In this document: positions 1-64,000 of the stretch, one piece after another
How positions within the stretch are numbered: the stretch's first letter is position 1
How the letters are laid out: each line of letters starts with the position of its first letter
Assembly: GCA_000004985.1 (NCBI GenBank)
Contig: GG738850.1
Strand: one strand, 5' to 3'
Length of the DNA: 64,000 nucleotides
From: Naegleria gruberi
Lineage: Eukaryota
Translations under genes and position numbers: made by a program
The notes under the pieces: model-generated
Database searches by the model: none
Told to the model about the DNA's origin: nothing
The model's input: only the letters and a program-made list of their open reading frames with translations

Positions 1-456
1 GATTATAACGTGCAAAAGGTTGCTAATGTTAGATCATTCCATCAATATACTTACGAATTTGATTCTGAAGGTGAAATGGATCTGCTTTGCAAGATATCTT
101 ATGAAGATGAGCATATAGAAGTCAAATCAGCAATATTGTTATCAAATTGTGGTGTGCAACTACAAGCAAATCATTGTCTATTCTGTAGAGAGGAGGGGCA
201 TAATCACAGAGTGTGTGATTTGATGGCAGAAGAATATTTAAAAGAAGATTTTGATCCTTCTTATTACGATTTCCTCTCGCGAGAGAATGATTATCTTCCA
301 GATAGAGAGGAGGACGAAGATGAAGAGGAATATTCATCCAGTGATGATGGTGAAGATGATACAGACAACGTTAGTGAAATTAGTATTGAAGTTGAACCTA
401 CCAGAGAAAAAAGAAACAACCGTGGCAACAGATGTGCCTCATTTTCTATTAAATAA
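1..456 (+). CDS. 3' part of a gene (5' end outside window) encoding a protein with one CCHC zinc knuckle (C-x2-C-x4-H-x4-C: CLFCREEGHNHRVC) and a strongly acidic D/E/S-rich C-terminus
   Basis: ORF open from base 1; tracked start at 10 is GTG, so the reading frame continues upstream; zinc-knuckle spacing read directly; stop at 456. Confidence 0.45.
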   Translation, partial: DYNVQKVANVRSFHQYTYEFDSEGEMDLLCKISYEDEHIEVKSAILLSNCGVQLQANHCLFCREEGHNHRVCDLMAEEYLKEDFDPSYYDFLSRENDYLPDREEDEDEEEYSSSDDGEDDTDNVSEISIEVEPTREKRNNRGNRCASFSIK

Positions 457-602
457 ACAATAAAACAGGATTGTTTATTTTTACTTTCTCGAAGTAATAT
501 GATTTTGATTCATTTAATCTTACATTTAGCACTATGATTTATAGTGTTAATGCTGATGCAGAACCTGTTCAAAATTGTAATTTAAATAATTTGAATGTGA
601 AG

Positions 603-686
603 TAGGGGTTCCCGAGTGGTCAAAGGGGGTAGACTCAAGTTCTACTGCGCAAGCTTCGTGGGTTCAAATCCCACCTTCTGCAAATT
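603..686 (+). tRNA. tRNA-Leu(CAA)-like element; anticodon loop ctCAAgt, long variable arm and T-loop GGTTCAAATCC present, but the 5' acceptor strand gtagggg does not pair with the 3' strand cttctgc
   Basis: Hand-folded: D-stem ccc/ggg, anticodon stem gtaga/tctac, T-stem gtggg/cccac; acceptor stem mismatched, so possibly a pseudogene or a misread on my part. Confidence 0.4.
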
Positions 687-1275
687 TTGTTTTTGTTTTT
701 TCTGATTGTCCAGTTTTAAATATTTTAATATTTTCTATTACCCATTGAAGTCTACTACAAGATAAAATTTGAATGGTAGTGTGATAATATATCTTCATGG
801 AGAAAATAGCCTCAGACTGATTTGTTCCAATTGTCCCTCATTTTTATCCAAAAATATTTAACAAAACAAGTAATCTTTGAATTACTCTCCAATCACTGAT
901 TTTCACAAAGTGATATTTCTACATTCTATCTACCATGCACCAATCTATCACCACACAAATTTTCTTTTTATCACCAACTTGCACAACAACATTATCCATT
1001 TTTCATTCACATCAAGTTTTAGGATAGGTGCTCAAAACGCACATTCCAAAACAACGCTCCTGCTTAGAACGTTAGAGGTTTTCTTCCTTTCCCACAGTTT
1101 TCTGAACGACCCAAGTTGAAGCGACAGAACAACGGAGCTGCCACCTTTCAAAAAAAAATAACAAACATGTCACTCTCTGTAACATCACCTAAAGGTTTGT
1201 GTTCTTCTTTTATTCAAATCCTCATCATTAAAAATACAAATCTCTCCCTTCAAAATAGTCATCATTATTTTATTA

Positions 1276-2446
1276 ATGATGATAATTAGCTGTTCATGTA
1301 ATTTGATTATTGACAGGAATCCGATAATCACTCCTGGAATGCCAAAAGTTTTGGCAGATAGATTACGATATCTAGAATCCATTAAAAAAGCCAAAGGTAT
1401 TAAAATTGCTAATGGATCAAAAGCAGCAACTAACGAATTTCCATTTATGGTATCTCTTCAGTATCAAGCAAGTAGTTCGAGCGTTCCTTATCATTTCTGT
1501 GGTGGATCAATTATTAATAAGCGATATATCATGACAGCAGGTAAGTTTTGATATGACTTTTGACATTTTTAACATTGTGAACTAGCTCACTGCATGTTCG
1601 ATGACACTAATGTAAAATTGACACCTTCTACCATTGTGGTTCTTGCAGGAGTCAACTATAACACCATTTCTACATCAAGTTTATCTGGAAATTACGCAAA
1701 AGGCAGCTCAATTACAGTTCATACAAGTTTCAGCTCGAAAACACTTGCAAATGACATTGCAATTATTTATTTAGATAGAGATTTGACAATTGATGGAACA
1801 ACTACACGTCTGGCTTACATTGAATCAGGTTCAGTTCCAATCCCAACTGCATCCTCAAAGATTCTCGTAGCTGGTTGGGGTTACACTGACTCAACTGAGG
1901 TTGCTTCTGAAAATTTGTTAAAAGTTAATATTCCAATTGTTTCTGATACGATCTGTAATTCATATCCATTGAGTTTGGATATGGCTAAACCAAGACAAAT
2001 ATGTGCTGGTGATGGTGCTGGTCACGATTCTTGTAAGTTGTTGATTTTTACAAAATTTAATTGTAAAATATTTTGAATTTATTACAATTATTGGAAATTG
2101 TTGGAAAATAGGTAGTGGTGATTCAGGAGGTCCATTGTTTAGAGTAGTCAATTCAAACACCAAGGACTTTGCAGTTGTTGGATTGGTAAGCTACGGACCT
2201 GATGGTTGTGGAACTGGATACGAAACTAACAGAGGTGTCTATACGAATACTACCTATTATTTGAATTCGTTTATTAGAAGTGTTGTTTCATCGGTTCAAA
2301 CTGATACCTACAATTCAAATTCAAGCTATGTCTATACCGGAACAAGTGGTGGTTCAACCAAATCTGATGCAAGTTTAGGATTTGATTTGAAGAGTTTCGT
2401 ATTTATTGTTGTAATGTGTTTGGGAATGATCTTTTATGCCTTGTAA
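1276..2446 (+). CDS. Trypsin/chymotrypsin-family (S1) serine protease, 3 exons (about 1276..1540, 1596..2042, 2112..2446); introns 1541..1595 and 2043..2111
   Basis: Catalytic triad contexts TAAHC (His, spans intron 1), DIAII (Asp), DSC|SGDSGGPL (Ser, spans intron 2); GTAAGT donors and TAG acceptors keep frame; true 5' end or signal-peptide exon not resolved. Confidence 0.85.
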
Positions 2447-2515
2447 TATAATATCAATACAAATTTTTAGAATTTTATTGATTCCTATTCCAATTTGAAA
2501 TCTTTATGGAAATAT

Positions 2516-3703
2516 TCAAAGTTCATCATGTGAATGCTTGTTGGAATAATCAGTTGATGGAGCATGAAAATGATTACCATTTTGGAATTGAGATAATTTA
2601 GTGGCACCTATGAGAATTGGATCGTCAATGGAGTGTAAAATATTCTTACCGAATTGATGTTCGATAATTGAAGAAATTGTTGGAAAGGAACATGTCGAAT
2701 TGAAAAGGATAATGTGATCTATTTGAGAGGGAGGATAGGATTCCATAATCTTGTGGAGATCTTGTTTGAAAATATCGAGTAATGGAGAGGAAACTTCAAT
2801 ATATTCTTCCAAGGTAATTTCCTTGAGTAATTTGCTATTCGAAAGGTCAGTTTCATGATCAAATATTTGGACTGGTTGTTTCTTAGCTAGTTTACATCTC
2901 AATTGCTTTGGATCTATTTTCAAATCAATTCCTCCAGGCCAATATCTTTCGAATAAGGAATCGAATTCATTCCATCCTATTCTTGGATCTGACTTTTCGA
3001 GTAATTTCTTTAATTTTTCATTAGAAAAATCCCAAACACCAACTTGCAACTCATAACTATTCCAATTCATTATCAAAATCTTTGAATTCTCCTCAGGAAT
3101 CAAATCATATCCTTTTATAGCTAAACTTTCCTCATCCACCAAATCAACTTGTAAATCCTTTGGCGCCAAATCCAATATTTTCCTTCTTTGTTGCTTGGAA
3201 AGTTGACTTGGAATAGAAATTATCATTCTCTCAACAGTTTCCTTCAGAAATTCTTCTGAACTTTCTTTCAACTTTTCGAATACTAAAATGGAAAATGCTT
3301 CAATCGGATCCAACAACTCAGTCGAACCATTATTAAACTTTAACTCCACAATTGGATTACCAGAATGATCTTGGATAATTTTACTTGGATAATCATCTAT
3401 AAAATCTGTTGGTAATTCATCAAATTTGTGCTCTAAAAGAAATCTGATTTGGTCAACTCTGTTTGAGTGTTGAAGATTTGCTTGTTCTCCAAACATAATT
3501 TCTCCATTTTCCATAATTGCAATAGAAGTATCCACTCTGTCATGTCCATTTGTGGTAATTCTGAAAAACATATCATGCTTGATGGTTGCAATGGAAATAA
3601 ATTCGTGAGTGAAATGAATTCCAACGCTCGCTTGATGAGAATGCAAAACAAGGGAAAGGATGAAAAATAGAAATATTAGCACCGCTGGTTGAATGGTTTT
3701 CAT
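2516..3703 (-). CDS. Signal-peptide-bearing, HDEL-terminated Hsp70-superfamily protein consisting only of a nucleotide-binding domain, with degenerate phosphate-binding motifs (STCH/HSPA13-like architecture)
   Basis: N-terminal hydrophobic signal MKTIQPAVLIFLFFILSLVLHS; VGIHFTHEFISIAT aligns to Hsp70 VGIDLGTTYSCVGV; IISIPSQLSKQQRRKILDLA aligns to VTVPAYFNDSQRQATKDAG; C-terminus ...HSHDEL. Confidence 0.6.
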   Translation of the reverse strand: MKTIQPAVLIFLFFILSLVLHSHQASVGIHFTHEFISIATIKHDMFFRITTNGHDRVDTSIAIMENGEIMFGEQANLQHSNRVDQIRFLLEHKFDELPTDFIDDYPSKIIQDHSGNPIVELKFNNGSTELLDPIEAFSILVFEKLKESSEEFLKETVERMIISIPSQLSKQQRRKILDLAPKDLQVDLVDEESLAIKGYDLIPEENSKILIMNWNSYELQVGVWDFSNEKLKKLLEKSDPRIGWNEFDSLFERYWPGGIDLKIDPKQLRCKLAKKQPVQIFDHETDLSNSKLLKEITLEEYIEVSSPLLDIFKQDLHKIMESYPPSQIDHIILFNSTCSFPTISSIIEHQFGKNILHSIDDPILIGATKLSQFQNGNHFHAPSTDYSNKHSHDEL

Positions 3704-3918
3704 TTTTTTTTTAAATATTATTTAGAATTTGTTGGAAGACTTTTTTGGAAACTTGCCAAAAATAGTGGATTATTTAAGTTTCGGTAGTTTCGTCCAAGAT
3801 TAAGGTTAGATGGAGAAAGTGAAGATATTTAAGCCAACAATTTAAGGCGAAACGTGATCAAGTCATAACTTTTTTTATTGACATCTCGTGTCAACTTGTT
3901 CATCACGTTTCTAAAAAA

Positions 3919-4891
3919 AATGGCAGAAAATACACTGGTTTTATGTGAAGAAGACTATTCTTTAACTAAACAACAATTTGCTGAAAATGAATTCGAAGAA
4001 ACAAATTTAAATTGTGAACAGAAACTAGACGAAAGTGATGATGATCAGTATATGGCTCATTCACCCAATACTAAACCAACAACAGAAACAAAATTGGAAG
4101 ATATCGCTGTAGGTGATGTTGAAAATTCCAACCATTTTCGTGTGAAAGCACGATCATTATCAATAACATCAATAGTTGCAGTGATAATAATCATGGGATT
4201 GGTATTTATTCGAATCGAGAATGAAAAAAACACTACTCATGTCAACAACTTGTTGGAAGAAGCCAGAAACGAAATTTCCAAATTAAAACACGATATGAAG
4301 ATGACACTGGAGGAAAAGAACAACCTTAAAGAACAATTTTACAAAGTGGCTCTCCAGGTTTTACATTTAGAACAGAAAGAACAAGAATCGTCCGTAAAGC
4401 TTTCGTCTATTCAAAAGCAAAACGAGAAAATCATTTCAACCTTGGAAGAACAACCCAAATCAGACTTGATAAATGGTTCAGATTTGAAGAGACAGCTTTC
4501 TGCGTTCCAAGAATCAATTATCAAATTCGAAAAGATAATCGAAGAAAAGAATGAGGAAATTCAAAACTTGAACTTTGAAATCTCTAAAAATTCAATTGCT
4601 ATTGAAAAATTGACTGATAGTAATATAGGTTTAAAGAAGGAAATTGTAAATCTGCCCCAACTCTCGCTGAAGAAGGAAGAATTAATTGAAGAAAATCAAG
4701 TCAAAGAAATGCATTATGAAAGCCTAAACGAACCGAATGCAGTTGATGATTTATCAAATAATGTTGAAGAAGAACATTTATTGTCACCACTACTGGTCAT
4801 ATTCTTTAGGGTTATTGAAATACTTGTTTTTACTTTTTTTGTCTTGATAGTTGGGTGCATATGTATTTTTGTTATGAGTATTAAAAAATAA
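3919..4891 (+). CDS. Coiled-coil protein with C-terminal transmembrane segment (tail-anchored-like); one earlier hydrophobic stretch
   Basis: ATG at 3919 (tracked ORF begins upstream at a non-ATG codon); heptad-like E/K/L-rich middle; C-terminal VIFFRVIEILVFTFFVLIVGCICIFVM. Confidence 0.5.
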
Positions 4892-4909
4892 GGCTTTATT
4901 TGAGGGAAG

Positions 4910-7900
4910 TTACAACTTTCTAATACCTAATGGATCTGGATCTGGATTTACCAAACTTCCGCACGATGAAACACCACCAAAGTATTTACATTGAGAAACA
5001 GTCATGGTTCTTACTCTGGTTTCAGCTGTTGCTGGTGCTCCAACAAATCTCATATTATCCATCAAGAATTCAATGAAATTAGTTTGATCTGGCAAGTACA
5101 AGATAATTCTGTGAATGTTTTGAATTGGTGCAAAACCAAGTTCAGAAAGTGGAATTCTCACACGAGTCACTGTATTTCCATCAATCTTTAAATATTGAGT
5201 GTGATTAGCTTGTGTAGTGATCTTGGAAAAGTCAACAACCTTTGTAACATTCAAATAACCAAATACAATTGTCAAACTTGGAACACTTCCAGTATTATTG
5301 ACAGTCTTGATAAAGAATTCAAAATATTGATAAATACTGGTATCTACATAAATCTTATTGGAACCAATCTTGTTGAATGAAATATTTCCCTTTCTGAAAC
5401 CAAAATGCATTGATGAGTTTCCACAAATAGCTGGTGCATAACTAGCATTAACAAATGTATTTCTAATATCAGCTGGAACATAGGCATACATGGACCATTC
5501 ATTGGTCAATTTTGGACCTTCACTATAAATTGAAATAACATGGGAAGAATTCTTCAAATTTAAAGCATCACACGGTTTAACATTTGAAACCAAAGGTGGT
5601 AAATTACAACTTGTTGATGTAGCATTGTTAATATAGAGTTGAGCTCTCAAATGTCCATTTGGATTTTGAGTAGTTGATAATTTCACAAACATTTTACCTT
5701 GGAGTAAATAATTCCATTCATCATATGATAAGGCATATCCAAATCTGCTTTGAGTATATGGAATAATCTTTGAGGTTGGTGTGGCAATATAATCTTCCTT
5801 TCCTGCAAGTCCAAATCCAATATCAATTGATGTGACAATAGCATTCAAATTGTGTTGAACAGTAAAATCAAGAGAAGCTGTTTTGGAATTCAAGAATGCA
5901 AAAACGTAACCACCTCCACTTGTTGAATTGGCAGCCAATGATTTCACACTTGCTTGTTGGCATGTTTCCAATCTTCCAACAAATCTATCTTCTCTCATTA
6001 ATGTCTTATATGTTGTTCCTGCATTGCTTGGATTGGAGAATTTTGATGGTGCACAAATACCTCTTGGACATGTGGCATTCAAATAAACAACACCATATGA
6101 GTAGTAATCAACAAAGCTATCAACAACTCTGTATGATGTTCTAGAAGCTTGATTTTGGATCTTCAAGTACAAATGTTCAGTAGCATCATCATAATAGTAG
6201 TAATTCTTAGGTTCACTCAACATGGTTGTAAAGTTTGCAGTTCTGGTCATGTTAATTGTTGTTGGATTCATGAAGAATCTAATGTTGAAAATTGTTCCTT
6301 TTGGATATTGAACAGCAACAACAATCCAATCATTTGCAGCGCTTGCATCAAGGAAGAAACTCAAATCTTTTGGTGTTGGAATGTCGTATGGCCAACGAAG
6401 CCCATAGAAACCTCTTGCTACCAAATTACTTTGCATATAAAAGTCACCACTGGAGCTTAATGCACCAATAACATTGGATTGGCGATTTCTCAATAAATCA
6501 ACAAGAATCATTCTTGGAACTCTCTTTCCTGAATTGATAATATCAGGTCTACTAATACCATCACTTCCAGTTGTGTTAACACTTGTTAAATTCCAATTCA
6601 AAACACGGAATTGAGCAAAAGATTCACCAAAGAATGGACATTGATAGGCATTCCATTCAGTTCTTGCTTGACATTGTGTGAATGTCATGGTTGTGTCATT
6701 ACCAGTAATCCAACCACCAATTGATGAAATACTTGTGATTGAGCCGTCTACATCCATCAAAGCAGTGGCCTTGTGATTCTCATAATAAGTTGGATGATTC
6801 CAAGGGAAAACCATATATCTGTTTGCATTAACAAACTTTAAATTGGCATATCTATTTCTGGATTGATGTTTAAAGTAATTATTCAATGAAGATAAGGAAC
6901 CTGCATATTTGAATGAATCAGTAACAAAGTTAATAAAAGTGATATTTCTCAAATATTGTGGACCACCATTATCATAAGTTTCATAACCCTTAATCAAATC
7001 CAAATTGGAACTAATATATTGACCTGGTCTTGTTCTATTTCCAAGATCAATCTTTGGTCTGTATGAAAATTCACCAACATTTTCAGATTCACCAATAAAA
7101 GTACTATCATGAATGATACTTGGTCCTGGTGGAGAATTCATGGCAATTCTATTATCAGTTAAGAATAAATTTTTGAAACGAAGTAAACCACCACGTGCCC
7201 AAACACCATATCCTCTATTCTTATAAGCAATAAATCCATTGTAAAGTGCTTCAACAACACCTGAAGGATAATAACCAGCAAGTTCTGTACTTCCATCAGC
7301 TTTTTCCATATCATCAATGTGAAGAGCATTTCCTGATGAACTGTGACCAACATTGTTTTCAAATGGTTTTGGAGGAGCAGTTCTTGGATTAATAGAGCCA
7401 GCTGCGTATCTGTTTGCACTCAATCCAGTTGGGAATGTTGGCATTGTAAACCAAAATGGGAAACGACCACCAACTGCATGATTTCCAATGAATGTATTAT
7501 TTGGATTAGTAATCCAAAAAACTGAAACATCAGAATCAGATAAAATGATTTGACGAGGATTTTCTCTTGAGATTGGAATTGGATCAACTCCCAAATTATT
7601 GTTAAATTCATTTCCTACTTCAGATCCATCTTCCAAGAAGTACATATGACCAAAAGCACGATAACAAACATTATTCTTCAATAAAATATAATTAGTATCG
7701 TGAACAACATAACATCTTTGGAAACTGTGATGAACTGTATTATCCTTAACTGTGAAATTCAATCCAAATGGTTTGTTTTGTAACAAGTGGAAATGGAAAC
7801 TATTAATGAATAATAAGTAATAGTTAAATAAATCATTAAAAACAATATTAAATACAAGTTAAATAAAAATGATTACCAACACCAAACATACCTATATCTT

Positions 7901-8895
7901 CCCATTAAACCTTGTTGACCAAATCTTGTAATTTCAACACCTTCCATATTAAATTTATCAACCAAACGAATAATAAAGTGACCACCAAAAAGTGAACTTT
8001 CAGATGAATCATCACCTCTGAAAACAATTCTTCTTGTTAATAAACCAACTTCTGCACGAATCTTTCCATCAACACTTGCAAAGTGAGTATAATTCAATGC
8101 TCTATCTAAAATAATGGTCTTGTTTCCATTCAATAATTGAATAATCTTTCTCTCTTCATTTTGATTTGGAAATCGTTCACCACGAATCCAACCCAATGAA
8201 GCATTCTTTTCAACTCTGTAATCATATAATTCACCATAATCTGTTGAAGCAATAACAATTGAATCACCAACTCTCCATTGAACAGCTTCTTTCAATTCAA
8301 GTTGTGAACTTCCTTTGGTGGAATTCTTGATAATTTCACTCCAACTTGGACCATCAACTTTACCATAAATTTGAACAATAGATCCACTCAAAAAAGCAAC
8401 ACCTTTAGAACCCAATTTACTTCCATCGAATGGATCACTACCAATGTCATTGATAGAACTATTGACACGATCACCATACAATGTCAAGATAACTTTTGAA
8501 GTGATTGGACAATTTGAACTACCCATAATAAAACTACCATTTGATTCAACTCTAATGAAATTCAAATTCAAATTGAGATCAATATTATCAAAAATTAAAG
8601 AACCACCTGATTTAACAGTGATTGAACGTAATTTGTTTGGAGGAGAAATATTTAACTTGACAGCTTTTGTAATAACAATATCATAATTGGCAACATTCCA
8701 ACCAGTTAATGTGTTAAAATTGACCAAACCAACTTGTTGATGAGGACATTGACCTTCCACAATAATACTTTCAATCAATACACACAATAAAATTGTGCTA
8801 ATTAATGAAAGAATTACTCTTGTACTACAATGTTTGTTGTAATACATATTGTTTGTTTTTTTCAAAGTGAGAAATAAAGTGTCTCTTCCATTCAC
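4910..8895 (-). CDS. G8-domain protein of the CEMIP/TMEM2 (KIAA1199) family, 2 exons: complement(join(4910..7800,7892..8895)), intron 7801..7891
   Basis: Exon 1 has signal/anchor (ILSLISTILLCVLIES) then G8 domain (GWNVANYDIVITKAVKL...GGSLIFD...SNGSFIMGSSNCP...LTLYG); family motif GQQGLMGRY|SFHFH straddles a GTATGT...AATAG intron; downstream right-handed beta-helix-like Gly/Asn-rich repeats. Confidence 0.75.
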
Positions 8896-9831
8896 TCAAT
8901 TTATGCACCTAACCATCTTGGTTGTGTATTATTCCTCAAATCACAACAGAACGTGTTGTTTGTGGTCCCTTCACCAAATACATGAAATTTGAAGATACTG
9001 AAAGGTGAACCATATTGTATAATTGAAGACGAATCATCAAACTAAACGATTGGATAATGGATGTGCACTTGCTTTACAACAACACATCTTTCATTTTAGG
9101 TGTACCCAAGCCCTAATAAAGTGAGCTGTCCATTCCAATTGTAAGCTGCAATAATTGTAAATAAAACTAAAGACGGAAAGTCAAGTGTTAAAATCAAGTC
9201 AACCAGCTTCATGAATATTGGAATAATAATGACGACAGCCCATTCTAAAGACCAGCATAATACGAATCATGATTACTTCCTATTGAGTCATTGTATTAAC
9301 CGTGTTCATAGCATATTCATTGGAAATCTTCTCATCTACAGTTGTTTGTCATCTTCATCACAAATGATTACAGTAATTAACCTATTCAGCATGGATATAC
9401 TGTTTTTCCTCATATATTTTCTCATCACATAATTAATTAATATTTTCACCAATTAATTTCCATCCAATCAATTTACTAATCGTCGAGTAACAAGGCAAAC
9501 TTTGATTTTCGCTGTTATCCCTTCTCATGATTAGTCACTCCGAAGAATCTTCCTCCTTCTTCTTTATTATTTAGTAAAAAATATCAACAAGCTCCTTTCC
9601 TCCTTTCTCTCCCAATAATTGACCAAGATTATCTTCTTCAAACAAGATATCATTCAATAATTATCATCAAGAGAAAGAATCATTCACCATAAAACAATTA
9701 TTTACGATAAAATATTTTGGCGCATTTTTTAATTTGGACTTCAATTATAGCAAACTCGATTCTCTTTATTTTTCATCATCCACACAATTAGTAAGCAATA
9801 TAATTTTCATAACCCAAAAGAAAAAAAACAA

Positions 9832-11274
9832 ATGACATTATCTTCAGCAGCAGAAACATCAGCAACATTAGAAATTTCTGGTAATTTGATTAAAAATTCA
9901 TCGGAATATGTGAGGGAAATGATAAATAATTTCGGAAGCACCAACAAGACAACACAACTATGTTCTATTGGTGGTGGATTATTGGGAAGTTTATTCATGT
10001 TAAGGTGGATTGTTGGAGTTTCTAAAAAGTCAAAGGAAAAGAAGAAGGAAATTGAAAGGATTTTCAAGGAAATTCAACAAGATTGTAGACAACAAGTCAA
10101 TGAATTGGTCAAGAAGGAAAATGTCTTGTCAAAGAAACAGAAAATTGGTGTCTTGATTGTTAATTTGGGAACTCCTTCACAAGCCACTCATCATTATGTT
10201 TACAGATATTTGTCTCAATTTTTAATGGATGGTCGTGTGATTGATGTGAGCTACTTGTTGAGATTTTTATTGGTGAGAGGAATTATTGTTCCATTCAGAT
10301 ATAAGAGATCGACTCGATTCTATCAAGAAATTTGGAAGAATAAGGATTATTCAAATTCAGAATGTTCTCCACTCAAATATAATACCACTAGTTTGGTTTC
10401 TAAAGTGAGTGAAAATTTGAAAGGATTGAATGATGACAATTGTGAATTCCAAGTGGAAATGGCCATGAGATATCAAGAACCTTCAATTGAAAGTGGTTTG
10501 AAAAAGCTTGAAGGTTGTGCACATATTGTAGTGGTGCCACTCTTCCCACAATATGCAAGTGCAACCACTGGATCTACTCATGAAGAATGCATGCGTGTTG
10601 TAATGAAATGGTTGACTATTCCAAGTTTACATTTTAATAGTACATTCAATTTGATGGACATGTTTATCAAATCCAATGTGAAGAGAATTCAAGAAGCTCT
10701 TCAAAGAACCAAGACTGAAAGAGAAAATCAACCATTCGATCACCTCCTTCTCACTTATCACAGTCTTCCAGTTCGTCATGTCACTCAAGAATTCCAAGAA
10801 AAGAAGAGTTTACAATATTCCTACTATCAACAATCCTTTGAGACTAGTGTTGCAATTTTGAAAGAATTATTCAACTGCACAGCAGAAGAATTAATCCAAG
10901 ATGAAACCAATGTTGGATGGTTTACTTACAAGAGAAGTCAATCTGATTCAAGTGATGACTATTCCTCCAATTTCACACCAACTCTCCAAATTTCCACATG
11001 TTTCCAAAGCAGATTAGGTAAGGAACCTTGGCTTGAACCTTACACCTCAAAAACTCTTGGACTCTTGGCAAAACAATCAAGTCGTGTCCTCATTGCTTGT
11101 CCATCATTCACTTCTGATTGCATTGAAACAGATCACGAATTGGAAATTGAGGAAAAGGAAGAATTCTACTTGAAGGGAGGTAAATACATGGCTGTTGCTC
11201 GATGTGTCAACGATGATGACCTATTTGCCAATGGATTGACTGATTTAATTGCTAAATATAAACAAGTTTTGTAA
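9832..11274 (+). CDS. hemH: Ferrochelatase (protoheme ferro-lyase) with N-terminal extension (probable organellar targeting/anchor)
   Basis: LIVNLGTP (cf. LNMGGP), VVVPLFPQYASATTGS (cf. YPQYSCSTTGS), LLTYHSLP (catalytic His context), C-terminal Cys cluster ACPSFTSDC. Confidence 0.85.
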   Translation: MTLSSAAETSATLEISGNLIKNSSEYVREMINNFGSTNKTTQLCSIGGGLLGSLFMLRWIVGVSKKSKEKKKEIERIFKEIQQDCRQQVNELVKKENVLSKKQKIGVLIVNLGTPSQATHHYVYRYLSQFLMDGRVIDVSYLLRFLLVRGIIVPFRYKRSTRFYQEIWKNKDYSNSECSPLKYNTTSLVSKVSENLKGLNDDNCEFQVEMAMRYQEPSIESGLKKLEGCAHIVVVPLFPQYASATTGSTHEECMRVVMKWLTIPSLHFNSTFNLMDMFIKSNVKRIQEALQRTKTERENQPFDHLLLTYHSLPVRHVTQEFQEKKSLQYSYYQQSFETSVAILKELFNCTAEELIQDETNVGWFTYKRSQSDSSDDYSSNFTPTLQISTCFQSRLGKEPWLEPYTSKTLGLLAKQSSRVLIACPSFTSDCIETDHELEIEEKEEFYLKGGKYMAVARCVNDDDLFANGLTDLIAKYKQVL

Positions 11275-11595
11275 GCTTTATAACTCATTCGAACATTTTT
11301 TACAAAAAGTGAAGGTAACCAGTCCACAATAATCAGTTTCATTTCAAATTCAACTTTGAATCAAATAATTTAGCTTTCATTTTCAAATTTAAAGCAATGA
11401 AAATTTTTCAAATTCAGAAATGAAAAAAATCAACAAACAACAACTAGCTAACGCTTCTCATCATACGAGAGCGAATTACAATAATTTTAAATAATATTAT
11501 TGGTTATTATCAACTAATAGTGTATAATAGTGTACAACAGATACGTTTAAATTTGTTAATTATTATTAATTTCGAAAAAGCTGTAATTTAACAAG

Positions 11596-12978
11596 ATGGG
11601 CAAGAAATCAAACTCTTCATCATCAGGCTCCTCCAGCAATTCTACTATTGGCTCTGTTCTTGGTATTTCCTTCTCCTCGGCACGTAATTCCTCTTCAAAA
11701 CCTCCACGAGAAATTATTCCTGCTCAAGAATACTATGAAAACATTCTCAAGTATACTTCCTCCACTTCAGAGGATGAATTAATTCAAGCCTTGAATAAGT
11801 ACTTGTTCAAAGCCTCTGATTTGTACTTTTATTATTATGAATTTAGTGGATGGAGGGATTTTACCAATGTAAGAAGAGCCTTCCATAAGATGGTGCAGAT
11901 GCAAACTTTCCTTTCACTATTGAGAGGAAAATACTATGTAGAAGTTACTAATAACAACAATAATAGTAGTAGTAGTAATAGTAATAATACTTCTTCAAGT
12001 AATCAGGAAGCAATTAATAATGAAGAAGCACCATCAGTAGAGAGTAAAGTCGTCCATATCGATTTTAATGCTCTGAAGAAGTCTCTCAAGTCTACACAGA
12101 GGATTGATTGTTCTTCACTTTCTGCAATTTCTAATATGGGAAAACCATCTGTGAAATCTTCCTCTAAATCTTCATCATCATCATCAGACTCTAAGAATAA
12201 TCGTGGAACAATCTTTCAAGTGGTGGAATCGGATTGTCTTGATGCAGCTGTTGCCTTAAAGACCAAACTCAAGTTGAATCCACTCATGTTGGTGAATGGA
12301 AGTTTGTCTCATCCTGGTGGAGGTTATTTGCAAGGTTCTTTTGCACAGGAAGAAGATATGTGCAGGAGATCTTCATTAGCTCTCTCATTGGATGATCCTT
12401 TCAAGATGGATGATGGTAGATCATGGTCCTATCCTTTACCAGAATTTGGAGGTGCTTATGTAGGTGATTGTTTTGTTATTAGAAAATCAGCCAAGGATGG
12501 TTATCAATTTTTGGAGAGTATTGTAAATATTTCAATGTTATCTATGGCTGCTTATGCTAATCCACCTGTGGAAAATCGAGTAATTGGAAAGGATGAGAAT
12601 GGAAAGGATATTGTGGAATGCTTTTTAGATTCAAAGCTCACATTAAGTATGAAAAAGAAGATTTCATCCTTTATTGAGATTGCTCTTCAAAAAGGTCACG
12701 ATTCTTTGGTGATTAGTGCAATTGGAGCAGGTGCTTATTCGAATCCAACATTTCACATTGCTACTCTCTTCAAAGAAGTTCTCTCCAGTGAAAATTACAA
12801 GGACAAATTTAAGATTGTTCTCTTCTCTATCATTAACGATAAGAATGCTGCCAATAATGTGAAGAATATGTATGGCACCTCACAGAAAACTAATCTTTCA
12901 ATCTTTTCCAATGTTATTCACTCTAAAGAACCTCATCTCCTTCCAACATTGGAAGAATTCATCCAACAACAAAAGTAA
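11596..12978 (+). CDS. Macrodomain protein of the bacterial-type poly(ADP-ribose) glycohydrolase family (DUF2263/TIGR02452-like) with Ser-rich N-terminus and poly-N/S inserts
   Basis: PARG signature GGGYLQGSFAQEEDMCRRSSL (GGG-x6-8-QEE, CRR[ST]); remaining sequence low complexity. Confidence 0.6.
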   Translation: MGKKSNSSSSGSSSNSTIGSVLGISFSSARNSSSKPPREIIPAQEYYENILKYTSSTSEDELIQALNKYLFKASDLYFYYYEFSGWRDFTNVRRAFHKMVQMQTFLSLLRGKYYVEVTNNNNNSSSSNSNNTSSSNQEAINNEEAPSVESKVVHIDFNALKKSLKSTQRIDCSSLSAISNMGKPSVKSSSKSSSSSSDSKNNRGTIFQVVESDCLDAAVALKTKLKLNPLMLVNGSLSHPGGGYLQGSFAQEEDMCRRSSLALSLDDPFKMDDGRSWSYPLPEFGGAYVGDCFVIRKSAKDGYQFLESIVNISMLSMAAYANPPVENRVIGKDENGKDIVECFLDSKLTLSMKKKISSFIEIALQKGHDSLVISAIGAGAYSNPTFHIATLFKEVLSSENYKDKFKIVLFSIINDKNAANNVKNMYGTSQKTNLSIFSNVIHSKEPHLLPTLEEFIQQQK

Positions 12979-13196
12979 AGAGATTTATCATTTCTCTCTT
13001 TTTATTCAAAGTTTAGTTTGCTAATCGCGATTTCAGTTTTCTGTTCATCGAATTTAAATGAAGATTCGTCATCCACAAATGATGATGCATACAAATTTCA
13101 TAAACAGAGATATCAAACTACTCAATAACCATTCAATCTATTTTAGCTTCCCTCCAAAACTTGTTTAAAAACTGTCAAATATCATTCAAAAAAAAT

Positions 13197-16100
13197 ATGA
13201 GTGGCACTTCCTGCAAAAACAAACAACTGACAGCGAATTTGCTCATCTCAGGGGAGTCCATCTCTAATGCTGTTATTTCCCATGAACACAGAGCAATTGC
13301 AAACGAACTTTGTCATCAAATTTTACAACAGGAAAATGTTGACTTGTTACAATTATTGAATTTTCAAAGGAATACAAATAATTATACAACAATGAATAAT
13401 AATTGTGGAGTTTCGGAACAAATAGGTGATGATGAAGGAGTTTCTAATCAAGGGGAGGCTCTAGTTTCGTCCAATTTATTATTGGAAGAAGGTAGTAGAA
13501 ATTCGAATAGTATTGATGGAAATAATGCGAATTCTGCTTCATTATCGTCGGAAGAATTGGATAGACTCGTCATGCCACCTCCTTCCATCAAATTAAGTCA
13601 AATTAATAGGAAAAACACTCAAAATTCCATCACGACTCCTTCATCTACCCTTTCGAATAATACTTTAAATTCTGTTGGGGCAGAATCTTTAAAACTTACA
13701 TTTTTAAATGAAAATTCTAATAGTGGAATGATAACAGGAGTGGAAATATGCATCTTGTCCAATACGAGTAATGAAATGATTTTTGTGGATCCAAATCTTG
13801 TCAAGTATTCGACAAGATTGCAAAACACATCATTGACAGGTGTAGATTCGTTAAATTCACCAGGTTTTAATGATAAGCTAATGTCTCCTCAATTTACAGG
13901 ACCTGTAAATGAGAATTCTCCTTCATTGATTGTTTCTCCTCGATTGAAGAATCAACATTCTAGGTGGTCAACTTATTACACGAGTGGAAGTACAGTTGGA
14001 TTGAGTGATTTTTTGAACACTTCTGTAAATTATGAAAATAGTGCTCTTTCCATTACTTCTTCCAATTCACTGAATAATAGTGCAATTAACAATGCATCAG
14101 AAACTAATCAGATTGTGCCCAGTGCATCTCTAATCAATTCCACAACTAATCAATCACCACTAGTGTCCCCACGAAATGGAGCAAACAATAGTTTCACATT
14201 CAATTCTTCTACTAGGAATTCTATAGTTCAGGATGAACCAAAGACGTCAACAGCTCCAAAACATCATCATCACACCATTAGCAGTTTAAACAAGAAGGAA
14301 TTTCAGCAATTTCTTCCTAGAGTCAGTTTACCAAATTATGGAGATATTTCTAGTGTTTTCAATTATTCAAATTTAGAAACTTTGAGTATGAGTGGAAATA
14401 GAACTTCATTCCATCTGGCATCTTCATCAGGAGGTGGCAATAGCAGTAGTGGACATGAAAATAACTTTTCAAAATCTTCATTCTTTAGCAAATCATTCAC
14501 TTTTGGAGGAGACAAGTATTCGAATGTTTCTATTGGAACAACAATGACATTTTCATCCATGATGGTTCCAAAAACATCACCCAGAGGTCAGGAAGCTAGA
14601 AGATTATCGAAAAATAACTTTTCCTTCTTTGGAAAACAATATATGAAAGAAGGTCAACAACAGCAACAATTAATTTCATCCACAAGTTCTGCAATTAATT
14701 TGAAAAAGGAAGAATCAATGCGGGAATCGATTGTGGAAGCATTCAGCGTTCAAGATATCATGTCAAGGAGATTTACAGATGGAGAGAATATTGAAAAATT
14801 CATGAATGGCAGAAGATCGACCACTAGTGAAATTCCAGATCATTCAGAATTACCTAGGAGAGGTTCTTCAGCAACTCCACTCCCATCTTCAACTGCTACT
14901 CAACCATCTACTGCCAAATCTCATATCAAGACTCTATCAACAGATGTAAAGAGGCAACACGAGAGAACTCCTTCCTCTCCTTTGGAAATTAACACTAGTC
15001 TGCTGGTTCCATCGAGCTCTTCTGGACAAATTCCTAAAACTCCAGAAAAGAAGAAATCCTCAAATATGTCCTCTAAGGTTAAGGAATTCTTCTCATCAAT
15101 TGGTAGAAGATCCAGAAAGAAATCGAATGCAGATTCGTTTGATCATTCTAATGATAGTTCATTACCTCCATCTCCTCCATTGAATAGTACAACGAAAATG
15201 ATAGGTCAAGAAACGAATCAAAACAGCTCAACAATGATGACTATTCCAACTTTACAGAGCTCAACTGATTTGATGGGAACAAGTCCATTCTCCAATCAAT
15301 CTCATAGCTCAACATCAACACCTCCAGTTCTATTGGATGGAAATATTCTCCTTTCTACAACACCAACCAGTACTGGATCAAGAGGAACTCTTGCAGACGA
15401 TGAGATTTCCAGTCATCATACTTTGGGAGGAAATACTCAATCAGCTCCTGCAATGACATGTACAACTAGCACTTCATTATCATCATCGCCACCTGCTTTA
15501 TCGACATTGAATGGGGCTACTCCTCTCATCGATGAAGTACATATTGACATGACAAGATCTAGAAGAGGAAGTGAAATTGAAACTCCAATCTCACCCAGTA
15601 GAAGAAGATCATCAATGAAGAAATCACCAAAGAGAAGAGAATCAATGCTCAGTAATCATACACCAGTTGTTTCTGAAATCGATCAAGGAAATTTGAAATA
15701 TCTAACCAATTTGATTGTCGATTTCAAAACTAGCTCACTTGCCTTTTCTAAACTTGTAGAAGAGTTTTCATTATTCGATTCTCTTGAAAAATCATCAGTT
15801 GATCCAGCATCTATCGTTCAGAGTCCTCTCTCAGTTGTGGAGGCACCAAGAGGAACCAAAAATCGAAGACCAACCTCAATGCACTACATTTCCAGTTCGA
15901 ATACTCCAATGGGAAGACTTTCGTCTGATTTATCCTACCTCTCTCAGCAACAATTACTCACACCAGTCACTTCAAATCCAACAATTTTCCATTGCATTAA
16001 TGAGAGAAGTAGTAATTTTTCACTCATCATTTTGAATGATATCACATTGTGTTTGTGGTACACTTTGGAAAATCAAAATCATCATGGAACTCTTTCAATC

Positions 16101-16283
16101 AAACAAAAATCTCTTTTATATGGTGGAAGTTTGGATGATAAATTGAAAGAAATTGGACTAAAGATTGAATACAAATTGAAGGAGGCCTTTGCGGCCAGCA
16201 AAGCATCAGATCACAAATCGTTAGGAGCTTTGAAGAGTAGCAAGTCAATGGAATTTAGTTTCTTCAATAAAAAAGTTCAATAA
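13197..16283 (+). CDS. About 1030-aa S/T/N/P-rich low-complexity (probably intrinsically disordered) protein, function unknown
   Basis: Single uninterrupted ORF; first ATG at 13197 (tracked start 13161 is non-ATG); no recognisable domain; basic patches RRRSSMKKSPKRRES. Confidence 0.45.
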   Translation: MSGTSCKNKQLTANLLISGESISNAVISHEHRAIANELCHQILQQENVDLLQLLNFQRNTNNYTTMNNNCGVSEQIGDDEGVSNQGEALVSSNLLLEEGSRNSNSIDGNNANSASLSSEELDRLVMPPPSIKLSQINRKNTQNSITTPSSTLSNNTLNSVGAESLKLTFLNENSNSGMITGVEICILSNTSNEMIFVDPNLVKYSTRLQNTSLTGVDSLNSPGFNDKLMSPQFTGPVNENSPSLIVSPRLKNQHSRWSTYYTSGSTVGLSDFLNTSVNYENSALSITSSNSLNNSAINNASETNQIVPSASLINSTTNQSPLVSPRNGANNSFTFNSSTRNSIVQDEPKTSTAPKHHHHTISSLNKKEFQQFLPRVSLPNYGDISSVFNYSNLETLSMSGNRTSFHLASSSGGGNSSSGHENNFSKSSFFSKSFTFGGDKYSNVSIGTTMTFSSMMVPKTSPRGQEARRLSKNNFSFFGKQYMKEGQQQQQLISSTSSAINLKKEESMRESIVEAFSVQDIMSRRFTDGENIEKFMNGRRSTTSEIPDHSELPRRGSSATPLPSSTATQPSTAKSHIKTLSTDVKRQHERTPSSPLEINTSLLVPSSSSGQIPKTPEKKKSSNMSSKVKEFFSSIGRRSRKKSNADSFDHSNDSSLPPSPPLNSTTKMIGQETNQNSSTMMTIPTLQSSTDLMGTSPFSNQSHSSTSTPPVLLDGNILLSTTPTSTGSRGTLADDEISSHHTLGGNTQSAPAMTCTTSTSLSSSPPALSTLNGATPLIDEVHIDMTRSRRGSEIETPISPSRRRSSMKKSPKRRESMLSNHTPVVSEIDQGNLKYLTNLIVDFKTSSLAFSKLVEEFSLFDSLEKSSVDPASIVQSPLSVVEAPRGTKNRRPTSMHYISSSNTPMGRLSSDLSYLSQQQLLTPVTSNPTIFHCINERSSNFSLIILNDITLCLWYTLENQNHHGTLSIKQKSLLYGGSLDDKLKEIGLKIEYKLKEAFAASKASDHKSLGALKSSKSMEFSFFNKKVQ

Positions 16284-16488
16284 TAATTTCTGCAATATTG
16301 CATTTTCATAGATCTTTTCGTATTTTATTCAAATTTAATTTTTATAATTATTTAAAATCCAAAAAAGAGCAAGTATGCAAGACAAAACAATAATGGAATC
16401 TATTTGGAAATCAAATAGATATCACCAAACATGTTGTAATTTAAAATAAAATTCTGTAAATAGCCCACAACCAATTTCCTCAAAAAAA

Positions 16489-17229
16489 ATGTTCACAACC
16501 AGCTCAACCAGTCCTATTTATGTATTGCTGCTCTGCGTCATCTTGATGATGGCAAGTAGCATGGTTACAGCTACATCCTTCCTCGGATCCACACTAAATG
16601 TAATGAACAAGATCCACAGTTCAGCCATCAAGATGGATGACTTTAAAAACTCTACCTTCCCTGAATATTCCTTCATCATGGGTGATTTCCAAACCTTTGA
16701 TATTCAAGATTCTAAATGTGTTGACGCCAATGCAACCTTTGTCAAGCTTCAAAGTTCTGGCAATTCCATTACCATTGCAACTGTCTACAGACCTAATGAT
16801 AAAATATTGATTAGAAATTGTGTGCAAGTGAAGGAAGATTATCATCTTTGTTCCATGTCAGTTGGTGCTGACTCAACTCCTGCATGTTTAAAGATTGATG
16901 ATGATATGAAAAGTGATGGAGAATTTAAAATGGCCATTAATTTGAATCCAATTGCATGTTTGGATCCAAGTTTTGATTTTAAACCAAAATGTGAGCTCAA
17001 TACTTTGGATGTAATTTCAATTTACAGTTATCCAGGAGAAAGTGCCACCAAATTGAGAAACTTTGTAGTGGTTGTTGTGTTGATTTTAGTATGCTTGTTT
17101 GTTTGTTGCATTGTTACGTGTGGTCTCGTTTTTTACTGTTGCATGATTAGAAGAAGAAAGCAAAAACTCATGAAAGGTAATATTAATGCTAGTAGACATG
17201 ATGCAACTGAATTGGTCGATGAAGAATAA
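16489..17229 (+). CDS. Small type I membrane protein (signal peptide, Cys-containing ectodomain, TM, short basic cytoplasmic tail)
   Basis: N-terminal hydrophobic MFTTSSTSPIYVLLLCVILMMASS; C-terminal TM VVVVLILVCLFVCCIVTCGLVFYCC followed by MIRRRKQK. Confidence 0.5.
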   Translation: MFTTSSTSPIYVLLLCVILMMASSMVTATSFLGSTLNVMNKIHSSAIKMDDFKNSTFPEYSFIMGDFQTFDIQDSKCVDANATFVKLQSSGNSITIATVYRPNDKILIRNCVQVKEDYHLCSMSVGADSTPACLKIDDDMKSDGEFKMAINLNPIACLDPSFDFKPKCELNTLDVISIYSYPGESATKLRNFVVVVVLILVCLFVCCIVTCGLVFYCCMIRRRKQKLMKGNINASRHDATELVDEE

Positions 17230-17251
17230 ATTATTGATTTGCTATTTCATA

Positions 17252-18430
17252 TTATTCCTCGTTCTCTTCTTCTTCGTCTTCTTCGTCTTCCTCGTCTTCA
17301 TCACTTGTGTTATCTTCTTGTGTTTGTCCAACATTGATTTCTTCATCAAATTCCTCTTCCTCTTCTTTAGTTTCATGAGGCGTTCTTAAAGAATTGGTAA
17401 GTAACACATCCAATTCCTTCAAATCACTATTATTCTTCAAAATTCTTCTACTTTTCAATAGAGAAGTGGTGATTGCCTTTCCATATGGATACGACAATTT
17501 AGTAATCTTGCAATTTGGGAATAAATATTTCAGAACTATTGCCATTGCCTTGTCGGCTTTCAATTTAAGGAATGAGCAGTCAAATTCCACTTTCTGAACA
17601 ATATATTGATCAGCATTCTCTTCCTCTTCTGAATTCTCCATAACAGAAATAGTCACTGATTTTAATTGTTTGGAATATCTTGTCACAATCTTGTATATTT
17701 GACTAATATTCACACAGAAAGCATCTGGATGGAACATTATCCTACCAAAATTAGGACTACAACTGAAAATAACATCCAACGATCCATAGACATTTAGTGG
17801 TCCATTCTCAGAATATCCATAAGTGGCATAAGAGAAATTCTCAATTACTTCCAACTCAGTCAATGCCAACTTTTCTTCACATCCACATTCTAAATCTGCA
17901 AAATCAAACACTCTCAACACCTCCAAGCTCGGTATCTTTTTCACAATCTTCCAAACTTGGTCAGAAAACACATATCCATAATACAAGTACTTGAGCTTTT
18001 TGAAATACTTTTCAATAAATGGCAAAAAGTAATAATCATCCATAAGCGGAATCCTCAATCTTTCCACTCTATTCAATTTACTCAAATTTTCATCATCTTC
18101 CTCTTCATCAGGAACAAACTCCCTCGCAAATTTCAAACTCCTCACCAAGGACATATTCGGAATGGCACGTTTCAATGGATACCTGACAATCACATCATTA
18201 AAACACTCACTCTCCGGATCAACCATTACTTCATGAAACATTTTCGAAACATGAACCAAATTGCAAACTCTCGTCTCCTTCGGAACAAATTGCAAAATAT
18301 GAATCAAGATTTCCCGAGGAATCTTTTCGATGAAATTATTAAATATGACGAGGTTTTCATCGTCATCTTCATTTGCTTTTGATTTTTTCCTCTTATTCGT
18401 TGGATTTGTTGTGCTTTCACGTTTTTTCAT
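17252..18430 (-). CDS. F-box-like protein with acidic E/D-rich C-terminal tail; tandem paralog of the next gene
   Basis: N-terminal PREILIHILQFVP...VCNLVHVSKMFHEVM (F-box-like); shares blocks YSYATYGY[SD]ENGPLN, FDCSFL, KAMAIVLKYLFPNC with the 18563..19684 gene. Confidence 0.55.
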   Translation of the reverse strand: MKKRESTTNPTNKRKKSKANEDDDENLVIFNNFIEKIPREILIHILQFVPKETRVCNLVHVSKMFHEVMVDPESECFNDVIVRYPLKRAIPNMSLVRSLKFAREFVPDEEEDDENLSKLNRVERLRIPLMDDYYFLPFIEKYFKKLKYLYYGYVFSDQVWKIVKKIPSLEVLRVFDFADLECGCEEKLALTELEVIENFSYATYGYSENGPLNVYGSLDVIFSCSPNFGRIMFHPDAFCVNISQIYKIVTRYSKQLKSVTISVMENSEEEENADQYIVQKVEFDCSFLKLKADKAMAIVLKYLFPNCKITKLSYPYGKAITTSLLKSRRILKNNSDLKELDVLLTNSLRTPHETKEEEEEFDEEINVGQTQEDNTSDEDEEDEEDEEEENEE

Positions 18431-18562
18431 TTTTTTTTATTTTTTTTTTGAAATAAATTTTGGCGGGAAATTGATTTTGTAACGGAATTACCCTTAATCA
18501 TTGTTATTGTTGGAATTGGAGATTGTACAATGACAGAATAAAGATTTGAGAAATATTCAAAG

Positions 18563-19684
18563 TTAGAGTCCATCATCTTCTCCATCTTCATCATATTCTT
18601 CCTCTTCCTCATCATCCTCCTCTTCATCATCATCTTGATCGTCTTCATCTTCTGCAGCTTTGACGAGTAGATTTTCCAAAATTTGCAAATCATTCTCATG
18701 TTTCAAGATCTTTCTCTTTTCCAAAAGTTCTCTTGTAATTTTCTTTCCTTTTATGCTAGATTCCAAAATTGTAATTTCACAATTTGGAAATAAATATTTG
18801 AGAACAATTGCCATACTCTTGTTGGCTCTCACCGCGAGGAATGAACAATCGAAATCTATTTTTTGAACTTGATTTGGTTCAGAATCTGTATTAGGATCGA
18901 CATCTTCCAAAATGGAAAGAGTTATCAATTCCAATTGTTTCCAATGATCTGTAATAATCTTGTATAATAAACTTAAATTGATATAGAAAGAATCAGCATG
19001 GAATTGAATTCTTTCCAATTTAGGACAAGATTTGAATATACTTTGCACTGTTTTGTTAAAATTCAATGGTCCATTTTCATCATATCCATAAGTGGCATAT
19101 GAATAATCCATAACGACTTCCAAATCAGTCAAATTTAAATTTGCATTTTCAAATTCTGATTCTTCCAAATCTACAACCTTTAACACTTGCAAATTTGGTA
19201 ATTTCTGTAAAAGTTTCCATAATTCATCATTAAGTATTTGTCCAAAAAATAAATATTTTAAATTTGAAAAATAATTTTCTATAATTGGCAAGTATTCGAA
19301 ATCTTCTTGAAGTGGAATGTATAATTTTTCAATATTTAGTTTTTTTAAAGCTGCAAAATGTTTCTTTTCAACAAGAAAATTCTTTTTCATTTCCAAACAT
19401 TTCACAAGTGAAAAATTAGGAATTTTGTATTCGAAAGGAAACAAGACTAAAGTTTGATCAAAGAAACTGTTTTGTGGATTGTAGATTATTTGATGGAAAT
19501 TCTTGGAAACAAAAACCAAAGAATTTGTTAACGTTTCGGAAGGAACAAGACGAAATATTTCTATTAAAATTTCTTGTGGCACAGTTTCGAATAATTTTGG
19601 ATCAAACTTGATGAGCGGTTCATCATCATGGTTCAGTTTGGCTTTTTTAGAGGATTTTACATTATTTGCATTGTTTCGTTTCAT
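18563..19684 (-). CDS. F-box-like protein, paralog of 17252..18430, acidic C-terminus
   Basis: VPQEILIEIFRLVP...LVFVSKNFHQII; same conserved blocks; about 35-nt near-identical nucleotide stretch in both genes (caatttggg/aaataaatattt...attgccat). Confidence 0.55.
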   Translation of the reverse strand: MKRNNANNVKSSKKAKLNHDDEPLIKFDPKLFETVPQEILIEIFRLVPSETLTNSLVFVSKNFHQIIYNPQNSFFDQTLVLFPFEYKIPNFSLVKCLEMKKNFLVEKKHFAALKKLNIEKLYIPLQEDFEYLPIIENYFSNLKYLFFGQILNDELWKLLQKLPNLQVLKVVDLEESEFENANLNLTDLEVVMDYSYATYGYDENGPLNFNKTVQSIFKSCPKLERIQFHADSFYINLSLLYKIITDHWKQLELITLSILEDVDPNTDSEPNQVQKIDFDCSFLAVRANKSMAIVLKYLFPNCEITILESSIKGKKITRELLEKRKILKHENDLQILENLLVKAAEDEDDQDDDEEEDDEEEEEYDEDGEDDGL

Positions 19685-19936
19685 TTTTTAATAAATTGTA
19701 ACTTTAGAATATCTATCATCAATATTGCAATCAAGAAGGGGCTGATCTATCGCTGCTTACATTTATGTTGAATTGATTCTTAATATCCATTTACCTAATT
19801 GAGATTTCATTCATTAGCTAAACCTCCATATTGGATGACCTTCTAAATGAAACGAATCTGTAGTAGAACTTCTTTTAAGGATTTTCGGTTAGCTAGTAGA
19901 ATTTCCCAAATTATTGTAAACTGTTTATTCGAAAGT

Positions 19937-20589
19937 TTATTCATTGACAAGGACATTCGGCAGAACCAAAGATTCATTTTGTAAAGTTTCACCTTCGATC
20001 GATTTCAGTAATTCACTCATTGAAGGTAAAATAAAAGAATTGGAAAGTTGGGCATTAGAATAGGAAAATGGCTTTCGAATAATTGTCGAGCAGCTGACCG
20101 ATTGTTCGGTAATAATGGAAGGACTAATTGGTAGTACGTTAGTTGGCAATGATAATTGTTGTGGTTTCTCACAGTTGAAACAACATTCGAATAATGATCT
20201 TGCTTGACTCGTTTTGGAGGAGACGAAATTTGACTAAACTCAACAACTGTTGGACTATTATCTACTGAACATGCACTCATATTGGAAACTGATGTTGCAA
20301 CTGAAGAATTAGTCTTGTTTCGTTTACGTTTTTCTTTTGCTTCTTTCTTTCTGCTGACAACTAACTTTCCATTTTGGTTAACTTGACAGGTCTGCACATA
20401 GAAAAGACATTGTTTTTGATTTGATATTGGAGCTGTGAATGTGTTTGTTTGTTGGATTGTGAAGGTTTGATGAGGTGAGGAACTGCCACTTGTCATTTCT
20501 CTTCTTTTCAGGTTAGTATTATTTGATGGGGAGGAGAATTTATCGGTGGAAGATGTGAAACGATCTCTGGATGTGTAATTTGATGGCAT
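19937..20589 (-). CDS. Hypothetical S/T-rich protein with basic patch (KKEAKEKRKRNK); likely multi-exon, 3' part may continue in overlapping frame 19937..20149
   Basis: Two overlapping minus-strand ORFs in different frames; exon structure not resolved. Confidence 0.3.
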
Positions 20590-21548
20590 TTTGTTATTAG
20601 ATTAGGTTTCGAATAATTAGTTAGGTTTAGTTTGCAATACACACTAGTTTACCAGATTCTTCTTCTGATTCGAAATCGATTTCCTTGCTATATGAGAAAG
20701 GTAACAAGCAAGTGCTGTTGCGTTTGTTTTTTTAATGTTGTTTCTCACCGAATTTTATTCTAATCTAGTATGTATTGTAAGTCGACCTTCGCAATAATTT
20801 TAAATGGATAGTTCTGCAAATGGACTTTTTAAACAACCGAATTATTCCTCTCAAAGAGTTTGAGAATACAAATAAATGGATAAATAATTTGGCTTAGGAA
20901 AACAATTATTCGAAAGGTTTAGGATAAGACTTTGCAGTGACTCGCTCTGGTGAAAATTACTGTTGTATAAACATCTACTTTGGTCACTTAACCATAAAAT
21001 AGCTAGATAAAAACTAAACTTACCATAAAAAATTGACGAAATAGTTACCTAAACAGGAAGTGTATCACTTTACAATCCTGTTCAAAACAAATAAAGATTA
21101 AAATTGATAAAGCGGTGGTGTAGAGAAAACCTGCCAATAATAATGGTGATATCCTTACTTTGGAAGAGAAACATCACTACAGTTTAGTTTGCAGTGAAAA
21201 ATTATCAGAAAGTGATTCGTATTCGAATGCTATCACTTCAATATCCTCCATGAATTTTGAAAACGAATCCAAACTTTCCACCTGAAAAATTGATTCACCG
21301 CTTTTCGTCAGTGCAAAAATCTCACACTTGAAATTGATTCCACAAATTCACGTCCATATCCATATTTGGTATTGTTCATGGTTGCCCAAAAATACTAATA
21401 GTTTCCCATTCGAATGATAAAATATTTAAAATGGTTGACGTTTGCAAAATGACCTTTTTTGGTTTCTAACTTTTTAGAATTCATTTAATTCAATAAACGG
21501 TTATTCACTGTAGTTTTACAATTTTCTTTGAACTTTATTTAAATTTTG

Positions 21549-24500
21549 TTAAATAACGAACAAAATACAACCCAAAACAAAAATTAACACTGCTTTCGTA
21601 ACATTGCAAGAGGTAGCTGCCAATGAAACTGTTGGTATGATAATCTTTGGTAATTCAACAGTAACTCTTTCAATTGAAGTTCCATCGGCTGCAAATGTGG
21701 AAATTGAAGCAACTGGTGTTGAGCTAGTTCCAGAATTAACCTTAACTTTCATTGTGATGGTGTAACTTGCTGGTGAGAGAGTTTGACCGAGAGTTGCATT
21801 CAATTTGTTGGAGGCATCAACATTCATTGAAGTAAATTGAATGACAATACCTTTTGAATCTGTTATAATGAAATTATCTGAAAGTGCACGTTTACTTTCA
21901 GATGTAAGTGTGAATGCTGCAGGAAGTGACATGACCAATGAACCTCCCATTGGAATTGGCTTTGTAATCACCATGGCTGTCTTGACACTCACCATTCCAC
22001 CAACAGGAACATAGGCAGTAGTACTTGTTTGTGGAGTAACAGGATTAATTGGATTGGTAGAATTATTGTTTGTAGAATTTGTGTTGGAGGTGTTATTGGC
22101 AATGGTTGAATTGTTGGTGGATGTACCATTGTTAACTACTGGATTAGTGGATGAATTAGTGGAATTGTTTCCATTATTGTTAATGACATTGTTGTTTGGA
22201 TTTGTGGAATTTGAATTGGTAGTATTGGAAGTGGATGTGTTGTTTCCATTCATTGAATTATTTCCACCAGAATCTGTTGTATTAGTTGTTGATGTATTAT
22301 TTGTTACAATAGAACTGTTACTATTTGTGGAGGAATTATCAACATTTGTACCATTACTAATAATTGAGTTATTTCCACTTGTTGTATTATCAACATTAGT
22401 ATTGTTACCATTGTTAACATTTGTATTATTACTGGCATTGGTATTATTGCTAGATGTAGTAGAATTGTCTACATTTGTGCTATTATTTCCATTGTTAACG
22501 TTAGTATTGTTATTGATGTTAGTGTTATTGCTGTTAGTAGTAGAATTATCAATATTTGTATTGTTATTATTATTAACATTAGTATTATTACTATTTGTGG
22601 AGGAATTATCCACATTAGTATTATTATTATTAGCATTGGTAGAATTATCAAAGTTAGTGTTATTATTACTACTACTTGTTGAATTATCAACATTAGTAGC
22701 ATTATTATTAAGACCTGGATCAGTATTATTATTCGAAGGAGAATCATTGACTGAAGATACAGTAAAAGTACCAGTGCTCTTAACAGTTAATATATAACTA
22801 CCACTGGATTGATCTTGTGTTGCAGTGCAGGTATCATCTGCAACATAATCACCAACAGAATCGTCCCATTTCAAACATTGATAAGTGGTTGTTGAAATTG
22901 TTCTCAATCCACGCAATTTTCTTGTAGAGCTACTGATTGAGGAATCAATTTGTAACTCGGCAATGCTTTCGGTATGATTCACATTCAATGCTTGATTCAA
23001 GTGTGAAATGACAAATTCAACAGCATTGGCCAATGCCTTGGAACAATTTGGTTTGAAAACATTAAGAGTAATATCAACTGAATCAGTAACATTGGACAAA
23101 GTTTGTAATAGATTGAACTTTTCACTCAATTTGAAACCATTTTTACCAGATATAGTTTCATTCAATCCATTTAAGAACGACTTGGTAACCTTTCTTCCGT
23201 AGGCCTTAACATCCTTATTAAGTAAAATAGTGGCTGGCATATCTGGAACCTTTTGATTTGAAGCAATATTGACCAATGAAGTATAAACTTGTTTAAGTTT
23301 TTCAGTTGGTTTCTCAGTTTTCAATTTTGAAGGTAAAATAGATCTGACACTTGAAGTAGTAAACAAAGTATCAGCTACTTGTTGAGTTTGTGTAAGAGTT
23401 TCATCAGATACTGGAATTGAACTATCCAGAGCTGTTGTTGTAGTTGAAATTAAAGTATCAGCAATTAAATTTGAAGTGTTTGATGACATCATGTCCATAT
23501 TTTCAGTTGCAATATCCAAAATAGTTGCTGTTGAAGCAACAAGAGATTCGGTTGGACTAGTAATAGATGCTTCTTGTTGAGTATTATTCAACATGGTGTT
23601 AATAACTGAATCAGCAACTTGAGCCAATTCTTGTTGAACCGTTTCACTGTCATTTGATTGAGAGTAATTAGCATTGGCAATGGATTGAATTAAAGCAGCA
23701 CCATCTGAAACTGGAATATTACTTTGATCAGCAATAGCATTTGCAGTTGCAACAGTTTCGTCCAAAGTTGCCTCGGTAACATTTACAGTTGTAATGGCAC
23801 TCGAAGAAGCACCCATTGCATCATAGACAGTTACTGATACTTCATTCACACCTACGATACCCAACTTTAATGAATAGAAACTAGTCTCAGAACGTGACGA
23901 AACAATGGTCCTTACTGAATTGGAATTTGGACCTCTTGTACTAAATTCATAAGTTAATGGAAGTTGCGCATCAGTCCAACCATTACCACATGAAACCTTA
24001 AAATCTGTCAATAGGGAAACACCAGAGCTTGGCTCAACGAGTAATTCACCAACTGTTGGTGGTGAGTTCACAGTGAAGAACACTTCAGCAGTACCTTCTT
24101 TATCGATAGTTGTGTTTCCAATAATAACAGTATCCTTAATGGTAATCTTCATTTCATTGGAGCTACCTGGAGTTAATAATTTTGATGGAATGATAATGTA
24201 TGCCTTTGTTACTTCCACACCAGTTAAATCAATCGATGAAGATTCCCATAAGAATGATTTGGAATCACTGAGTACAACTGGTTGAATTAACAATGCTCTC
24301 AAAACCAAATCCTTTGATGGATTGACAACTGATAAATCAACGCCGTCCATAGGCATAATTGACGAGGTAATAACAGTGTCCTTTGAAATTTCCAAAACGG
24401 TAACCTTAAGAGAATCAGTAGCAGTTCTGTTTTGCTTTCTATAAGTAACAGTGAAAAGATAGGAACCAGGATCCATTAATTGACTCATTTTCATGGTATT

Positions 24501-27500
24501 TGTAATATCGAGTGGGAATGAACCATTTGTACAAACGTCACCACTGTCCAAATCAAGACAGTCAATTGCAATGGATTGTACCTCATTGGTTTTTGATGGA
24601 TCTTGAGCAATAACTGAGAGTGAAACTGGATCTTCCATCGATTGAATTACATCTCTCAATGTAAATGCTACTTTCAATGCTGCAGAGGAAGCAGTTACTT
24701 TAAATGGCAAAGAAACATCTTGAACTCCGTCTTGTCTTGCAGTGAGCATGAAATAATATTCACCTTCCATTGGAAGAACAGTTCTTCCAGGACCAATAAT
24801 TAATCTTCCATCCTCAACAATGAAATTAGTAATGTTAGTAACACTGCTATAATCACTATTCATAGAGTAAATGAATTTAACACGACCTCTTCCCTTATTG
24901 CAAGCTCTATTGGAATAGGAAATGACTGGTGTAATGATGTTTAATAATCCCAAAGTATTAGAAATTGAAACTCCTTCCTTAATTGACAAATTAGGAATAG
25001 AATCTTCACTGACAACAAAGGAAATTGTTTGAGTTGAAGTAATTTCTGGAGCCAATGGACTACTGACAGTAACTTGAATAGAATAAGTTCCATTACTCAT
25101 ATTATTAGTATCCAAGATTAAATTTGGTTTGTTGAAAGTGGAAATCAAAGAGCTGAGGGTTAAAGAATCATCGGTGGTTGGTGCAGAAACAACTTGCCAT
25201 GCGAATTTCAATGGTCTTCTATCGAATGATTGAGAATTGGCAGCACTAATGAACAACTTATCGCATCCACGTGACACAACTGATTTTTCAACGTTGATTT
25301 GTGCTTCAGGTGATTGTGGTTTGAAGGATCCTTGCTTGATGGTTATGGAAATAGATTCAGATGATTGTGGATAAACGCTTAATGATAAATTTTGACCAAT
25401 TGAAATAGATGAACTATATCCAAGGATAATAGTTAATTTAGATTCACCATTCAACATACACATTGCTCCCTTTCCAATAAAATCAATTGAATCTGGTCTA
25501 ATTAAATCTTGACATGGAATAATTGACTTGATAGTGGAATAAACAGTACCATAGACTATATCAGCCTTTTCAGATAATTCAAAGTTATCAACAACGCTGA
25601 AATCACATTTGCTTCCATACCATCCTTGGGCACATTGTGAACAATTTGCACCAATTGAGTGACCTGAACATTTACAAGTACCATCATTCAAACAAATTCC
25701 TCTATTAGAACATGTCAATGCAGGAGAACATTGAATTTCACAATCAACACCAACAAATCCATTTGCACATGATTGACAGAAAGGTCCAGTAAATCTCTCT
25801 TCACATAAACATTTCAATTGTTGAGTACAATTACCACGATTATTACAAGTGTCTGAACTACAACGTGGAGTTTTACATTCTTCCCCATTGAAGGAAGGTA
25901 AACAGGTTGAACAATAAGTGGAATTATCATAATTACCATAGCAAACACATTGATCCTTAGCAATACATTTTCCTTTTTTGGAGCAGACATTAGAATCATA
26001 TCTTCCAACTCCATTACAAGTAAAAGTAGCACAATTTGGACCAGTATATCCATCAGTACATGCACATGTATTAGGTTGTGTACAAATGCCTCTTCCACCA
26101 CATACATTCTTATCATTAGCAGGCAATTGACCACAAATTGGAATTTTACAATCAACACCAGTATATCCATCCTTACAATTGGAACATGATTGGCCTTCAA
26201 AGTTACCAGTACATGTGCATTTGCCTTCCATTGAACATTTACCACGGAACGAACAACCACCTTGAGTTTCAGTTCTTCCATTACATGTTGGAATATCACA
26301 CATTTCACCTGAAAATCTTTCTTTACAGATACAATTGTCTGGTCCAATACATTTACCATTTCCAGAACACACTGATGGATCAGTGGATGCTTTTTGGAAA
26401 CAAACTAAGCTTTGACATCTATCTCCTGTATATCCTTGATTACAAATGCATGTATCTGTACTACCACATTTGCCACGACCTGAACATGCAAGTGGATTTT
26501 CTGAAGGTAAGCCAAAACATTTAATAGCTTGAGTGGAATTGGCTGAGAAACAATCATTGGTGGAATTCAGTGTTGAACAATAATCGGTAGCCATGTTAGA
26601 AGATAATCCCATTTCACTTGTTACAATATTCTTACAAGCATTGTTACACAATGGTTGAGATAAAACATTGGTTGAATTGATTGAACAAGATTTGAATGTT
26701 TTCAAACAGGATACTCTTAAAAGACCCTTTTTGCATGAATCTCCACAATTCTTGTATCCAACACTGTCAAGTAATTCAGAATTCTTCTTGTAAAGTGTTG
26801 TAATTTTTGTGGAAACTGACAAGGCCATTTTAGATTGAAAATCTGCTGGACTTGTTGAAATCACTTGACTCATTAAATCATCAGTGCTAATCATGTAATT
26901 AACATGATCAGAACATCCACTTAGTAAAGTCTTTGGAGGAATGATACATTGAGCAGCAGGTTTAAAATATTGACAATCTGTACCATAATAATTAGATGGA
27001 CAAATTCTTTGACAAGTTGTTGAATCATCAGACAATTGGAAACCTTCTGCACAATCAGTACATGGTCTATTGTTTCCCAATGTAGTATAACCCTTAGTAC
27101 AAGTACAATAAGGAGTATAGGCAGATGAATAAGAACATGTACCATTTCCACAACCTTGCTTTCCACAATTTGGAACCTTTGTAATACATATTCCATTAGC
27201 ATATATTAAATTATCAGAGCATTTCAAACAAAGTGGATACACCATTCCTTCGATAGCACATTTATCACAACTTGCACCACTATATTTGGTATTAGAGCAA
27301 GCTGAGCATGGAGCTGACATATTCACAGTCATGTAGCCAGTATTACAGACACATTGAGCAGTTGAGAGTGTAACTGCTTTACAAGCACCATTTCCACAAT
27401 TAGGTGTTGGACACACTGGTAATTTTACATATGGTCTATCTAATACATTTGGTTTAGGTGAATAATTACAAACAATCAAGGTAGCTCCATTCAATTCTGG

Positions 27501-28032
27501 CTTGTTGAACACTTTTGCACAGGTAGCTCTGGAACACCCGACTTTGGTGGAAGCTGCTGAGACAACTTGAATATAATGTTGGCAATCACCACTCTTTAAA
27601 CATAAGCTTCCTTAATTGTAAATCATAAACACTTACAGAACAATAATTATTTGTAAAGTCATATTTAGAAGATTCTAAAGTCCATTCATTCACAATATCC
27701 ACCACTGACATATTTCCCTTCATACTGACATGAATATTTACGCCCAAATTGAGAGAATTACTTGATGGTCCTGCAGCACATTTAGTAAGCCAAGAAGCTG
27801 CCCTAGATGCCAATTCATCACTCCATTCCAAGGCTGCTAACTTGTTAAGTGGAGTCGGAGCCACTGATAAACGTGCGGAATTGTGGGCATTCAAAATGGC
27901 TGTCTTTTCTGAAGAAGTTAATTCCGCAGCCCTTACTTGTTGTTGTTGATTCATCATCAACATGGATACAACCAAAAGCATCACCAACACAAGGCTAACT
28001 TTGTGATGATGGTGCGGATAAATGATGTTCAT
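21549..28032 (-). CDS. Giant (about 2120 aa) secreted/membrane protein: signal peptide + CAP (SCP/PR-1) domain + about 20 EGF-like Cys repeats + REJ/PKD-like module + N/S/T-rich linker + C-terminal hydrophobic tail; complement(join(21549..27593,27637..28032)), 43-nt intron 27594..27636
   Basis: CAP motifs spread over both exons (AILNAHNSARL, LEWSDELASRAASW, then after intron QHYIQVVSAASTKVGCS...LIVCNYSPKPN); GTAAGT...AAAG intron is phase 0; tracked 'start' at 27512 is GTG; C-terminus ...AVLIFVLGCILFVI (TM or GPI signal). Confidence 0.75.
22060..22760 (-). repeat. Coding low-complexity array: degenerate repeats of (N-N-[ST]-N/T-N-V-D-N-S-T) inside the giant CAP-EGF gene
   Basis: Direct repeats of gttaataatg / attattact-type units on the + strand; translate to NNNTNVDNSTT... 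on the minus strand. Confidence 0.6.
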
Positions 28033-28377
28033 TCTTTTTTTTTGCTGATTTGAAGATTAATATTTTTGGCGAATTTTCTTCCTTAAACACTTGGTTGAAG
28101 AACAGCTGTAAAAAGTTCTGTTTCAAGCATTGAATATTGTACTGCTCAATTTTCATGTGGCGATTGTTGAGAATGTGTGGCTAGGGAATTGAGGTTGGTG
28201 GTTGGTGTGGAACTTGGGAATTAAGGCAATACGGAGAGTCGTTATTGAGAGATAATCTGTCAGGATTATTAAATTACAGTTCGTTGAGTGAAAATCATGC
28301 ATTTCCACAATTATGTGGAAAACTTTTAATTAAATAAAACCCGATACAATTCCTCCAGTTTGACAAAAATCAAAAAA

Positions 28378-28950
28378 ATGTCTCAACAATCAAACACTTC
28401 ATTCACACCACTTACAACTAGTCAATTGACCTCCACTCAACGATTGATTTCACCAACACTCCATCTAGGTGTACACTACCAAGCCGACATTATCAATGGC
28501 AAGATTTATTCTCTCACTCAAATTCCTGGAGATTATTTGTGGGGAAGAGAGGGAAGATATCCAGTGAGTTTCTTCCTGTTGGAAGCTGTTGTGGTGAATA
28601 ATATGGTCGGAAAGGATTTTAAAACTGCCTTGATAAAGTTGAAGGAAATTATATTGAGTAGCATTGCTAGACGATCGTTTAATGATGATGATGAGGCAGA
28701 TCAACAAGTTACTTCTCGATTGGAGGAAGAACTTGTGCAAGATTTGGATGAATATTTGAGTTTGAGTTATCCAAGTGATTATATTCAAATTGCAATTGTT
28801 GAAGAGGTTGCATTGAGATACATGGATATTCAAACTCATAGACCACTTGCCTTTTTTGAAGGACCTAGAGCAGATGATAAGACCATTCAACAACAAAGAG
28901 AAGCACTCTCAATGCTCAGTGCCGTTGAAGCTCGCTTAAAAAACAAATAA
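28378..28950 (+). CDS. Hypothetical 190-aa protein, divergent from the giant CAP-EGF gene with about 330 bp between the two start codons
   Basis: ORF with ATG at 28378; no recognisable domain. Confidence 0.4.
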   Translation: MSQQSNTSFTPLTTSQLTSTQRLISPTLHLGVHYQADIINGKIYSLTQIPGDYLWGREGRYPVSFFLLEAVVVNNMVGKDFKTALIKLKEIILSSIARRSFNDDDEADQQVTSRLEEELVQDLDEYLSLSYPSDYIQIAIVEEVALRYMDIQTHRPLAFFEGPRADDKTIQQQREALSMLSAVEARLKNK

Positions 28951-29080
28951 ACTTTGTCTTACTGAACTCTATCTCCCATAAAACTCCTCAAAAACTCCTC
29001 TTATTCGGAGCGTTTCAAGAATCTTCACAATAAAAAAAATTACAAAAAAATAAAAAATTTAAAAAAACCCTGAAAAAAAA

Positions 29081-30667
29081 ATGCAACTCTCTTCACTGCT
29101 CGTTGCCGTCGCATTGATGATTGCGTTGATGATTTGCGGATCATCGGCTGATGCATCATCATCGGAGAGAGTTTTTTTATTAAAGAGAGATCCAGTATCC
29201 ATGCTCTCTAGAAAACAATCCAATAAGTCTACAAGAATGGCCTCTGCACTTCCACCATACAAGACTTTATATTTCGATCAAAAATTGGATCATTTTGATT
29301 TTACCAATGACAAGACTTTTAAACAACGTTATTTGGTTTGTGATTCCTTTGTTGGAAAGATGACACCATCTACTCCTATCTTTTTCTATACTGGTAATGA
29401 GGGAGATATTGTGACTTTTTATGAAAATACTGGATTGATGTTTGACACTGCTCCACAATTCAATGCCTTGATTATTTTTGTTGAACATCGTTATTATGGT
29501 GTCAGTAATCCTTTTGGACCTGTTAATTCATTCACTCCTGAGAATATCAAGTGGTTGAGCAGTGAACAAGCTCTTGCTGATTATTCTTATTTCATTACTG
29601 AAATGTTTGGATTGGATGAAAAGAGAACTAACCCAGTTATTGCCTTTGGAGGATCTTATGGTGGTATGCTGAGTAGTTGGTGGCGTATGAAGTACCCTCA
29701 CATTGTGGACGGTGCTATTGCTGCTAGTGCTCCAATCTTCCAATTCACTGGTTTGACTGCTCCAAATGTTTACAATCAAATTTGTACTGAAGATTTCAAA
29801 AAGTCAAGCAATTTGGCCAAGTACCATGAAACTTGTGACGCTGTCATTAAGAATGGTTTGAGCATTTTGAATCAATACTATCAAAACAATAATCCTCAAA
29901 TTTTGCAAAAGCTCTCTTCTCAATTCAGGATTTGTTCACCTGGTATTAGAACTTCAGCAGATGTAAATCAATTGATCAGTTGGTTGACTCAAGCTTACAA
30001 TACCTTGCCAATGATTGATTATCCATATCCAGCCAACTTTTTAATGCCTCTCCCAGGTTATCCAATTCAAGTTATTTGTGACAGAATTAGTACCATTATG
30101 GCTTCTGAAAAGGTCACTACTGATACCTATCTTAAGGCTGTTTTGGAAGGTGCCAATGTTTATTATAATTATACTGGAACTAGTACTTGTAATAATTTGA
30201 CTCAACCAGATTCTCCAAGTTTGGGTGATGACGGATGGGAATATCAAACATGTAATGAAATGGTCATGCCAATTGGTAATTATCCTCAAACTGACATGTT
30301 CATTCCTGCTCCTTGGGATCTCCAAGCATGGATTTCTTATTGTCAACAAAAGTGGAAGGTTACTCCAAGAACCAACTGGGCTATTACTAACTATGGTGGT
30401 AAGAGAGCTATTTTGGAAGCTACTAATATTGTCTTTTCAAATGGTGATTTGGATCCATGGCATGGTGGTGGCGTTTTGCCAGGAATGAAAGTTAATGAAA
30501 AGGTTAAGGTTGTTTACATTGAAGGTGGTGCTCACCATTTGGATCTCAGAAGTTCAAATCCTTTGGACCCACAAAGTGTCAGATTGGCCAGAGCTTTGGA
30601 AGTTAAGGAAATTACCGCTTGGCTCAATGAATTCTCTGCCAAGAGAGGCCTCAAAATGAAATATTAA
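29081..30667 (+). CDS. S28-family serine carboxypeptidase (lysosomal Pro-X carboxypeptidase / DPP7-like) with signal peptide
   Basis: YFDQKLDHFDF, IFFYTGNEGDI, FVEHRYYGVS, nucleophile motif AFGGSYGGMLSSWW, SEQALADY. Confidence 0.85.
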   Translation: MQLSSLLVAVALMIALMICGSSADASSSERVFLLKRDPVSMLSRKQSNKSTRMASALPPYKTLYFDQKLDHFDFTNDKTFKQRYLVCDSFVGKMTPSTPIFFYTGNEGDIVTFYENTGLMFDTAPQFNALIIFVEHRYYGVSNPFGPVNSFTPENIKWLSSEQALADYSYFITEMFGLDEKRTNPVIAFGGSYGGMLSSWWRMKYPHIVDGAIAASAPIFQFTGLTAPNVYNQICTEDFKKSSNLAKYHETCDAVIKNGLSILNQYYQNNNPQILQKLSSQFRICSPGIRTSADVNQLISWLTQAYNTLPMIDYPYPANFLMPLPGYPIQVICDRISTIMASEKVTTDTYLKAVLEGANVYYNYTGTSTCNNLTQPDSPSLGDDGWEYQTCNEMVMPIGNYPQTDMFIPAPWDLQAWISYCQQKWKVTPRTNWAITNYGGKRAILEATNIVFSNGDLDPWHGGGVLPGMKVNEKVKVVYIEGGAHHLDLRSSNPLDPQSVRLARALEVKEITAWLNEFSAKRGLKMKY

Positions 30668-30724
30668 CTTATTTCTTAATTTATCTATTTATCTAAATAA
30701 TAATAACAACTTGTTATTGAACAT

Positions 30725-30946
30725 TTAAACATCCAAATGGCTTTTATTTTCAATGGTAATTCCTAATTGTTTTGCTTTTTGAATCAATTCATGAATTGCA
30801 CCTGTTGGTCCTTTTTCAATGGTGGAATCATCCTTTCCAATAAGAGTGAAAGCATGCTTGCATGGTAGGGATTCTAAACAACCTCTCTTTATGATGATTT
30901 TCTTTATGGTTGACAAGTCAACTCCTGCAACTTGGTTTGAGCTCAT
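30725..30946 (-). CDS. Small 73-aa hypothetical protein (possibly a terminal exon of a larger gene)
   Basis: ORF only; no confident homology. Confidence 0.25.
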   Translation of the reverse strand: MSSNQVAGVDLSTIKKIIIKRGCLESLPCKHAFTLIGKDDSTIEKGPTGAIHELIQKAKQLGITIENKSHLDV

Positions 30947-31020
30947 TTTTTATCTTGTTTTACAGTGTTACCACTCATCTCAATAAAAAGGAAATCCTGA
31001 TTACAATGATAATATTATTT

Positions 31021-32103
31021 TTATTTCTTTCTCTTGAAACTTCCAACCAATTGCTTAATATTTCCTCTAATCTTTCCAGCATTCTCCTTCACAATCTTTC
31101 CATTGAAATTCTTGGCTGCTTCCTTAAATTGTGCAATAGAACTCTTTATATCTTTGAACTTTTTTGGGAATTTCACATTTTTGAAAGCTTTGAATTGTGA
31201 AATAGTTCCCTTAATTAAGCCAATTGTTTCCTTAATCTTTCCTGAGGTGTTCTTAATGAACGGAATGACTTTGTCCTTTAATTTACCTTCGAGAGGTCCT
31301 AATTTAGTTGAGGAGAATTTTTGAATTCCTTTTCCCAAGTCGAGAGCAAAATTTGCAAGTTTGGGAAATCCAAGGTTTTGTAATTCTTGGGAAATGTCGG
31401 TGGTGAGTTTGGAACCAATGGAATTGACCTTGTCAGAGTAGGTACCGATATTGTCTATGAATTGACCTGCTTTTTCATTCCATGCTTGCTGAGCTTTAGA
31501 GACGAAACTTTTGGTTTTATCTGAAACCTTTCTGAAAGTATCTTTGAATTTTTTGCCGATAAAGAGAGTTGAAGCCCCACCGTTCTTGTTTCTTCTCATC
31601 TTTGAGGACTTTCTTGAAGTAGATTCTTTAGAAATGTCATTCAAGGAACCTTTCAAAATGTCAGATGTTGGATGTGAAGACTTCTTTGTCAAACTCTCAA
31701 TATATTTCATAAGTTTATCCTTAACAGCCTTTGTCTTCTCTTCATCAGGAATTGCCTTATACATGGTATTGAGTTTTTCAGCAAATCCCAAGAAATCATT
31801 AGCAATTCCAGTTTCAACCTTTTTTGGAATTACTTTCTTGGCTTGTTGAATAATATCTTGACTTTCTTGCATAATTTCAGGTGATTTGAATGGATTGGTT
31901 TTCAACCCTTTGGTATAAACAGGACCCTTATGAACAGTTACTTTAGGTTTACCATTTCCAAAATGTAATTGAATTACCAAGTGAATGTCATCTTGATCAT
32001 GTTGAGAGATTATTCTCTTGGATTCTGATAATTGGATACAGGAGGTTAACAAGGTGATTAAGAGGAGAATGGAAAAAAGTATGCTTGTTGTTAAGGATTT
32101 CAT
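31021..32103 (-). CDS. Secreted Lys-rich 360-aa protein of unknown function
   Basis: N-terminal signal MKSLTTSILFSILLLITLLTSC; about 20% Lys, repeated K-x-x-K spacing. Confidence 0.45.
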   Translation of the reverse strand: MKSLTTSILFSILLLITLLTSCIQLSESKRIISQHDQDDIHLVIQLHFGNGKPKVTVHKGPVYTKGLKTNPFKSPEIMQESQDIIQQAKKVIPKKVETGIANDFLGFAEKLNTMYKAIPDEEKTKAVKDKLMKYIESLTKKSSHPTSDILKGSLNDISKESTSRKSSKMRRNKNGGASTLFIGKKFKDTFRKVSDKTKSFVSKAQQAWNEKAGQFIDNIGTYSDKVNSIGSKLTTDISQELQNLGFPKLANFALDLGKGIQKFSSTKLGPLEGKLKDKVIPFIKNTSGKIKETIGLIKGTISQFKAFKNVKFPKKFKDIKSSIAQFKEAAKNFNGKIVKENAGKIRGNIKQLVGSFKRKK

Positions 32104-32489
32104 TTTTTTATGTATTGTTTCTTCTGGTTTCTTCTGAATTGCTTTTATTCTGAATCAAGTGAAATGAAATCACTGAGTCAAGGCGGCTCAGTCAATAGTG
32201 TGATGCGTGAAGTAAACTATCGAGAGGTCGGTTTTCCTTATAAGGTGGTCATATTCCAGCCAACTTCCTGGAAGTCATTTATTCAAAAGCAATTACATCT
32301 GACGCAACAAGATTGAGTTTTATTAAAACATGGAAAGTTCAGAGTAATTAATTTAATTTATGTTTTACAATTGTTTTCTTTCAATATTTATTTACAAACT
32401 CTCATTATTCGAATGATTCTTCATCAATTTACTCGAAAATGTTTCACGACTCGATACTTGGAAGGATAATGTCTTCTCTCCTTCCCTGA

Positions 32490-33434
32490 CTATAGTTCAT
32501 TTGAGAAAACATATGGCACACCATGCATGATGGTTGGCACTTGTTCCATTTGGCTTGACTGTTGTTGGTGAGGTGTTTGAAAATAGTGGAATGTCGGTGT
32601 ATCAGTGAGTCCAAAGATTTCTTCCATAGAGAGTGGAGTCTCAACAGTTGTTGTGGTGGTAGTTGCAGGTGAGCTCGACACGCTTTCAACATGAAAATGT
32701 GCAACTGGTGTGTTCATTATAATTGGAGAGTCATTGCTATTCGAATCTTTCATCATTTCAATGAGGAGAGAAAGTTTTTCTTCCAATTCATTCTTCAATC
32801 TCATCTGCTTCTCTAATGTTTGTTCGAATTCAAGCTTTATCTGCTTGACTTGCTCAAAGAGATCATCAGAGTTACTTGATGATTCAAGAGAATGTTTGGT
32901 TCCACTCTTTGGTTTACATATTTCATCTCTTGTTGCACTTTGGAATGAGTTACTCTCTACCCAACACAAAATTGTGCCATCTTCCTTTTCCACTTTTCTG
33001 CTTCTGTACTTGTTAAACTTTCTTGTGAAATTCAAGGTGTCTAACACAAGATATTTGGTCGAGACAAGTACTCCTAGTCTAAAGTTTGGTTTGGTTGGTT
33101 TCTTCTCGTTTCTCTCAATCTTTCCCAATTGCTCTTCAACATGATAGGAGTATTCTCCACTCTTAACTTTGATTTGCTTGTGTTTCAGCAAGCAAAACAC
33201 TTCAGAGCCGCAATTCAAGTAGAATTGCAAATAGAGATTTTGTTTCTTCTCATTGATTGCTTCATCAACCAAGTATTGACGTAAGTTGACTATTATTGGG
33301 GAAGGAAGCTTTCTTACTCCCTCCTTGATCATGGATTCACTCCTGCCTGCCATTGAACCAATGATATACTTGTAGTTTGATTCAATAGCTTGCTTGAAAC
33401 TAATGCTAATATTATTACTTTCGAATAATTGCAT
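32490..33434 (-). CDS. Hypothetical protein with coiled-coil segment and C-terminal Thr/Gln-rich region
   Basis: ORF; LEFEQTLEKQMRLKNELEEKLSLLIEMM heptads; no firm domain call. Confidence 0.4.
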   Translation of the reverse strand: MQLFESNNISISFKQAIESNYKYIIGSMAGRSESMIKEGVRKLPSPIIVNLRQYLVDEAINEKKQNLYLQFYLNCGSEVFCLLKHKQIKVKSGEYSYHVEEQLGKIERNEKKPTKPNFRLGVLVSTKYLVLDTLNFTRKFNKYRSRKVEKEDGTILCWVESNSFQSATRDEICKPKSGTKHSLESSSNSDDLFEQVKQIKLEFEQTLEKQMRLKNELEEKLSLLIEMMKDSNSNDSPIIMNTPVAHFHVESVSSSPATTTTTTVETPLSMEEIFGLTDTPTFHYFQTPHQQQSSQMEQVPTIMHGVPYVFSNEL

Positions 33435-34775
33435 CTCCTTTGATTTCTCTCTGTTGTTCTTGCTGTTTTTTTCTAATTAGAAATATTTCATCGGCTAGCT
33501 CTGGGAGCTCTATTATTATATTAAATCAAATAGTAAACAACATTAGATTAGAAGCTACCTAGAGCCAAATGGATAATGAATGGAAAACAAGTGTTATCAC
33601 AGAATCTTCGTTTTGTTATGGCCAAGTACATTGCAACTTCGCCTCTTTTTCTCTTGGCAAAGCTCTCTCCACAGTCAACTGTCATTACTATTTTTGTGTT
33701 CATTGGGAGCAGAACATGTAATTAACAAGAACTTAAAGTACTAAACACGTATTAAAACCATGTTGTTCTGTCCCTGAAAACATGTCCAGAAACCAAGAAG
33801 AGGAAGGGAGTTGGAAGATAGTACTCGGAAAGACCAATTCTTTCATATTTTGATAGAAAATCTACAGTTTTTCAATGATTATTGCTAGCTTATTAAATAT
33901 TCACCTTCTGATTCTTCTTTGTGTATTACATATCGCTTAATCCATCAACCTAAAAGCCTTCTTCTCAATCCTCTCAATTCTTCTTCTACAAACCTCATCA
34001 CGATTATTTTAATATTTTTTTTTTAATAAAAAATAAAAACCACAATTTACGAGGCGCCACTTTTTGCTCTCCAATTCGAGAGGTAATATCATATATTAGA
34101 TCTTATCCATTGTGAAGGCCCATGCAAACTGCAATGTTATTATTGTTCCTAACATTGTGGCTCAATCGAGTTCTTCTTTAGTAATTCCCTCATCCTTATA
34201 ATCTTGTATCTGGCGGCTCGATCCTCTGCTACACTTGAATCGCTTCGAAACAGGTTATACATCTTACGTTTTTTTATGTTGAAGGTTGGGGCAGGAACAA
34301 AACGTGTTAACTTTGCAAGAAATATCAAACACGTTGTGTGATTAACCAGCCGTTACACAACAGAATTTGATTTAAAATTATTTTTATAATTTTTCAAAAT
34401 TAATTAATTTAAAAAAACAAAGCAATATTGGATAATGTCATCATGAAAAGATTAAATATTTAACAGGTAGTCATGCACTCCTTCACAACAACCACCAAGA
34501 TAAAGGATGATACATTGATGAGCCTGACAATTTACTGCACATGATTGTGAATCTCCATTTTGATGGTTTTATTCTTTCTACCATAGCTGAAGATTAGCAC
34601 CTCCTCTTTTATTGGCAGGACCACGAGCACCTCTCTTGTAACCTCTACCATCTTCTGGTATAGACCATGGCGATGTCATCTGACAATTCAGCAAATATTC
34701 CTCCAACAACAATTTGTTTGATAGCGGTTCAAGAAGGTAGATGCACAAGAATAAACTATGAAACATGATTTTTGT

Positions 34776-36939
34776 TTAATGCTCTTTACAGCAGGCATGT
34801 TTGTGGATTATCCAATCTGCCTTTTGACATTCTGTACTGCAATATCTTACATTTTCACACCTGGAACAAATCTTTGTTCCCTTCTTTCTGCAATTTTGAC
34901 AATTGCTGTCAGGGATAAGATCATTATCATTTCTAACAATGGCATCATCCGTTTTCAACTGGTAACTGCACAAATCTTCAGTAAAACCTCCAGACAAGAG
35001 CTGCTTCATTGTGATGGTATGGAATGTAAAGTCAAAGTATGGAGTGGATTGCTGAGAGCACCAATTAATATATGTCTTTAAAGTTTGGACTGTTGCTGAA
35101 TTATTGAGAATTTCAGTATTGGCATACAGAATTGCTTCAATAAATGTGGTAATAGATTGAATTCCATGCCTGTAATACTTCATAATTCCTTTCAAAATAT
35201 TGATGAAGAGTGATATTCCTATTGGACTCCTCTTGAGTACAAGCTTGAATGAAACACCATCAAAGTCATGGAAATATCTCACAACTGATGAGCAATAAAC
35301 AAAAAAGCTCGCCTCTTGTTCTGAATGTTCTTTAGAACTAGAACTCAAATAAAACATGATATCTGTTATGAGCTCGGTAACTTCCTTGCAATATTCCCTA
35401 GTTAAGAATTGGTGGAAACTCTTGTAACAATAACCTCTCAATAAACATTCCATGGCCTTTTGGAGTACATTGATATTTTCCTTTCTGTAATTTTTCAAGA
35501 GTGGTAAAACTTTAGATTGGTAGTGATTGTCCAATTCCATTTGTAATCTGAATGCTCCAGTTTTGTTAATGGTCGAATATGAAACAATTGCAAGTGCATA
35601 CTCTTTAAACTTGGTATATGAAAGAGTTGGATCCATATAAAGTACAGCAGCTCTGATAATTCCATGTCTATATAAATTATGGTGATGAAAAGAAAAGTAC
35701 ATTAATGCTACAATACAGTACAGAGCTGACGGGCATTCTCTTGTTTCAATATTTGCAGCATATCCTTCCAACATTTTCACCAAGTGTGGTATGATAATTT
35801 GCAATTTCTATTAATTAATTCATTATTGGTATAATTGATTATTAGTTCATATGAATTAATTAAATACTTACCACTGTGATGGCATTCAGAAATTGAGCAT
35901 CCTTTTCGATCAAAGGTGTCATCAAATCTGTTAAATTTCTAATAGCAAATTCCTTCATTGTCATGTCAACATCTTTGTTGATGAAAATGTAAGCAAACAT
36001 GTTAAAGAATGGACCAAACTTGTAATTTGGTAAGGTAACAATCTTATCCATATTTCTCATTGATGAAAGAATTGCAAAGATGGCATACAGTCTCATTGAA
36101 AAACTTTTAGATTCCAATAGAGCATAATCTAATATATTGTTTGGAATATTAAGACCCTTAACTGATTCTCCAATATTTCTACAGCCATAAATAGAATTTC
36201 CAAGTAATCTCAATAATTCAGTAACATTATCATCAGATACACTCTCATACAATGCCAAACAGTCCAAAATAATTTTGGTTGGGTGATAATTGTCTCTAAT
36301 CTTTGCAAAAAGATCATTTTCTGCATAAATATTATTCAATATTCTGCATTCTTCCTTGATAGAAACTTCCTTATCGGTACCTGTCAACTTATTCTTGATA
36401 GTATTGAGTAATGCAGTACTATTCTCAACCACTTGTCCTGCTGAATACTTTTTCCATTCCTTCACAAGTGGTTCATCAAATTCTCTTAATCTAGAATCTC
36501 TAGGAGATTCATTTCTAATACCGTCATCCTTCATCTTTCTCTGAGATAGAGCCATCATGCACTGCACCAATAATTCTTGTAATTTTGTCCTTCCTTCTTC
36601 GGAATCAAATTGACAAACTTCCAAAGCAGTCCTACATGTATTTTCCATTTCACTCAATCGATCGTGTTGCAAATGAGCCAAAGCCAATCTCAAATACCCC
36701 TTCCACCATTTTGGTTTTAATTTGGTACACATTTGAGCGTCATCAATTGCTTCCAACTCTCTTCCCAAGCACAAATTAGTAGCCGATCGATTTGAATAAT
36801 ATTCACCCTTCTTCGGATCAGCTGAAATTGCATTAGAATAGTGTAAGAGTGCTTGATCGTAATTTTGTGAGCGGAAGGCCTTGTTGCCCAACTCTTTTTC
36901 TGCCTCTGCTGTTTCCTTATCTCGTACCATTTTGCACAC
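34776..36939 (-). CDS. TPR-repeat + MYND-zinc-finger protein, 2 exons: complement(join(34776..35809,35873..36939))
   Basis: N-terminal TPRs (AEKELGNKAFRSQNYDQALLHYSNAI...EYYSNRSATNLCLG); C-terminal MYND CQNCRKKGTKICSRCENVRYCSTECQKADWIIHKHAC; GTAAGT...AATAG intron keeps frame between the two tracked ORFs. Confidence 0.65.
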
Positions 36940-37199
36940 AATGGGTGTTTTTTGATTTTTGTGATTTTTTTAATTTGTTACAACGTGCTGCAGAAATGCC
37001 TGTTTTGGAAAGTTACAATTTAATAATAGAATAAAAATGTTGCTTACAATGCAATGTATTCATGATGTGTGAAGACCAAGATGGATGGAGCAAGATCGTG
37101 ATATGGCCGTAGCCATCAATTACATGTGTTTCAATTATTGTAGAGTTCCCTTAATATTTTTCACTCGATATTGATGGAGGTAATTAGCAAAATATGGAA

Positions 37200-37873
37200 T
37201 CAAAGTAGAACACTTTACAGGTGTCTTATAGAATGCAATGGGCAACTCATTGGAGAATGAGAAGTGAACTTAATGATGGTTAAGGAATCATCATCCTCAC
37301 TTTTGGAAGCCTCAAATTGATCCTTTGTTACTGCATTTCCTTCCATACACTCGAGTTGAAGGAAGCATCTTTAGCAAAGGCGTTAATAATACAGAAATTG
37401 CTGTTCACTAAGGAATGTAATTCTTGATTCTATGGCAGAGAATGTATTCTCGAATCTCTCTTTAACAATGAAAAACATTAAATCTTCACTCTCATCCACA
37501 TTATCAATAAAAGCCTTAAATTCGGATAAACTTAAAACCTTTCCATCTTGTACTCTCAAACCAATAAATTTCCCTTTAAATATACTCTTTTGGAGCGAAT
37601 GTCTTGATTAAATTCCAAATATCTGCCACAGAGGAGTTCTTTAGTTGTGGAAAGGTGAATGGATGTCTTTTAATGGAGTGAACATTCAGTAGGGAAGAAA
37701 TCATTTTCAGATTTATCGTCTTCCATGTAAATCGTATAACATTGCGGTTTATACTGTGCTTGCTGAGTTGGTATTAAGACAATTTCTTGGCTTGCTTCAT
37801 CGATGATTTTTTCAATCATATGAGAGGTTTTGAGTTTTCTCTTTTTTCCGAAGGAATCGCTGGGATTAGACAT
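37200..37873 (-). CDS. Probable multi-exon gene, not resolved; coding signal in more than one frame
   Basis: Tracked ORF 37670..37873 plus downstream open frames (…KGKFIGLRVQDGKVLSLSEFKAFIDNVDESEDLMFFIVKERF…) separated by stops consistent with short introns. Confidence 0.25.
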
Positions 37874-37968
37874 TGGTATTTTTTTAAGGTATGTTGTGAA
37901 CTTGAGGAATTAACACATATGTATATATTCAATAAATTGATTGTTCTCCATCAGGTTCGTTTTCATGA

Positions 37969-38889
37969 TTATATTCCAAAAGTTCTACAATAACTATTGA
38001 TAATATTAAGGCAATTGTTTGCTTCTTTAACCCATGTATTCGGTTCCTCAATTCTGTAAGTAACTATTCGATAAGGAAGAGCTATTTTGGTGGTATAAAT
38101 TGGAATTTCACAATTAATAATTGAGCAAAAATCCAAAATTTGTTGATTTTTCTTCAATTCATCTGGTACATAATCAATAATGTTTGCATCTTGTTTAAGA
38201 GCACTTATAATAAATTCTCTATCATATCTCAATTCATTACTGGCATATTGAAATGCAGATCTATTTTCTTTAATAGCAGCCATCACAATTTCAGAATTAT
38301 TTCTCAATTCATTACTAGCATATTGAAGTGTAGATCCATTGTGTTTGATGGCTGTCAAAACAATTTCAAAATCATTTTCCCATTTTTCAAAGGCATATTG
38401 AAAGTAAGTACTATCTTTTCCAACAATTCTCAATACAAACGATCTATATTGCCACAAATTCAACCATTCAGCCAAACAATTAATTGCATTAATATTCGAA
38501 AAACAAGAGGGAAATAATTCATGTTCCATGAAAGAAGTAATCAAATCCAAATCTCTAACCACATCAATCCGATTCAAATAATTAACCTCATCATTCAAAT
38601 TAAAATCTTTAACCATATCAAACCGCTCAAAATTAGGATACCTATTATTCAAATAATTATCAAGTTGTTGTTTGATCACTTCATAGGTTGATTTTTTCAT
38701 AATCTTTCCTTTTAATAATTCCGAATAATTTAATGGAGTGTCGCCATTGTTTTGATTACCATGAGTAGTAATTATGATTAAATCCGTTAAATGACAATTC
38801 GTTATTGTTGCTGTGTTTTTTTGTTTCTTATCCCAATAGAGTTGACCACAAGAAACTTTTCTCTTCATTTTTTTGTGTTTTATTGGCAA
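37969..38889 (-). CDS. DUF4116-repeat protein
   Basis: Tandem about 30-aa repeats IVLTAIKHNGSTLQYASNELRNNSEIVMAAIKENRSAFQYASNELRYDREFIISALKQD. Confidence 0.55.
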   Translation of the reverse strand: MPIKHKKMKRKVSCGQLYWDKKQKNTATITNCHLTDLIIITTHGNQNNGDTPLNYSELLKGKIMKKSTYEVIKQQLDNYLNNRYPNFERFDMVKDFNLNDEVNYLNRIDVVRDLDLITSFMEHELFPSCFSNINAINCLAEWLNLWQYRSFVLRIVGKDSTYFQYAFEKWENDFEIVLTAIKHNGSTLQYASNELRNNSEIVMAAIKENRSAFQYASNELRYDREFIISALKQDANIIDYVPDELKKNQQILDFCSIINCEIPIYTTKIALPYRIVTYRIEEPNTWVKEANNCLNIINSYCRTFGI

Positions 38890-39653
38890 AGAAGAACAAA
38901 TTAGTGAATATATGGGTGGAATGAATGGATTTGGCCATCAATTTTTCACTCGATACTGATGGAGGTAGATTTATACACATTGAACGTGTCATGAAATCTG
39001 TTAAATTTCTAGTAATTTCAGTAACATGTAAAGAAGATTCTGAAAGAATTGGCTTATACACTCGATATTGATAAGAGATAAAGTCACTCTTTCCATATTC
39101 CATGAATTTCTTCTCGTTGAACAATAAACAGTCCAAAAACAGCTCGATGTCAGATGTGGAATACAAATAAGTAAATTTGAAACACCAATTCGTTGGAATG
39201 GACTTTATCAGAACTTTTATAGATAATAATGAAAAACACTTGTGAAATCTACAAATTCATTCTCTTTTATTCTATATAGAATCTTTTTTACTTCCTTTTG
39301 TGCAATATAGCATCTTTCATATTGTTGTATGTTATCAATTCGATATATTAATGATGATGATCATCTAATGTTGTATGTTTTTCATCATCCCGATCATAGT
39401 GATGATTGAAGGCTTACTGTACCATCCATCAGCCATTACCATTATCTACATTGTTTAATTCCATTCAAGAGAAGATCCTTCTTCTCAACAAGTTGTTTAT
39501 TTCATGTTGCTGATTGATGGAACAATTCTTCTTGTTTGTTCTTTTGGATTTCTGGATTGTGATTCGCGCCTTTTTTAGATGGCACGAAAACTACATTTTG
39601 CTTTTGGATCATACAAAAAAAAAGACACAACACACAACACTCTATAGCATAAA

Positions 39654-40352
39654 ATGGACTTGTGGTTCGCTGAAGAAGAAATAGAGAGGGTTGACCAATT
39701 GCTTGAACAATGGGAAGAGGAGATTGGAAATATTGATTACAAGACGATGAGAAGTGAAATGTTGATTGCTTCTTTGAAAAGTGTTGATGATGAAAAGAAT
39801 GAATATATGGAAAGTTGGGAATGCTGTTCTGATTGTTCTGATGATCAATCAAGTGTTTATTCCTATGACTATGAAGAAGAGTGTGATTCACCAATCAGCA
39901 CTCTATCTACAAGCTCTTGTTACAGCTTCTTTGATGAGGAACAAGAGGAAGAAGCCTTCGAACAAAGATTCGAATGTTGCAATTTCGTCGGAGGCTTGCT
40001 TGGTGACTTTGAAGTCATCGAACAAGATGAAGATGAAGAAGAATCAGATGCTGATGACACAGCCTCTGAATGTACCATAATTACCTGTAATAACAATAAT
40101 AATAATGAGGAAGAACCTCAATGTATAACAATCCATCAATTGTACATTAGTGAAATAAAACGAAAAGAACAAGTTTTAGAAACAATCTGTTTAATATTCA
40201 TTTGCTTTATTAAACTGAACATCAAGCTATGTGTTAACATTAGAATGTTGGTATTGAACAATTCCATAAATGTAAAAAATCAAATCGCTCAAAAAGGTGA
40301 TTTTACAACTTTCCAAAACAGGACAGCAGCGCTAAATAATTTTTGGCTATAA
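39654..40352 (+). CDS. Acidic (D/E-rich) Cys-containing hypothetical protein
   Basis: ORF with ATG start; no domain recognised. Confidence 0.4.
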   Translation: MDLWFAEEEIERVDQLLEQWEEEIGNIDYKTMRSEMLIASLKSVDDEKNEYMESWECCSDCSDDQSSVYSYDYEEECDSPISTLSTSSCYSFFDEEQEEEAFEQRFECCNFVGGLLGDFEVIEQDEDEEESDADDTASECTIITCNNNNNNEEEPQCITIHQLYISEIKRKEQVLETICLIFICFIKLNIKLCVNIRMLVLNNSINVKNQIAQKGDFTTFQNRTAALNNFWL

Positions 40353-40395
40353 ATTACATTAAACTAATTGGAATGATAAAAATCATTTTGGTTTG

Positions 40396-41370
40396 TTAAT
40401 CAAAGTCAAAGTCTTCCTCTACATATGTAATTCCATTAACTAGAATACTTCTACAAATGAACTTAATGTATTGTTCAGAATATTGTTCCTTTTCTGGTAG
40501 TTTCTTATTTAGCTCGATGTAATGTTGTTTTTCATATTCAATTTCTCTCCTTCTCTCATTATTACAACCAAAATTAAAGACTTGAGAAAGTATAGTTTCA
40601 TTTTCATCAATATTTTCAAATTCATTCAAGCTCAAGGATTCGTATTGTAACTTGGCATCGACTTTACCTTGTTCAATTAGTTTAGAATAGAGTGTCTTGT
40701 TGTTCCTACTCAAGTATTCAACAATTTTGCTCCTGCATGGTTTAAATATTTCACAGTTGGTTATTGTTTCACTTTCTGAAAATGAATAATGTCCCTTAAA
40801 TGAAAAGACAATAAAGGTTTCGCCATTTTCGAATAGAACCTTATCCACAACCAAAGTGGCATCACTTTCCTTATGTTGGTACCTTTCTCTTGAAACATCA
40901 AGAACTATTCCATCACATCTTTCCAATATTTGCCTTAATCTGACAAATTCTTCTCCTGTTTCACGTTTTACTTGCTCGAGAGGAATAACCCTTTTTCTAA
41001 CTTGTTCAATTGTTGGTGGGGAAGTAGTGGTGATGAGCTTAATTGAAACCTCTTCATTAGTCTTGTTGTTTGCATCATAATGTTGCACCAGTTTAATCCA
41101 CCAACCTTTTTCCATCAACCTGTATTGTTCATTGTCGTAATCATAGAAAATTTCTCTGTGTGAAGATTTTCCAACCAACACAAAGAAGGGTTTGATCTGA
41201 TTGTCGAAATCTTCCTTGCCCATAACAAACGAATATTTAGTTTTCATGTTGGGATCATGTTTTAGAGATCTACCTTGTAACAAATCTCTAGGACAGCCAT
41301 AATAATAAACTTGGTTGGACAAAGGAGATTGATCCATCAATTTCAATAGGTGATCATTAAGCGTCGACAT
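40396..41370 (-). CDS. Hypothetical 324-aa protein
   Basis: Long ORF with ATG; no domain recognised. Confidence 0.4.
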   Translation of the reverse strand: MSTLNDHLLKLMDQSPLSNQVYYYGCPRDLLQGRSLKHDPNMKTKYSFVMGKEDFDNQIKPFFVLVGKSSHREIFYDYDNEQYRLMEKGWWIKLVQHYDANNKTNEEVSIKLITTTSPPTIEQVRKRVIPLEQVKRETGEEFVRLRQILERCDGIVLDVSRERYQHKESDATLVVDKVLFENGETFIVFSFKGHYSFSESETITNCEIFKPCRSKIVEYLSRNNKTLYSKLIEQGKVDAKLQYESLSLNEFENIDENETILSQVFNFGCNNERRREIEYEKQHYIELNKKLPEKEQYSEQYIKFICRSILVNGITYVEEDFDFD

Positions 41371-41446
41371 TTTTTTGTGTTGTTTCGGTTATTGGAAAAT
41401 TCACTTCCACCTTGATGTAAAAACTTGTGTATTATTTATTAATGTA

Positions 41447-43706
41447 TTACTTTTTCTGATAGGAAAGAACATTCTTAATATTTTCAATATTACCATCTGT
41501 TATAGTGGATGGTTTAATTTTGAGTAATTCGGCAATTAAGGAGTGAATATGAATATTTTGTATCATTTCATATGCTTTCACACCTCCTCTCTTCAATTTA
41601 GGTCCAATTCCAGTAAAGAAGGCATACATTTCATCGATATCATTTCTATAGCCATGATCACCTCTTTCATTCCACCAAGCTGAAGAATCCAATCCACTAT
41701 AATATCCAGGGTCTGATATGAGTAAAATATCAGGAATTCTTTCATTCTTATTATAATGATATTGGGCTGGAATTTCATCTCGTTTGTAAATGGTACAATT
41801 CAAAGAATATCTCTTGACAGTTTCTTGAAGATCAGTATAGAGTTGATTAATGGTATTCCTTTTCAATACTGCATCAGTACTATTGACGAGTACATTCATA
41901 TCTACCAATGTTCCAACTGTATTACTGGTCACTACTGATTTGAAATCAACTCGATTGGTTGGTTGGGTTTCATTGTAATATTTTTCCAACATGGTTCTAA
42001 TCCAAACAATTCTATCCGCGCTCAAATTAAGCATTCCATGATCTGAAACTATAAGGAAATTAACTCTCGATTTCATTCCAAGTTCATCAATCTTTTTCAT
42101 AATTCCATCAATGAAACCATCAGTAGTTTTGAGAGCATTATAAAATACAGCACTATCATTAGTGGTGCTATCATCAGTGTCTGGGACACCGTAGTAATGA
42201 GCAGCAGAATCAACCCAACTCACATAGTACATGATGAGAGATGGAGCTCCAGGGACCTTATCCCTCTTCATTTTCAAATATTGTTCAATTTTTCCAAGAC
42301 GTCTCTCAAATCCACTTTCCTTAATATAGACAGGTTCGTAAAATGATGGATAAATTCCTTGAATTTTCACGTTACCTCCTGGATAATCATAGGTAGCAGT
42401 TGAAACATTTTGTTTTTCTGCAGTGATCCAAATAGGTTCTCCCTGAGACCACCAGTAAGGATCAGTCAATGTTTGTTTGAACAATTTGTTAGCAAATGGA
42501 GCATTTCTATCATAGAAGCTATTTGAAACAAGTCCATGATTTTCCACATATTGACCTGTTGCAATACTGTAATGATTAGGGAAGGTCTTTGTTGGAAAGC
42601 AAGGTTGCATTCTACCAACGGTCACTCCCTGCTTTCGGAGCGAGGACAAGGCAGGCATGTATTTTGCAAATTTATCCACAAAGTCATATCTGAAGGCGTC
42701 TATGGATACAAGAATAACAATTGGTTCAGGTGATGAATCAATCTATTTTTCACAAACATAATTTCATACATAATTGGAAATTTTTACATCGTTATGAAAT
42801 AAATGCACAGTCCAACAATGAAAGGTTCACAACAATTTTCCAAACATTAAAATCATCAATTATTCATTACATGTTTCATTATCAAATTGAAATACGCCAA
42901 TTATTATTATTTAACAAATTCCTTCTCTCACTAACAAAACTTACCAACAAGATGCACAAAATCAACGTTAAGAAAGCAATAGCTCCCATCAATATGAACA
43001 GCAATGCAAGGGCCACAAACATTGCAAATGGATTACATTGTCTCACTCCCACTATAAAAGTTTGCAACTTTCCTCTCCTCTTATTCTCTTGATGATGATG
43101 ATGGTGCTGCTGACGATGTGAAATACTCGATGAGGAATCATCCTCCTGACTCATCCTTGAGTAACGAGCATCAACAGCATTCGATGAGTCCAAGGCTGTT
43201 CCACCAACCCCCGAATGACTACCCACGAGGTGTAATTCAATGGACATTTTTGAATTCTTTTTTTCTAATGAAGAATTTCCTCTTATTGAGGAAGAAGTAA
43301 ATCTTCTTGAAGATGATGACGGAGTGGAAGTGAATGGAGGACAGGAGGGATTGTATTCTTCAGAGTAGTAATTGGAATTGAGGGAAGTTTGGGGTTTGAG
43401 ACGAAGAGTTGTTGTTGTTGAGGAATTGTGGTTGTTACTTTGAGAATTGTTGCCTCGGAGAGATGATGAGGAAAGATTAATGGTAAATTCATTATCATCA
43501 TTATCCAATATTATTGAATTATCTATTTCATCATTCCCATTAAATTGATGATGAATTAAATTATTATTTTCCAATAATAATTCATCATCATCTTCATCAT
43601 CATGATCACTTAAATTATTAATTATCGGATCGTAATTTACTCTATCGATTGATGATAATTCTCTTCCTCCACTCCTAATGATGGATTGTAAAAAGTTGAT
43701 CATCAC
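41447..43706 (-). CDS. Type II membrane ectonucleotide pyrophosphatase/phosphodiesterase (ENPP/NPP family), complement(join(41447..42742,42945..43706)), about 200-nt intron
   Basis: Exon 1: long cytoplasmic N-terminus (His run QQHHHHHQ, D/E/N-rich) + TM FAMFVALALLFILMGAIAFLTLILCILL|GTAAGT; exon 2 starts IDSSPEPIVILVSIDAFRYDF...PTKTFPNHYSIATGQYVENHGLVSNSFYD (NPP catalytic core). Confidence 0.75.
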
Positions 43707-44135
43707 GTTGTAGTTTCAATTTAATATAAAAACTTGCTGATTCAGAAGATGGCTTATCAGAAAAGAAGGAAAATTCAATCCAAACCATGCATGGGTAATG
43801 AATGTAAAAAACAATATCTTGTTTTGTGTTCAGATTGGTAGAGTTTCGAAAGCTTTCACTTTTGGCCTTTTTTTTGATTTGTGAAATTGGATAATCCTTT
43901 GGATTCTCAAATAAATTCAAGCAACAATGATGAAAAATTGAGATGAATTTCTTAAAGTCCACATTAAATTCATTGTAAACTTGTTAAATTTACATCAAAA
44001 AGTGGTTTTGATAATTCGCCTCCAATTTTTTCAAATTATTTAAAAATTTAAATTTGCAATGTTTGAAAAAAAATTCTAAAAAAAAATAGCAAAAACACTA
44101 TCAAAGTAACAAAGCCACTAAGATTACATTAAAGA

Positions 44136-44948
44136 ATGGGATTTTTCGGATTCGGAGCAAAGCCTAAAGTTGAAAATGAAATGTTGGAAAATTTATTTGA
44201 TATTGAAACATTGAATAGAACTTCGTGTTGGTTTATTACTCGTCATTTGTACAAGACAAAGGATAGACAAATGAAGAATTACTATTACTCATGTTTGGAT
44301 ACCATGTTTAGGAAATTGGATTTATATCGAACGGATAAGCAAAAGAGTTACAATTGGCAATGTCAAACTTATCCCGATTACTTTATTGTACATTCGAATT
44401 TGATTGGAAAAAAGACAGTAATTAATCCAGAAACTGGAAAAGAAATGAGTTTGGAGGAAAGATACATTTCGATGGCTGAGTGCCAGACTTGTGAAACATG
44501 TCCAAAGAAAAAACTCAGAAAGGATGTTGTGGACGACAAGCTGAAACCTGCCTTGAGTGGTGCATTTCTCTCAACCTTCCCACAGGAATGGATTAAGGAA
44601 ATGAATGATAATTCCAATACCGATAAAGCCTATCTTCCATTGAATAAGAAGGAGGAATTACTGAACTCTTCTTATTGTAACCAATATCGACCAAGTAATC
44701 CAAACTTTGTGCCCTATGTGCAGAAAAACCCAACAGATTTTTACATTCCAACTAAGGAAAATTTTGAAATGGAGAAACAAGTTTTGAAATATCAATATTG
44801 CATCAATTCAGTTATGTGTGCCAAGACAATTCAAAAGTGTTTGAATAATTTGAAACAACACTCTGAGAATGGAATTATTGAGAACAAACATCTTTCTCAA
44901 TGTATGACCTTTGATCAAGATACTATTAAATGTATAAATTCAATTTGA
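44136..44948 (+). CDS. Hypothetical Cys-rich 270-aa protein
   Basis: ORF with ATG; no domain recognised. Confidence 0.4.
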   Translation: MGFFGFGAKPKVENEMLENLFDIETLNRTSCWFITRHLYKTKDRQMKNYYYSCLDTMFRKLDLYRTDKQKSYNWQCQTYPDYFIVHSNLIGKKTVINPETGKEMSLEERYISMAECQTCETCPKKKLRKDVVDDKLKPALSGAFLSTFPQEWIKEMNDNSNTDKAYLPLNKKEELLNSSYCNQYRPSNPNFVPYVQKNPTDFYIPTKENFEMEKQVLKYQYCINSVMCAKTIQKCLNNLKQHSENGIIENKHLSQCMTFDQDTIKCINSI

Positions 44949-45140
44949 TTTTATCTAATTCGAATTATTTGTTACAGTTTTAAAAATCAAATTAATGTCA
45001 AACATCTTCCTAGCTCATAATAATAAATTGAATTCTTTTAAGAGAATTAATTTTTTAATATATTTTATATAATTAACTAGGTATTAGATAAAAATTGTGT
45101 GAATGTGTGTGTTGTCGATTGTTGGTAATAAATTGGTCAT

Positions 45141-46126
45141 TTAGAACTTTCCTCCAAATTTGCCACCTCCTCTAGAAAATCCACCTCTGCCACCTCTATC
45201 GCCACCGAATCCACCACGGTCGCCACCGAAACCTCCACGGCCACCACCACGACCACCACCGAAACCACCACGGTCACCACCGAATCCACCACGACCACCT
45301 CTATCTCCACCAAATCCACCACGACCACCACCACGGCCACCTCTATCACCGAAACCACCTCTACCACCACCTCTGGATCCACCACGACCACCGAAACCTC
45401 CACGGCCTCCTCTTCCACCACGACCACCACCACCGGCCTTCTTTTCCTTTGGCATGAGTCTGTATGTGAATAAGGTCAGAAAAAAATTGAACGATTTACA
45501 AAAATACTTACGGATTCTTTGGTTCTGGAGGAATGAAACGATCCAATGGTAACAATCTCTTTGTATTCAGATAAGCTTCAGTACCCTTAGCAACGTTTCC
45601 TCTAAAGTTAGCATCCTTTTCCATAGAGAAATACTGTTGTTGTTGTGATTAGTTAAAACGATCAAATTTGAAACATACCACTTGGTTGATTGGTCCCAAA
45701 ACTTCCTTCAATTTACCGATTAAGGTCTTATCTTTAGTATATACATTGGAGTTACACAATGGAACGAGCTTTTCACCATCGAGAACAGACTTGAACAAGA
45801 ATTCTGTTCCAGCAGGCTTTTCAAATTGACCAGCAACTGTATTTCCACAACCAATAACAATTTACACATTTTGAAACATTTCACAAAATAATTTCATCAA
45901 CATCAACAATAAATTTGAACACATTTTCAAAGATTTGATACTAACACTTAATTTCTTCTGGTGGGAATTCTTCACCTCCTCTTCCACCGGAGCCACCAAA
46001 TCCACCTCTACCACCACCACGACCGCCTCCACGGCCACCACCTCTACCACCAAATCCACCTCTACCACCTCTATCACCACCAAATCCACCACGACCACCT
46101 CCACGAGAACCTCCTCTGAATGACAT
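45141..46126 (-). CDS. GAR1: H/ACA snoRNP subunit GAR1, 4 exons: complement(join(45141..45449,45502..45632,45679..45836,about 45947..46126))
   Basis: MSFRGGSRGGGRGGFGG... N-terminal GAR domain; core IGKLKEVLGPINQV|YFSMEKDANF..RLLPLDRFIPPEPK (cf. IGKVDEIFGQL..FYFSVK..KLLPLQRFLPRPP); C-terminal GAR domain; three 45-96-nt introns with GTRWGT donors. Confidence 0.85.
45160..45430 (-). repeat. GGN/CGN triplet-rich simple repeat encoding the C-terminal GAR (Gly-Arg) domain; a second block at 45960..46110 encodes the N-terminal GAR domain
   Basis: Repeated ccacc-acgacc-accgaa units on + strand; creates spurious Pro-rich ORF 45160..45552(+). Confidence 0.7.
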
Positions 46127-46630
46127 TTTTTATATTTTTTTTGAAAACGAAAAATGAGAAATTTTTTCTCAAAGAACAAGCAATTTTTTGCTTCAAGAAG
46201 AATTTTGAGAAAAATTTAAAGAAGGCTTTGATTCAAGAAAACATCACATCAATATTATTATTATCATGAAGAATAATAGACAACGTATTGGAGAGTAGGT
46301 TTTTTTTTCAAAGTGAATCATCGGATGATGATGAATTATTGATGATGATTTGATGATAATTTTGATGATGAAATTTGTTGTTGTTGATGTGGTGATGATG
46401 AAATTATTCAGATCGAATATTAATTGGGTGGAAGCTGCTTTGGGAATTGGTAAGAATAGAAGAAAGGTTTGTTATTTCATCTATTTTATCTCTAATCTTT
46501 TCTTTAATAATATATTAAATAATAATATTTAATTATTAAATATAATATAACAATGAGAGGATAGACTGTCGGATTTGGAGCCTACAATAAGAAAACAAAA
46601 GAATATGAGGATGAATTCTACATTCGTGAA

Positions 46631-47299
46631 ATGTCCATCATTGATGCAGGTATTGGATGTGCCTTGTGGGATGCAGCCATCATCATGACTCGATACATTT
46701 ATGAATTTGGAGATTTGATATTCAAGGATCGTAAAGTAATGGAATTGGGAGCTGGTGTTGCATTGTGTGGAGTTTGTGCAGCTCGTTTTGCATCCACTTG
46801 TTATATTACTGATTTGCCTCACTTGATGGATAATATGAAATTCAATTTGAAGGCCAATTCTGATTTTGACGAAACTGATGAGAATACCAAATGTAAAACT
46901 GAGAAAATTAAGGAACAAAAGGAAAATATGCAAAAAAGTGGAAAAGTTGTAGAGCTTGATTGGTACAAGATTTATAATGAAATTCCAAAAGCTATGGAAC
47001 AAATTGCTAGAGGTGAAACACCAATTTTGGAAGTACCAGACAAGTGTGAAATTATTATTGGAAGTGAATTGACCTATACAGGAGATGAAAAGACAGTAGA
47101 GGCATTGATGAAAGTTATTGATACATTTATGGATGAGAAGGGAGTCTTTTTGGAAATTTTGAGTGATGATCGTGATGGTGTTTCATATTTTGTGGATCAA
47201 ATTACAAACCCTGAACGATACAATTATGTAATCAAGGTTTTCAAAGTTCATAGTAGATATATGGGTAATTTTGGAACTGGTCAAAGAGATGAAACATAG
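46631..47299 (+). CDS. Class I SAM-dependent methyltransferase, METTL21/FAM86-like (protein-lysine methyltransferase family); 5' exon possibly missing
   Basis: GIGCALWDAAIIMTRYI then KVMELGAGVALCGVCAARF (motif I) ...YITDL; the WDAA motif lies only about 10 aa from the tracked Met. Confidence 0.5.
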   Translation: MSIIDAGIGCALWDAAIIMTRYIYEFGDLIFKDRKVMELGAGVALCGVCAARFASTCYITDLPHLMDNMKFNLKANSDFDETDENTKCKTEKIKEQKENMQKSGKVVELDWYKIYNEIPKAMEQIARGETPILEVPDKCEIIIGSELTYTGDEKTVEALMKVIDTFMDEKGVFLEILSDDRDGVSYFVDQITNPERYNYVIKVFKVHSRYMGNFGTGQRDET

Positions 47300-47436
47300 T
47301 AAGTAGTAGAATGTTGATCATTTTTTTGCTAATCAACTATTCCAGTAAATTTTATCTTTTAACTAGAAAGGAAAATGAAAATGGTGAATTATTCCTCAAG
47401 ATGTGTGAGACTCTCCAAAATGATCAATAAATTTAT

Positions 47437-48140
47437 TTACATTCCTTGAGCCTTGAGAATGAGATTATCTTGATTGGCATCTTCGGCAATTTCTCTTAAC
47501 AATCTAATCAAGTTGATGTACTAAATTAAAGAAATGTTTTTAAAGAATGGAAATACATTTTTGGATATAATTTGAGGTTCTTTTTGATTACTTACATTTT
47601 CCTTAGATGTGACACCAACAACTGATGATTATTAATTTTAAATTTCAATATTCAATAATTAATGTCGTCAGCTCGTATTGGATCATGAAATTACTTACAT
47701 TTGGTATCTTCGTCCCATCCATTTCTTTGAATAGAGACTTGCTTTCCTTCCCAAAAGAATACAATGGCAGGACAAGCCTTTACATTGCATTCCAAAGCAA
47801 ATTGAATATTTTCTGTTGGATCCAAAATAAATATTTGAGCATAGCTCACAGAATCTCCCATACGAATTTCCTCAAAGCCTTATATTATTTAAATAAATTA
47901 TTAAATTCCATCATTGATTATTATTTTTAAATTCCAATAATATTAATGATTTTCATCCCATCATTAAATTCTCCAATTTATGGTTCGATATTAAGAAAAC
48001 CTACACTTTGCTAATCCTCTAGAAATTGGAGAGAATGGTTCAGCAAAACAACAAACGATCAATTTCATGTCTGATTTTGAGAGTAGCGAATCCCGAACTA
48101 AATCAGAGACATCCCACCGAATAGAAACACTTTCTGTCAT
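47437..48140 (-). CDS. Thioredoxin-fold protein, Dim1/TXNL4-like layout, about 4 short exons missed by the ORF track
   Basis: Exon 1 MTESVSIRWDVSDLVRDSLLSKSDMKLIVCCFAEPFSPISRGLAK; exon 2 CFEEIRMGDSVSYAQIFILDPTENIQFALECNVKACPAIVFFWEGKQVSIQRNGWDEDTK; micro-exon FVGVTSKEN; last exon YINLIRLLREIAEDANQDNLILKAQGM-TAA followed by AATAAA; all junctions GTAAGT or GTAGGT ... AG and frame-preserving. Confidence 0.45.
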
Positions 48141-48256
48141 TTTTTATTATTAATTGAGGTTCTTTGAGATGAAAAGTGTACAATTTTGGCGCCAAAATTT
48201 TGGAATGAAGCGTTTTACTAAGGCCAAGTAAGGAATCGATTCGTTCTTAATGTAAT

Positions 48257-48318
48257 CGGGTGTGGTAGCATTCCAGACTGTCACTCTGGCGACCCGGGTT
48301 CAATTCCCGGCACTCGAG
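48257..48318 (+). tRNA. tRNA-Asp(GTC)-like element with truncated D-arm (possible pseudogene or tRNA-derived sequence)
   Basis: Acceptor tcgggtg/cactcga (6 WC + 1 GU), anticodon stem ccaga/tctgg with loop ctGTCac, T-arm ccggg-ttcaatt-cccgg, but only about 8 nt where the D-arm should be. Confidence 0.35.
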
Positions 48319-48678
48319 ATTAATTTTTGACACTATCTACAATATTTAAATTTTAACTTTTTCATAATAGGAGGAATGATATATGATCTAGCTAATTTTC
48401 AATTATCAAAGTTTCAACTTTTAAAACCATCGAGAAAATAATCAAAGATTTGCCACTTTCATTTTCCGTAACAATATCACAACTCGAAACAATTCTATCC
48501 ACCAATCTTTAAATTGTCTCAATCCTACTCTCGATGTGCAAGTTCATTCAATAAAAAAACACAATTTCCAAGAAAACAACTATTATTGATTCAAGAGGGT
48601 ATAAGCTTTATGAAAAACAAATATAATAGGGTTATAATTTTGAAATATTCAATACATTTAGTTTAAACGTTTATTCAA

Positions 48679-51600
48679 TTAAACACTATAACTTAACATT
48701 TCCACTTGAGCGTTAGGATCCCCAACTACTGGAACCTCATAGACAGGACCCTTTCTTCTCTTACAACAATCCCACTTCAATTTTAATAAGACAACAATAA
48801 AAACAAAGACTGTACATAATAAACAAGTGAAACCAAGAATTGTTCCAAGAATTATACCCAAATATCGATCTTCTGCTATTGGTGTGGAAACCTTTACAAC
48901 CTTTTCAAGAATATTTTCAATAATCATAGTGCTTGTTGTAGAGTTGCATTTACAAGTTGCGGTAGAGTTGGAGCTCACCACAACAACACAGGATGGATCA
49001 ACTCCAACAGTGAAATTCTTAAATGTTCTACATAATAATTCTGAAGATCTATACACTTTTGTAATTACATTTTTGTTTGATTGAGTGGATTTAGTTGTGG
49101 AAATCAAAGAGTTGCTTGGATAATTCTTGACGTTAGATATTGTCATATTATAAGTGATTGGAGTCAATACATCTGCAGTGGATTCCAATAATTCAAAGAA
49201 TAAGACATTGCTTCTAAGAAACATGGTAGAAGATATTGATGTTTCAATCTTAGATGTGTTCACAGTGATGGTGCTATCACTTAACACCACCTTAGCGGCA
49301 ACAGTGTCAGAAATACCAAATATATCGTTGGAGGAAATTGAAATAAAGGAAATAGACTTTCTGTTAGATTTTTCGCTCAAGTAGAGAGGCATTTCTGGAG
49401 GCAACAAAACAACAGCACCTTCAAGTGGTGATGTTAATCTTGATTCAAAACCTGCTCTAAAGAGCTTGTTGGATGAAATTGAAGCAAAGACTGTCTTCAA
49501 TTGTAAATCTCTTTCACCAATGTAAATACCTCTCAACATTAAATTAGAAACACGTTTCAGCATTGTGTAGAGAGAACTGAGTTGGTCTGATGCTTGTAAC
49601 TGATTGTATGTAATATAATTGTAGATAGAATTCAAGATATTGGTCAATAACTTGTCAACTCCAAAAGGAACTCTAAGCTCCTTATTATATTCGCAGAATT
49701 TAAGTAAGGTGTTAACAATATCATAGGCCTTTTCCATACTATGTCCATCCAATTCATCATACTTTTCAATCAATGAATCCAAACCGTATGCTTGAAGAGT
49801 CAAGTAGGTTTCTGTAATAATTTCATATGGATTTCTAGCGTCGAATGTTTGAATAAATTCATCCATCAAGGCAACTCTGATTTCCTTATAGGCAGCAAAA
49901 TCTTCCTCTGTAACACTGCAATCTGCCTTTTCAAATCCAGATGCACATGAACATCTATTGGTTTCAGTAATAAGAGTTCCTCCATTTTGACAAACGAGCT
50001 TCACATCTCTTCTTCTTGCACCACTGGTAATCTTTGTTAGCATACCATCAGCGACTCTTGAAATTGTTGCAGAGTTGAAAACCATCTTGGCTGTATCACC
50101 ATCTTTGAGTGAATTTTGAATTGTACTGTAAGAGGCAACCTTCTTTTTAACTTCCACGACACTCTTTACAGCTGCAAGATCAATGGTAATGTCCTTTTTG
50201 ATTTCAGTGTAGGCACCAGTGGATTTATCTGTTATTCTAATGTATGTGGTGACGATCTTGTTAGAAAGTGGTGTGTATGAACATGGCAGCTTGGTTGAAT
50301 AGACTTCTCCGTTTTGATAAAGTGGAATATTAGCACCTGATTTGTCATCAATAAAACCATAGACCACTTGAAGGGTCTTTTGAGCGTTTTGACAATTGGT
50401 ACATGCGAATGAGAAACTAGTTTCTAAGGCAATACCTGATGAAGGAGAAACAGTGCATGGACAAGCTTGAGGTGGAGCAGCAATTTGGAAAGAGTATGAA
50501 TAGACAGCACTCAATCCATTTCTAATATCAGTTACCTTCAAGGACAAGACATAGGTAGCTCCATCTTCCAACGTTGCAGGATCAATAACAACAGAGTTGG
50601 ATAGTGTTGGGCTGGAAGTCATTTTAGAGATAACTGCTTCACCATTTGAAAGTATCTTTGAATTCAAAGTCCATTCTCTGCTAATATACTGATCAATTCC
50701 AACAGATTCTCCATTGGCAGTGACTGCAAGTTGCAAGTTAACAATATCTTGTTTCAAAATGACAGTCTTAGTTGGGACAACTGAAATAAGTGTAACGGTT
50801 GGAGGAACTTTCTTACTTTCAGGGAAAACAAAATCAAGAGTAGTTTGAACTGATCTTATTCCCTTAACAACCGAGAGGGTTAATTTAAGAGTTGGCATCG
50901 AGTTGTAAACTTTGAGGTCAGCTGAGGAAATTAAAGGTCTAACAGTTCTATCATTTGAATACGAGATAAGGGCAGAATCAATAGTTGTTCCACACCCAAC
51001 ATTATTAGTTGCATCGAAGCAAGACCATGTCCATGTTTCAGCCTCAGATGTGACATCAGGATCAACAAGATTGACAACAATAGTACCCATATCGGAAGAT
51101 ACTTCATCACTATATAAAATTAAGCTCAAAGGGCTTGGTCTAACAGTAATCTTAATGGTGTCGGATGCAGTCGAAAGAGGATTCACCACTGAAGTTACAG
51201 TGATTTTGAATTCATAGACGGCTTCAACCAGACCAGAAAAGTGGGTGACTGCCAAGTTGTTAAACTTGTCTGTTTCAAAAGTTGTAACTGGACCTGATAA
51301 TTGTTCCCAGACAATGTTTAATTGTTGGTTTGGATAGAAGCAACTTGGAAGCTCCAAATGCTTCTTAATGACAACAGGAGATTCATACTTGATAATAGTT
51401 CTGTCATTGAAACCAATAATGTATAGCACTGGAAGTGGAACGGCTGCCTTTGAAACACTCCAAATACTCATAGTACTGACCTTTCCAGATATTGAGCTTT
51501 CTACTTGAAGACCGAACTTGTACTCACCAGGATATTGCATTGCAATGTAATCAAGAGACAAAACTGAGGTGTTAGGCATAGAGACAGAAAGGAAATTACT

Positions 51601-54600
51601 TGGAGAAGAAACAATTGTCCAATAATATTTCAATGGCTTTCTATCTCCAGAATAAGAAGCAGAGGCATCCAGACTAAAGTTATCGCAAGTACCAATATTA
51701 TTCAGACCAGAAAAGACGACAACTGGTATTGCTGGATTATCGGCATTCAAAACATATACATCTTGTAAATCAGTACCACTGGCATCAAATACCAGTCTAT
51801 TCATTCCAACAACTGCTCCTGGCATTAAGGAATAATCATCTCCAAAGAGAATTGTAAATTCACCACTACCTCTATTTGTCCACATGCATACAGGACCAGT
51901 ACCAAACAAGGATAATTGGGAGCTTGAAATTAATCTTGAACAATCAACTTTTGATTGAGTATAAGAAGCAGGACCAATAACTTTGAAAACAATGCCATTA
52001 AACATGTCCAAGAATTTGGCAGGACCGAATATTTGAGTTGAACATTGTGAACCATAATAACCAGTTTGACACTTGTTACAATTGGATCCTTCCCAATACC
52101 CTTCAGTTGGACTAGCATAACAAGAGCATGTTCCATTATTGGTACAATCTCCATGGTTAGAACATGTTGTTGATTTTTCACAAAATGTTCCACAATCAGA
52201 ATTAGGATTGTAATAGTTGGTCTTGCAAACGGAACAGAACTTTCCGTCCCAATTACCATTGCAAACACATTGGAGAGCTGAATTACAATAGCCATGTTGG
52301 TTACAAGTAGTAGCAGGATCACACTTGAGCTTCTTACATCCTGTTAATTCAGTTTCATAGTCAAGTCTACAAACATCACAATAGGTTCCTTGCCAATAAC
52401 CATCTTGATTATTTTGATTGCAAGAACATGTGTTGTAATCTGTACAATTACCCTGTCCACTGCAGACACCAGATTGATCGAACCTAATATTATTACAAGT
52501 GTAATATTGACAATAATCACCAGAGTATCCTGTACTGCATTGGCATCCAGTGGAACTACAAATACCCTTTCCATTACATACTCTTGAGTCTGTTGAAACA
52601 ACAAATGTATTCTCCTTACTCAAACATTGAAGATATTGACATTGATTTCCAGTGACTTTAGAAAGAGCAGTTGGAGCTGGGCAATTACATACATTAGGTG
52701 ATGAACAGACACCTTTTCCACTACAAACATTGGAATCATTTGCAGGCTTTCCAAAACAAACTGGAATTTCACATGTGGCTCCAATGTATCCATTATTGCA
52801 AGAGCAAGTATTTGGAGCTGTGCAGGTTCCATTTGAGCTTGAACAAACTTTTGAATTATTAGCTAAAATTCCAAAACAGATTGGAATATCACAAGTAAAG
52901 CCAGTATATCCTGAAATGCATTGGCAAGAATCTGGAGCTGAACAAATCCCTTTTCCTGAACAAACTGAACTTGAATTTGACAGAATGTCATAACATTTTT
53001 TGTGTTCACAGGCCTCTCCTGCATAACCTTGTTTGCAGGTGCAATTGTTTTGACCTACACAATAGCCATTACCTGAACAAGCTTGAGGGTTCAAGCTTGC
53101 GATTCCGTAGCAAGTAAAAGTACCTGGAATGATAAACTCACAATTATCTCCATAAAATCCTGCGAGACAACTGCAATTATTGACAGATACACATGCACCT
53201 CTGGATGAGCAAACAGAAGAAGAATTGAACATGGTTCCATTGCAGGTATGATGTTGGCAGTCATTACCAGTGTAGTTCTTGTTGCAAGAACAAACACCAG
53301 ATAGACAAATACCATTAAAGGAACAAACTGATGGATCTTCGGCTGTTTTACCATTGCATTTCACATTTTGGCAATCATTTCCGTATGTTGAGGAATTACA
53401 ATTACAAACTCCTGAAATGCATTGACCTGCATAAGAACAAACAGATGGATCTTCAGCAGTCTTTCCATTACATTTGATAAATTGACAGTCATTACCATAG
53501 TTGGAGGAAGAGCAGGTACAAGCTCCTTGATAACAAGTGCCATTGGAGGAACAAACACTTGGATCGACTGCTGTTTTTCCATTACATTTCATGAGTTGAC
53601 AGTCAGATCCGTAAGTGGTGGCGTTACAGCTACATGTTCCAGAAATACATTGACCTGCATAAGAACAAACAGAGGGATCTTCAGCAGTTTTACCATTACA
53701 TTTGATAAATTGGCAATCATTACCGTAGTTAGTTGAAGAACAGGTACAAACACCTGAGGAGCATGTTCCATTCGATGAACATACTGTTGCGTTTTCTGCT
53801 GTTTTTCCATTACATTTCAAGAATTGACAATCGTTACCATATGTAGTTGAATTACAATTACACACTCCAGAAATACATTGACCAGATGAGGAGCAAACAG
53901 TGGAATCATTAATCATCTTTCCATTGCACTTCAACATTTCACATTGGTTACCATAAACAGTTGAGTTTACACAGGAACAAACGTCCTGAGCAATGCAAGA
54001 ACCCATTCCACTGCAAACACTTTGACTACCGGCAGAAATTCCAAAACATGTAAAGAGACTTCCTGAACAATCATTTCCAAAGAATCCTGTATTGCAAGTG
54101 CAATTATCAGTTGAAATGCAAGAACCATGGCCAGAGCAAACTAGAGTTTCATTGCTCATGACACCACTACATTTCCAAACTTCACAATCAGATCCATAAA
54201 AACCAGAAGAACAATTACAAGTGCCAGTTAATGCATTACAATCACCACGTGAATGACAAACTGAAGAATCATTGGCAAACTTTCCATTACACTTGGAAAA
54301 CTCGCATTCATTACCGTAGAAATCAGATCTGCAAGCACAAGTGTCCAATCTGATGCAATCACCTCTGGAATTACAAACTGAAGAATCATTGGCAAGCTTT
54401 CCAAAGCAAGATGGCTTATCACAGAGAGGACCTGTCCATCCTGGCTCACATTGACACTTATCAGTGCCAACACAAGAGCCATGTACACAACCTGGATTAC
54501 AAGACAAACTACAATTTGCAGTTATGATACCATCTTCACATTGACACAAATTATTGCCAGCACAAATACCATGACCACTGCAATAATTCAAAGCGCTGCA

Positions 54601-55723
54601 ATCAAATTGATCACCAACATAGAGAGACGCAGTTGTAAAAGCAGCATTTTCACAAGCATACTTGTAGGCAAGTTTTCTTCTTGGATGGGAGCAAACATTT
54701 GTTCCCTTTCCACCCATTCCATGATAGGCACCTGTTTGACTTCCACCAATACCAATGTAGGCATCAAGTTTTCCACTCTCAACACAAGAGGCATTTGAAG
54801 AGGTTACAACACCAAATCTCACTTTCAAATAATTACTATTTCCCATGTTGAATCCAATTAATTTGTTGGCACAATATTTGGCAGATGTGTAATCTGGAGC
54901 TAGAGAATAGAAATTTCTAGCAGTTCTCAAAGATCCTGGAACTACTCTGGATTGATAAGTTTCATCAGAGAACGCTTCTAACAATGACTTTTTGTTAACT
55001 GTAAAAACAGCAGTATTGGTCTTGTTAGACTCGACAATGAATCCGTCATGATCCAAAACAAAAGCTGTCTTAACTGTTGTCATTTTCAAAGAGTGAGCAA
55101 CATGTTTAGTAAAAGCCAAAGTCTTCAAATTAGTATATTGATATCCAATACTTCCAACTGTGGCGTTATTGGTCCAATATTGACTAGAATAGGAGAAGGT
55201 TGCATCAGATCCATCCTTCAAATCCAAAGCAAGAGCCCAAGCACCTATATTTTAACACAAAGGAGCCTTGTTAAATATGAAGAAGGAATAATAACATACC
55301 CTTTGATGAAACATCAAACAAGCACTTGGTTTGATAAGTAACCTTATTGTTATTTCCATCCAAAAGGAACAAGTAGAACAAGTTTCCAGAGATACTTGAC
55401 ACTGACTCTCCCTTACTCAAATAATAATCTCTGATGGCACCACAACTTACAGCAGCGGTATCAGCAGAAGATCCATTAGAGACTTTCAATTTGAGTGTAG
55501 TAAAAGAATCAATCATCCACTGACCCAAATTATCGGAAGGAGAAGAAGCAGCAATTATAGAACAGTTAAATAAAACAATTAATGCAATAATGGCCATAAT
55601 CATGGAGGCGCTTAATAAATTGGAGAATGATTTCTTCAACCTATTGAAACCACCATCATCATCACAGCGTTGAACTTTGTTGCTCAAATGAGGACACGTA
55701 AAATGTCCCCTCATTGAATTCAT
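48679..55723 (-). CDS. Giant (about 2300 aa) type I membrane protein: signal/anchor, N-terminal Gly-rich globular domain, about 35-40 EGF-like Cys repeats, REJ/PKD-like module, Ig/FN-like spacer, TM and 37-aa cytoplasmic tail; complement(join(48679..55234,55291..55723))
   Basis: Exon 1 has hydrophobic MIMAIIALIVLFNCSIIAASS and ends ...DVSSKG|GTATGT; exon 2 begins AWALALDLKDGSDATF (tracked ORF 'M' is TTG); repeats of CSG.G.C...C.C..G..G..C; C-terminal TM LGIILGTILGFTCLLCTVFVFIVVLL then KLKWDCCKRRK. Confidence 0.75.
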
Positions 55724-56101
55724 TTTTTTTTACACTTGAATCTTTGCAATTTGCGCGGGAGGAAAGGATGCAAATGTTTTTGGTCTTAATTTCCCAAAGG
55801 AAACATACTTGCTGAATATAAAGCATGGAGACGAAGAAAGATTCTGAAAAAGTTAAGGCTGTCTTGTTTCTTGCTTCGTAATAATCGTTGAAAAAATAAC
55901 AACTTTTTTCCTTAATTATTTTGTGTACAATTAAGAACTGAAGGTGATTAAGGTAAGCTTTACTTTTATAATGGACCCTCCTCATCCCGCCAAAATACTC
56001 TCTAATGAAAAGTCATCATATGCGAGTCTTAATTAAAAAAAATACCTCTGAGAGAGTACACCCACCACAATCAATAATATATTTTCATACCTCGCGAAAT
56101 T

Positions 56102-59100
56102 ATGCAAATATCATCACGGAATGTGTTTGTTGTGGTATTGTTGGTAATTGGTTTATTGTCCAATAATGTTTATTCCTTTAATGCTTCAGTGTGCCCCACT
56201 TTCAATAGCCAAGCGTGTAATGGTGCCGCCTTATTGAATCCGTGTGCTTCTGGTGGTGAAGAAACAAATTATTGTGACTGTTTTGGATTTGGGAGTGGCG
56301 GGTTTTCAGCCTTTTATGGAGGTGTTGCATGTGAAACCTTTCAATGCTATAAAGTAGACATGCATATTGGAATTGGTCTGTACGACCAATATATTTGTTC
56401 AAATAATGGAGATTGCATTGGACCCAATAGTTGTCAGTGTAATCAAGGTTATACTGGTTACAAATGTCAATACTCTATTGCAGATATTTCTTGTTTTAAC
56501 TTACCCGCAAATAGTTCTACTGTCTGTAGTGGAAAAGGAAAGTGTACACATCCGAATGAATGCCTTTGTAATAAGGGATATGAAGGTTTAAATTGTGAAA
56601 AGTTTAGATGTTATGGTCATTTGAACTCGGATTCGAATGCTTGTAGTGGGAAAGGAAAGTGTATAGATTGGAATGTCTGCGATTGTGACAACGGAAATTC
56701 TGGAAAAAATTGTGAACTAGTGTCCACTGTTGGTAGCTCCATTCAAAGAGTATGTTTTGGAATACCTAACACTAACAATTCGGTCTGCAATAACCGTGGT
56801 GTTTGTGTTGGACCTGATTCCTGTGTATGTAATCCAGGATATTTTGGATCTGAATGTGAACATTCCTTCTGTTTTTCTATTCCTCAAAATGACTCATCTG
56901 TTTGTAATGGCAGAGGCTTTTGTAATGAAAAAGATTCATGTAATTGCCTTTCTCAACTCTCAAATGTTCTGATTTCAGGAAGTGAATGTGAATATTTACA
57001 GTGCAAGGGAACTTTTGGCCAATACTATTTCTCTACAGATAGTACCAATGTATGCTCTGGAAATGGAATTTGCACCCTAAACGGTTGTAACTGTACTGAA
57101 GGGTACTCTGGAGAATTTTGTCAAGATTATTTCTGTGGTGGTGTCCCAAATTACAGTCCATCGTCATGCTCTGGACATGGTAACTGTATTGCTCCAGATG
57201 ATTGTTCTTGCTATACTAATTCAACTCATGGTTTTTGGATAGGATCTGATTGCAGTGTTTGTGATTCATCTCACCATGGATCTGACTGTTTGTCCAGTGT
57301 CAACTGTGACAGATATGAAACTTGTAATGGCCAGGGAAATTGCTCTTCAAATCATACATGCCTTTGTGATGATGGATTCGAGGGAGAATTCTGTGATGAA
57401 TGCTCAAATGATAGATATGGTTGGGATTGTAAGCAGTTTTGTTCAAGAATTTCAAGCTGCTATGGTCACGGTGAGTGTTCCAGAGATGGCCAGGTATGTG
57501 AATGTGATTATTCCCAAAGCACTGGTTTTTGGAAAGGAAATAATTGCTCCTCTTGTGCTGATGGTTTTTTTGGAGACGATTGTTTGACAAAGGTTGGATC
57601 AACCTTTGAGTTTAATTCCCTAGGAAATGAGATTTACTTTGATTTGAATGGTCCTTCAACCTATCTTGGTGGTGTTGTTGATTGTTCAACCCTCTTATCC
57701 TCTTCCTCTTACTCATCTATTGGAAGTTCATTAGCTAAATGTATTTTCAAAACTCCTTTAATTCCATCAAGAATTTCTATAGAGCTTGCAAGCACATCAA
57801 CTATTAAGCCAGGCGACTCCTTGGAGGTTAATTTGAAAGTTTTTGATGCACAACATCTACCAAGATCTCTCTCCACACTCTCATGTTCAGCATCTAATAT
57901 ATCTTCTCCTATTGCTGAAATTGTTTACCACAACACCTTAGTGAGATATTCTGAAAATTTGGTTCTTACAGGAAGAAATAGATTAGGTATTCCTCGTGAA
58001 CGCGTATTGTTCTATGAGTGGACTTTAATTTCAAGTACCTCTTCTTTTAATTCTCTTTCTAGTGTTGTGTCGTCAGGATCAGGTCTAGGAAAATCAGTTC
58101 TCAATATTTCTAACACGGATTTACCAGATAACAATGCATTTGCAATTCAACTTAAAGTGAAACACCCAGACTTTAACTTGTGGAGTAATTATGTAATCGT
58201 TAACTTTACAAAAGAAGATCAACCAATAGTTCAATCACCGTACAAAAAATATGAAGTGTATATATATCCTCCTTTAGACCCCTATTATGTGACAGAGTTT
58301 GTTTTTCCAATCACTGTTCCGTATCAAGTTTTGGAAGATGGTGTTCCAGTGGATACTTCTTCATTTACTGCAATTAGTTGGACATTTGATCCAGATATTC
58401 AAGCAAGTGGGCAGAGTATTTTTACAGTGGATACAACAACAAATGGTGTACTTTCTTTTGATGCAACCATTAGTGAAATGGAAAATACTATTGTCACAGT
58501 TAAATGTGACGTTATAGAAAACAATGTTGTATTAACATCCAGTTCTTTCAAAATCAAATCTGTTGCAGAGTATAAACCTTCTCTCAAAACAAATGAGACA
58601 GATTATGGGGTTTTCTTTAATATTGGATCTTTGAAGGGAATGCCATTACAGCAGAGCTATTGGGAATGTCACGCACCAACACAGCACCAGGGAAAATGTG
58701 AACCTGAAATCGAGGCTTTCTTCAAAGATGCAACTAACAAGAAAAGCGTCTTTATTCCTAATGAATATTTATACAAGTACAAAGTACTTTATTATGCTCG
58801 TGTTTCAATGGTTGTTAATGGGGCTCATTATAAGGGACAAGCGGATGCTTTTGGTAAAAAGGGTTTAGAAATCTTAAAGATTGGAAATGAAGATGTAAAG
58901 CATTATGTCTATTTGAGTAGAACGCAACAAACTAACTACATTTTGTACTATGACAACACAAGACAATCAATGACAAGCCCTCCTTCATATTCAATGTTTG
59001 ATGAGCTTGGAAATAACATTACAGATATTCTTGTTTTGGATGCAACAAACAAACGTATTATAATCAATCCTACCGCAATACCATCTCAATCAACTTTATT

Positions 59101-59674
59101 AACCTTGTCCCTTACTGACACTTATGGAAGCATGATTTATAAGAAAAACCTTCATGCATTTGTTGACATGCTCCCTAAATCAAATTGTACTGTTAAAATT
59201 GCTGAACATCCGGTTACAGTTAGTGTTTTTAATGGAATACTCTACTTTTACAATATTACAGTAGCATGTGTAACTTCTTCAAAATTGCCAACAGTTAAAG
59301 TGTATTTGAAGAACCAAAATACCGAACTATTCGTATGTGATTTTGATCCACTATTGCTTCCAAGTCAATCTTGCTACATTCTACTTCCAGAATTGATTGG
59401 ACCAACAGATGTGTTTGCCAATGTTACTCATGCAACCCAGGAATTGGTTGCCCTATTACCTGTTGCAGAAGTAAGTGAATTGATTCCTATTGGAAGTCTA
59501 AGAGAAAGACAAACAACTCCCTCAGCAGATATTGATTCTCTTCAACAAATGTTCTACCAATATTTTGCCAATCCAAGAGATGTTGAAAACACATCTATGT
59601 TACTTCAAACTCAAATCAAAAAACTGCTCTACTTACACTACCCAGAAAAGGAGCTTTCGTATCCAAATCTCTAA
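56102..59674 (+). CDS. Secreted 1190-aa paralog of the giant EGF/REJ-like family (signal peptide, about 14 EGF-like repeats, REJ/PKD-like module, no TM in this ORF)
   Basis: ATG at 56102, signal MQISSRNVFVVVLLVIGLLSNNVYS; EGF-type Cys spacing; shared post-EGF motif GPSTYLGGVVDCSTLLSSS...VLFYEWTLISSTSS aligning with GPASYTQSKVDCSRLISSS...PLKYYWTIVSSPS in 48679..55723. Confidence 0.75.
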   Translation: MQISSRNVFVVVLLVIGLLSNNVYSFNASVCPTFNSQACNGAALLNPCASGGEETNYCDCFGFGSGGFSAFYGGVACETFQCYKVDMHIGIGLYDQYICSNNGDCIGPNSCQCNQGYTGYKCQYSIADISCFNLPANSSTVCSGKGKCTHPNECLCNKGYEGLNCEKFRCYGHLNSDSNACSGKGKCIDWNVCDCDNGNSGKNCELVSTVGSSIQRVCFGIPNTNNSVCNNRGVCVGPDSCVCNPGYFGSECEHSFCFSIPQNDSSVCNGRGFCNEKDSCNCLSQLSNVLISGSECEYLQCKGTFGQYYFSTDSTNVCSGNGICTLNGCNCTEGYSGEFCQDYFCGGVPNYSPSSCSGHGNCIAPDDCSCYTNSTHGFWIGSDCSVCDSSHHGSDCLSSVNCDRYETCNGQGNCSSNHTCLCDDGFEGEFCDECSNDRYGWDCKQFCSRISSCYGHGECSRDGQVCECDYSQSTGFWKGNNCSSCADGFFGDDCLTKVGSTFEFNSLGNEIYFDLNGPSTYLGGVVDCSTLLSSSSYSSIGSSLAKCIFKTPLIPSRISIELASTSTIKPGDSLEVNLKVFDAQHLPRSLSTLSCSASNISSPIAEIVYHNTLVRYSENLVLTGRNRLGIPRERVLFYEWTLISSTSSFNSLSSVVSSGSGLGKSVLNISNTDLPDNNAFAIQLKVKHPDFNLWSNYVIVNFTKEDQPIVQSPYKKYEVYIYPPLDPYYVTEFVFPITVPYQVLEDGVPVDTSSFTAISWTFDPDIQASGQSIFTVDTTTNGVLSFDATISEMENTIVTVKCDVIENNVVLTSSSFKIKSVAEYKPSLKTNETDYGVFFNIGSLKGMPLQQSYWECHAPTQHQGKCEPEIEAFFKDATNKKSVFIPNEYLYKYKVLYYARVSMVVNGAHYKGQADAFGKKGLEILKIGNEDVKHYVYLSRTQQTNYILYYDNTRQSMTSPPSYSMFDELGNNITDILVLDATNKRIIINPTAIPSQSTLLTLSLTDTYGSMIYKKNLHAFVDMLPKSNCTVKIAEHPVTVSVFNGILYFYNITVACVTSSKLPTVKVYLKNQNTELFVCDFDPLLLPSQSCYILLPELIGPTDVFANVTHATQELVALLPVAEVSELIPIGSLRERQTTPSADIDSLQQMFYQYFANPRDVENTSMLLQTQIKKLLYLHYPEKELSYPNL

Positions 59675-59684
59675 TCATAAAATT

Positions 59685-62600
59685 TTAATTGAATTCATTA
59701 TTGATTTTTCTCTTTCTTGAGAATATTTCTGCATCTCTGGAAACAAATGGAAAAACAGCAAACCAAATCATACACAATAAACAACTAGAAACCAAACACC
59801 ACCCAAGACCTAAACTGAATGCAATCTCATTATTATCACTAACAATACTATCGTCATCATTGAAAGAGAATGGGAATCTGAATATGGTCTCAGTAATCAT
59901 GGTAGAAATCAACATGGCCGAGAGAAGCAGAGGGGCAAAGTATTTGACTAAAAAGCACCAAACCCACAAAACTGTCTGTGTTGCCAAATCAGTGCATTTG
60001 TAAACAAATGTATTCTCAGTGAAAATATTTTCCTCTCCATCTTCATTCTCCTCAGTAGCATACTTTTGAATAATCTTTTGTTTTTTAGCAAGAATGTGGT
60101 TTTTAAATCTCTCAACAGAGAAGAAGGCCGCTCCTTTCCAATATTTCTTTGGGTTGTTTTTCAGTTTTCTGAATGCATGTGTGAGATTAGGGCAGTGAAT
60201 CAAATATTTGAAAAATACCACAAAGTGGGTGGCCATGATTTTACAACGTTTTGTAAATCTTGCACACACAGAGGTGTCTCCCTCCAAAACCATATCAACT
60301 ATTCCCTCCTCTGATGGCTCTATCATTTGAATCATTTCTTCTTGCCATTTTTCATGGTTAGCTGCCAAAGCTTCATTAATCTTGTTAACGATATCCTTCT
60401 CTTCCAATTCACTGCATTGACTTTCAAACATTTTACTTCCAAATGCAAAATATCCAACAACTATACACTCAGCCAATCCCATCAAAACTAGACAATAATT
60501 TGAAATGTAGTGATCCACAATTCTAATCAAGTAGTATCCATTATTAAGAGTGAACGGCAATCCTAAAATGAAGCCAACAAGGCAAACAATAAAAGTTGCC
60601 ACGTTTCTGTTAGTCAACATTTTGTAAGTGAATGGCATGTCTGGTACATTGTCCTCATGAAGCAAATCTTGCTTCTCTGGAGGAAGATTAATAGTCTCCT
60701 TCTTAATAGCCACAGGAGAAGATGAAATCACATTGGATGAATCGATGGTATCCTCCAGTGGTACTTCATGTTGAGCATCAACTGCTTGTTCTGTCATTTC
60801 ATGTTCATTGTGGAAATTCTGCATGTAAATCTTTTGAACATACTTCCAACGTTGAACTTTGAGATTCCACTGCATTGAGAAGTGATCCATCAGGGCACTT
60901 GTTACACATTCCACACAAGCAAAGGCACTATCTAATCCCATTGAAAATATAGTGGCAATCAGTAAGAGAGCAGAAAAGTGAGGAACTGGCAAATAGGAAA
61001 CAGCTTGGAAGTAGACAATAAAAGCCAATCCCAATCCTGAACGAACTGTATCACTAGTAAAGAGCTTGTCAAAATCTGCAAGAGCTGTTTTCAAATAATA
61101 TTATATGAATATTAAGGTAAAAATTAATATTAAAAAAGGTTTGTGAAAAAACTTACCATTCTCACCAAACTTGTCATGAGCCATAACACCCAAAATTGAA
61201 AAGATAGTAAAGCCACTCAAAAAGGCAATAAAGCAATTGGCTGCCACCACAACAACTGAAGCAATGATAATATTTGATTTTCTACTCAAATATGAAGAAT
61301 AGGTAGAGTTGGTTCCATTTCCAACACCAACACTGAAGAATACCTGACCAGCAGCCGCCAACCAAATTTCAGTTTTCAGCAAGACACTGAAATCTGGTTT
61401 GAAAAAGTAGTACAAACCAGAGCTACTTCCCACTTCGAACAATATAGTTCTCAACAAGTAAATGGCCAATAAACAAATTGGCAAAGGTACTGAAATGAAA
61501 ACTACAAATTTGATACTGCTCACACCCTTAAAAACGCACAAAAAGTTGAAAAATACCACAACCAGTAAGCCCAATAAAATTGGCATGGAAACAAAGTCTA
61601 CTCCATAAAAATTCGATGGATAATTGCTTATCAATGTAGTTGGTCCAGTGGATTTTCTCAAAACTACAGAATTGAAGAACTCTTCAGCCTTCCCAATCCA
61701 TGGTAATTCAGCTTGGAATAAGTTTACAAAATAAACACAAGTCCAACTCAGAATTACATTATAATAACTCAAAATTAATAAACTTCCAAAAACTGTCATG
61801 GCCAAACCAACTCCACAAGCTCTTCTATTCCACTTTGAAATGGATAATATGGAAGATCTTCTCGACATGACACCAAGTGAAAATTCCAACAAGGTCAATG
61901 GCAATCCCAAAACAACCAAACAGAAAATGTAAGGAATGAGAAATCCACCACCTCCATACGTATAAACAAGATATGGAAAACGAATCAAATCTCCCAAACC
62001 AACACTCGAACCAATGGCTGCAAATAAAAAGCTAATAACTGATCCAAAATGTTGTCTCTTATCATCTTCCAATCCATTCGATCCATCATCCACAAATTTG
62101 AAACATTTCTCATTGGCAATACTTGCCAAATCCAAAGAACTCGTCTCTGAAACATTATCTGCATAATAATCCATACTAGAAGTGGCAGATAAACTTTCCT
62201 CTTCAGTTGTTGTACCTTCCTCTGATTCGAATGCTTGCTCTTCACTCTCAACTTTTGGACCCAAATCTGAATGTCTATGAATGTGATGAGAAATCTTTGG
62301 CTTGTGATTTGGTTTTCTATGGTGATGTCCATGATGACGATGATGAGAAAGTCCCCTTGTGGCATTAAGTTGTTGTTGCTGATGATGACCACGAAGATTA
62401 TTACGAGAACTTCTTCGAGAGGAATCTCTCTTCACTTCTTCCATCATTCCAGCCTGATGTTCCCTCTCAACATCTTCCATCATGATTGTTTCCTCCAACT
62501 CTTCTGGATGATGATTATGAGTGCCTTGTTGTTCTTCTCCTTCTCCAATCATTCCTCTCTTATCAAAGGCTAGAGATGATAAAGTTGTTGGAGCAGCTCC

Positions 62601-63077
62601 TACTCCGTAATGATGAATGTGTTGGGAGTAGATGGATTTGAGTGCTGAATTATTTACAACTCCAATCCTGTTGCCAATCAATTGGCTATTATCCAAACTT
62701 CTTCTCATATTATTATTGTTAATTATATTTAAATTATTTAAAGTTTTGGAGGGTGGATCCTCTCCACTACTACTACTCATCGATTGTTGTTGTTGTTGAA
62801 TGAGAAGTGTGGATGGAAGTTTGGGCGAAGAGGGTGAATTGTTATTTGTATTAGAAAATTGTTGCTGTTGTGATTGTAAAATTCTGGGTGATGACGATGA
62901 CTGAGAAGAAACTCTCGGAGAAGATGTACCTGAATTATTGTTCATCATTTCCTTCTCAAAATTGCTGTGAAAATCTTCACAATGGTTTGTTTTCAATTTT
63001 TTGGTTGTTGTCCAACAACTGAAAATTTGGTCACAACTCTGAGATGAGAATTGGTTTTGGTTAGTACTTGATTCCAC
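59685..63077 (-). CDS. SLC6/NSS-family Na+-coupled transporter, 2 exons: complement(join(59685..61084,61157..63077)); long His/Gln/Ser-rich N-terminal cytoplasmic extension
   Basis: TM1 signature GSSVGLGDLIRFPYLVYTYGGGGFLIPYIFCLVVLGLPLTLLEFSLGV (cf. [22 protein letters not shown]); GTAAGT...AACAG 72-nt intron, phase 1, links ...DKFGEN|ALADFDKLF; the first ATG is well inside the tracked ORF, whose own start codon is GTG. Confidence 0.8.
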
Positions 63078-63324
63078 AAGAGTAACAATAAGAGAGTTCC
63101 TTACGAACAGTTGAGGGTAAGAGAGCAGATTGATAAGGAGATTGATCTGTATTCATCTTCTTCAATCTTGGATGATTCCTTGGTAATCCATTCCTTATTA
63201 CGGACGAGGATTTCATCAGGATTCAATCTGGTAGCCTTGATTTGGGCAGTGTAGTGATTCAGATTTTTCATAATAAAGGGTATGTACAATTTAATAATGT
63301 GAGTAAAATCAATGTGTGTGAAAA

Positions 63325-64000
63325 TTAATTCTTCTTATTGTCTTTAAGGTCTTGATTATTCTTTCCACTTCCAAAGAGTTTTGACCAAATGTTATCATGA
63401 AGAATCCACAATAAGGTTGAGGTGAATTTAAAATAGAGAGCTGCAATGTATGGAGGTTTCATTTTGGATAAATGTGTCACAATCATGACCAATGCAGGGA
63501 AAATAAATAGTGGAATAATGCATGCAGCAAATGAGAATCGTCCTGCATTTCTCAATGAAAGACCACCCACAGGGTTATAAGGTTCCAAAATTAAATTCAA
63601 ATGATCTTGCCAAACCTTTGCAACACCATACTCTCTAGCTCCCTCTCTCAAAATATTCAAATATCTAGCACTTGGCAATGCATCAACAATATCCGGTTGA
63701 ACTGCTTGCAATGCAATTGCATCAATAGTTTGTCCAAACCATGAAGCATCCTCAGATGCCTTTCTATACTTATCTACAAAACCATCATTCGGATAGAATG
63801 GTTCATAAATCTGAGCCTGAACAATAATTTCTCTATATCCCAAATCATCATGTCCATTTCCTCCCTCTGTTCTTCTAATATGATCCATTTGTTCTCTCGT
63901 AATTTTATGCACAACACCATGACAATAACCAATCGATCCAATAGCCTTCTCCGATTTTGAAATTGAAGCAAAAGCAGGTTCAAAGTAAGGAAGACCCTTC
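63325..64000 (-). CDS. 3' part of a gene (5' end outside window) encoding a membrane protein with C-terminal TM (FSFAACIIPLFIFPALVMIVTHL); function unknown
   Basis: Frame open to the window edge; ORF 63101..63289 may be a further 3' exon. Confidence 0.35.
   Translation of the reverse strand, partial: KGLPYFEPAFASISKSEKAIGSIGYCHGVVHKITREQMDHIRRTEGGNGHDDLGYREIIVQAQIYEPFYPNDGFVDKYRKASEDASWFGQTIDAIALQAVQPDIVDALPSARYLNILREGAREYGVAKVWQDHLNLILEPYNPVGGLSLRNAGRFSFAACIIPLFIFPALVMIVTHLSKMKPPYIAALYFKFTSTLLWILHDNIWSKLFGSGKNNQDLKDNKKN

What the first reader, a model, noticed from the sequence alone, without database searches (positions are those of the whole stretch)
55724..56101. Divergent (head-to-head) pair of giant paralogs sharing an about 380-bp intergenic region
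The minus-strand giant gene starts near 55723 and the plus-strand paralog starts at 56102. Their 5' ends face each other across an AT-rich 378-bp spacer. That spacer carries homopolymer A/T tracts and a GC-richer core (tttgcgcgggaggaaaggatgcaaatg). This is a candidate bidirectional promoter co-regulating two family members.
Basis: seen in the sequence. Interest (0 to 1): 0.5.

Follow-up and report, generated by a model that had tools for sequence, protein, structure and literature searches.

The report
Ordinary divergent gene pair in Naegleria
Two distantly related surface-protein genes of the amoeba Naegleria gruberi do sit head-to-head across 378 bases, but this spacing and orientation are routine in its compact genome and nothing shows that they share one promoter.

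Summary
The window is Naegleria gruberi NEG-M nuclear DNA. The described layout is real. A 2329-aa EGF/REJ membrane protein gene lies on the minus strand (first ATG 55723, one 55-nt intron). NAEGRDRAFT_63451, a secreted 1190-aa EGF-array protein, lies on the plus strand (ATG 56102). They face each other across 378 bp.

Little about it is unusual:
- About a quarter of neighbouring gene pairs in the window are divergent, with spacers of 216-1175 bp.
- Spacer GC (33%) is slightly above the intergenic mean (31%).
- The A-run before the ATG is a generic start context here.
- The two genes are old members of a family with at least 24 N. gruberi genes, and each has a closer relative on another scaffold.
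- The spacer has no inverted symmetry, no other copy in the window, and no significant similarity to the region upstream of the third paralog.

One lead remains. A short CpG element (CGCSMAAAW, E2F-like) lies upstream of all three paralogs and of unrelated genes. It is enriched in the window but absent from 62 kb of related Naegleria DNA.

Most likely the spacer holds two separate end-proximal promoters. Co-regulation is untested.

The parts
55724..56101 (.). 378-bp intergenic spacer between the two start codons
   Evidence: 33.1% GC. No Rfam match. No notable repeats. No other copy in the window.
55300..55723 (-). Exon 1 of the minus-strand EGF/REJ gene. First ATG at 55723 in an aaaaaaaaATG context. 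A hydrophobic signal segment spans aa 41-59.
   Evidence: Compared with relative L001, codons 1-40 show 5 nonsynonymous and 0 synonymous changes, and codons 41-141 show 3 nonsynonymous and 9 synonymous. The true start may therefore be Met41 at 55603.
55245..55299 (-). 55-nt GT..AG intron of the minus-strand gene
   Evidence: The junction is supported by homologue P0135, which aligns across it (YQAKCLFDQSGGWTLALK against YQTKCLFDVSSKG|AWALALDLK). The intron is conserved in L001.
48679..55244 (-). Exon 2 of the minus-strand gene. The whole protein is 2329 aa: EGF array, PKD-like and REJ domains, transmembrane segment at aa 2277-2295.
   Evidence: Pfam: EGF_2 3.7e-63, REJ 6.4e-29, K319L-like PKD 1.9e-09. 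Hydrophobicity.
56102..59674 (+). NAEGRDRAFT_63451 (XP_002681420). 1190 aa: signal peptide, EGF array, C-terminal region with no Pfam hit, no transmembrane segment.
55724..55731 (-). A8 run directly before the ATG of the minus gene (read as T8 on the plus strand). This is the generic start context.
   Evidence: About half of the 24 start codons in the window are directly preceded by an A-run of 5 or more (read from the -40..-1 listing).
55749..55759 (-). CCCGCGCAAAT, the CpG element 26-36 nt upstream of the minus gene's ATG.
   Evidence: Conserved in L001.
55766..55774 (+).
   Evidence: alignment columns 137-145.
55985..55996 (+). TCCCGCCAAAAT, an E2F-like element (reverse complement ATTTTGGCGGGA), 106-117 nt upstream of the 63451 ATG, inside the second GC patch
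   Evidence: The identical 12-mer lies upstream of 63434 at 18457-18468.
56035..56042 (+). A8 run within TTAATTAAAAAAAAATA, a TATA-like stretch 56-72 nt upstream of the 63451 ATG
   Evidence: Its function is inferred only.
21549..28032 (-). Third paralog. 2146 aa: N-terminal CAP/PR-1 domain, EGF array, REJ domain. Intron at 27594-27636.
28033..28377 (.). 345-bp divergent spacer upstream of the third paralog. It carries CGCCAAAAA at 28063-28071, which is -31..-39 from that gene's ATG.
   Evidence: No significant alignment to the 55724-56101 spacer.

Best explanation
The 378-bp region is an ordinary divergent intergenic region of the compact Naegleria gruberi nuclear genome.

It most likely holds two separate promoters facing opposite ways. 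Each lies within about 120 bp of its own start codon, and DNA of low constraint lies between them. The two genes are old, architecturally different members of a large lineage-expanded EGF/REJ surface-protein family that has stayed locally clustered.

Any co-expression would come from generic promoter elements that unrelated genes also carry, not from a dedicated shared bidirectional element.

Shown: gene models, orientation, distance, paralogy, the ordinariness of the layout, and the lack of shared or symmetric sequence. Inferred: where the promoters lie and that they act independently.
For: - Organism and gene identity: 10 of 10 ORFs are exact matches to N. gruberi proteins on one 707,703-bp scaffold.
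- Compactness: the genic fraction is about 81%. Convergent gaps are as small as 10-43 bp (from the ORF coordinates).
- Short promoters suffice: tandem upstream gaps of 76-332 bp serve other genes. That space must hold a whole promoter plus the neighbour's 3' end.
- The layout is common: six other divergent pairs in the window have spacers of 216-1175 bp. One of them is the third paralog with an unrelated neighbour, at 345 bp.
- Composition: spacer GC of 33.1% lies inside the intergenic range of 23-34%.
- No shared or symmetric sequence: alignment scores against the third paralog's upstream region and against the spacer's own reverse complement fall within the shuffle distribution (fraction of shuffles reaching the score 0.24, 0.77, 0.91).
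- Each end has its own GC patch with a CpG element pointing at its own gene. The sites are 55749-59 on the minus strand and 55985-96 on the plus strand, about 230 bp apart.
- The A-run before the ATG is generic.
- In the 95%-identical relative, three deletions of 2, 10 and 9 bp fall between -43 and -156 of the minus gene's ATG. From -1 to -42 there is only one substitution and one 1-nt insertion.
- Not sister paralogs: the minus-strand gene's best N. gruberi relative is P0021 (785 bits, 34% over 1574 aa). That of 63451 is P0040 (414 bits, 31% over 929 aa, same short secreted architecture). Both are on other scaffolds, and the pair score only 302-324 bits with each other.
Against: - No transcript 5' ends or expression data were available, so independent promoters are inferred, not shown.
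- Three family members within 35 kb is far more than chance. For about 24 members among about 15,700 genes, roughly 0.04 adjacent pairs are expected (my estimate). Selection for co-location or co-regulation therefore cannot be excluded.
- The CpG element occurs upstream of all three paralogs. This is compatible with a common regulator.
- The right-hand half of the spacer has no comparative data.
Confidence: 0.62

Rival explanations
1. It is a true shared bidirectional regulatory region. One factor-binding element, or a pair of like elements (the CGCSMAAAW / E2F-like sites), drives both genes together. The third paralog would respond too, making the local EGF/REJ cluster a co-regulated unit.
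For: - The motif CGCSMAAAW has 8 matches in the window against 1.14 expected (0 of 100 shuffles reach 8).
- Seven of the 8 matches lie in the 19% of the window that is intergenic.
- Six of the 7 loci are within 120 bp upstream of an ATG, including all three paralogs.
- The 63451-proximal site fits the canonical E2F consensus TTTSSCGS.
- E2F/DP factors are inferred to be ancestral to eukaryotes and are reported in Excavata (PMC4862756).
- Adjacent genes tend to be co-regulated across eukaryotes (PMC3500266).
Against: - The pattern was derived after the fact from four of its eight matches.
- It also sits upstream of unrelated genes: the F-box gene 63434, ferrochelatase, and a thioredoxin-like gene. 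It is therefore not family-specific.
- It has 0 matches in 62 kb of N. lovaniensis and related DNA, where 2.5 were expected.
- The canonical E2F pattern is only weakly enriched: 8 matches against 3.0 expected, with 4 of 100 shuffles reaching 8. It misses the sites of the minus-strand gene and the third paralog.
- The two sites in the spacer are about 230 bp apart, each beside its own gene.
Confidence: 0.2
2. The real 5' end of the minus gene is not at 55723. Translation starts at Met41 (ATG 55603), directly before the signal peptide. The first 120 nt of the apparent ORF would then be 5' UTR or promoter, making the non-coding gap about 498 bp.
For: - Against the 95%-identical relative, codons 1-40 carry 5 nonsynonymous and 0 synonymous changes. 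Codons 41-141 carry 3 nonsynonymous and 9 synonymous (Fisher exact p about 0.009 by my calculation).
- The only hydrophobic N-terminal segment starts exactly at Met41.
- The 49%-identical homologue P0133 has only about 10 residues before its hydrophobic segment.
Against: - ATG 55723 has the generic aaaaaaaaATG context seen at about half the starts in the window.
- It is in frame, and the frame stays open in both the window and the relative.
- A ribosome scanning from any transcription start upstream of 55723 would use it.
- Short cytoplasmic tails of signal-anchor proteins are often poorly constrained.
Confidence: 0.3
3. The pair is a recent inverted tandem duplication that copied the promoter along with the gene, so the two genes are co-regulated through duplicated promoters.
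For: The genes are adjacent members of one family. A third member lies 20.6 kb away, from the end of that gene at 28032 to the minus gene's stop at 48679.
Against: - Only 35-37% protein identity, confined to the EGF array and about 170 aa beyond it.
- Different architectures: 2329 aa membrane-anchored against 1190 aa secreted.
- Each gene has a closer relative on another scaffold.
- The spacer has no inverted repeat.
Confidence: 0.03

Closest known systems
Bidirectional promoters of divergent gene pairs less than 1 kb apart (mammalian definition of Trinklein et al. 2004; yeast GAL1-GAL10 and the H2A-H2B histone pairs). From my own knowledge.
   Same: Head-to-head orientation. The start codons are 378 bp apart. 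All promoter information for both genes must lie in the spacer.
   Different: - No mapped transcription start sites and no expression correlation.
- No shared or symmetric element was detected.
- No CpG-island-like composition: two GC patches of about 30 nt in otherwise 33% GC DNA.
- The arrangement was not found conserved elsewhere.
COL4A1-COL4A2 type head-to-head paralog pairs that share a short bidirectional promoter. From my own knowledge.
   Same: Two large paralogous extracellular or surface protein genes transcribed divergently from one short spacer.
   Different: The collagen IV pairs are conserved across animals, their products assemble together, and the shared promoter is shown by experiment. 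Here the paralogs are distant, differ in architecture, are not sisters, and nothing links their products.
Lineage-expanded EGF-array/REJ-domain surface proteins of Heterolobosea (N. gruberi 'predicted protein' or 'GPS domain-containing protein' entries; relatives in N. lovaniensis, N. fowleri, Acrasis kona, Percolomonas)
   Same: Both genes carry teneurin-type EGF arrays (Pfam EGF_2, EGF_TEN, EGF_Teneurin). The minus-strand gene and the third paralog carry REJ domains. At least 22 annotated N. gruberi homologues lie on many scaffolds.
   Different: - 63451 has no REJ hit and no membrane anchor. It groups with P0040 as a short secreted subtype.
- The minus-strand gene has an extra N-terminal domain of about 350 aa. 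Its CLFD..GGW(T/A)LAL motif recalls fibrinogen or intelectin-like domains, a resemblance from memory that Pfam did not confirm.
E2F/DP binding sites (consensus TTTSSCGC). From my own knowledge.
   Same: The site upstream of 63451 (ATTTTGGCGGGA), that upstream of 63434 (TTTTGGCGGGAAA) and the palindrome ATTTTGGCGCCAAAAT at 48183-48198 fit the consensus and lie close to promoters.
   Different: The sites of the minus-strand gene (TTTGCGCG) and the third paralog (TTTGGCGA) do not fit. The genes concerned are not cell-cycle genes. No binding data exist. The enrichment was not reproduced in N. lovaniensis loci.

Membership tests
Bidirectional promoter (divergent pair less than 1 kb apart) | Two genes on opposite strands with their 5' ends facing each other | tested here: met
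   Minus gene ATG at 55723, plus gene ATG at 56102.
Bidirectional promoter (divergent pair less than 1 kb apart) | Transcription start sites less than 1 kb apart, with no intervening gene | tested here: inconclusive
   The start codons are 378 bp apart, or 498 bp if Met41 is used. No ORF of note, RNA family or repeat lies between them. Transcription start sites are not mapped, and no upstream exon is needed for either gene.
Bidirectional promoter (divergent pair less than 1 kb apart) | Correlated expression of the two genes | not testable with these tools
   No paper cites the gene identifiers. Supplements of the Naegleria RNA-seq and microarray papers are not held.
Bidirectional promoter (divergent pair less than 1 kb apart) | A shared or symmetric cis-element serving both directions | tested here: not met
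   Alignment of the spacer to its reverse complement is no better than shuffles (0.91 of shuffles reach the score). Only weak AT-rich inverted repeats were found. The two CpG elements are separate, about 230 bp apart.
Bidirectional promoter (divergent pair less than 1 kb apart) | Arrangement conserved in related species | tested here: inconclusive
   - A 95%-identical relative is known only from a 759-bp contig covering 187 bp of the spacer.
- No orthologue above 43% identity was found in N. lovaniensis or N. fowleri.
- The relative's contig carrying the neighbouring SNF gene has no homologue of either gene.
- Two N. lovaniensis family loci are not head-to-head pairs.
EGF-array/REJ surface-protein family | Array of teneurin-type EGF repeats | tested here: met
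   EGF_2 scores 3.7e-63 for the minus-strand gene, 5.7e-19 for 63451 and 4.4e-08 for the third paralog.
EGF-array/REJ surface-protein family | REJ domain (PF02010) after the EGF array | tested here: inconclusive
   Met for the minus-strand gene (6.4e-29) and the third paralog (3.3e-28). 63451 has no REJ hit, also at E below 0.1 for its C-terminal 590 aa. 63451 aligns to the minus-strand gene only up to about 170 aa past the EGF array.
Recent inverted tandem duplicate | The two neighbours are each other's closest relatives | tested here: not met
   Minus-strand gene: P0021 785 bits against 63451 302 bits. 63451: P0040 414 bits against the minus-strand gene 324 bits.
E2F-type promoter element | Match to TTTSSCGC close to the promoter | tested here: inconclusive
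   The 63451-side site matches (TTTGGCGG at 55987-55994). The site beside the minus-strand gene does not. Window enrichment is marginal (4 of 100 shuffles reach the count), and the derived pattern is absent from 62 kb of related DNA.
E2F-type promoter element | Bound by E2F/DP, and target genes regulated with the cell cycle | not testable with these tools
   No binding or expression data are available.

The most novel reading that the evidence does not exclude
The short CpG element CGCSMAAAW (E2F-like) may be a real promoter-proximal control element specific to N. gruberi. It would tie the three clustered EGF/REJ genes, including the head-to-head pair, to a common programme such as the cell cycle or differentiation. 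The cluster would then be a co-regulated surface-protein unit in an early-branching eukaryote whose promoters are essentially uncharacterised.
Probability: 0.15. Interest if true: 0.4.

Novelty: new member of a known kind. Interest (0 to 1): 0.14.

Why it matters
As it stands, it matters little. It is one of thousands of short divergent intergenic regions in a compact protist genome.

It has modest value as a practical reagent, because Naegleria promoters are almost undescribed. Transfection of N. gruberi with endogenous promoters has only recently been reported (PMC7200600). A 378-bp fragment carrying two promoters, with two candidate elements marked, could be tested directly in that system.

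It also flags that a 7-kb gene next to NAEGRDRAFT_63451 seems to be missing from public protein sets.

Tried and rejected
- Rfam scan of 55000-56800: no match at E up to 1.
- Bacterial promoter and terminator scan: nothing found, and the model is not relevant to a eukaryote.
- Direct and inverted repeat search in 55600-56250: only short AT-rich or chance matches. The 12-of-14 repeat GAAAGGATGCAAAT / GAAATTATGCAAAT loses weight because part of the first copy is deleted in the relative.
- Local alignment of the spacer to the third paralog's upstream region in both orientations, and to itself inverted: within the shuffle range.
- blastn-short of the spacer against the window: only 11-12-mers at E of about 1 or more.
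- Exact look-up of my spliced models for the two large minus-strand genes: neither is in the protein collection.
- Look-up of the N. gruberi locus of 63451 in the assembly index: not on record. P0133: not on record.
- JGI metagenome scan with the 63451 N-terminus: only one hit, at 36% identity.
- Synteny through the SNF transporter: no Naegleria orthologue in the protein search. The one related contig lacks the pair.
- N. lovaniensis family loci L003 and L004: not syntenic and not head-to-head.
- Literature: no paper cites the gene identifiers. Nothing on Naegleria bidirectional promoters or intergenic architecture. Expression supplements are not held.
It was replaced.

Full report
**Source of the window.** Ten of ten long ORFs are exact matches to Naegleria gruberi NEG-M proteins, all on one 707,703-bp scaffold. 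The window is therefore nuclear DNA of a compact, intron-poor protist genome. It is 34.5% GC, and about 81% of it is genic by my gene map.

**Check of the observation: the plus gene.**
- The plus-strand ORF 56102..59674 is exactly XP_002681420 / NAEGRDRAFT_63451, 1190 aa.
- It begins with a hydrophobic signal-peptide-like segment and has no membrane anchor.
- The open frame reaches only 8 codons upstream of its ATG.

**Check of the observation: the minus gene.**
- The 150-aa ORF from ATG 55723 joins the 2182-aa ORF through a 55-nt GT..AG intron (55299..55245). The join is in frame and gives a 2329-aa protein.
- Homology supports the junction. In a search of 1.84 billion representative proteins, P0135 aligns across it (YQAKCLFDQSGGWTLALK against YQTKCLFDVSSKG|AWALALDLK).
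- The spacer 55724..56101 is therefore 378 bp.

**Check of the observation: paralogy and domains.**
- The two products are true paralogs: 35-37% identity over 492-565 aa, E = 9e-88.
- Both carry teneurin-type EGF arrays.
- The minus-strand gene also has PKD-like and REJ domains and a C-terminal transmembrane segment.
- The third gene (ATG 28032, 43-nt intron, 2146 aa) has a CAP/PR-1 domain, an EGF array and a REJ domain.
- The homopolymers (T8 at 55724-31, A8 at 56035-42) and the GC-richer core are present.

**Is it more than chance?** For orientation and spacing, no.
- My gene map has about 30 adjacent pairs, and 7 are divergent. This is the 25% expected from random orientation.
- Their spacers are 216, 345, 378, 432, 785, 984 and 1175 bp.
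- The third paralog is itself head-to-head with an unrelated ORF across 345 bp.
- Tandem genes get by with 76-332 bp upstream. So 378 bp easily holds two promoters.

**Composition is not distinctive either.**
- The spacer is not unusually AT-rich: 33.1% GC against 31.0% for all intergenic DNA in the window and 35.3% for genic DNA.
- About one A/T run of 7 or more is expected per 378 bp of intergenic DNA; the spacer has two.
- The T8 tract is simply the aaaaaaaaATG context of the minus gene. About half of the 24 start codons in the window are directly preceded by an A-run of 5 or more.

**Adjacency of family members is beyond chance.**
- At least 22 annotated N. gruberi homologues are scattered over many scaffolds.
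- Random placement of about 24 genes among about 15,700 would give roughly 0.04 adjacent pairs. The gene number is from my knowledge of the genome paper.
- The local cluster of three is therefore a product of local duplication, but an old one.
- The minus-strand gene's best N. gruberi relative is P0021 (785 bits, 34% over 1574 aa).
- The best relative of 63451 is P0040 (414 bits, 31% over 929 aa, the same short secreted architecture).
- Both are on other scaffolds, while the neighbours score 302-324 bits with each other.

**Tests of the shared-promoter idea: sequence within the window.**
- The spacer has no Rfam match, no meaningful repeats and no other copy in the window.
- Its local alignment to the region upstream of the third paralog, in either orientation, falls within the shuffle distribution. 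So does its alignment to its own reverse complement.

**Tests of the shared-promoter idea: a close relative.**
- The only close relative found is a 759-bp ENA metagenome contig (L001, 95% identical). It covers exon 1, the intron and 187 bp of the spacer.
- In it, GGATGCAAA (55766-55774), the right part of the core, is deleted.
- Ten bp (55840-55849) and 2 bp further up are also deleted.
- From -1 to -42 of the minus gene's ATG, a stretch that includes CCTCCCGCGCAAATTGCAA, the only differences are one substitution and a 1-nt insertion in the A-run.
- At 95% identity this is weak footprinting. It does show that the ATGCAAAT part of the core is dispensable.

- K-mer counting on 24 oriented upstream regions and pattern searches show a short CpG element, CGCSMAAAW.
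- It has 8 matches in the window against 1.14 expected, and 0 of 100 shuffles reach 8.
- Seven of the 8 matches fall in the 19% of the window that is intergenic.
- Its positions relative to start codons are:
  - -26..-34 of the minus gene's ATG;
  - -106..-114 of the 63451 ATG;
  - -31..-39 of the third paralog's ATG;
  - -27..-35 of the unrelated F-box gene 63434;
  - -110..-118 of ferrochelatase;
  - as a perfect palindrome, ATTTTGGCGCCAAAAT, about 45-58 nt upstream of a further minus-strand gene.
- Several copies fit the E2F consensus.

**Cautions on this lead.**
- The pattern was derived from four of its own matches.
- The a priori consensus TTTSSCGS is only marginally enriched: 8 against 3.0, with 4 of 100 shuffles reaching 8. 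It misses the sites of the minus-strand gene and the third paralog.
- The derived pattern has no match at all in 62 kb of N. lovaniensis and related Naegleria DNA, where 2.5 were expected.
- If real, it is a general promoter element, not a family-specific one.
- The two copies in the spacer lie about 230 bp apart, each next to and pointing at its own gene. This fits two promoters better than one shared core.

**Conservation of the arrangement.**
- No orthologue of either gene above 43% identity turned up in N. lovaniensis, N. fowleri or any metagenome.
- Two N. lovaniensis family loci are neither syntenic nor head-to-head.
- A JGI metagenome contig carries the orthologue of the neighbouring SNF transporter (58-89% identity). 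It has no homologue of 63451 or of the minus-strand gene beside it.
- The arrangement is thus not shown to be conserved, but the sampling is thin.

**Position of the minus gene's start.**
- Against L001, codons 1-40 carry 5 nonsynonymous and 0 synonymous changes. Codons 41-141 carry 3 and 9 (Fisher p about 0.009 by my calculation).
- The signal segment begins exactly at Met41.
- Either the first 40 residues are an unconstrained cytoplasmic tail, or translation starts at ATG 55603 and the non-coding gap is 498 bp.
- The generic A-run context and the open frame favour Met1.

**Mechanism I commit to (confidence about 0.6).** Two independent core promoters, each within about 120 bp of its start codon, are separated by poorly constrained DNA. 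The gene models, distances, family relations and absence of shared sequence are shown. The promoter positions and their independence are inferred.

**Rivals.**
- A shared element or common factor giving co-regulation: about 0.2.
- A displaced start at Met41: about 0.3, and compatible with either view.
- A recent inverted duplication: effectively refuted.

**Comparison with what is known.**
- By the loose definition of a divergent pair less than 1 kb apart, this is a bidirectional promoter region.
- It resembles COL4A1-COL4A2-type paralog pairs in layout only.
- Co-expression and conservation, the features that make such cases interesting, are untested or not found.
- It is a new but unremarkable instance of a known kind of arrangement.

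**Limits.**
- Only 64 kb of N. gruberi DNA was available.
- No transcript data could be reached.
- The literature held nothing on Naegleria promoter architecture.

Noticed in passing
window 48679-55723 (-): The 2329-aa EGF/REJ gene seems to be missing from public protein sets. An exact look-up failed. A word-based search of 5.8 billion proteins gave no hit above 43% identity. A full phmmer scan of 1.84 billion representatives found nothing at 50% identity or more covering residues 141-380. Neighbouring genes are all present.
   Followed up: partly
window 59685-63077 (-): An SNF/NSS sodium symporter gene is interrupted by one in-frame stop. About 69 nt around that stop have no counterpart in the relative L005, so it is probably a small intron (my reading). 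Its best database hits are prokaryotic NSS transporters at about 40% identity, for example a Pacearchaeota protein. No Naegleria protein, not even a self-hit, was returned. It may be an unannotated gene of horizontal origin.
   Followed up: partly
window 48256-48318 (+): A tRNA-like gene scores 43.4 bits against Rfam tRNA (gathering score 29). By my reading its anticodon is GUC (Asp). It has a very short D-arm and was missed by ARAGORN.
   Followed up: partly
window about 47400-48140 (-): The apparent 1379-bp convergent gap contains a probable multi-exon minus-strand gene. Its ATG is at 48140 in an aaaaaATG context, and the exon fragments look thioredoxin-like by eye. A perfect palindromic E2F-type site, ATTTTGGCGCCAAAAT, lies at 48183-48198, just upstream.
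   Followed up: no
window 9714-9722, 18457-18468, 28063-28071, 48183-48198, 55749-55759, 55985-55996: The CpG element CGCSMAAAW is enriched about 7-fold in the window and lies almost only within 120 bp upstream of start codons. It is absent from 62 kb of N. lovaniensis and related loci. It may be an N. gruberi promoter element or a local fluke.
   Followed up: partly
window 55604-55723 (-) and L001: The first 40 codons of the minus-strand gene evolve without visible constraint (5 nonsynonymous, 0 synonymous). The next 101 codons show 3 nonsynonymous and 9 synonymous changes. The annotated-style first ATG may not be the real start.
   Followed up: yes
window 55300-54600 (-), protein residues about 120-350: The N-terminal domain of the minus-strand gene's product has no Pfam hit. 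Its CLFD..GGW(T/A)LAL..YW(T)N motif is shared with metagenome proteins P0134 and P0135 and recalls fibrinogen or intelectin-type domains. That resemblance is from memory and was not tested.
   Followed up: no
window 28378-28950 (+): A 190-aa ORF with a good aaaaaaATG context lies head-to-head with the third paralog. It has no Pfam hit. From the run of GenBank accession numbers, I infer it is not annotated as a separate gene. It may be an unannotated gene or a 5' exon of the carboxypeptidase gene at 29081.
   Followed up: no
window 17252-19684 (-): Two adjacent tandem F-box-like genes, 63434 and 63435, have weak F-box hits at the same position. They look like another local paralog pair.
   Followed up: no

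What the first reader, a model, noticed from the sequence alone, without database searches (positions are those of the whole stretch)
59685..63077. SLC6/NSS transporter with a His-rich cytoplasmic N-terminal extension
A clear SLC6 core is preceded by about 330 aa of Q/S/N-rich sequence containing a dense His cluster (HHRHHGHHHRKPNHKPKISHHIHRH). If the organism is a non-metazoan protist, a neurotransmitter-transporter-family gene is itself notable. The His-rich tail could bind metals or act as a pH sensor.
Basis: partly seen in the sequence, partly recalled or inferred. Interest (0 to 1): 0.5.

Follow-up and report, generated by a model that had tools for sequence, protein, structure and literature searches.

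The report
Naegleria NSS transporter, His-rich tail
This is a real, already annotated sodium-symporter (NSS/SLC6-family) gene of the amoeba Naegleria gruberi; it is mostly ordinary, but its lineage carries a histidine-rich disordered N-terminal tail and an unusual aspartate in the first sodium site that probably removes the need for chloride.

Summary
On the minus strand there is a two-exon gene (ATG 62948, 72-nt intron 61156-61085, stop 59685) encoding 1063 aa. It has a 297-aa disordered N-tail with a 12-His-in-30-aa cluster, followed by a complete 12-TM NSS core (Pfam SNF 4.8e-81; fold TM-score about 0.8 to NET, GAT1 and dDAT).

The first 1012 aa are identical to the public 'sodium-dependent transporter [Naegleria gruberi]', so the gene and its family are already known. 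NSS genes are common in protists and prokaryotes, so its presence in a protist is not notable, and it is not a contaminant. Orthologs with the same architecture exist in N. fowleri, N. lovaniensis and Willaertia.

The Na2 site and the gates are intact. The TM1 Na1 asparagine is Asp (D320) and the chloride-site serine is Ala (A575) in all four orthologs. No other of 297 sampled relatives has Asp there. I infer Na+-coupled, Cl--independent transport of an amino-acid-like substrate.

His enrichment of the tail recurs in a second Naegleria NSS paralog and exceeds the local background, so it is probably maintained. Its role (metal, pH or lipid binding) is untested. The public model wrongly truncates TM12.

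The parts
61157..62948 (-). Coding exon 1 (aa 1-597 plus the first base of codon 598): N-tail and TM1-TM7
   Evidence: ORF; translation; ATG and N-terminus match the orthologs; the 1012-aa prefix is identical to public protein P0001
61085..61156 (-). Intron, 72 nt, GTAAGT...ACAG, phase 1
   Evidence: the spliced reading ENALADFDKLF aligns with orthologs and with GAT1
59685..61084 (-). Coding exon 2 (rest of codon 598 to aa 1063, plus stop): EL4, TM8-TM12, and the IL4 and IL5 insertions
   Evidence: the C-terminal TM12 (LGWxLVxSCLLCMIWFAVFPFV) is conserved in N. fowleri, N. lovaniensis and Willaertia
62058..62948 (-). N-terminal tail, aa 1-297, cytoplasmic by family topology, S/N/Q/E/H-rich and predicted disordered
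   Evidence: Composition; AF2 pLDDT below 50 for 1-160 and 178-295; no Pfam or NCBIfam domain
62403..62498 (-). Only conserved sequence block of the tail, aa 151-182 (LEETIMMEDVEREHQAGMMEEVKRDSSRRSSR), predicted helix 157-182
   Evidence: Invariant residues E152 E153 M157 E158 V160 E161 R162 H164 E170 in four species; helix in the AF2 model at pLDDT about 55
62271..62393 (-). His/Arg/Lys cluster, aa 186-226 (RGHHQQQQLNATRGLSHHRHHGHHHRKPNHKPKISHHIHRH)
   Evidence: 12 His in 30 aa, 0 of 20000 shuffles reach this; mixed CAT/CAC codons interspersed with other codons, so not a pure repeat; the same position is His/basic-rich in N. fowleri and N. lovaniensis, weaker in Willaertia
62124..62258 (-). 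Acidic Ser/Thr-rich tract, aa 231-275 (PKVESEEQAFESEEGTTTEEESLSATSS...)
   Evidence: Read from the translation; partly alignable in N. lovaniensis and Willaertia
61989..61991 (-). Codon GAT = Asp320 in the unwound part of TM1 (GLGD LIRFPY). This is the position of the Na1 ligand LeuT N27 / GAT1 N66 / SERT N101
   Evidence: Mapping from the GAT1 alignment; invariant in four orthologs; Asn in 275 of 286 other relatives with a residue there, Asp in none
61224..61226 (-). Codon for Ala575 in TM7. This is the position of the Cl- ligand GAT1 S331 / SERT S372 and of LeuT E290
   Evidence: alignment; invariant in orthologs; Ser in most relatives. In full-length relatives Ala occurs only together with an Asp at one of the two Na1 Asn positions
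60927..60932 (-). Codons for Asp649-Ser650 in TM8 (GLDS), side-chain ligands of the Na2 site (GAT1 D395, S396)
   Evidence: alignment; invariant in orthologs; D in 130 and S in 148 of 168 sequences
60621..60875 (-). IL4 insertion, aa 668-752, between TM8 and TM9. Its first part continues TM8 as a long basic helix up to about aa 703
   Evidence: GAT1 joins residues 413 and 415 where the query spans 667-753; AF2 helix 632-703 with pLDDT 84-89; no Pfam domain
59991..60437 (-). IL5 insertion, aa 814-962, between TM10 and TM11, containing the conserved block FVVFFKYLIxxPN...YWK...FFSVERFKNHI
   Evidence: Hydropathy; conservation; helical but low-confidence in AF2; no Pfam domain
59810..59843 (-). 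34-nt stretch that the public gene model splices out. It is most likely coding (aa 1012-1023)
   Evidence: Removing it reproduces P0001 exactly and shifts the frame so that TM12 is lost. Read-through gives a TM12 conserved in three other species
62949..63077 (-).
   Evidence: It begins at a GTG after a stop; orthologs and the public model start at the position of ATG 62948

Best explanation
What it is. The locus is the single-copy Naegleria gruberi gene for a 1063-aa member of the neurotransmitter:sodium symporter family (NSS, TC 2.A.22, SLC6-like). It has a 12-TM LeuT-fold secondary transporter core. All of its extra mass is cytoplasmic: a 297-aa N-tail, an 85-aa IL4 insertion and a 150-aa IL5 insertion.

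Shown:
- Family membership and fold.
- An intact Na2 site: G313 and V316 carbonyl positions, M646, D649, S650.
- An intact extracellular gate (R323-D788) and intracellular gate (R298, D664).
- Gly317 at the LeuT G24 position and Tyr396 at the LeuT Y108 position. This is the signature of carriers whose substrate brings its own carboxylate.

Inferred:
- It carries out Na+-coupled uptake of an amino acid or similar zwitterion. The polar residues N544, T546 and N547 in TM6b suggest a small or polar substrate.
- The Na1 shell keeps S315, S539 and N571, but the TM1 Asn is replaced by Asp320, and the chloride-site Ser is replaced by Ala575. I infer that the fixed carboxylate of D320 supplies the negative charge next to Na1. 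In other members this charge comes from Cl- (GAT1, SERT), from a TM7 Glu/Asp (LeuT E290) or from a TM7 Asn-to-Asp change (KAAT1 D338, B0AT1/2). Transport would then be Cl--independent and might have altered cation selectivity.
- The N-tail is an intrinsically disordered regulatory region. It has one conserved acidic helix (aa 157-182), then a His/Arg/Lys cluster (aa 186-226), then an acidic Ser/Thr tract. Its most likely role is control of trafficking, turnover or activity. The His cluster may give pH- or metal-dependent binding.
For: Family and fold:
- Pfam SNF 273.5 bits.
- 104 solved SLC6/NSS sequences matched, best GAT1 at 1.8e-51.
- AF2 core pLDDT 85-96.
- Foldseek TM-score about 0.8, normalised to target, against NET, GlyT1, dDAT and GAT1.
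- 12 hydrophobic segments.

Organism and orthologs:
-.

Site mapping:
- Mapping uses the GAT1 alignment. GAT1 ligand identities are taken from PMC10352132: Na1 = A61, N66, S295, N327; Cl- = Y86, Q291, S295, S331; the S331E mutant is Cl--independent.
- All mapped residues are invariant in the four orthologs.

D320 and A575:
- Asp at the TM1 position occurs only in the four heterolobosean orthologs among 301 aligned sequences.
- Ala at the Cl- Ser position occurs in 22 full-length sequences, always together with an Asp at one of the two Na1 Asn positions (N-D-A 17, D-N-A 4, A-D-A 1).

Literature precedents:
- SERT N101A/C gives Cl--independent transport and lets Ca2+ replace Na+ (PMC4607855).
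- The TM7 Asn-to-Asp change in KAAT1 and B0AT1/2 goes with weak or absent Cl- dependence and K+ acceptance (PMC8310414).

Tail:
- Disordered in AF2.
- His clustering has 0 of 20000 shuffles reaching it.
- His content is 7-12.5 % in Naegleria orthologs and 16 % in the N. fowleri paralog B tail. The median for 57 other NSS tails is 2.1 % and the window background is 1.5-1.85 %.
Against: - No functional data exist for this protein or any ortholog. Two literature searches found nothing.
- The substrate is not identifiable from sequence.
- Y340, Q535 and S539, three of the four Cl- ligands, are retained, so residual Cl- binding is possible.
- An Asp in the first shell of Na1, together with a substrate carboxylate, could over-stabilise or change the bound cation, or be protonated. 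The coupling ion is therefore not certain.
- Coordinates of the AF2 model were not available, so distances from D320 to Na1 and to the Cl- site were not measured.
- The Ala/Asp association is not corrected for phylogeny.
- The sample of relatives covers only the roughly 300 most similar clusters out of more than 10000.
- The A and B tails share composition, not alignable sequence. Mutational drift from poly-Q/N tracts could contribute to the His content.
Confidence: 0.7

Rival explanations
1. The His-rich cluster is a functionally neutral low-complexity sequence. It would be a by-product of slippage and mutation in Q/N-rich tracts of a disordered tail. The tail as a whole would only be a spacer or generic trafficking region, and the transporter would otherwise be ordinary.
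For: - The tail is predicted disordered and has no domain.
- The cluster adjoins a Q-run (HHQQQQ).
- N. fowleri and N. lovaniensis have additional His runs at non-homologous tail positions, and Willaertia has only a weak cluster.
- The A and B paralog tails are not alignable.
Against: - His clustering is far above a shuffle of the tail's own composition.
- S/N/Q/T-rich stretches of other genes in the window have only 1.5 % His.
- His-rich tails recur in both NSS paralog families of Naegleria but not in 50 or more other NSS tails.
- The cluster sits at a fixed position right after the conserved helix in three species.
- The codons are mixed and interrupted, so it is not a recent repeat expansion.
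Confidence: 0.35
2. D320 changes the coupling ion rather than just replacing Cl-. The protein would be H+-coupled, or would accept K+ or Ca2+ at site 1. That would suit a freshwater or soil amoeba with little external Na+.
For: - A carboxylate replaces a neutral ligand in the Na1 shell.
- SERT N101A lets Ca2+ substitute for Na+ (PMC4607855).
- KAAT1's Asp at the other Na1 Asn position goes with K+ acceptance (PMC8310414).
- The second heterolobosean paralog also has a non-canonical Na1 site, with Ser and Thr in place of both Asn.
Against: - The Na2 site, the one thought to drive the conformational cycle, is fully canonical.
- As far as I know, no NSS member has been shown to be H+-symporting.
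- Nothing here measures ion dependence.
Confidence: 0.15
3. The protein is a non-transporting nutrient sensor (a 'transceptor'). It would be analogous to yeast Ssy1 or Snf3/Rgt2, which are permease homologs distinguished by long cytoplasmic extensions that signal. The long tail and loop insertions would recruit signalling partners.
For: - About 530 aa of lineage-specific cytoplasmic sequence surrounds a conserved core.
- Several otherwise near-invariant core residues are changed in this clade only: W301F, N320D, S410L, G480K, M547N, F635S, F640I, D785R.
Against: - Gate residues, the Na2 site and the unwound TM1/TM6 motifs are all conserved under purifying selection across four species. This is what is expected of a working carrier.
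- Long tails also occur in bona fide SLC6 transporters, for example the roughly 200-aa N-tail of GlyT2 (own knowledge).
- No signalling domain was detected.
Confidence: 0.1
4. The gene is a contaminant, or a recent transfer from a metazoan or bacterium, rather than a native Naegleria gene.
For: The core is more similar to about 490-aa prokaryotic NSS proteins (36-39 % identity, 230-260 bits) than to metazoan SLC6 (about 30 %). An ancient prokaryotic origin of the protist clade therefore cannot be excluded.
Against: - The G+C of the locus (0.35-0.37) lies within the range of the window (0.31-0.38).
- It has a spliceosomal intron and Naegleria-type low-complexity extensions.
- The first 1012 aa are identical to the reference N. 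gruberi protein on a 707-kb contig.
- Orthologs exist in N. fowleri, N. lovaniensis and Willaertia.
- In an NJ tree the orthologs form a 100 % clade. That clade lies inside a 92 % clade made up only of heterolobosean, metagenomic and two other protist-source (MMETSP transcript, Logan assembly) sequences.
Confidence: 0.02

Closest known systems
Metazoan Na+/Cl--dependent SLC6 transporters (GAT1/SLC6A1, SERT, DAT, GlyT1/2)
   Same: - The 12-TM LeuT fold (Foldseek TM about 0.8).
- The TM1 G-x-G-x...RFPY and TM6 QxFFSxGxG motifs.
- The Na2 site with the eukaryote-type GLDS aspartate.
- Both gates.
- Three of four Cl- ligands.
- GlyT2 also has a long N-tail of about 200 aa (own knowledge).
   Different: - Only about 30 % identity.
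- The Na1 Asn (GAT1 N66) is Asp.
- The Cl- Ser (GAT1 S331) is Ala.
- EL2 is short, with no cysteine pair and no N-x-S/T sequon (read from the sequence).
- IL4 and IL5 carry 85-aa and 150-aa insertions.
- The N-tail is His-rich.
Cl--independent or weakly dependent SLC6 nutrient amino-acid transporters (KAAT1/CAATCH1, B0AT1/SLC6A19, B0AT2/SLC6A15)
   Same: A carboxylate replaces one of the two Asn ligands of Na1. In 17 sampled relatives of that type the Cl- Ser is also Ala, as it is here. Reduced or absent Cl- dependence and altered cation selectivity are documented for this type (PMC8310414).
   Different: In those proteins the Asp is in TM7 (KAAT1 D338, the GAT1 N327 position). Here TM7 keeps Asn571 and the Asp is in TM1. 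That arrangement was not seen in any of the 297 other relatives examined.
Prokaryotic NSS (LeuT, Tyt1, TnaT, and the ~490-aa archaeal/cyanobacterial group such as P0213 from a Woesearchaeote)
   Same: - Highest core similarity outside protists (36-39 % identity).
- A short EL2.
- Near-identical TM1 context (FLFAAIGSxVGLG).
- LeuT-type proteins also use a built-in carboxylate (E290) instead of Cl- (PMC6829555).
   Different: - The prokaryotic proteins lack the tail and the loop insertions.
- The closest group has the canonical N/N/S triad.
- LeuT's carboxylate is at the TM7+4 position, where this protein has Ala.
Second heterolobosean NSS paralog family (N. fowleri FDP41_013020 = P0174, N. lovaniensis P0196, Willaertia P0025/P0172, Acrasis kona P0199)
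   Same: - It falls in the same 92 %-supported clade.
- It has an IL5 insertion with a related block.
- In Naegleria species it also has His-rich N-tails: 16 % His, 11 in 30 aa.
- In Naegleria and Willaertia its Na1 site is non-canonical.
   Different: - Only about 40 % identity in the core.
- In Naegleria and Willaertia the Na1 Asn positions are Ser (TM1) and Thr (TM7), and the Cl- Ser is retained. Acrasis kona P0199 instead has Asn (TM1) and Glu (TM7) with the Ser retained.
- No long IL4 helix.
- No N. gruberi member was found in the database.
His-rich cytosolic loops or tails of metal transporters (ZIP/IRT1, CDF/ZnT/MTP1)
   Same: Dense, disordered, cytosolic His clusters attached to a membrane transporter. 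In those families they bind Zn2+ or other metals and act as sensors or regulators (own knowledge).
   Different: The transport core here is NSS, not a metal carrier. There is no (HX)n periodicity, and the His residues are mixed with Arg and Lys. Metal binding is untested. This is a resemblance only.

Membership tests
NSS / SLC6 family (Pfam PF00209 SNF; TC 2.A.22) | Significant match to the family profile over the transmembrane core | tested here: met
   PF00209 at 4.8e-81, 273.5 bits against a cut-off of 27. NCBIfam NF037979 at 52.8 bits against a cut-off of 50. 104 solved NSS/SLC6 sequences matched.
NSS / SLC6 family (Pfam PF00209 SNF; TC 2.A.22) | 12-TM LeuT fold | tested here: met
   12 hydrophobic segments. 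AF2 core pLDDT 85-96. Foldseek TM-score 0.74-0.82, normalised to target, against NET, GlyT1, dDAT, GAT1 and TauT. This is model-based, not experimental.
NSS / SLC6 family (Pfam PF00209 SNF; TC 2.A.22) | Na2 site ligands (LeuT G20, V23, A351, T354, S355 = GAT1 G59, I62, L392, D395, S396) | tested here: met
   G313, V316, M646, D649 and S650, from the alignment; G313, D649 and S650 are invariant in the four orthologs, V316 and M646 are backbone-carbonyl positions with conservative changes.
NSS / SLC6 family (Pfam PF00209 SNF; TC 2.A.22) | Gate residues: extracellular Arg(TM1)-Asp(TM10) and Tyr(TM3)/Phe(TM6); intracellular Arg(N-term)-Asp(TM8) | tested here: met
   R323, D788, Y396, F538, R298 and D664 are present and conserved. 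The Trp that follows the N-terminal Arg is Phe301 in this clade.
NSS / SLC6 family (Pfam PF00209 SNF; TC 2.A.22) | Canonical Na1 shell (LeuT A22, N27, T254, N286 = GAT1 A61, N66, S295, N327) | tested here: inconclusive
   S315, S539 and N571 fit the canonical shell. The TM1 Asn is Asp320. An oxygen ligand is retained but a charge is added. Whether Na+ still binds there cannot be decided from sequence.
Na+/Cl--dependent neurotransmitter-transporter subgroup (metazoan SLC6 proper) | Complete Cl- site (GAT1 Y86, Q291, S295, S331) | tested here: not met
   Y340, Q535 and S539 are present, but S331 corresponds to Ala575, invariant in all four orthologs.
Na+/Cl--dependent neurotransmitter-transporter subgroup (metazoan SLC6 proper) | Large glycosylated EL2 with a conserved disulfide | tested here: not met
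   EL2 (about aa 410-455) has no Cys and no N-x-S/T sequon (sequence). It aligns better with the short EL2 of prokaryotic NSS proteins.
Na+/Cl--dependent neurotransmitter-transporter subgroup (metazoan SLC6 proper) | Phylogenetic placement within the metazoan SLC6 radiation | tested here: not met
   It groups at 92 % NJ bootstrap with heterolobosean and other protist sequences. Identity to metazoan members is about 30 %, against 36-39 % to prokaryotic NSS proteins.
Biogenic-amine transporters (SERT/DAT/NET type) | Asp at the LeuT G24 position (SERT D98), which replaces the substrate carboxylate | tested here: not met
   The position is Gly317, invariant. This is the amino-acid-type signature.
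Metal-binding His-rich regulatory loops (ZIP/CDF type) | Demonstrated metal binding by the His cluster, and a metal-transporting core | not testable with these tools
   Only composition could be examined. The core is NSS, so this is at most an analogy.

The most novel reading that the evidence does not exclude
The Naegleria/Willaertia NSS clade may represent a third natural way of supplying the negative charge next to Na1. The known solutions are bound Cl-, a TM7 Glu/Asp at the LeuT E290 position, and a TM7 Asn-to-Asp change. Here the charge would come from a TM1 carboxylate (D320), with the Cl- serine correspondingly lost (A575). This would give a Cl--independent symporter, possibly H+-antiporting or with altered cation selectivity. 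Its His/Arg/Lys-rich disordered tail, shared by composition with the second Naegleria paralog, would act as a pH- or metal-responsive regulator.
Probability: 0.3. Interest if true: 0.5.

Novelty: new variant of a known kind. Interest (0 to 1): 0.3.

Why it matters
The gene itself is already in the public N. gruberi annotation, and the family is one of the best-studied transporter families. The main result is therefore that the finding is largely ordinary.

What is new is modest but concrete:
- A natural Asn-to-Asp replacement at the TM1 Na1 ligand, paired with loss of the Cl- serine, conserved across four species. Mutagenesis at this position in SERT (N101) is known to break Cl- coupling. These amoebal proteins are a ready-made natural test of how charge balance around Na1 sets Cl- and cation dependence in NSS carriers.
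- His-rich cytoplasmic tails recur in two NSS paralog families of one genus. That makes the idea of a regulatory metal or pH switch on an NSS carrier directly testable.
- The public gene model loses TM12 and should be corrected.

N. fowleri, the brain-eating amoeba, has the ortholog, so any distinctive pharmacology of this carrier could have practical interest.

Tried and rejected
- Contaminant or recent HGT: rejected. Evidence is an identical 1012-aa prefix to the reference protein, an intron, orthologs in three genomes, and a protist clade at 92 % bootstrap.
- Alternative splice acceptor at 61076: rejected. The 72-nt intron gives the ortholog-conserved reading.
- Start at GTG 63077: rejected in favour of ATG 62948.
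- The public model's 34-nt intron (59843-59810): rejected, because it removes the conserved TM12.
- Known domains in the N-tail, IL4 or IL5: none in Pfam or NCBIfam, even at E = 1.
- A positive residue compensating D320, as K102 does for D338 in KAAT1: none found among the clade-specific substitutions. K480 is cytoplasmic and R785 is in the extracellular vestibule.
- A second NSS gene in the window: none.
- Literature on Naegleria NSS or on His-rich SLC6 tails: nothing relevant.
- Naming the nearest relatives: most are unnamed metagenomic proteins.
- Deep placement of the protist clade relative to prokaryotes and metazoa: not resolved by NJ.
- Acidic dileucine sorting motif in EETIMM: considered by eye and dropped, because it is not conserved in Willaertia.
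- Operon-style context: not applicable in a eukaryote. The neighbours are unrelated.


Full report
**1. What is in the sequence**

- The interval 59685-63077 contains two long minus-strand ORFs in the same frame modulo 3: 61101-63077 and 59685-61094.
- In the DNA, exon 1 ends ...GAG AAT G|GTAAGT and exon 2 begins ...AAAACAG|CT CTT GCA. Removing the 72 nt at 61156-61085 gives one continuous 1063-codon reading frame.
- The junction peptide (HDKFGENALADFDKLFTSD) aligns without a break to GAT1. It also aligns to the N. fowleri and N. lovaniensis orthologs, which read HEKFGANASADFDKLFTND.
- The ORF extends upstream to a GTG at 63077. The first ATG (62948, MMNNNSGTSSPR) matches the N-termini of the orthologs and of the public protein. 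The CDS is therefore 62948-59685, and the tail is 297 aa rather than about 330.

**2.

- Pfam SNF (PF00209) matches at 4.8e-81, 273.5 bits against a cut-off of 27.
- 104 distinct solved SLC6/NSS chains match. The best is GAT1 at 1.8e-51.
- A hydropathy scan gives the expected 12 segments.
- The tail is S/N/E/Q/H-rich.
- Its densest 30-aa window has 12 His. None of 20000 shuffles of the tail's own composition reach that value, and the next-best long ORF in the 64-kb window has 6.
- The cluster is encoded by mixed CAT/CAC codons interrupted by Arg, Lys, Pro, Asn, Gly, Ile and Ser codons. It is therefore not a simple repeat.
- Background His is 1.85 % in the window's long ORFs and 1.5 % in their S/N/Q/T-rich stretches. 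The tail has 7.1 %.

**3. Organism and prior annotation**

- The first 1012 aa are identical to the public protein 'sodium-dependent transporter [Naegleria gruberi]' (P0001, 1024 aa, on a 707-kb contig). The gene and its family assignment are therefore already public.
- Orthologs at 61 % identity exist in N. fowleri (1064 aa) and N. lovaniensis (1119 aa). A third, at 45 %, is in Willaertia magna (786 aa).
- The public N. gruberi model differs only at the C-terminus. It removes a 34-nt 'intron' (59843-59810), which shifts the frame and ends the protein before TM12. I reproduced that model exactly by deleting those 34 nt.
- Read-through gives LGLGWCLVSSCLLCMIWFAVFPFV. This segment is nearly invariant in the three other species, so the public model is most likely wrong at that point.

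**4. Anatomy**

- The AlphaFold2 model was built from a 19-sequence alignment. The membrane core has pLDDT 85-96.
- Residues 1-295 have pLDDT below 50, apart from a helix at 157-182 with pLDDT about 55.
- That helix is the only conserved sequence block of the tail (EETIMMEDVEREHQAG...). Its residues E152, E153, M157, E158, V160, E161, R162, H164 and E170 are invariant in four species.
- Directly after the helix comes the His/Arg/Lys cluster (aa 186-226). The same position is His/basic-rich in N. fowleri (HHYHHGARQTHRHSSRHHHYSHKHRKHYLHPRH) and N. lovaniensis, and weaker in Willaertia.
- An acidic Ser/Thr-rich tract follows (aa 231-275).
- Two further lineage-specific cytoplasmic insertions exist:
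  - IL4 (aa 668-752). Its first part is modelled as a confident continuation of TM8 up to about residue 703 (pLDDT 84-89).
  - IL5 (aa 814-962). It is helical but modelled with low confidence.
- Neither the tail nor the loops match any Pfam or NCBIfam family.
- Foldseek against the PDB returns only SLC6 transporters, with TM-scores of 0.74-0.82 normalised to the target.

**5. Ion and substrate sites**

The mapping uses the GAT1 alignment. The GAT1 ligand lists come from the rGAT1 cryo-EM paper (PMC10352132).

| Site | GAT1 residue | This protein |
|---|---|---|
| Na2 | G59 | G313 |
| Na2 | I62 | V316 |
| Na2 | L392 | M646 |
| Na2 | D395 | D649 |
| Na2 | S396 | S650 |
| Na1 | A61 | S315 |
| Na1 | N66 | D320 |
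| Na1 | S295 | S539 |
| Na1 | N327 | N571 |
| Cl- | Y86 | Y340 |
| Cl- | Q291 | Q535 |
| Cl- | S295 | S539 |
| Cl- | S331 | A575 |

- Na2 is intact. Na1 has one change (N66 to D320). The Cl- site has one change (S331 to A575).
- The gate residues R323/D788, Y396/F538 and R298/D664 are present.
- All side-chain ligand and gate residues are invariant in the four orthologs; V316 and M646 (backbone positions) and R323 (Lys in Willaertia) vary conservatively.
- Gly317 occupies the position that is Asp in biogenic-amine transporters, and Tyr396 is kept. This is the signature of carriers whose substrate brings a carboxylate. That interpretation is established knowledge, summarised in PMC6829555.
- TM6b is unusually polar (N544, T546, N547).

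**6. How unusual is D320/A575?**

- I aligned 301 sequences. They were the window protein; the best 150 representatives of an exhaustive search of 1.84 billion cluster representatives (which found 10437 family members at E <= 0.001); the hits; and some cluster members.
- The triad (TM1 Asn position, TM7 Asn position, TM7+4) was distributed as follows:

| Triad | Count |
|---|---|
| N-N-S | 204 |
| N-D-S | 36 |
| N-D-A | 17 |
| N-N-E/D (LeuT type) | 6 |
| S-T-S (second heterolobosean paralog) | 5 |
| D-N-A (the four orthologs of this gene) | 4 |

- Ala at the Cl- serine position occurs in 22 full-length sequences. In every one it is accompanied by an Asp at one of the two Na1 Asn positions. The two apparent exceptions are N-terminally truncated fragments of orthologs of this gene that lack TM1.
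- Literature supports the functional reading:
  - The Cl- ion sits where LeuT has E290 (PMC6829555).
  - GAT1 S331E is Cl--independent (PMC10352132).
  - SERT N101A/C is Cl--independent and accepts Ca2+ (PMC4607855).
  - The TM7 Asn-to-Asp variant of KAAT1/CAATCH1 and B0AT1/2 goes with weak or absent Cl- dependence and altered cation selectivity (PMC8310414).
- I therefore infer that D320 is a built-in counter-charge that makes this carrier Cl--independent. This is an inference. No distances could be measured, and three of the four Cl- ligands remain.
- Other clade-specific changes at otherwise conserved positions are W301F, S410L, G480K, L504F, M547N, F635S, F640I and D785R. None of them is an obvious charge partner for D320.

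**7. Phylogenetic placement**

- Heterolobosea have a second NSS paralog family, seen in N. fowleri P0174, N. lovaniensis P0196, Willaertia P0025/P0172 and Acrasis kona P0199. No N. gruberi member of it was returned, and there is none in this window.
- In a bootstrapped NJ tree of 54 sequences:
  - the four orthologs form a 100 % clade;
  - together with paralog B, three metagenomic proteins and two other protist sequences, they form a 92 % clade;
  - deeper relationships are unresolved.
- By BLAST, the core is 36-39 % identical (230-260 bits) to a group of about 490-aa NSS proteins from Woesearchaeota, cyanobacteria, Chlamydiales and others. It is only about 30 % identical (130-180 bits) to metazoan SLC6.
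- This is therefore not a 'neurotransmitter transporter' in the metazoan sense. It is a member of a protist NSS lineage with prokaryote-like features, including a short EL2 without a disulfide.
- Contamination is excluded. An ancient prokaryotic origin cannot be decided here.

**8. The His-rich tail in context**

- Among 57 relatives with N-tails of at least 40 aa, the median His content is 2.1 %.
- The top four tails all belong to Naegleria proteins:
  - paralog A from three species, at 7.1-12.5 % His with 12-14 His per 30 aa;
  - N. fowleri paralog B, at 16.1 % His with 11 per 30 aa.
- Both Willaertia paralogs have 7.1-7.5 %.
- The N. lovaniensis B tail is also visibly His-rich.
- The A and B tails are not alignable, so what is conserved is composition rather than sequence.
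- This favours a maintained property, such as metal, pH or anionic-lipid binding, or interaction with the adjacent acidic tract. It does not prove one, and drift from Q/N runs remains a live alternative.
- No literature on His-rich SLC6 tails was found.

**9. Verdict**

- Its family assignment is right.
- Its 'notable in a protist' argument is not supported.
- Its metal/pH idea is untested.
- The gene is already annotated, so overall interest is low to moderate.
- The parts that go beyond the annotation are:
  - the TM1 Asp/TM7 Ala ion-site variant, specific to Naegleria and Willaertia among about 300 relatives;
  - the recurrence of His-rich tails in two paralogs;
  - the large cytoplasmic insertions;
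  - a correction to the public gene model.

Noticed in passing
window 59810-59843 (minus strand): The public N. gruberi protein model (P0001, 1024 aa) splices out a 34-nt 'intron' here. This shifts the frame and deletes TM12. Read-through gives a C-terminus conserved in N. fowleri, N. lovaniensis and Willaertia, so the database model looks mis-annotated.
   Followed up: yes
window 59674-59685: The convergent neighbour, a 1190-aa EGF/teneurin-type repeat protein (56102-59674, plus strand; Pfam EGF_2, EGF_Teneurin), ends only 10 bp from the stop codon of the NSS gene. The two 3' UTRs must therefore overlap or be extremely short.
   Followed up: partly
P0174, P0196, P0025, P0172, P0199 (not in the window): A second heterolobosean NSS paralog family exists. 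In Naegleria and Willaertia both Na1 asparagines are replaced (TM1 Ser, TM7 Thr), and in Acrasis kona the TM7 Asn is Glu. No N. gruberi member was returned by the database search, which suggests loss or a missed gene in N. gruberi.
   Followed up: partly
window about 60832-60873 (aa 669-682, WNLKVQRWKYVQKI): The confidently modelled cytoplasmic helical extension of TM8 contains a basic amphipathic stretch. By eye it fits the 1-5-8-14 calmodulin-binding pattern (W, V, W, I; net charge +4). It is conserved in N. fowleri and N. lovaniensis (WNLKINRWKYVRKV) but not in Willaertia. This is a motif match only.
   Followed up: no
P0213, P0216, P0236, P0239, P0257 and similar (not in the window): A group of about 490-aa NSS proteins from DPANN archaea, cyanobacteria (Moorena), Chlamydiales and others carries the 'eukaryotic' N-N-S triad with a Ser at the Cl- position. 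This group is closer to the amoebal proteins than metazoan SLC6 is, which bears on the origin of eukaryotic SLC6.
   Followed up: partly
window 63325-63912 (minus strand): The upstream ORF of 195 aa, with a hydrophobic C-terminal part, has no Pfam match. It may be one exon of a larger gene that runs off the window.
   Followed up: partly
P0024, P0031, P0032, P0042, P0200-P0207 (not in the window): Many metazoan database entries of 1000-1570 aa match the NSS core in 4-6 separate stretches. These are apparently tandem or fused SLC6 gene models. They inflate full-sequence scores and could mislead ranking by E-value.
   Followed up: no
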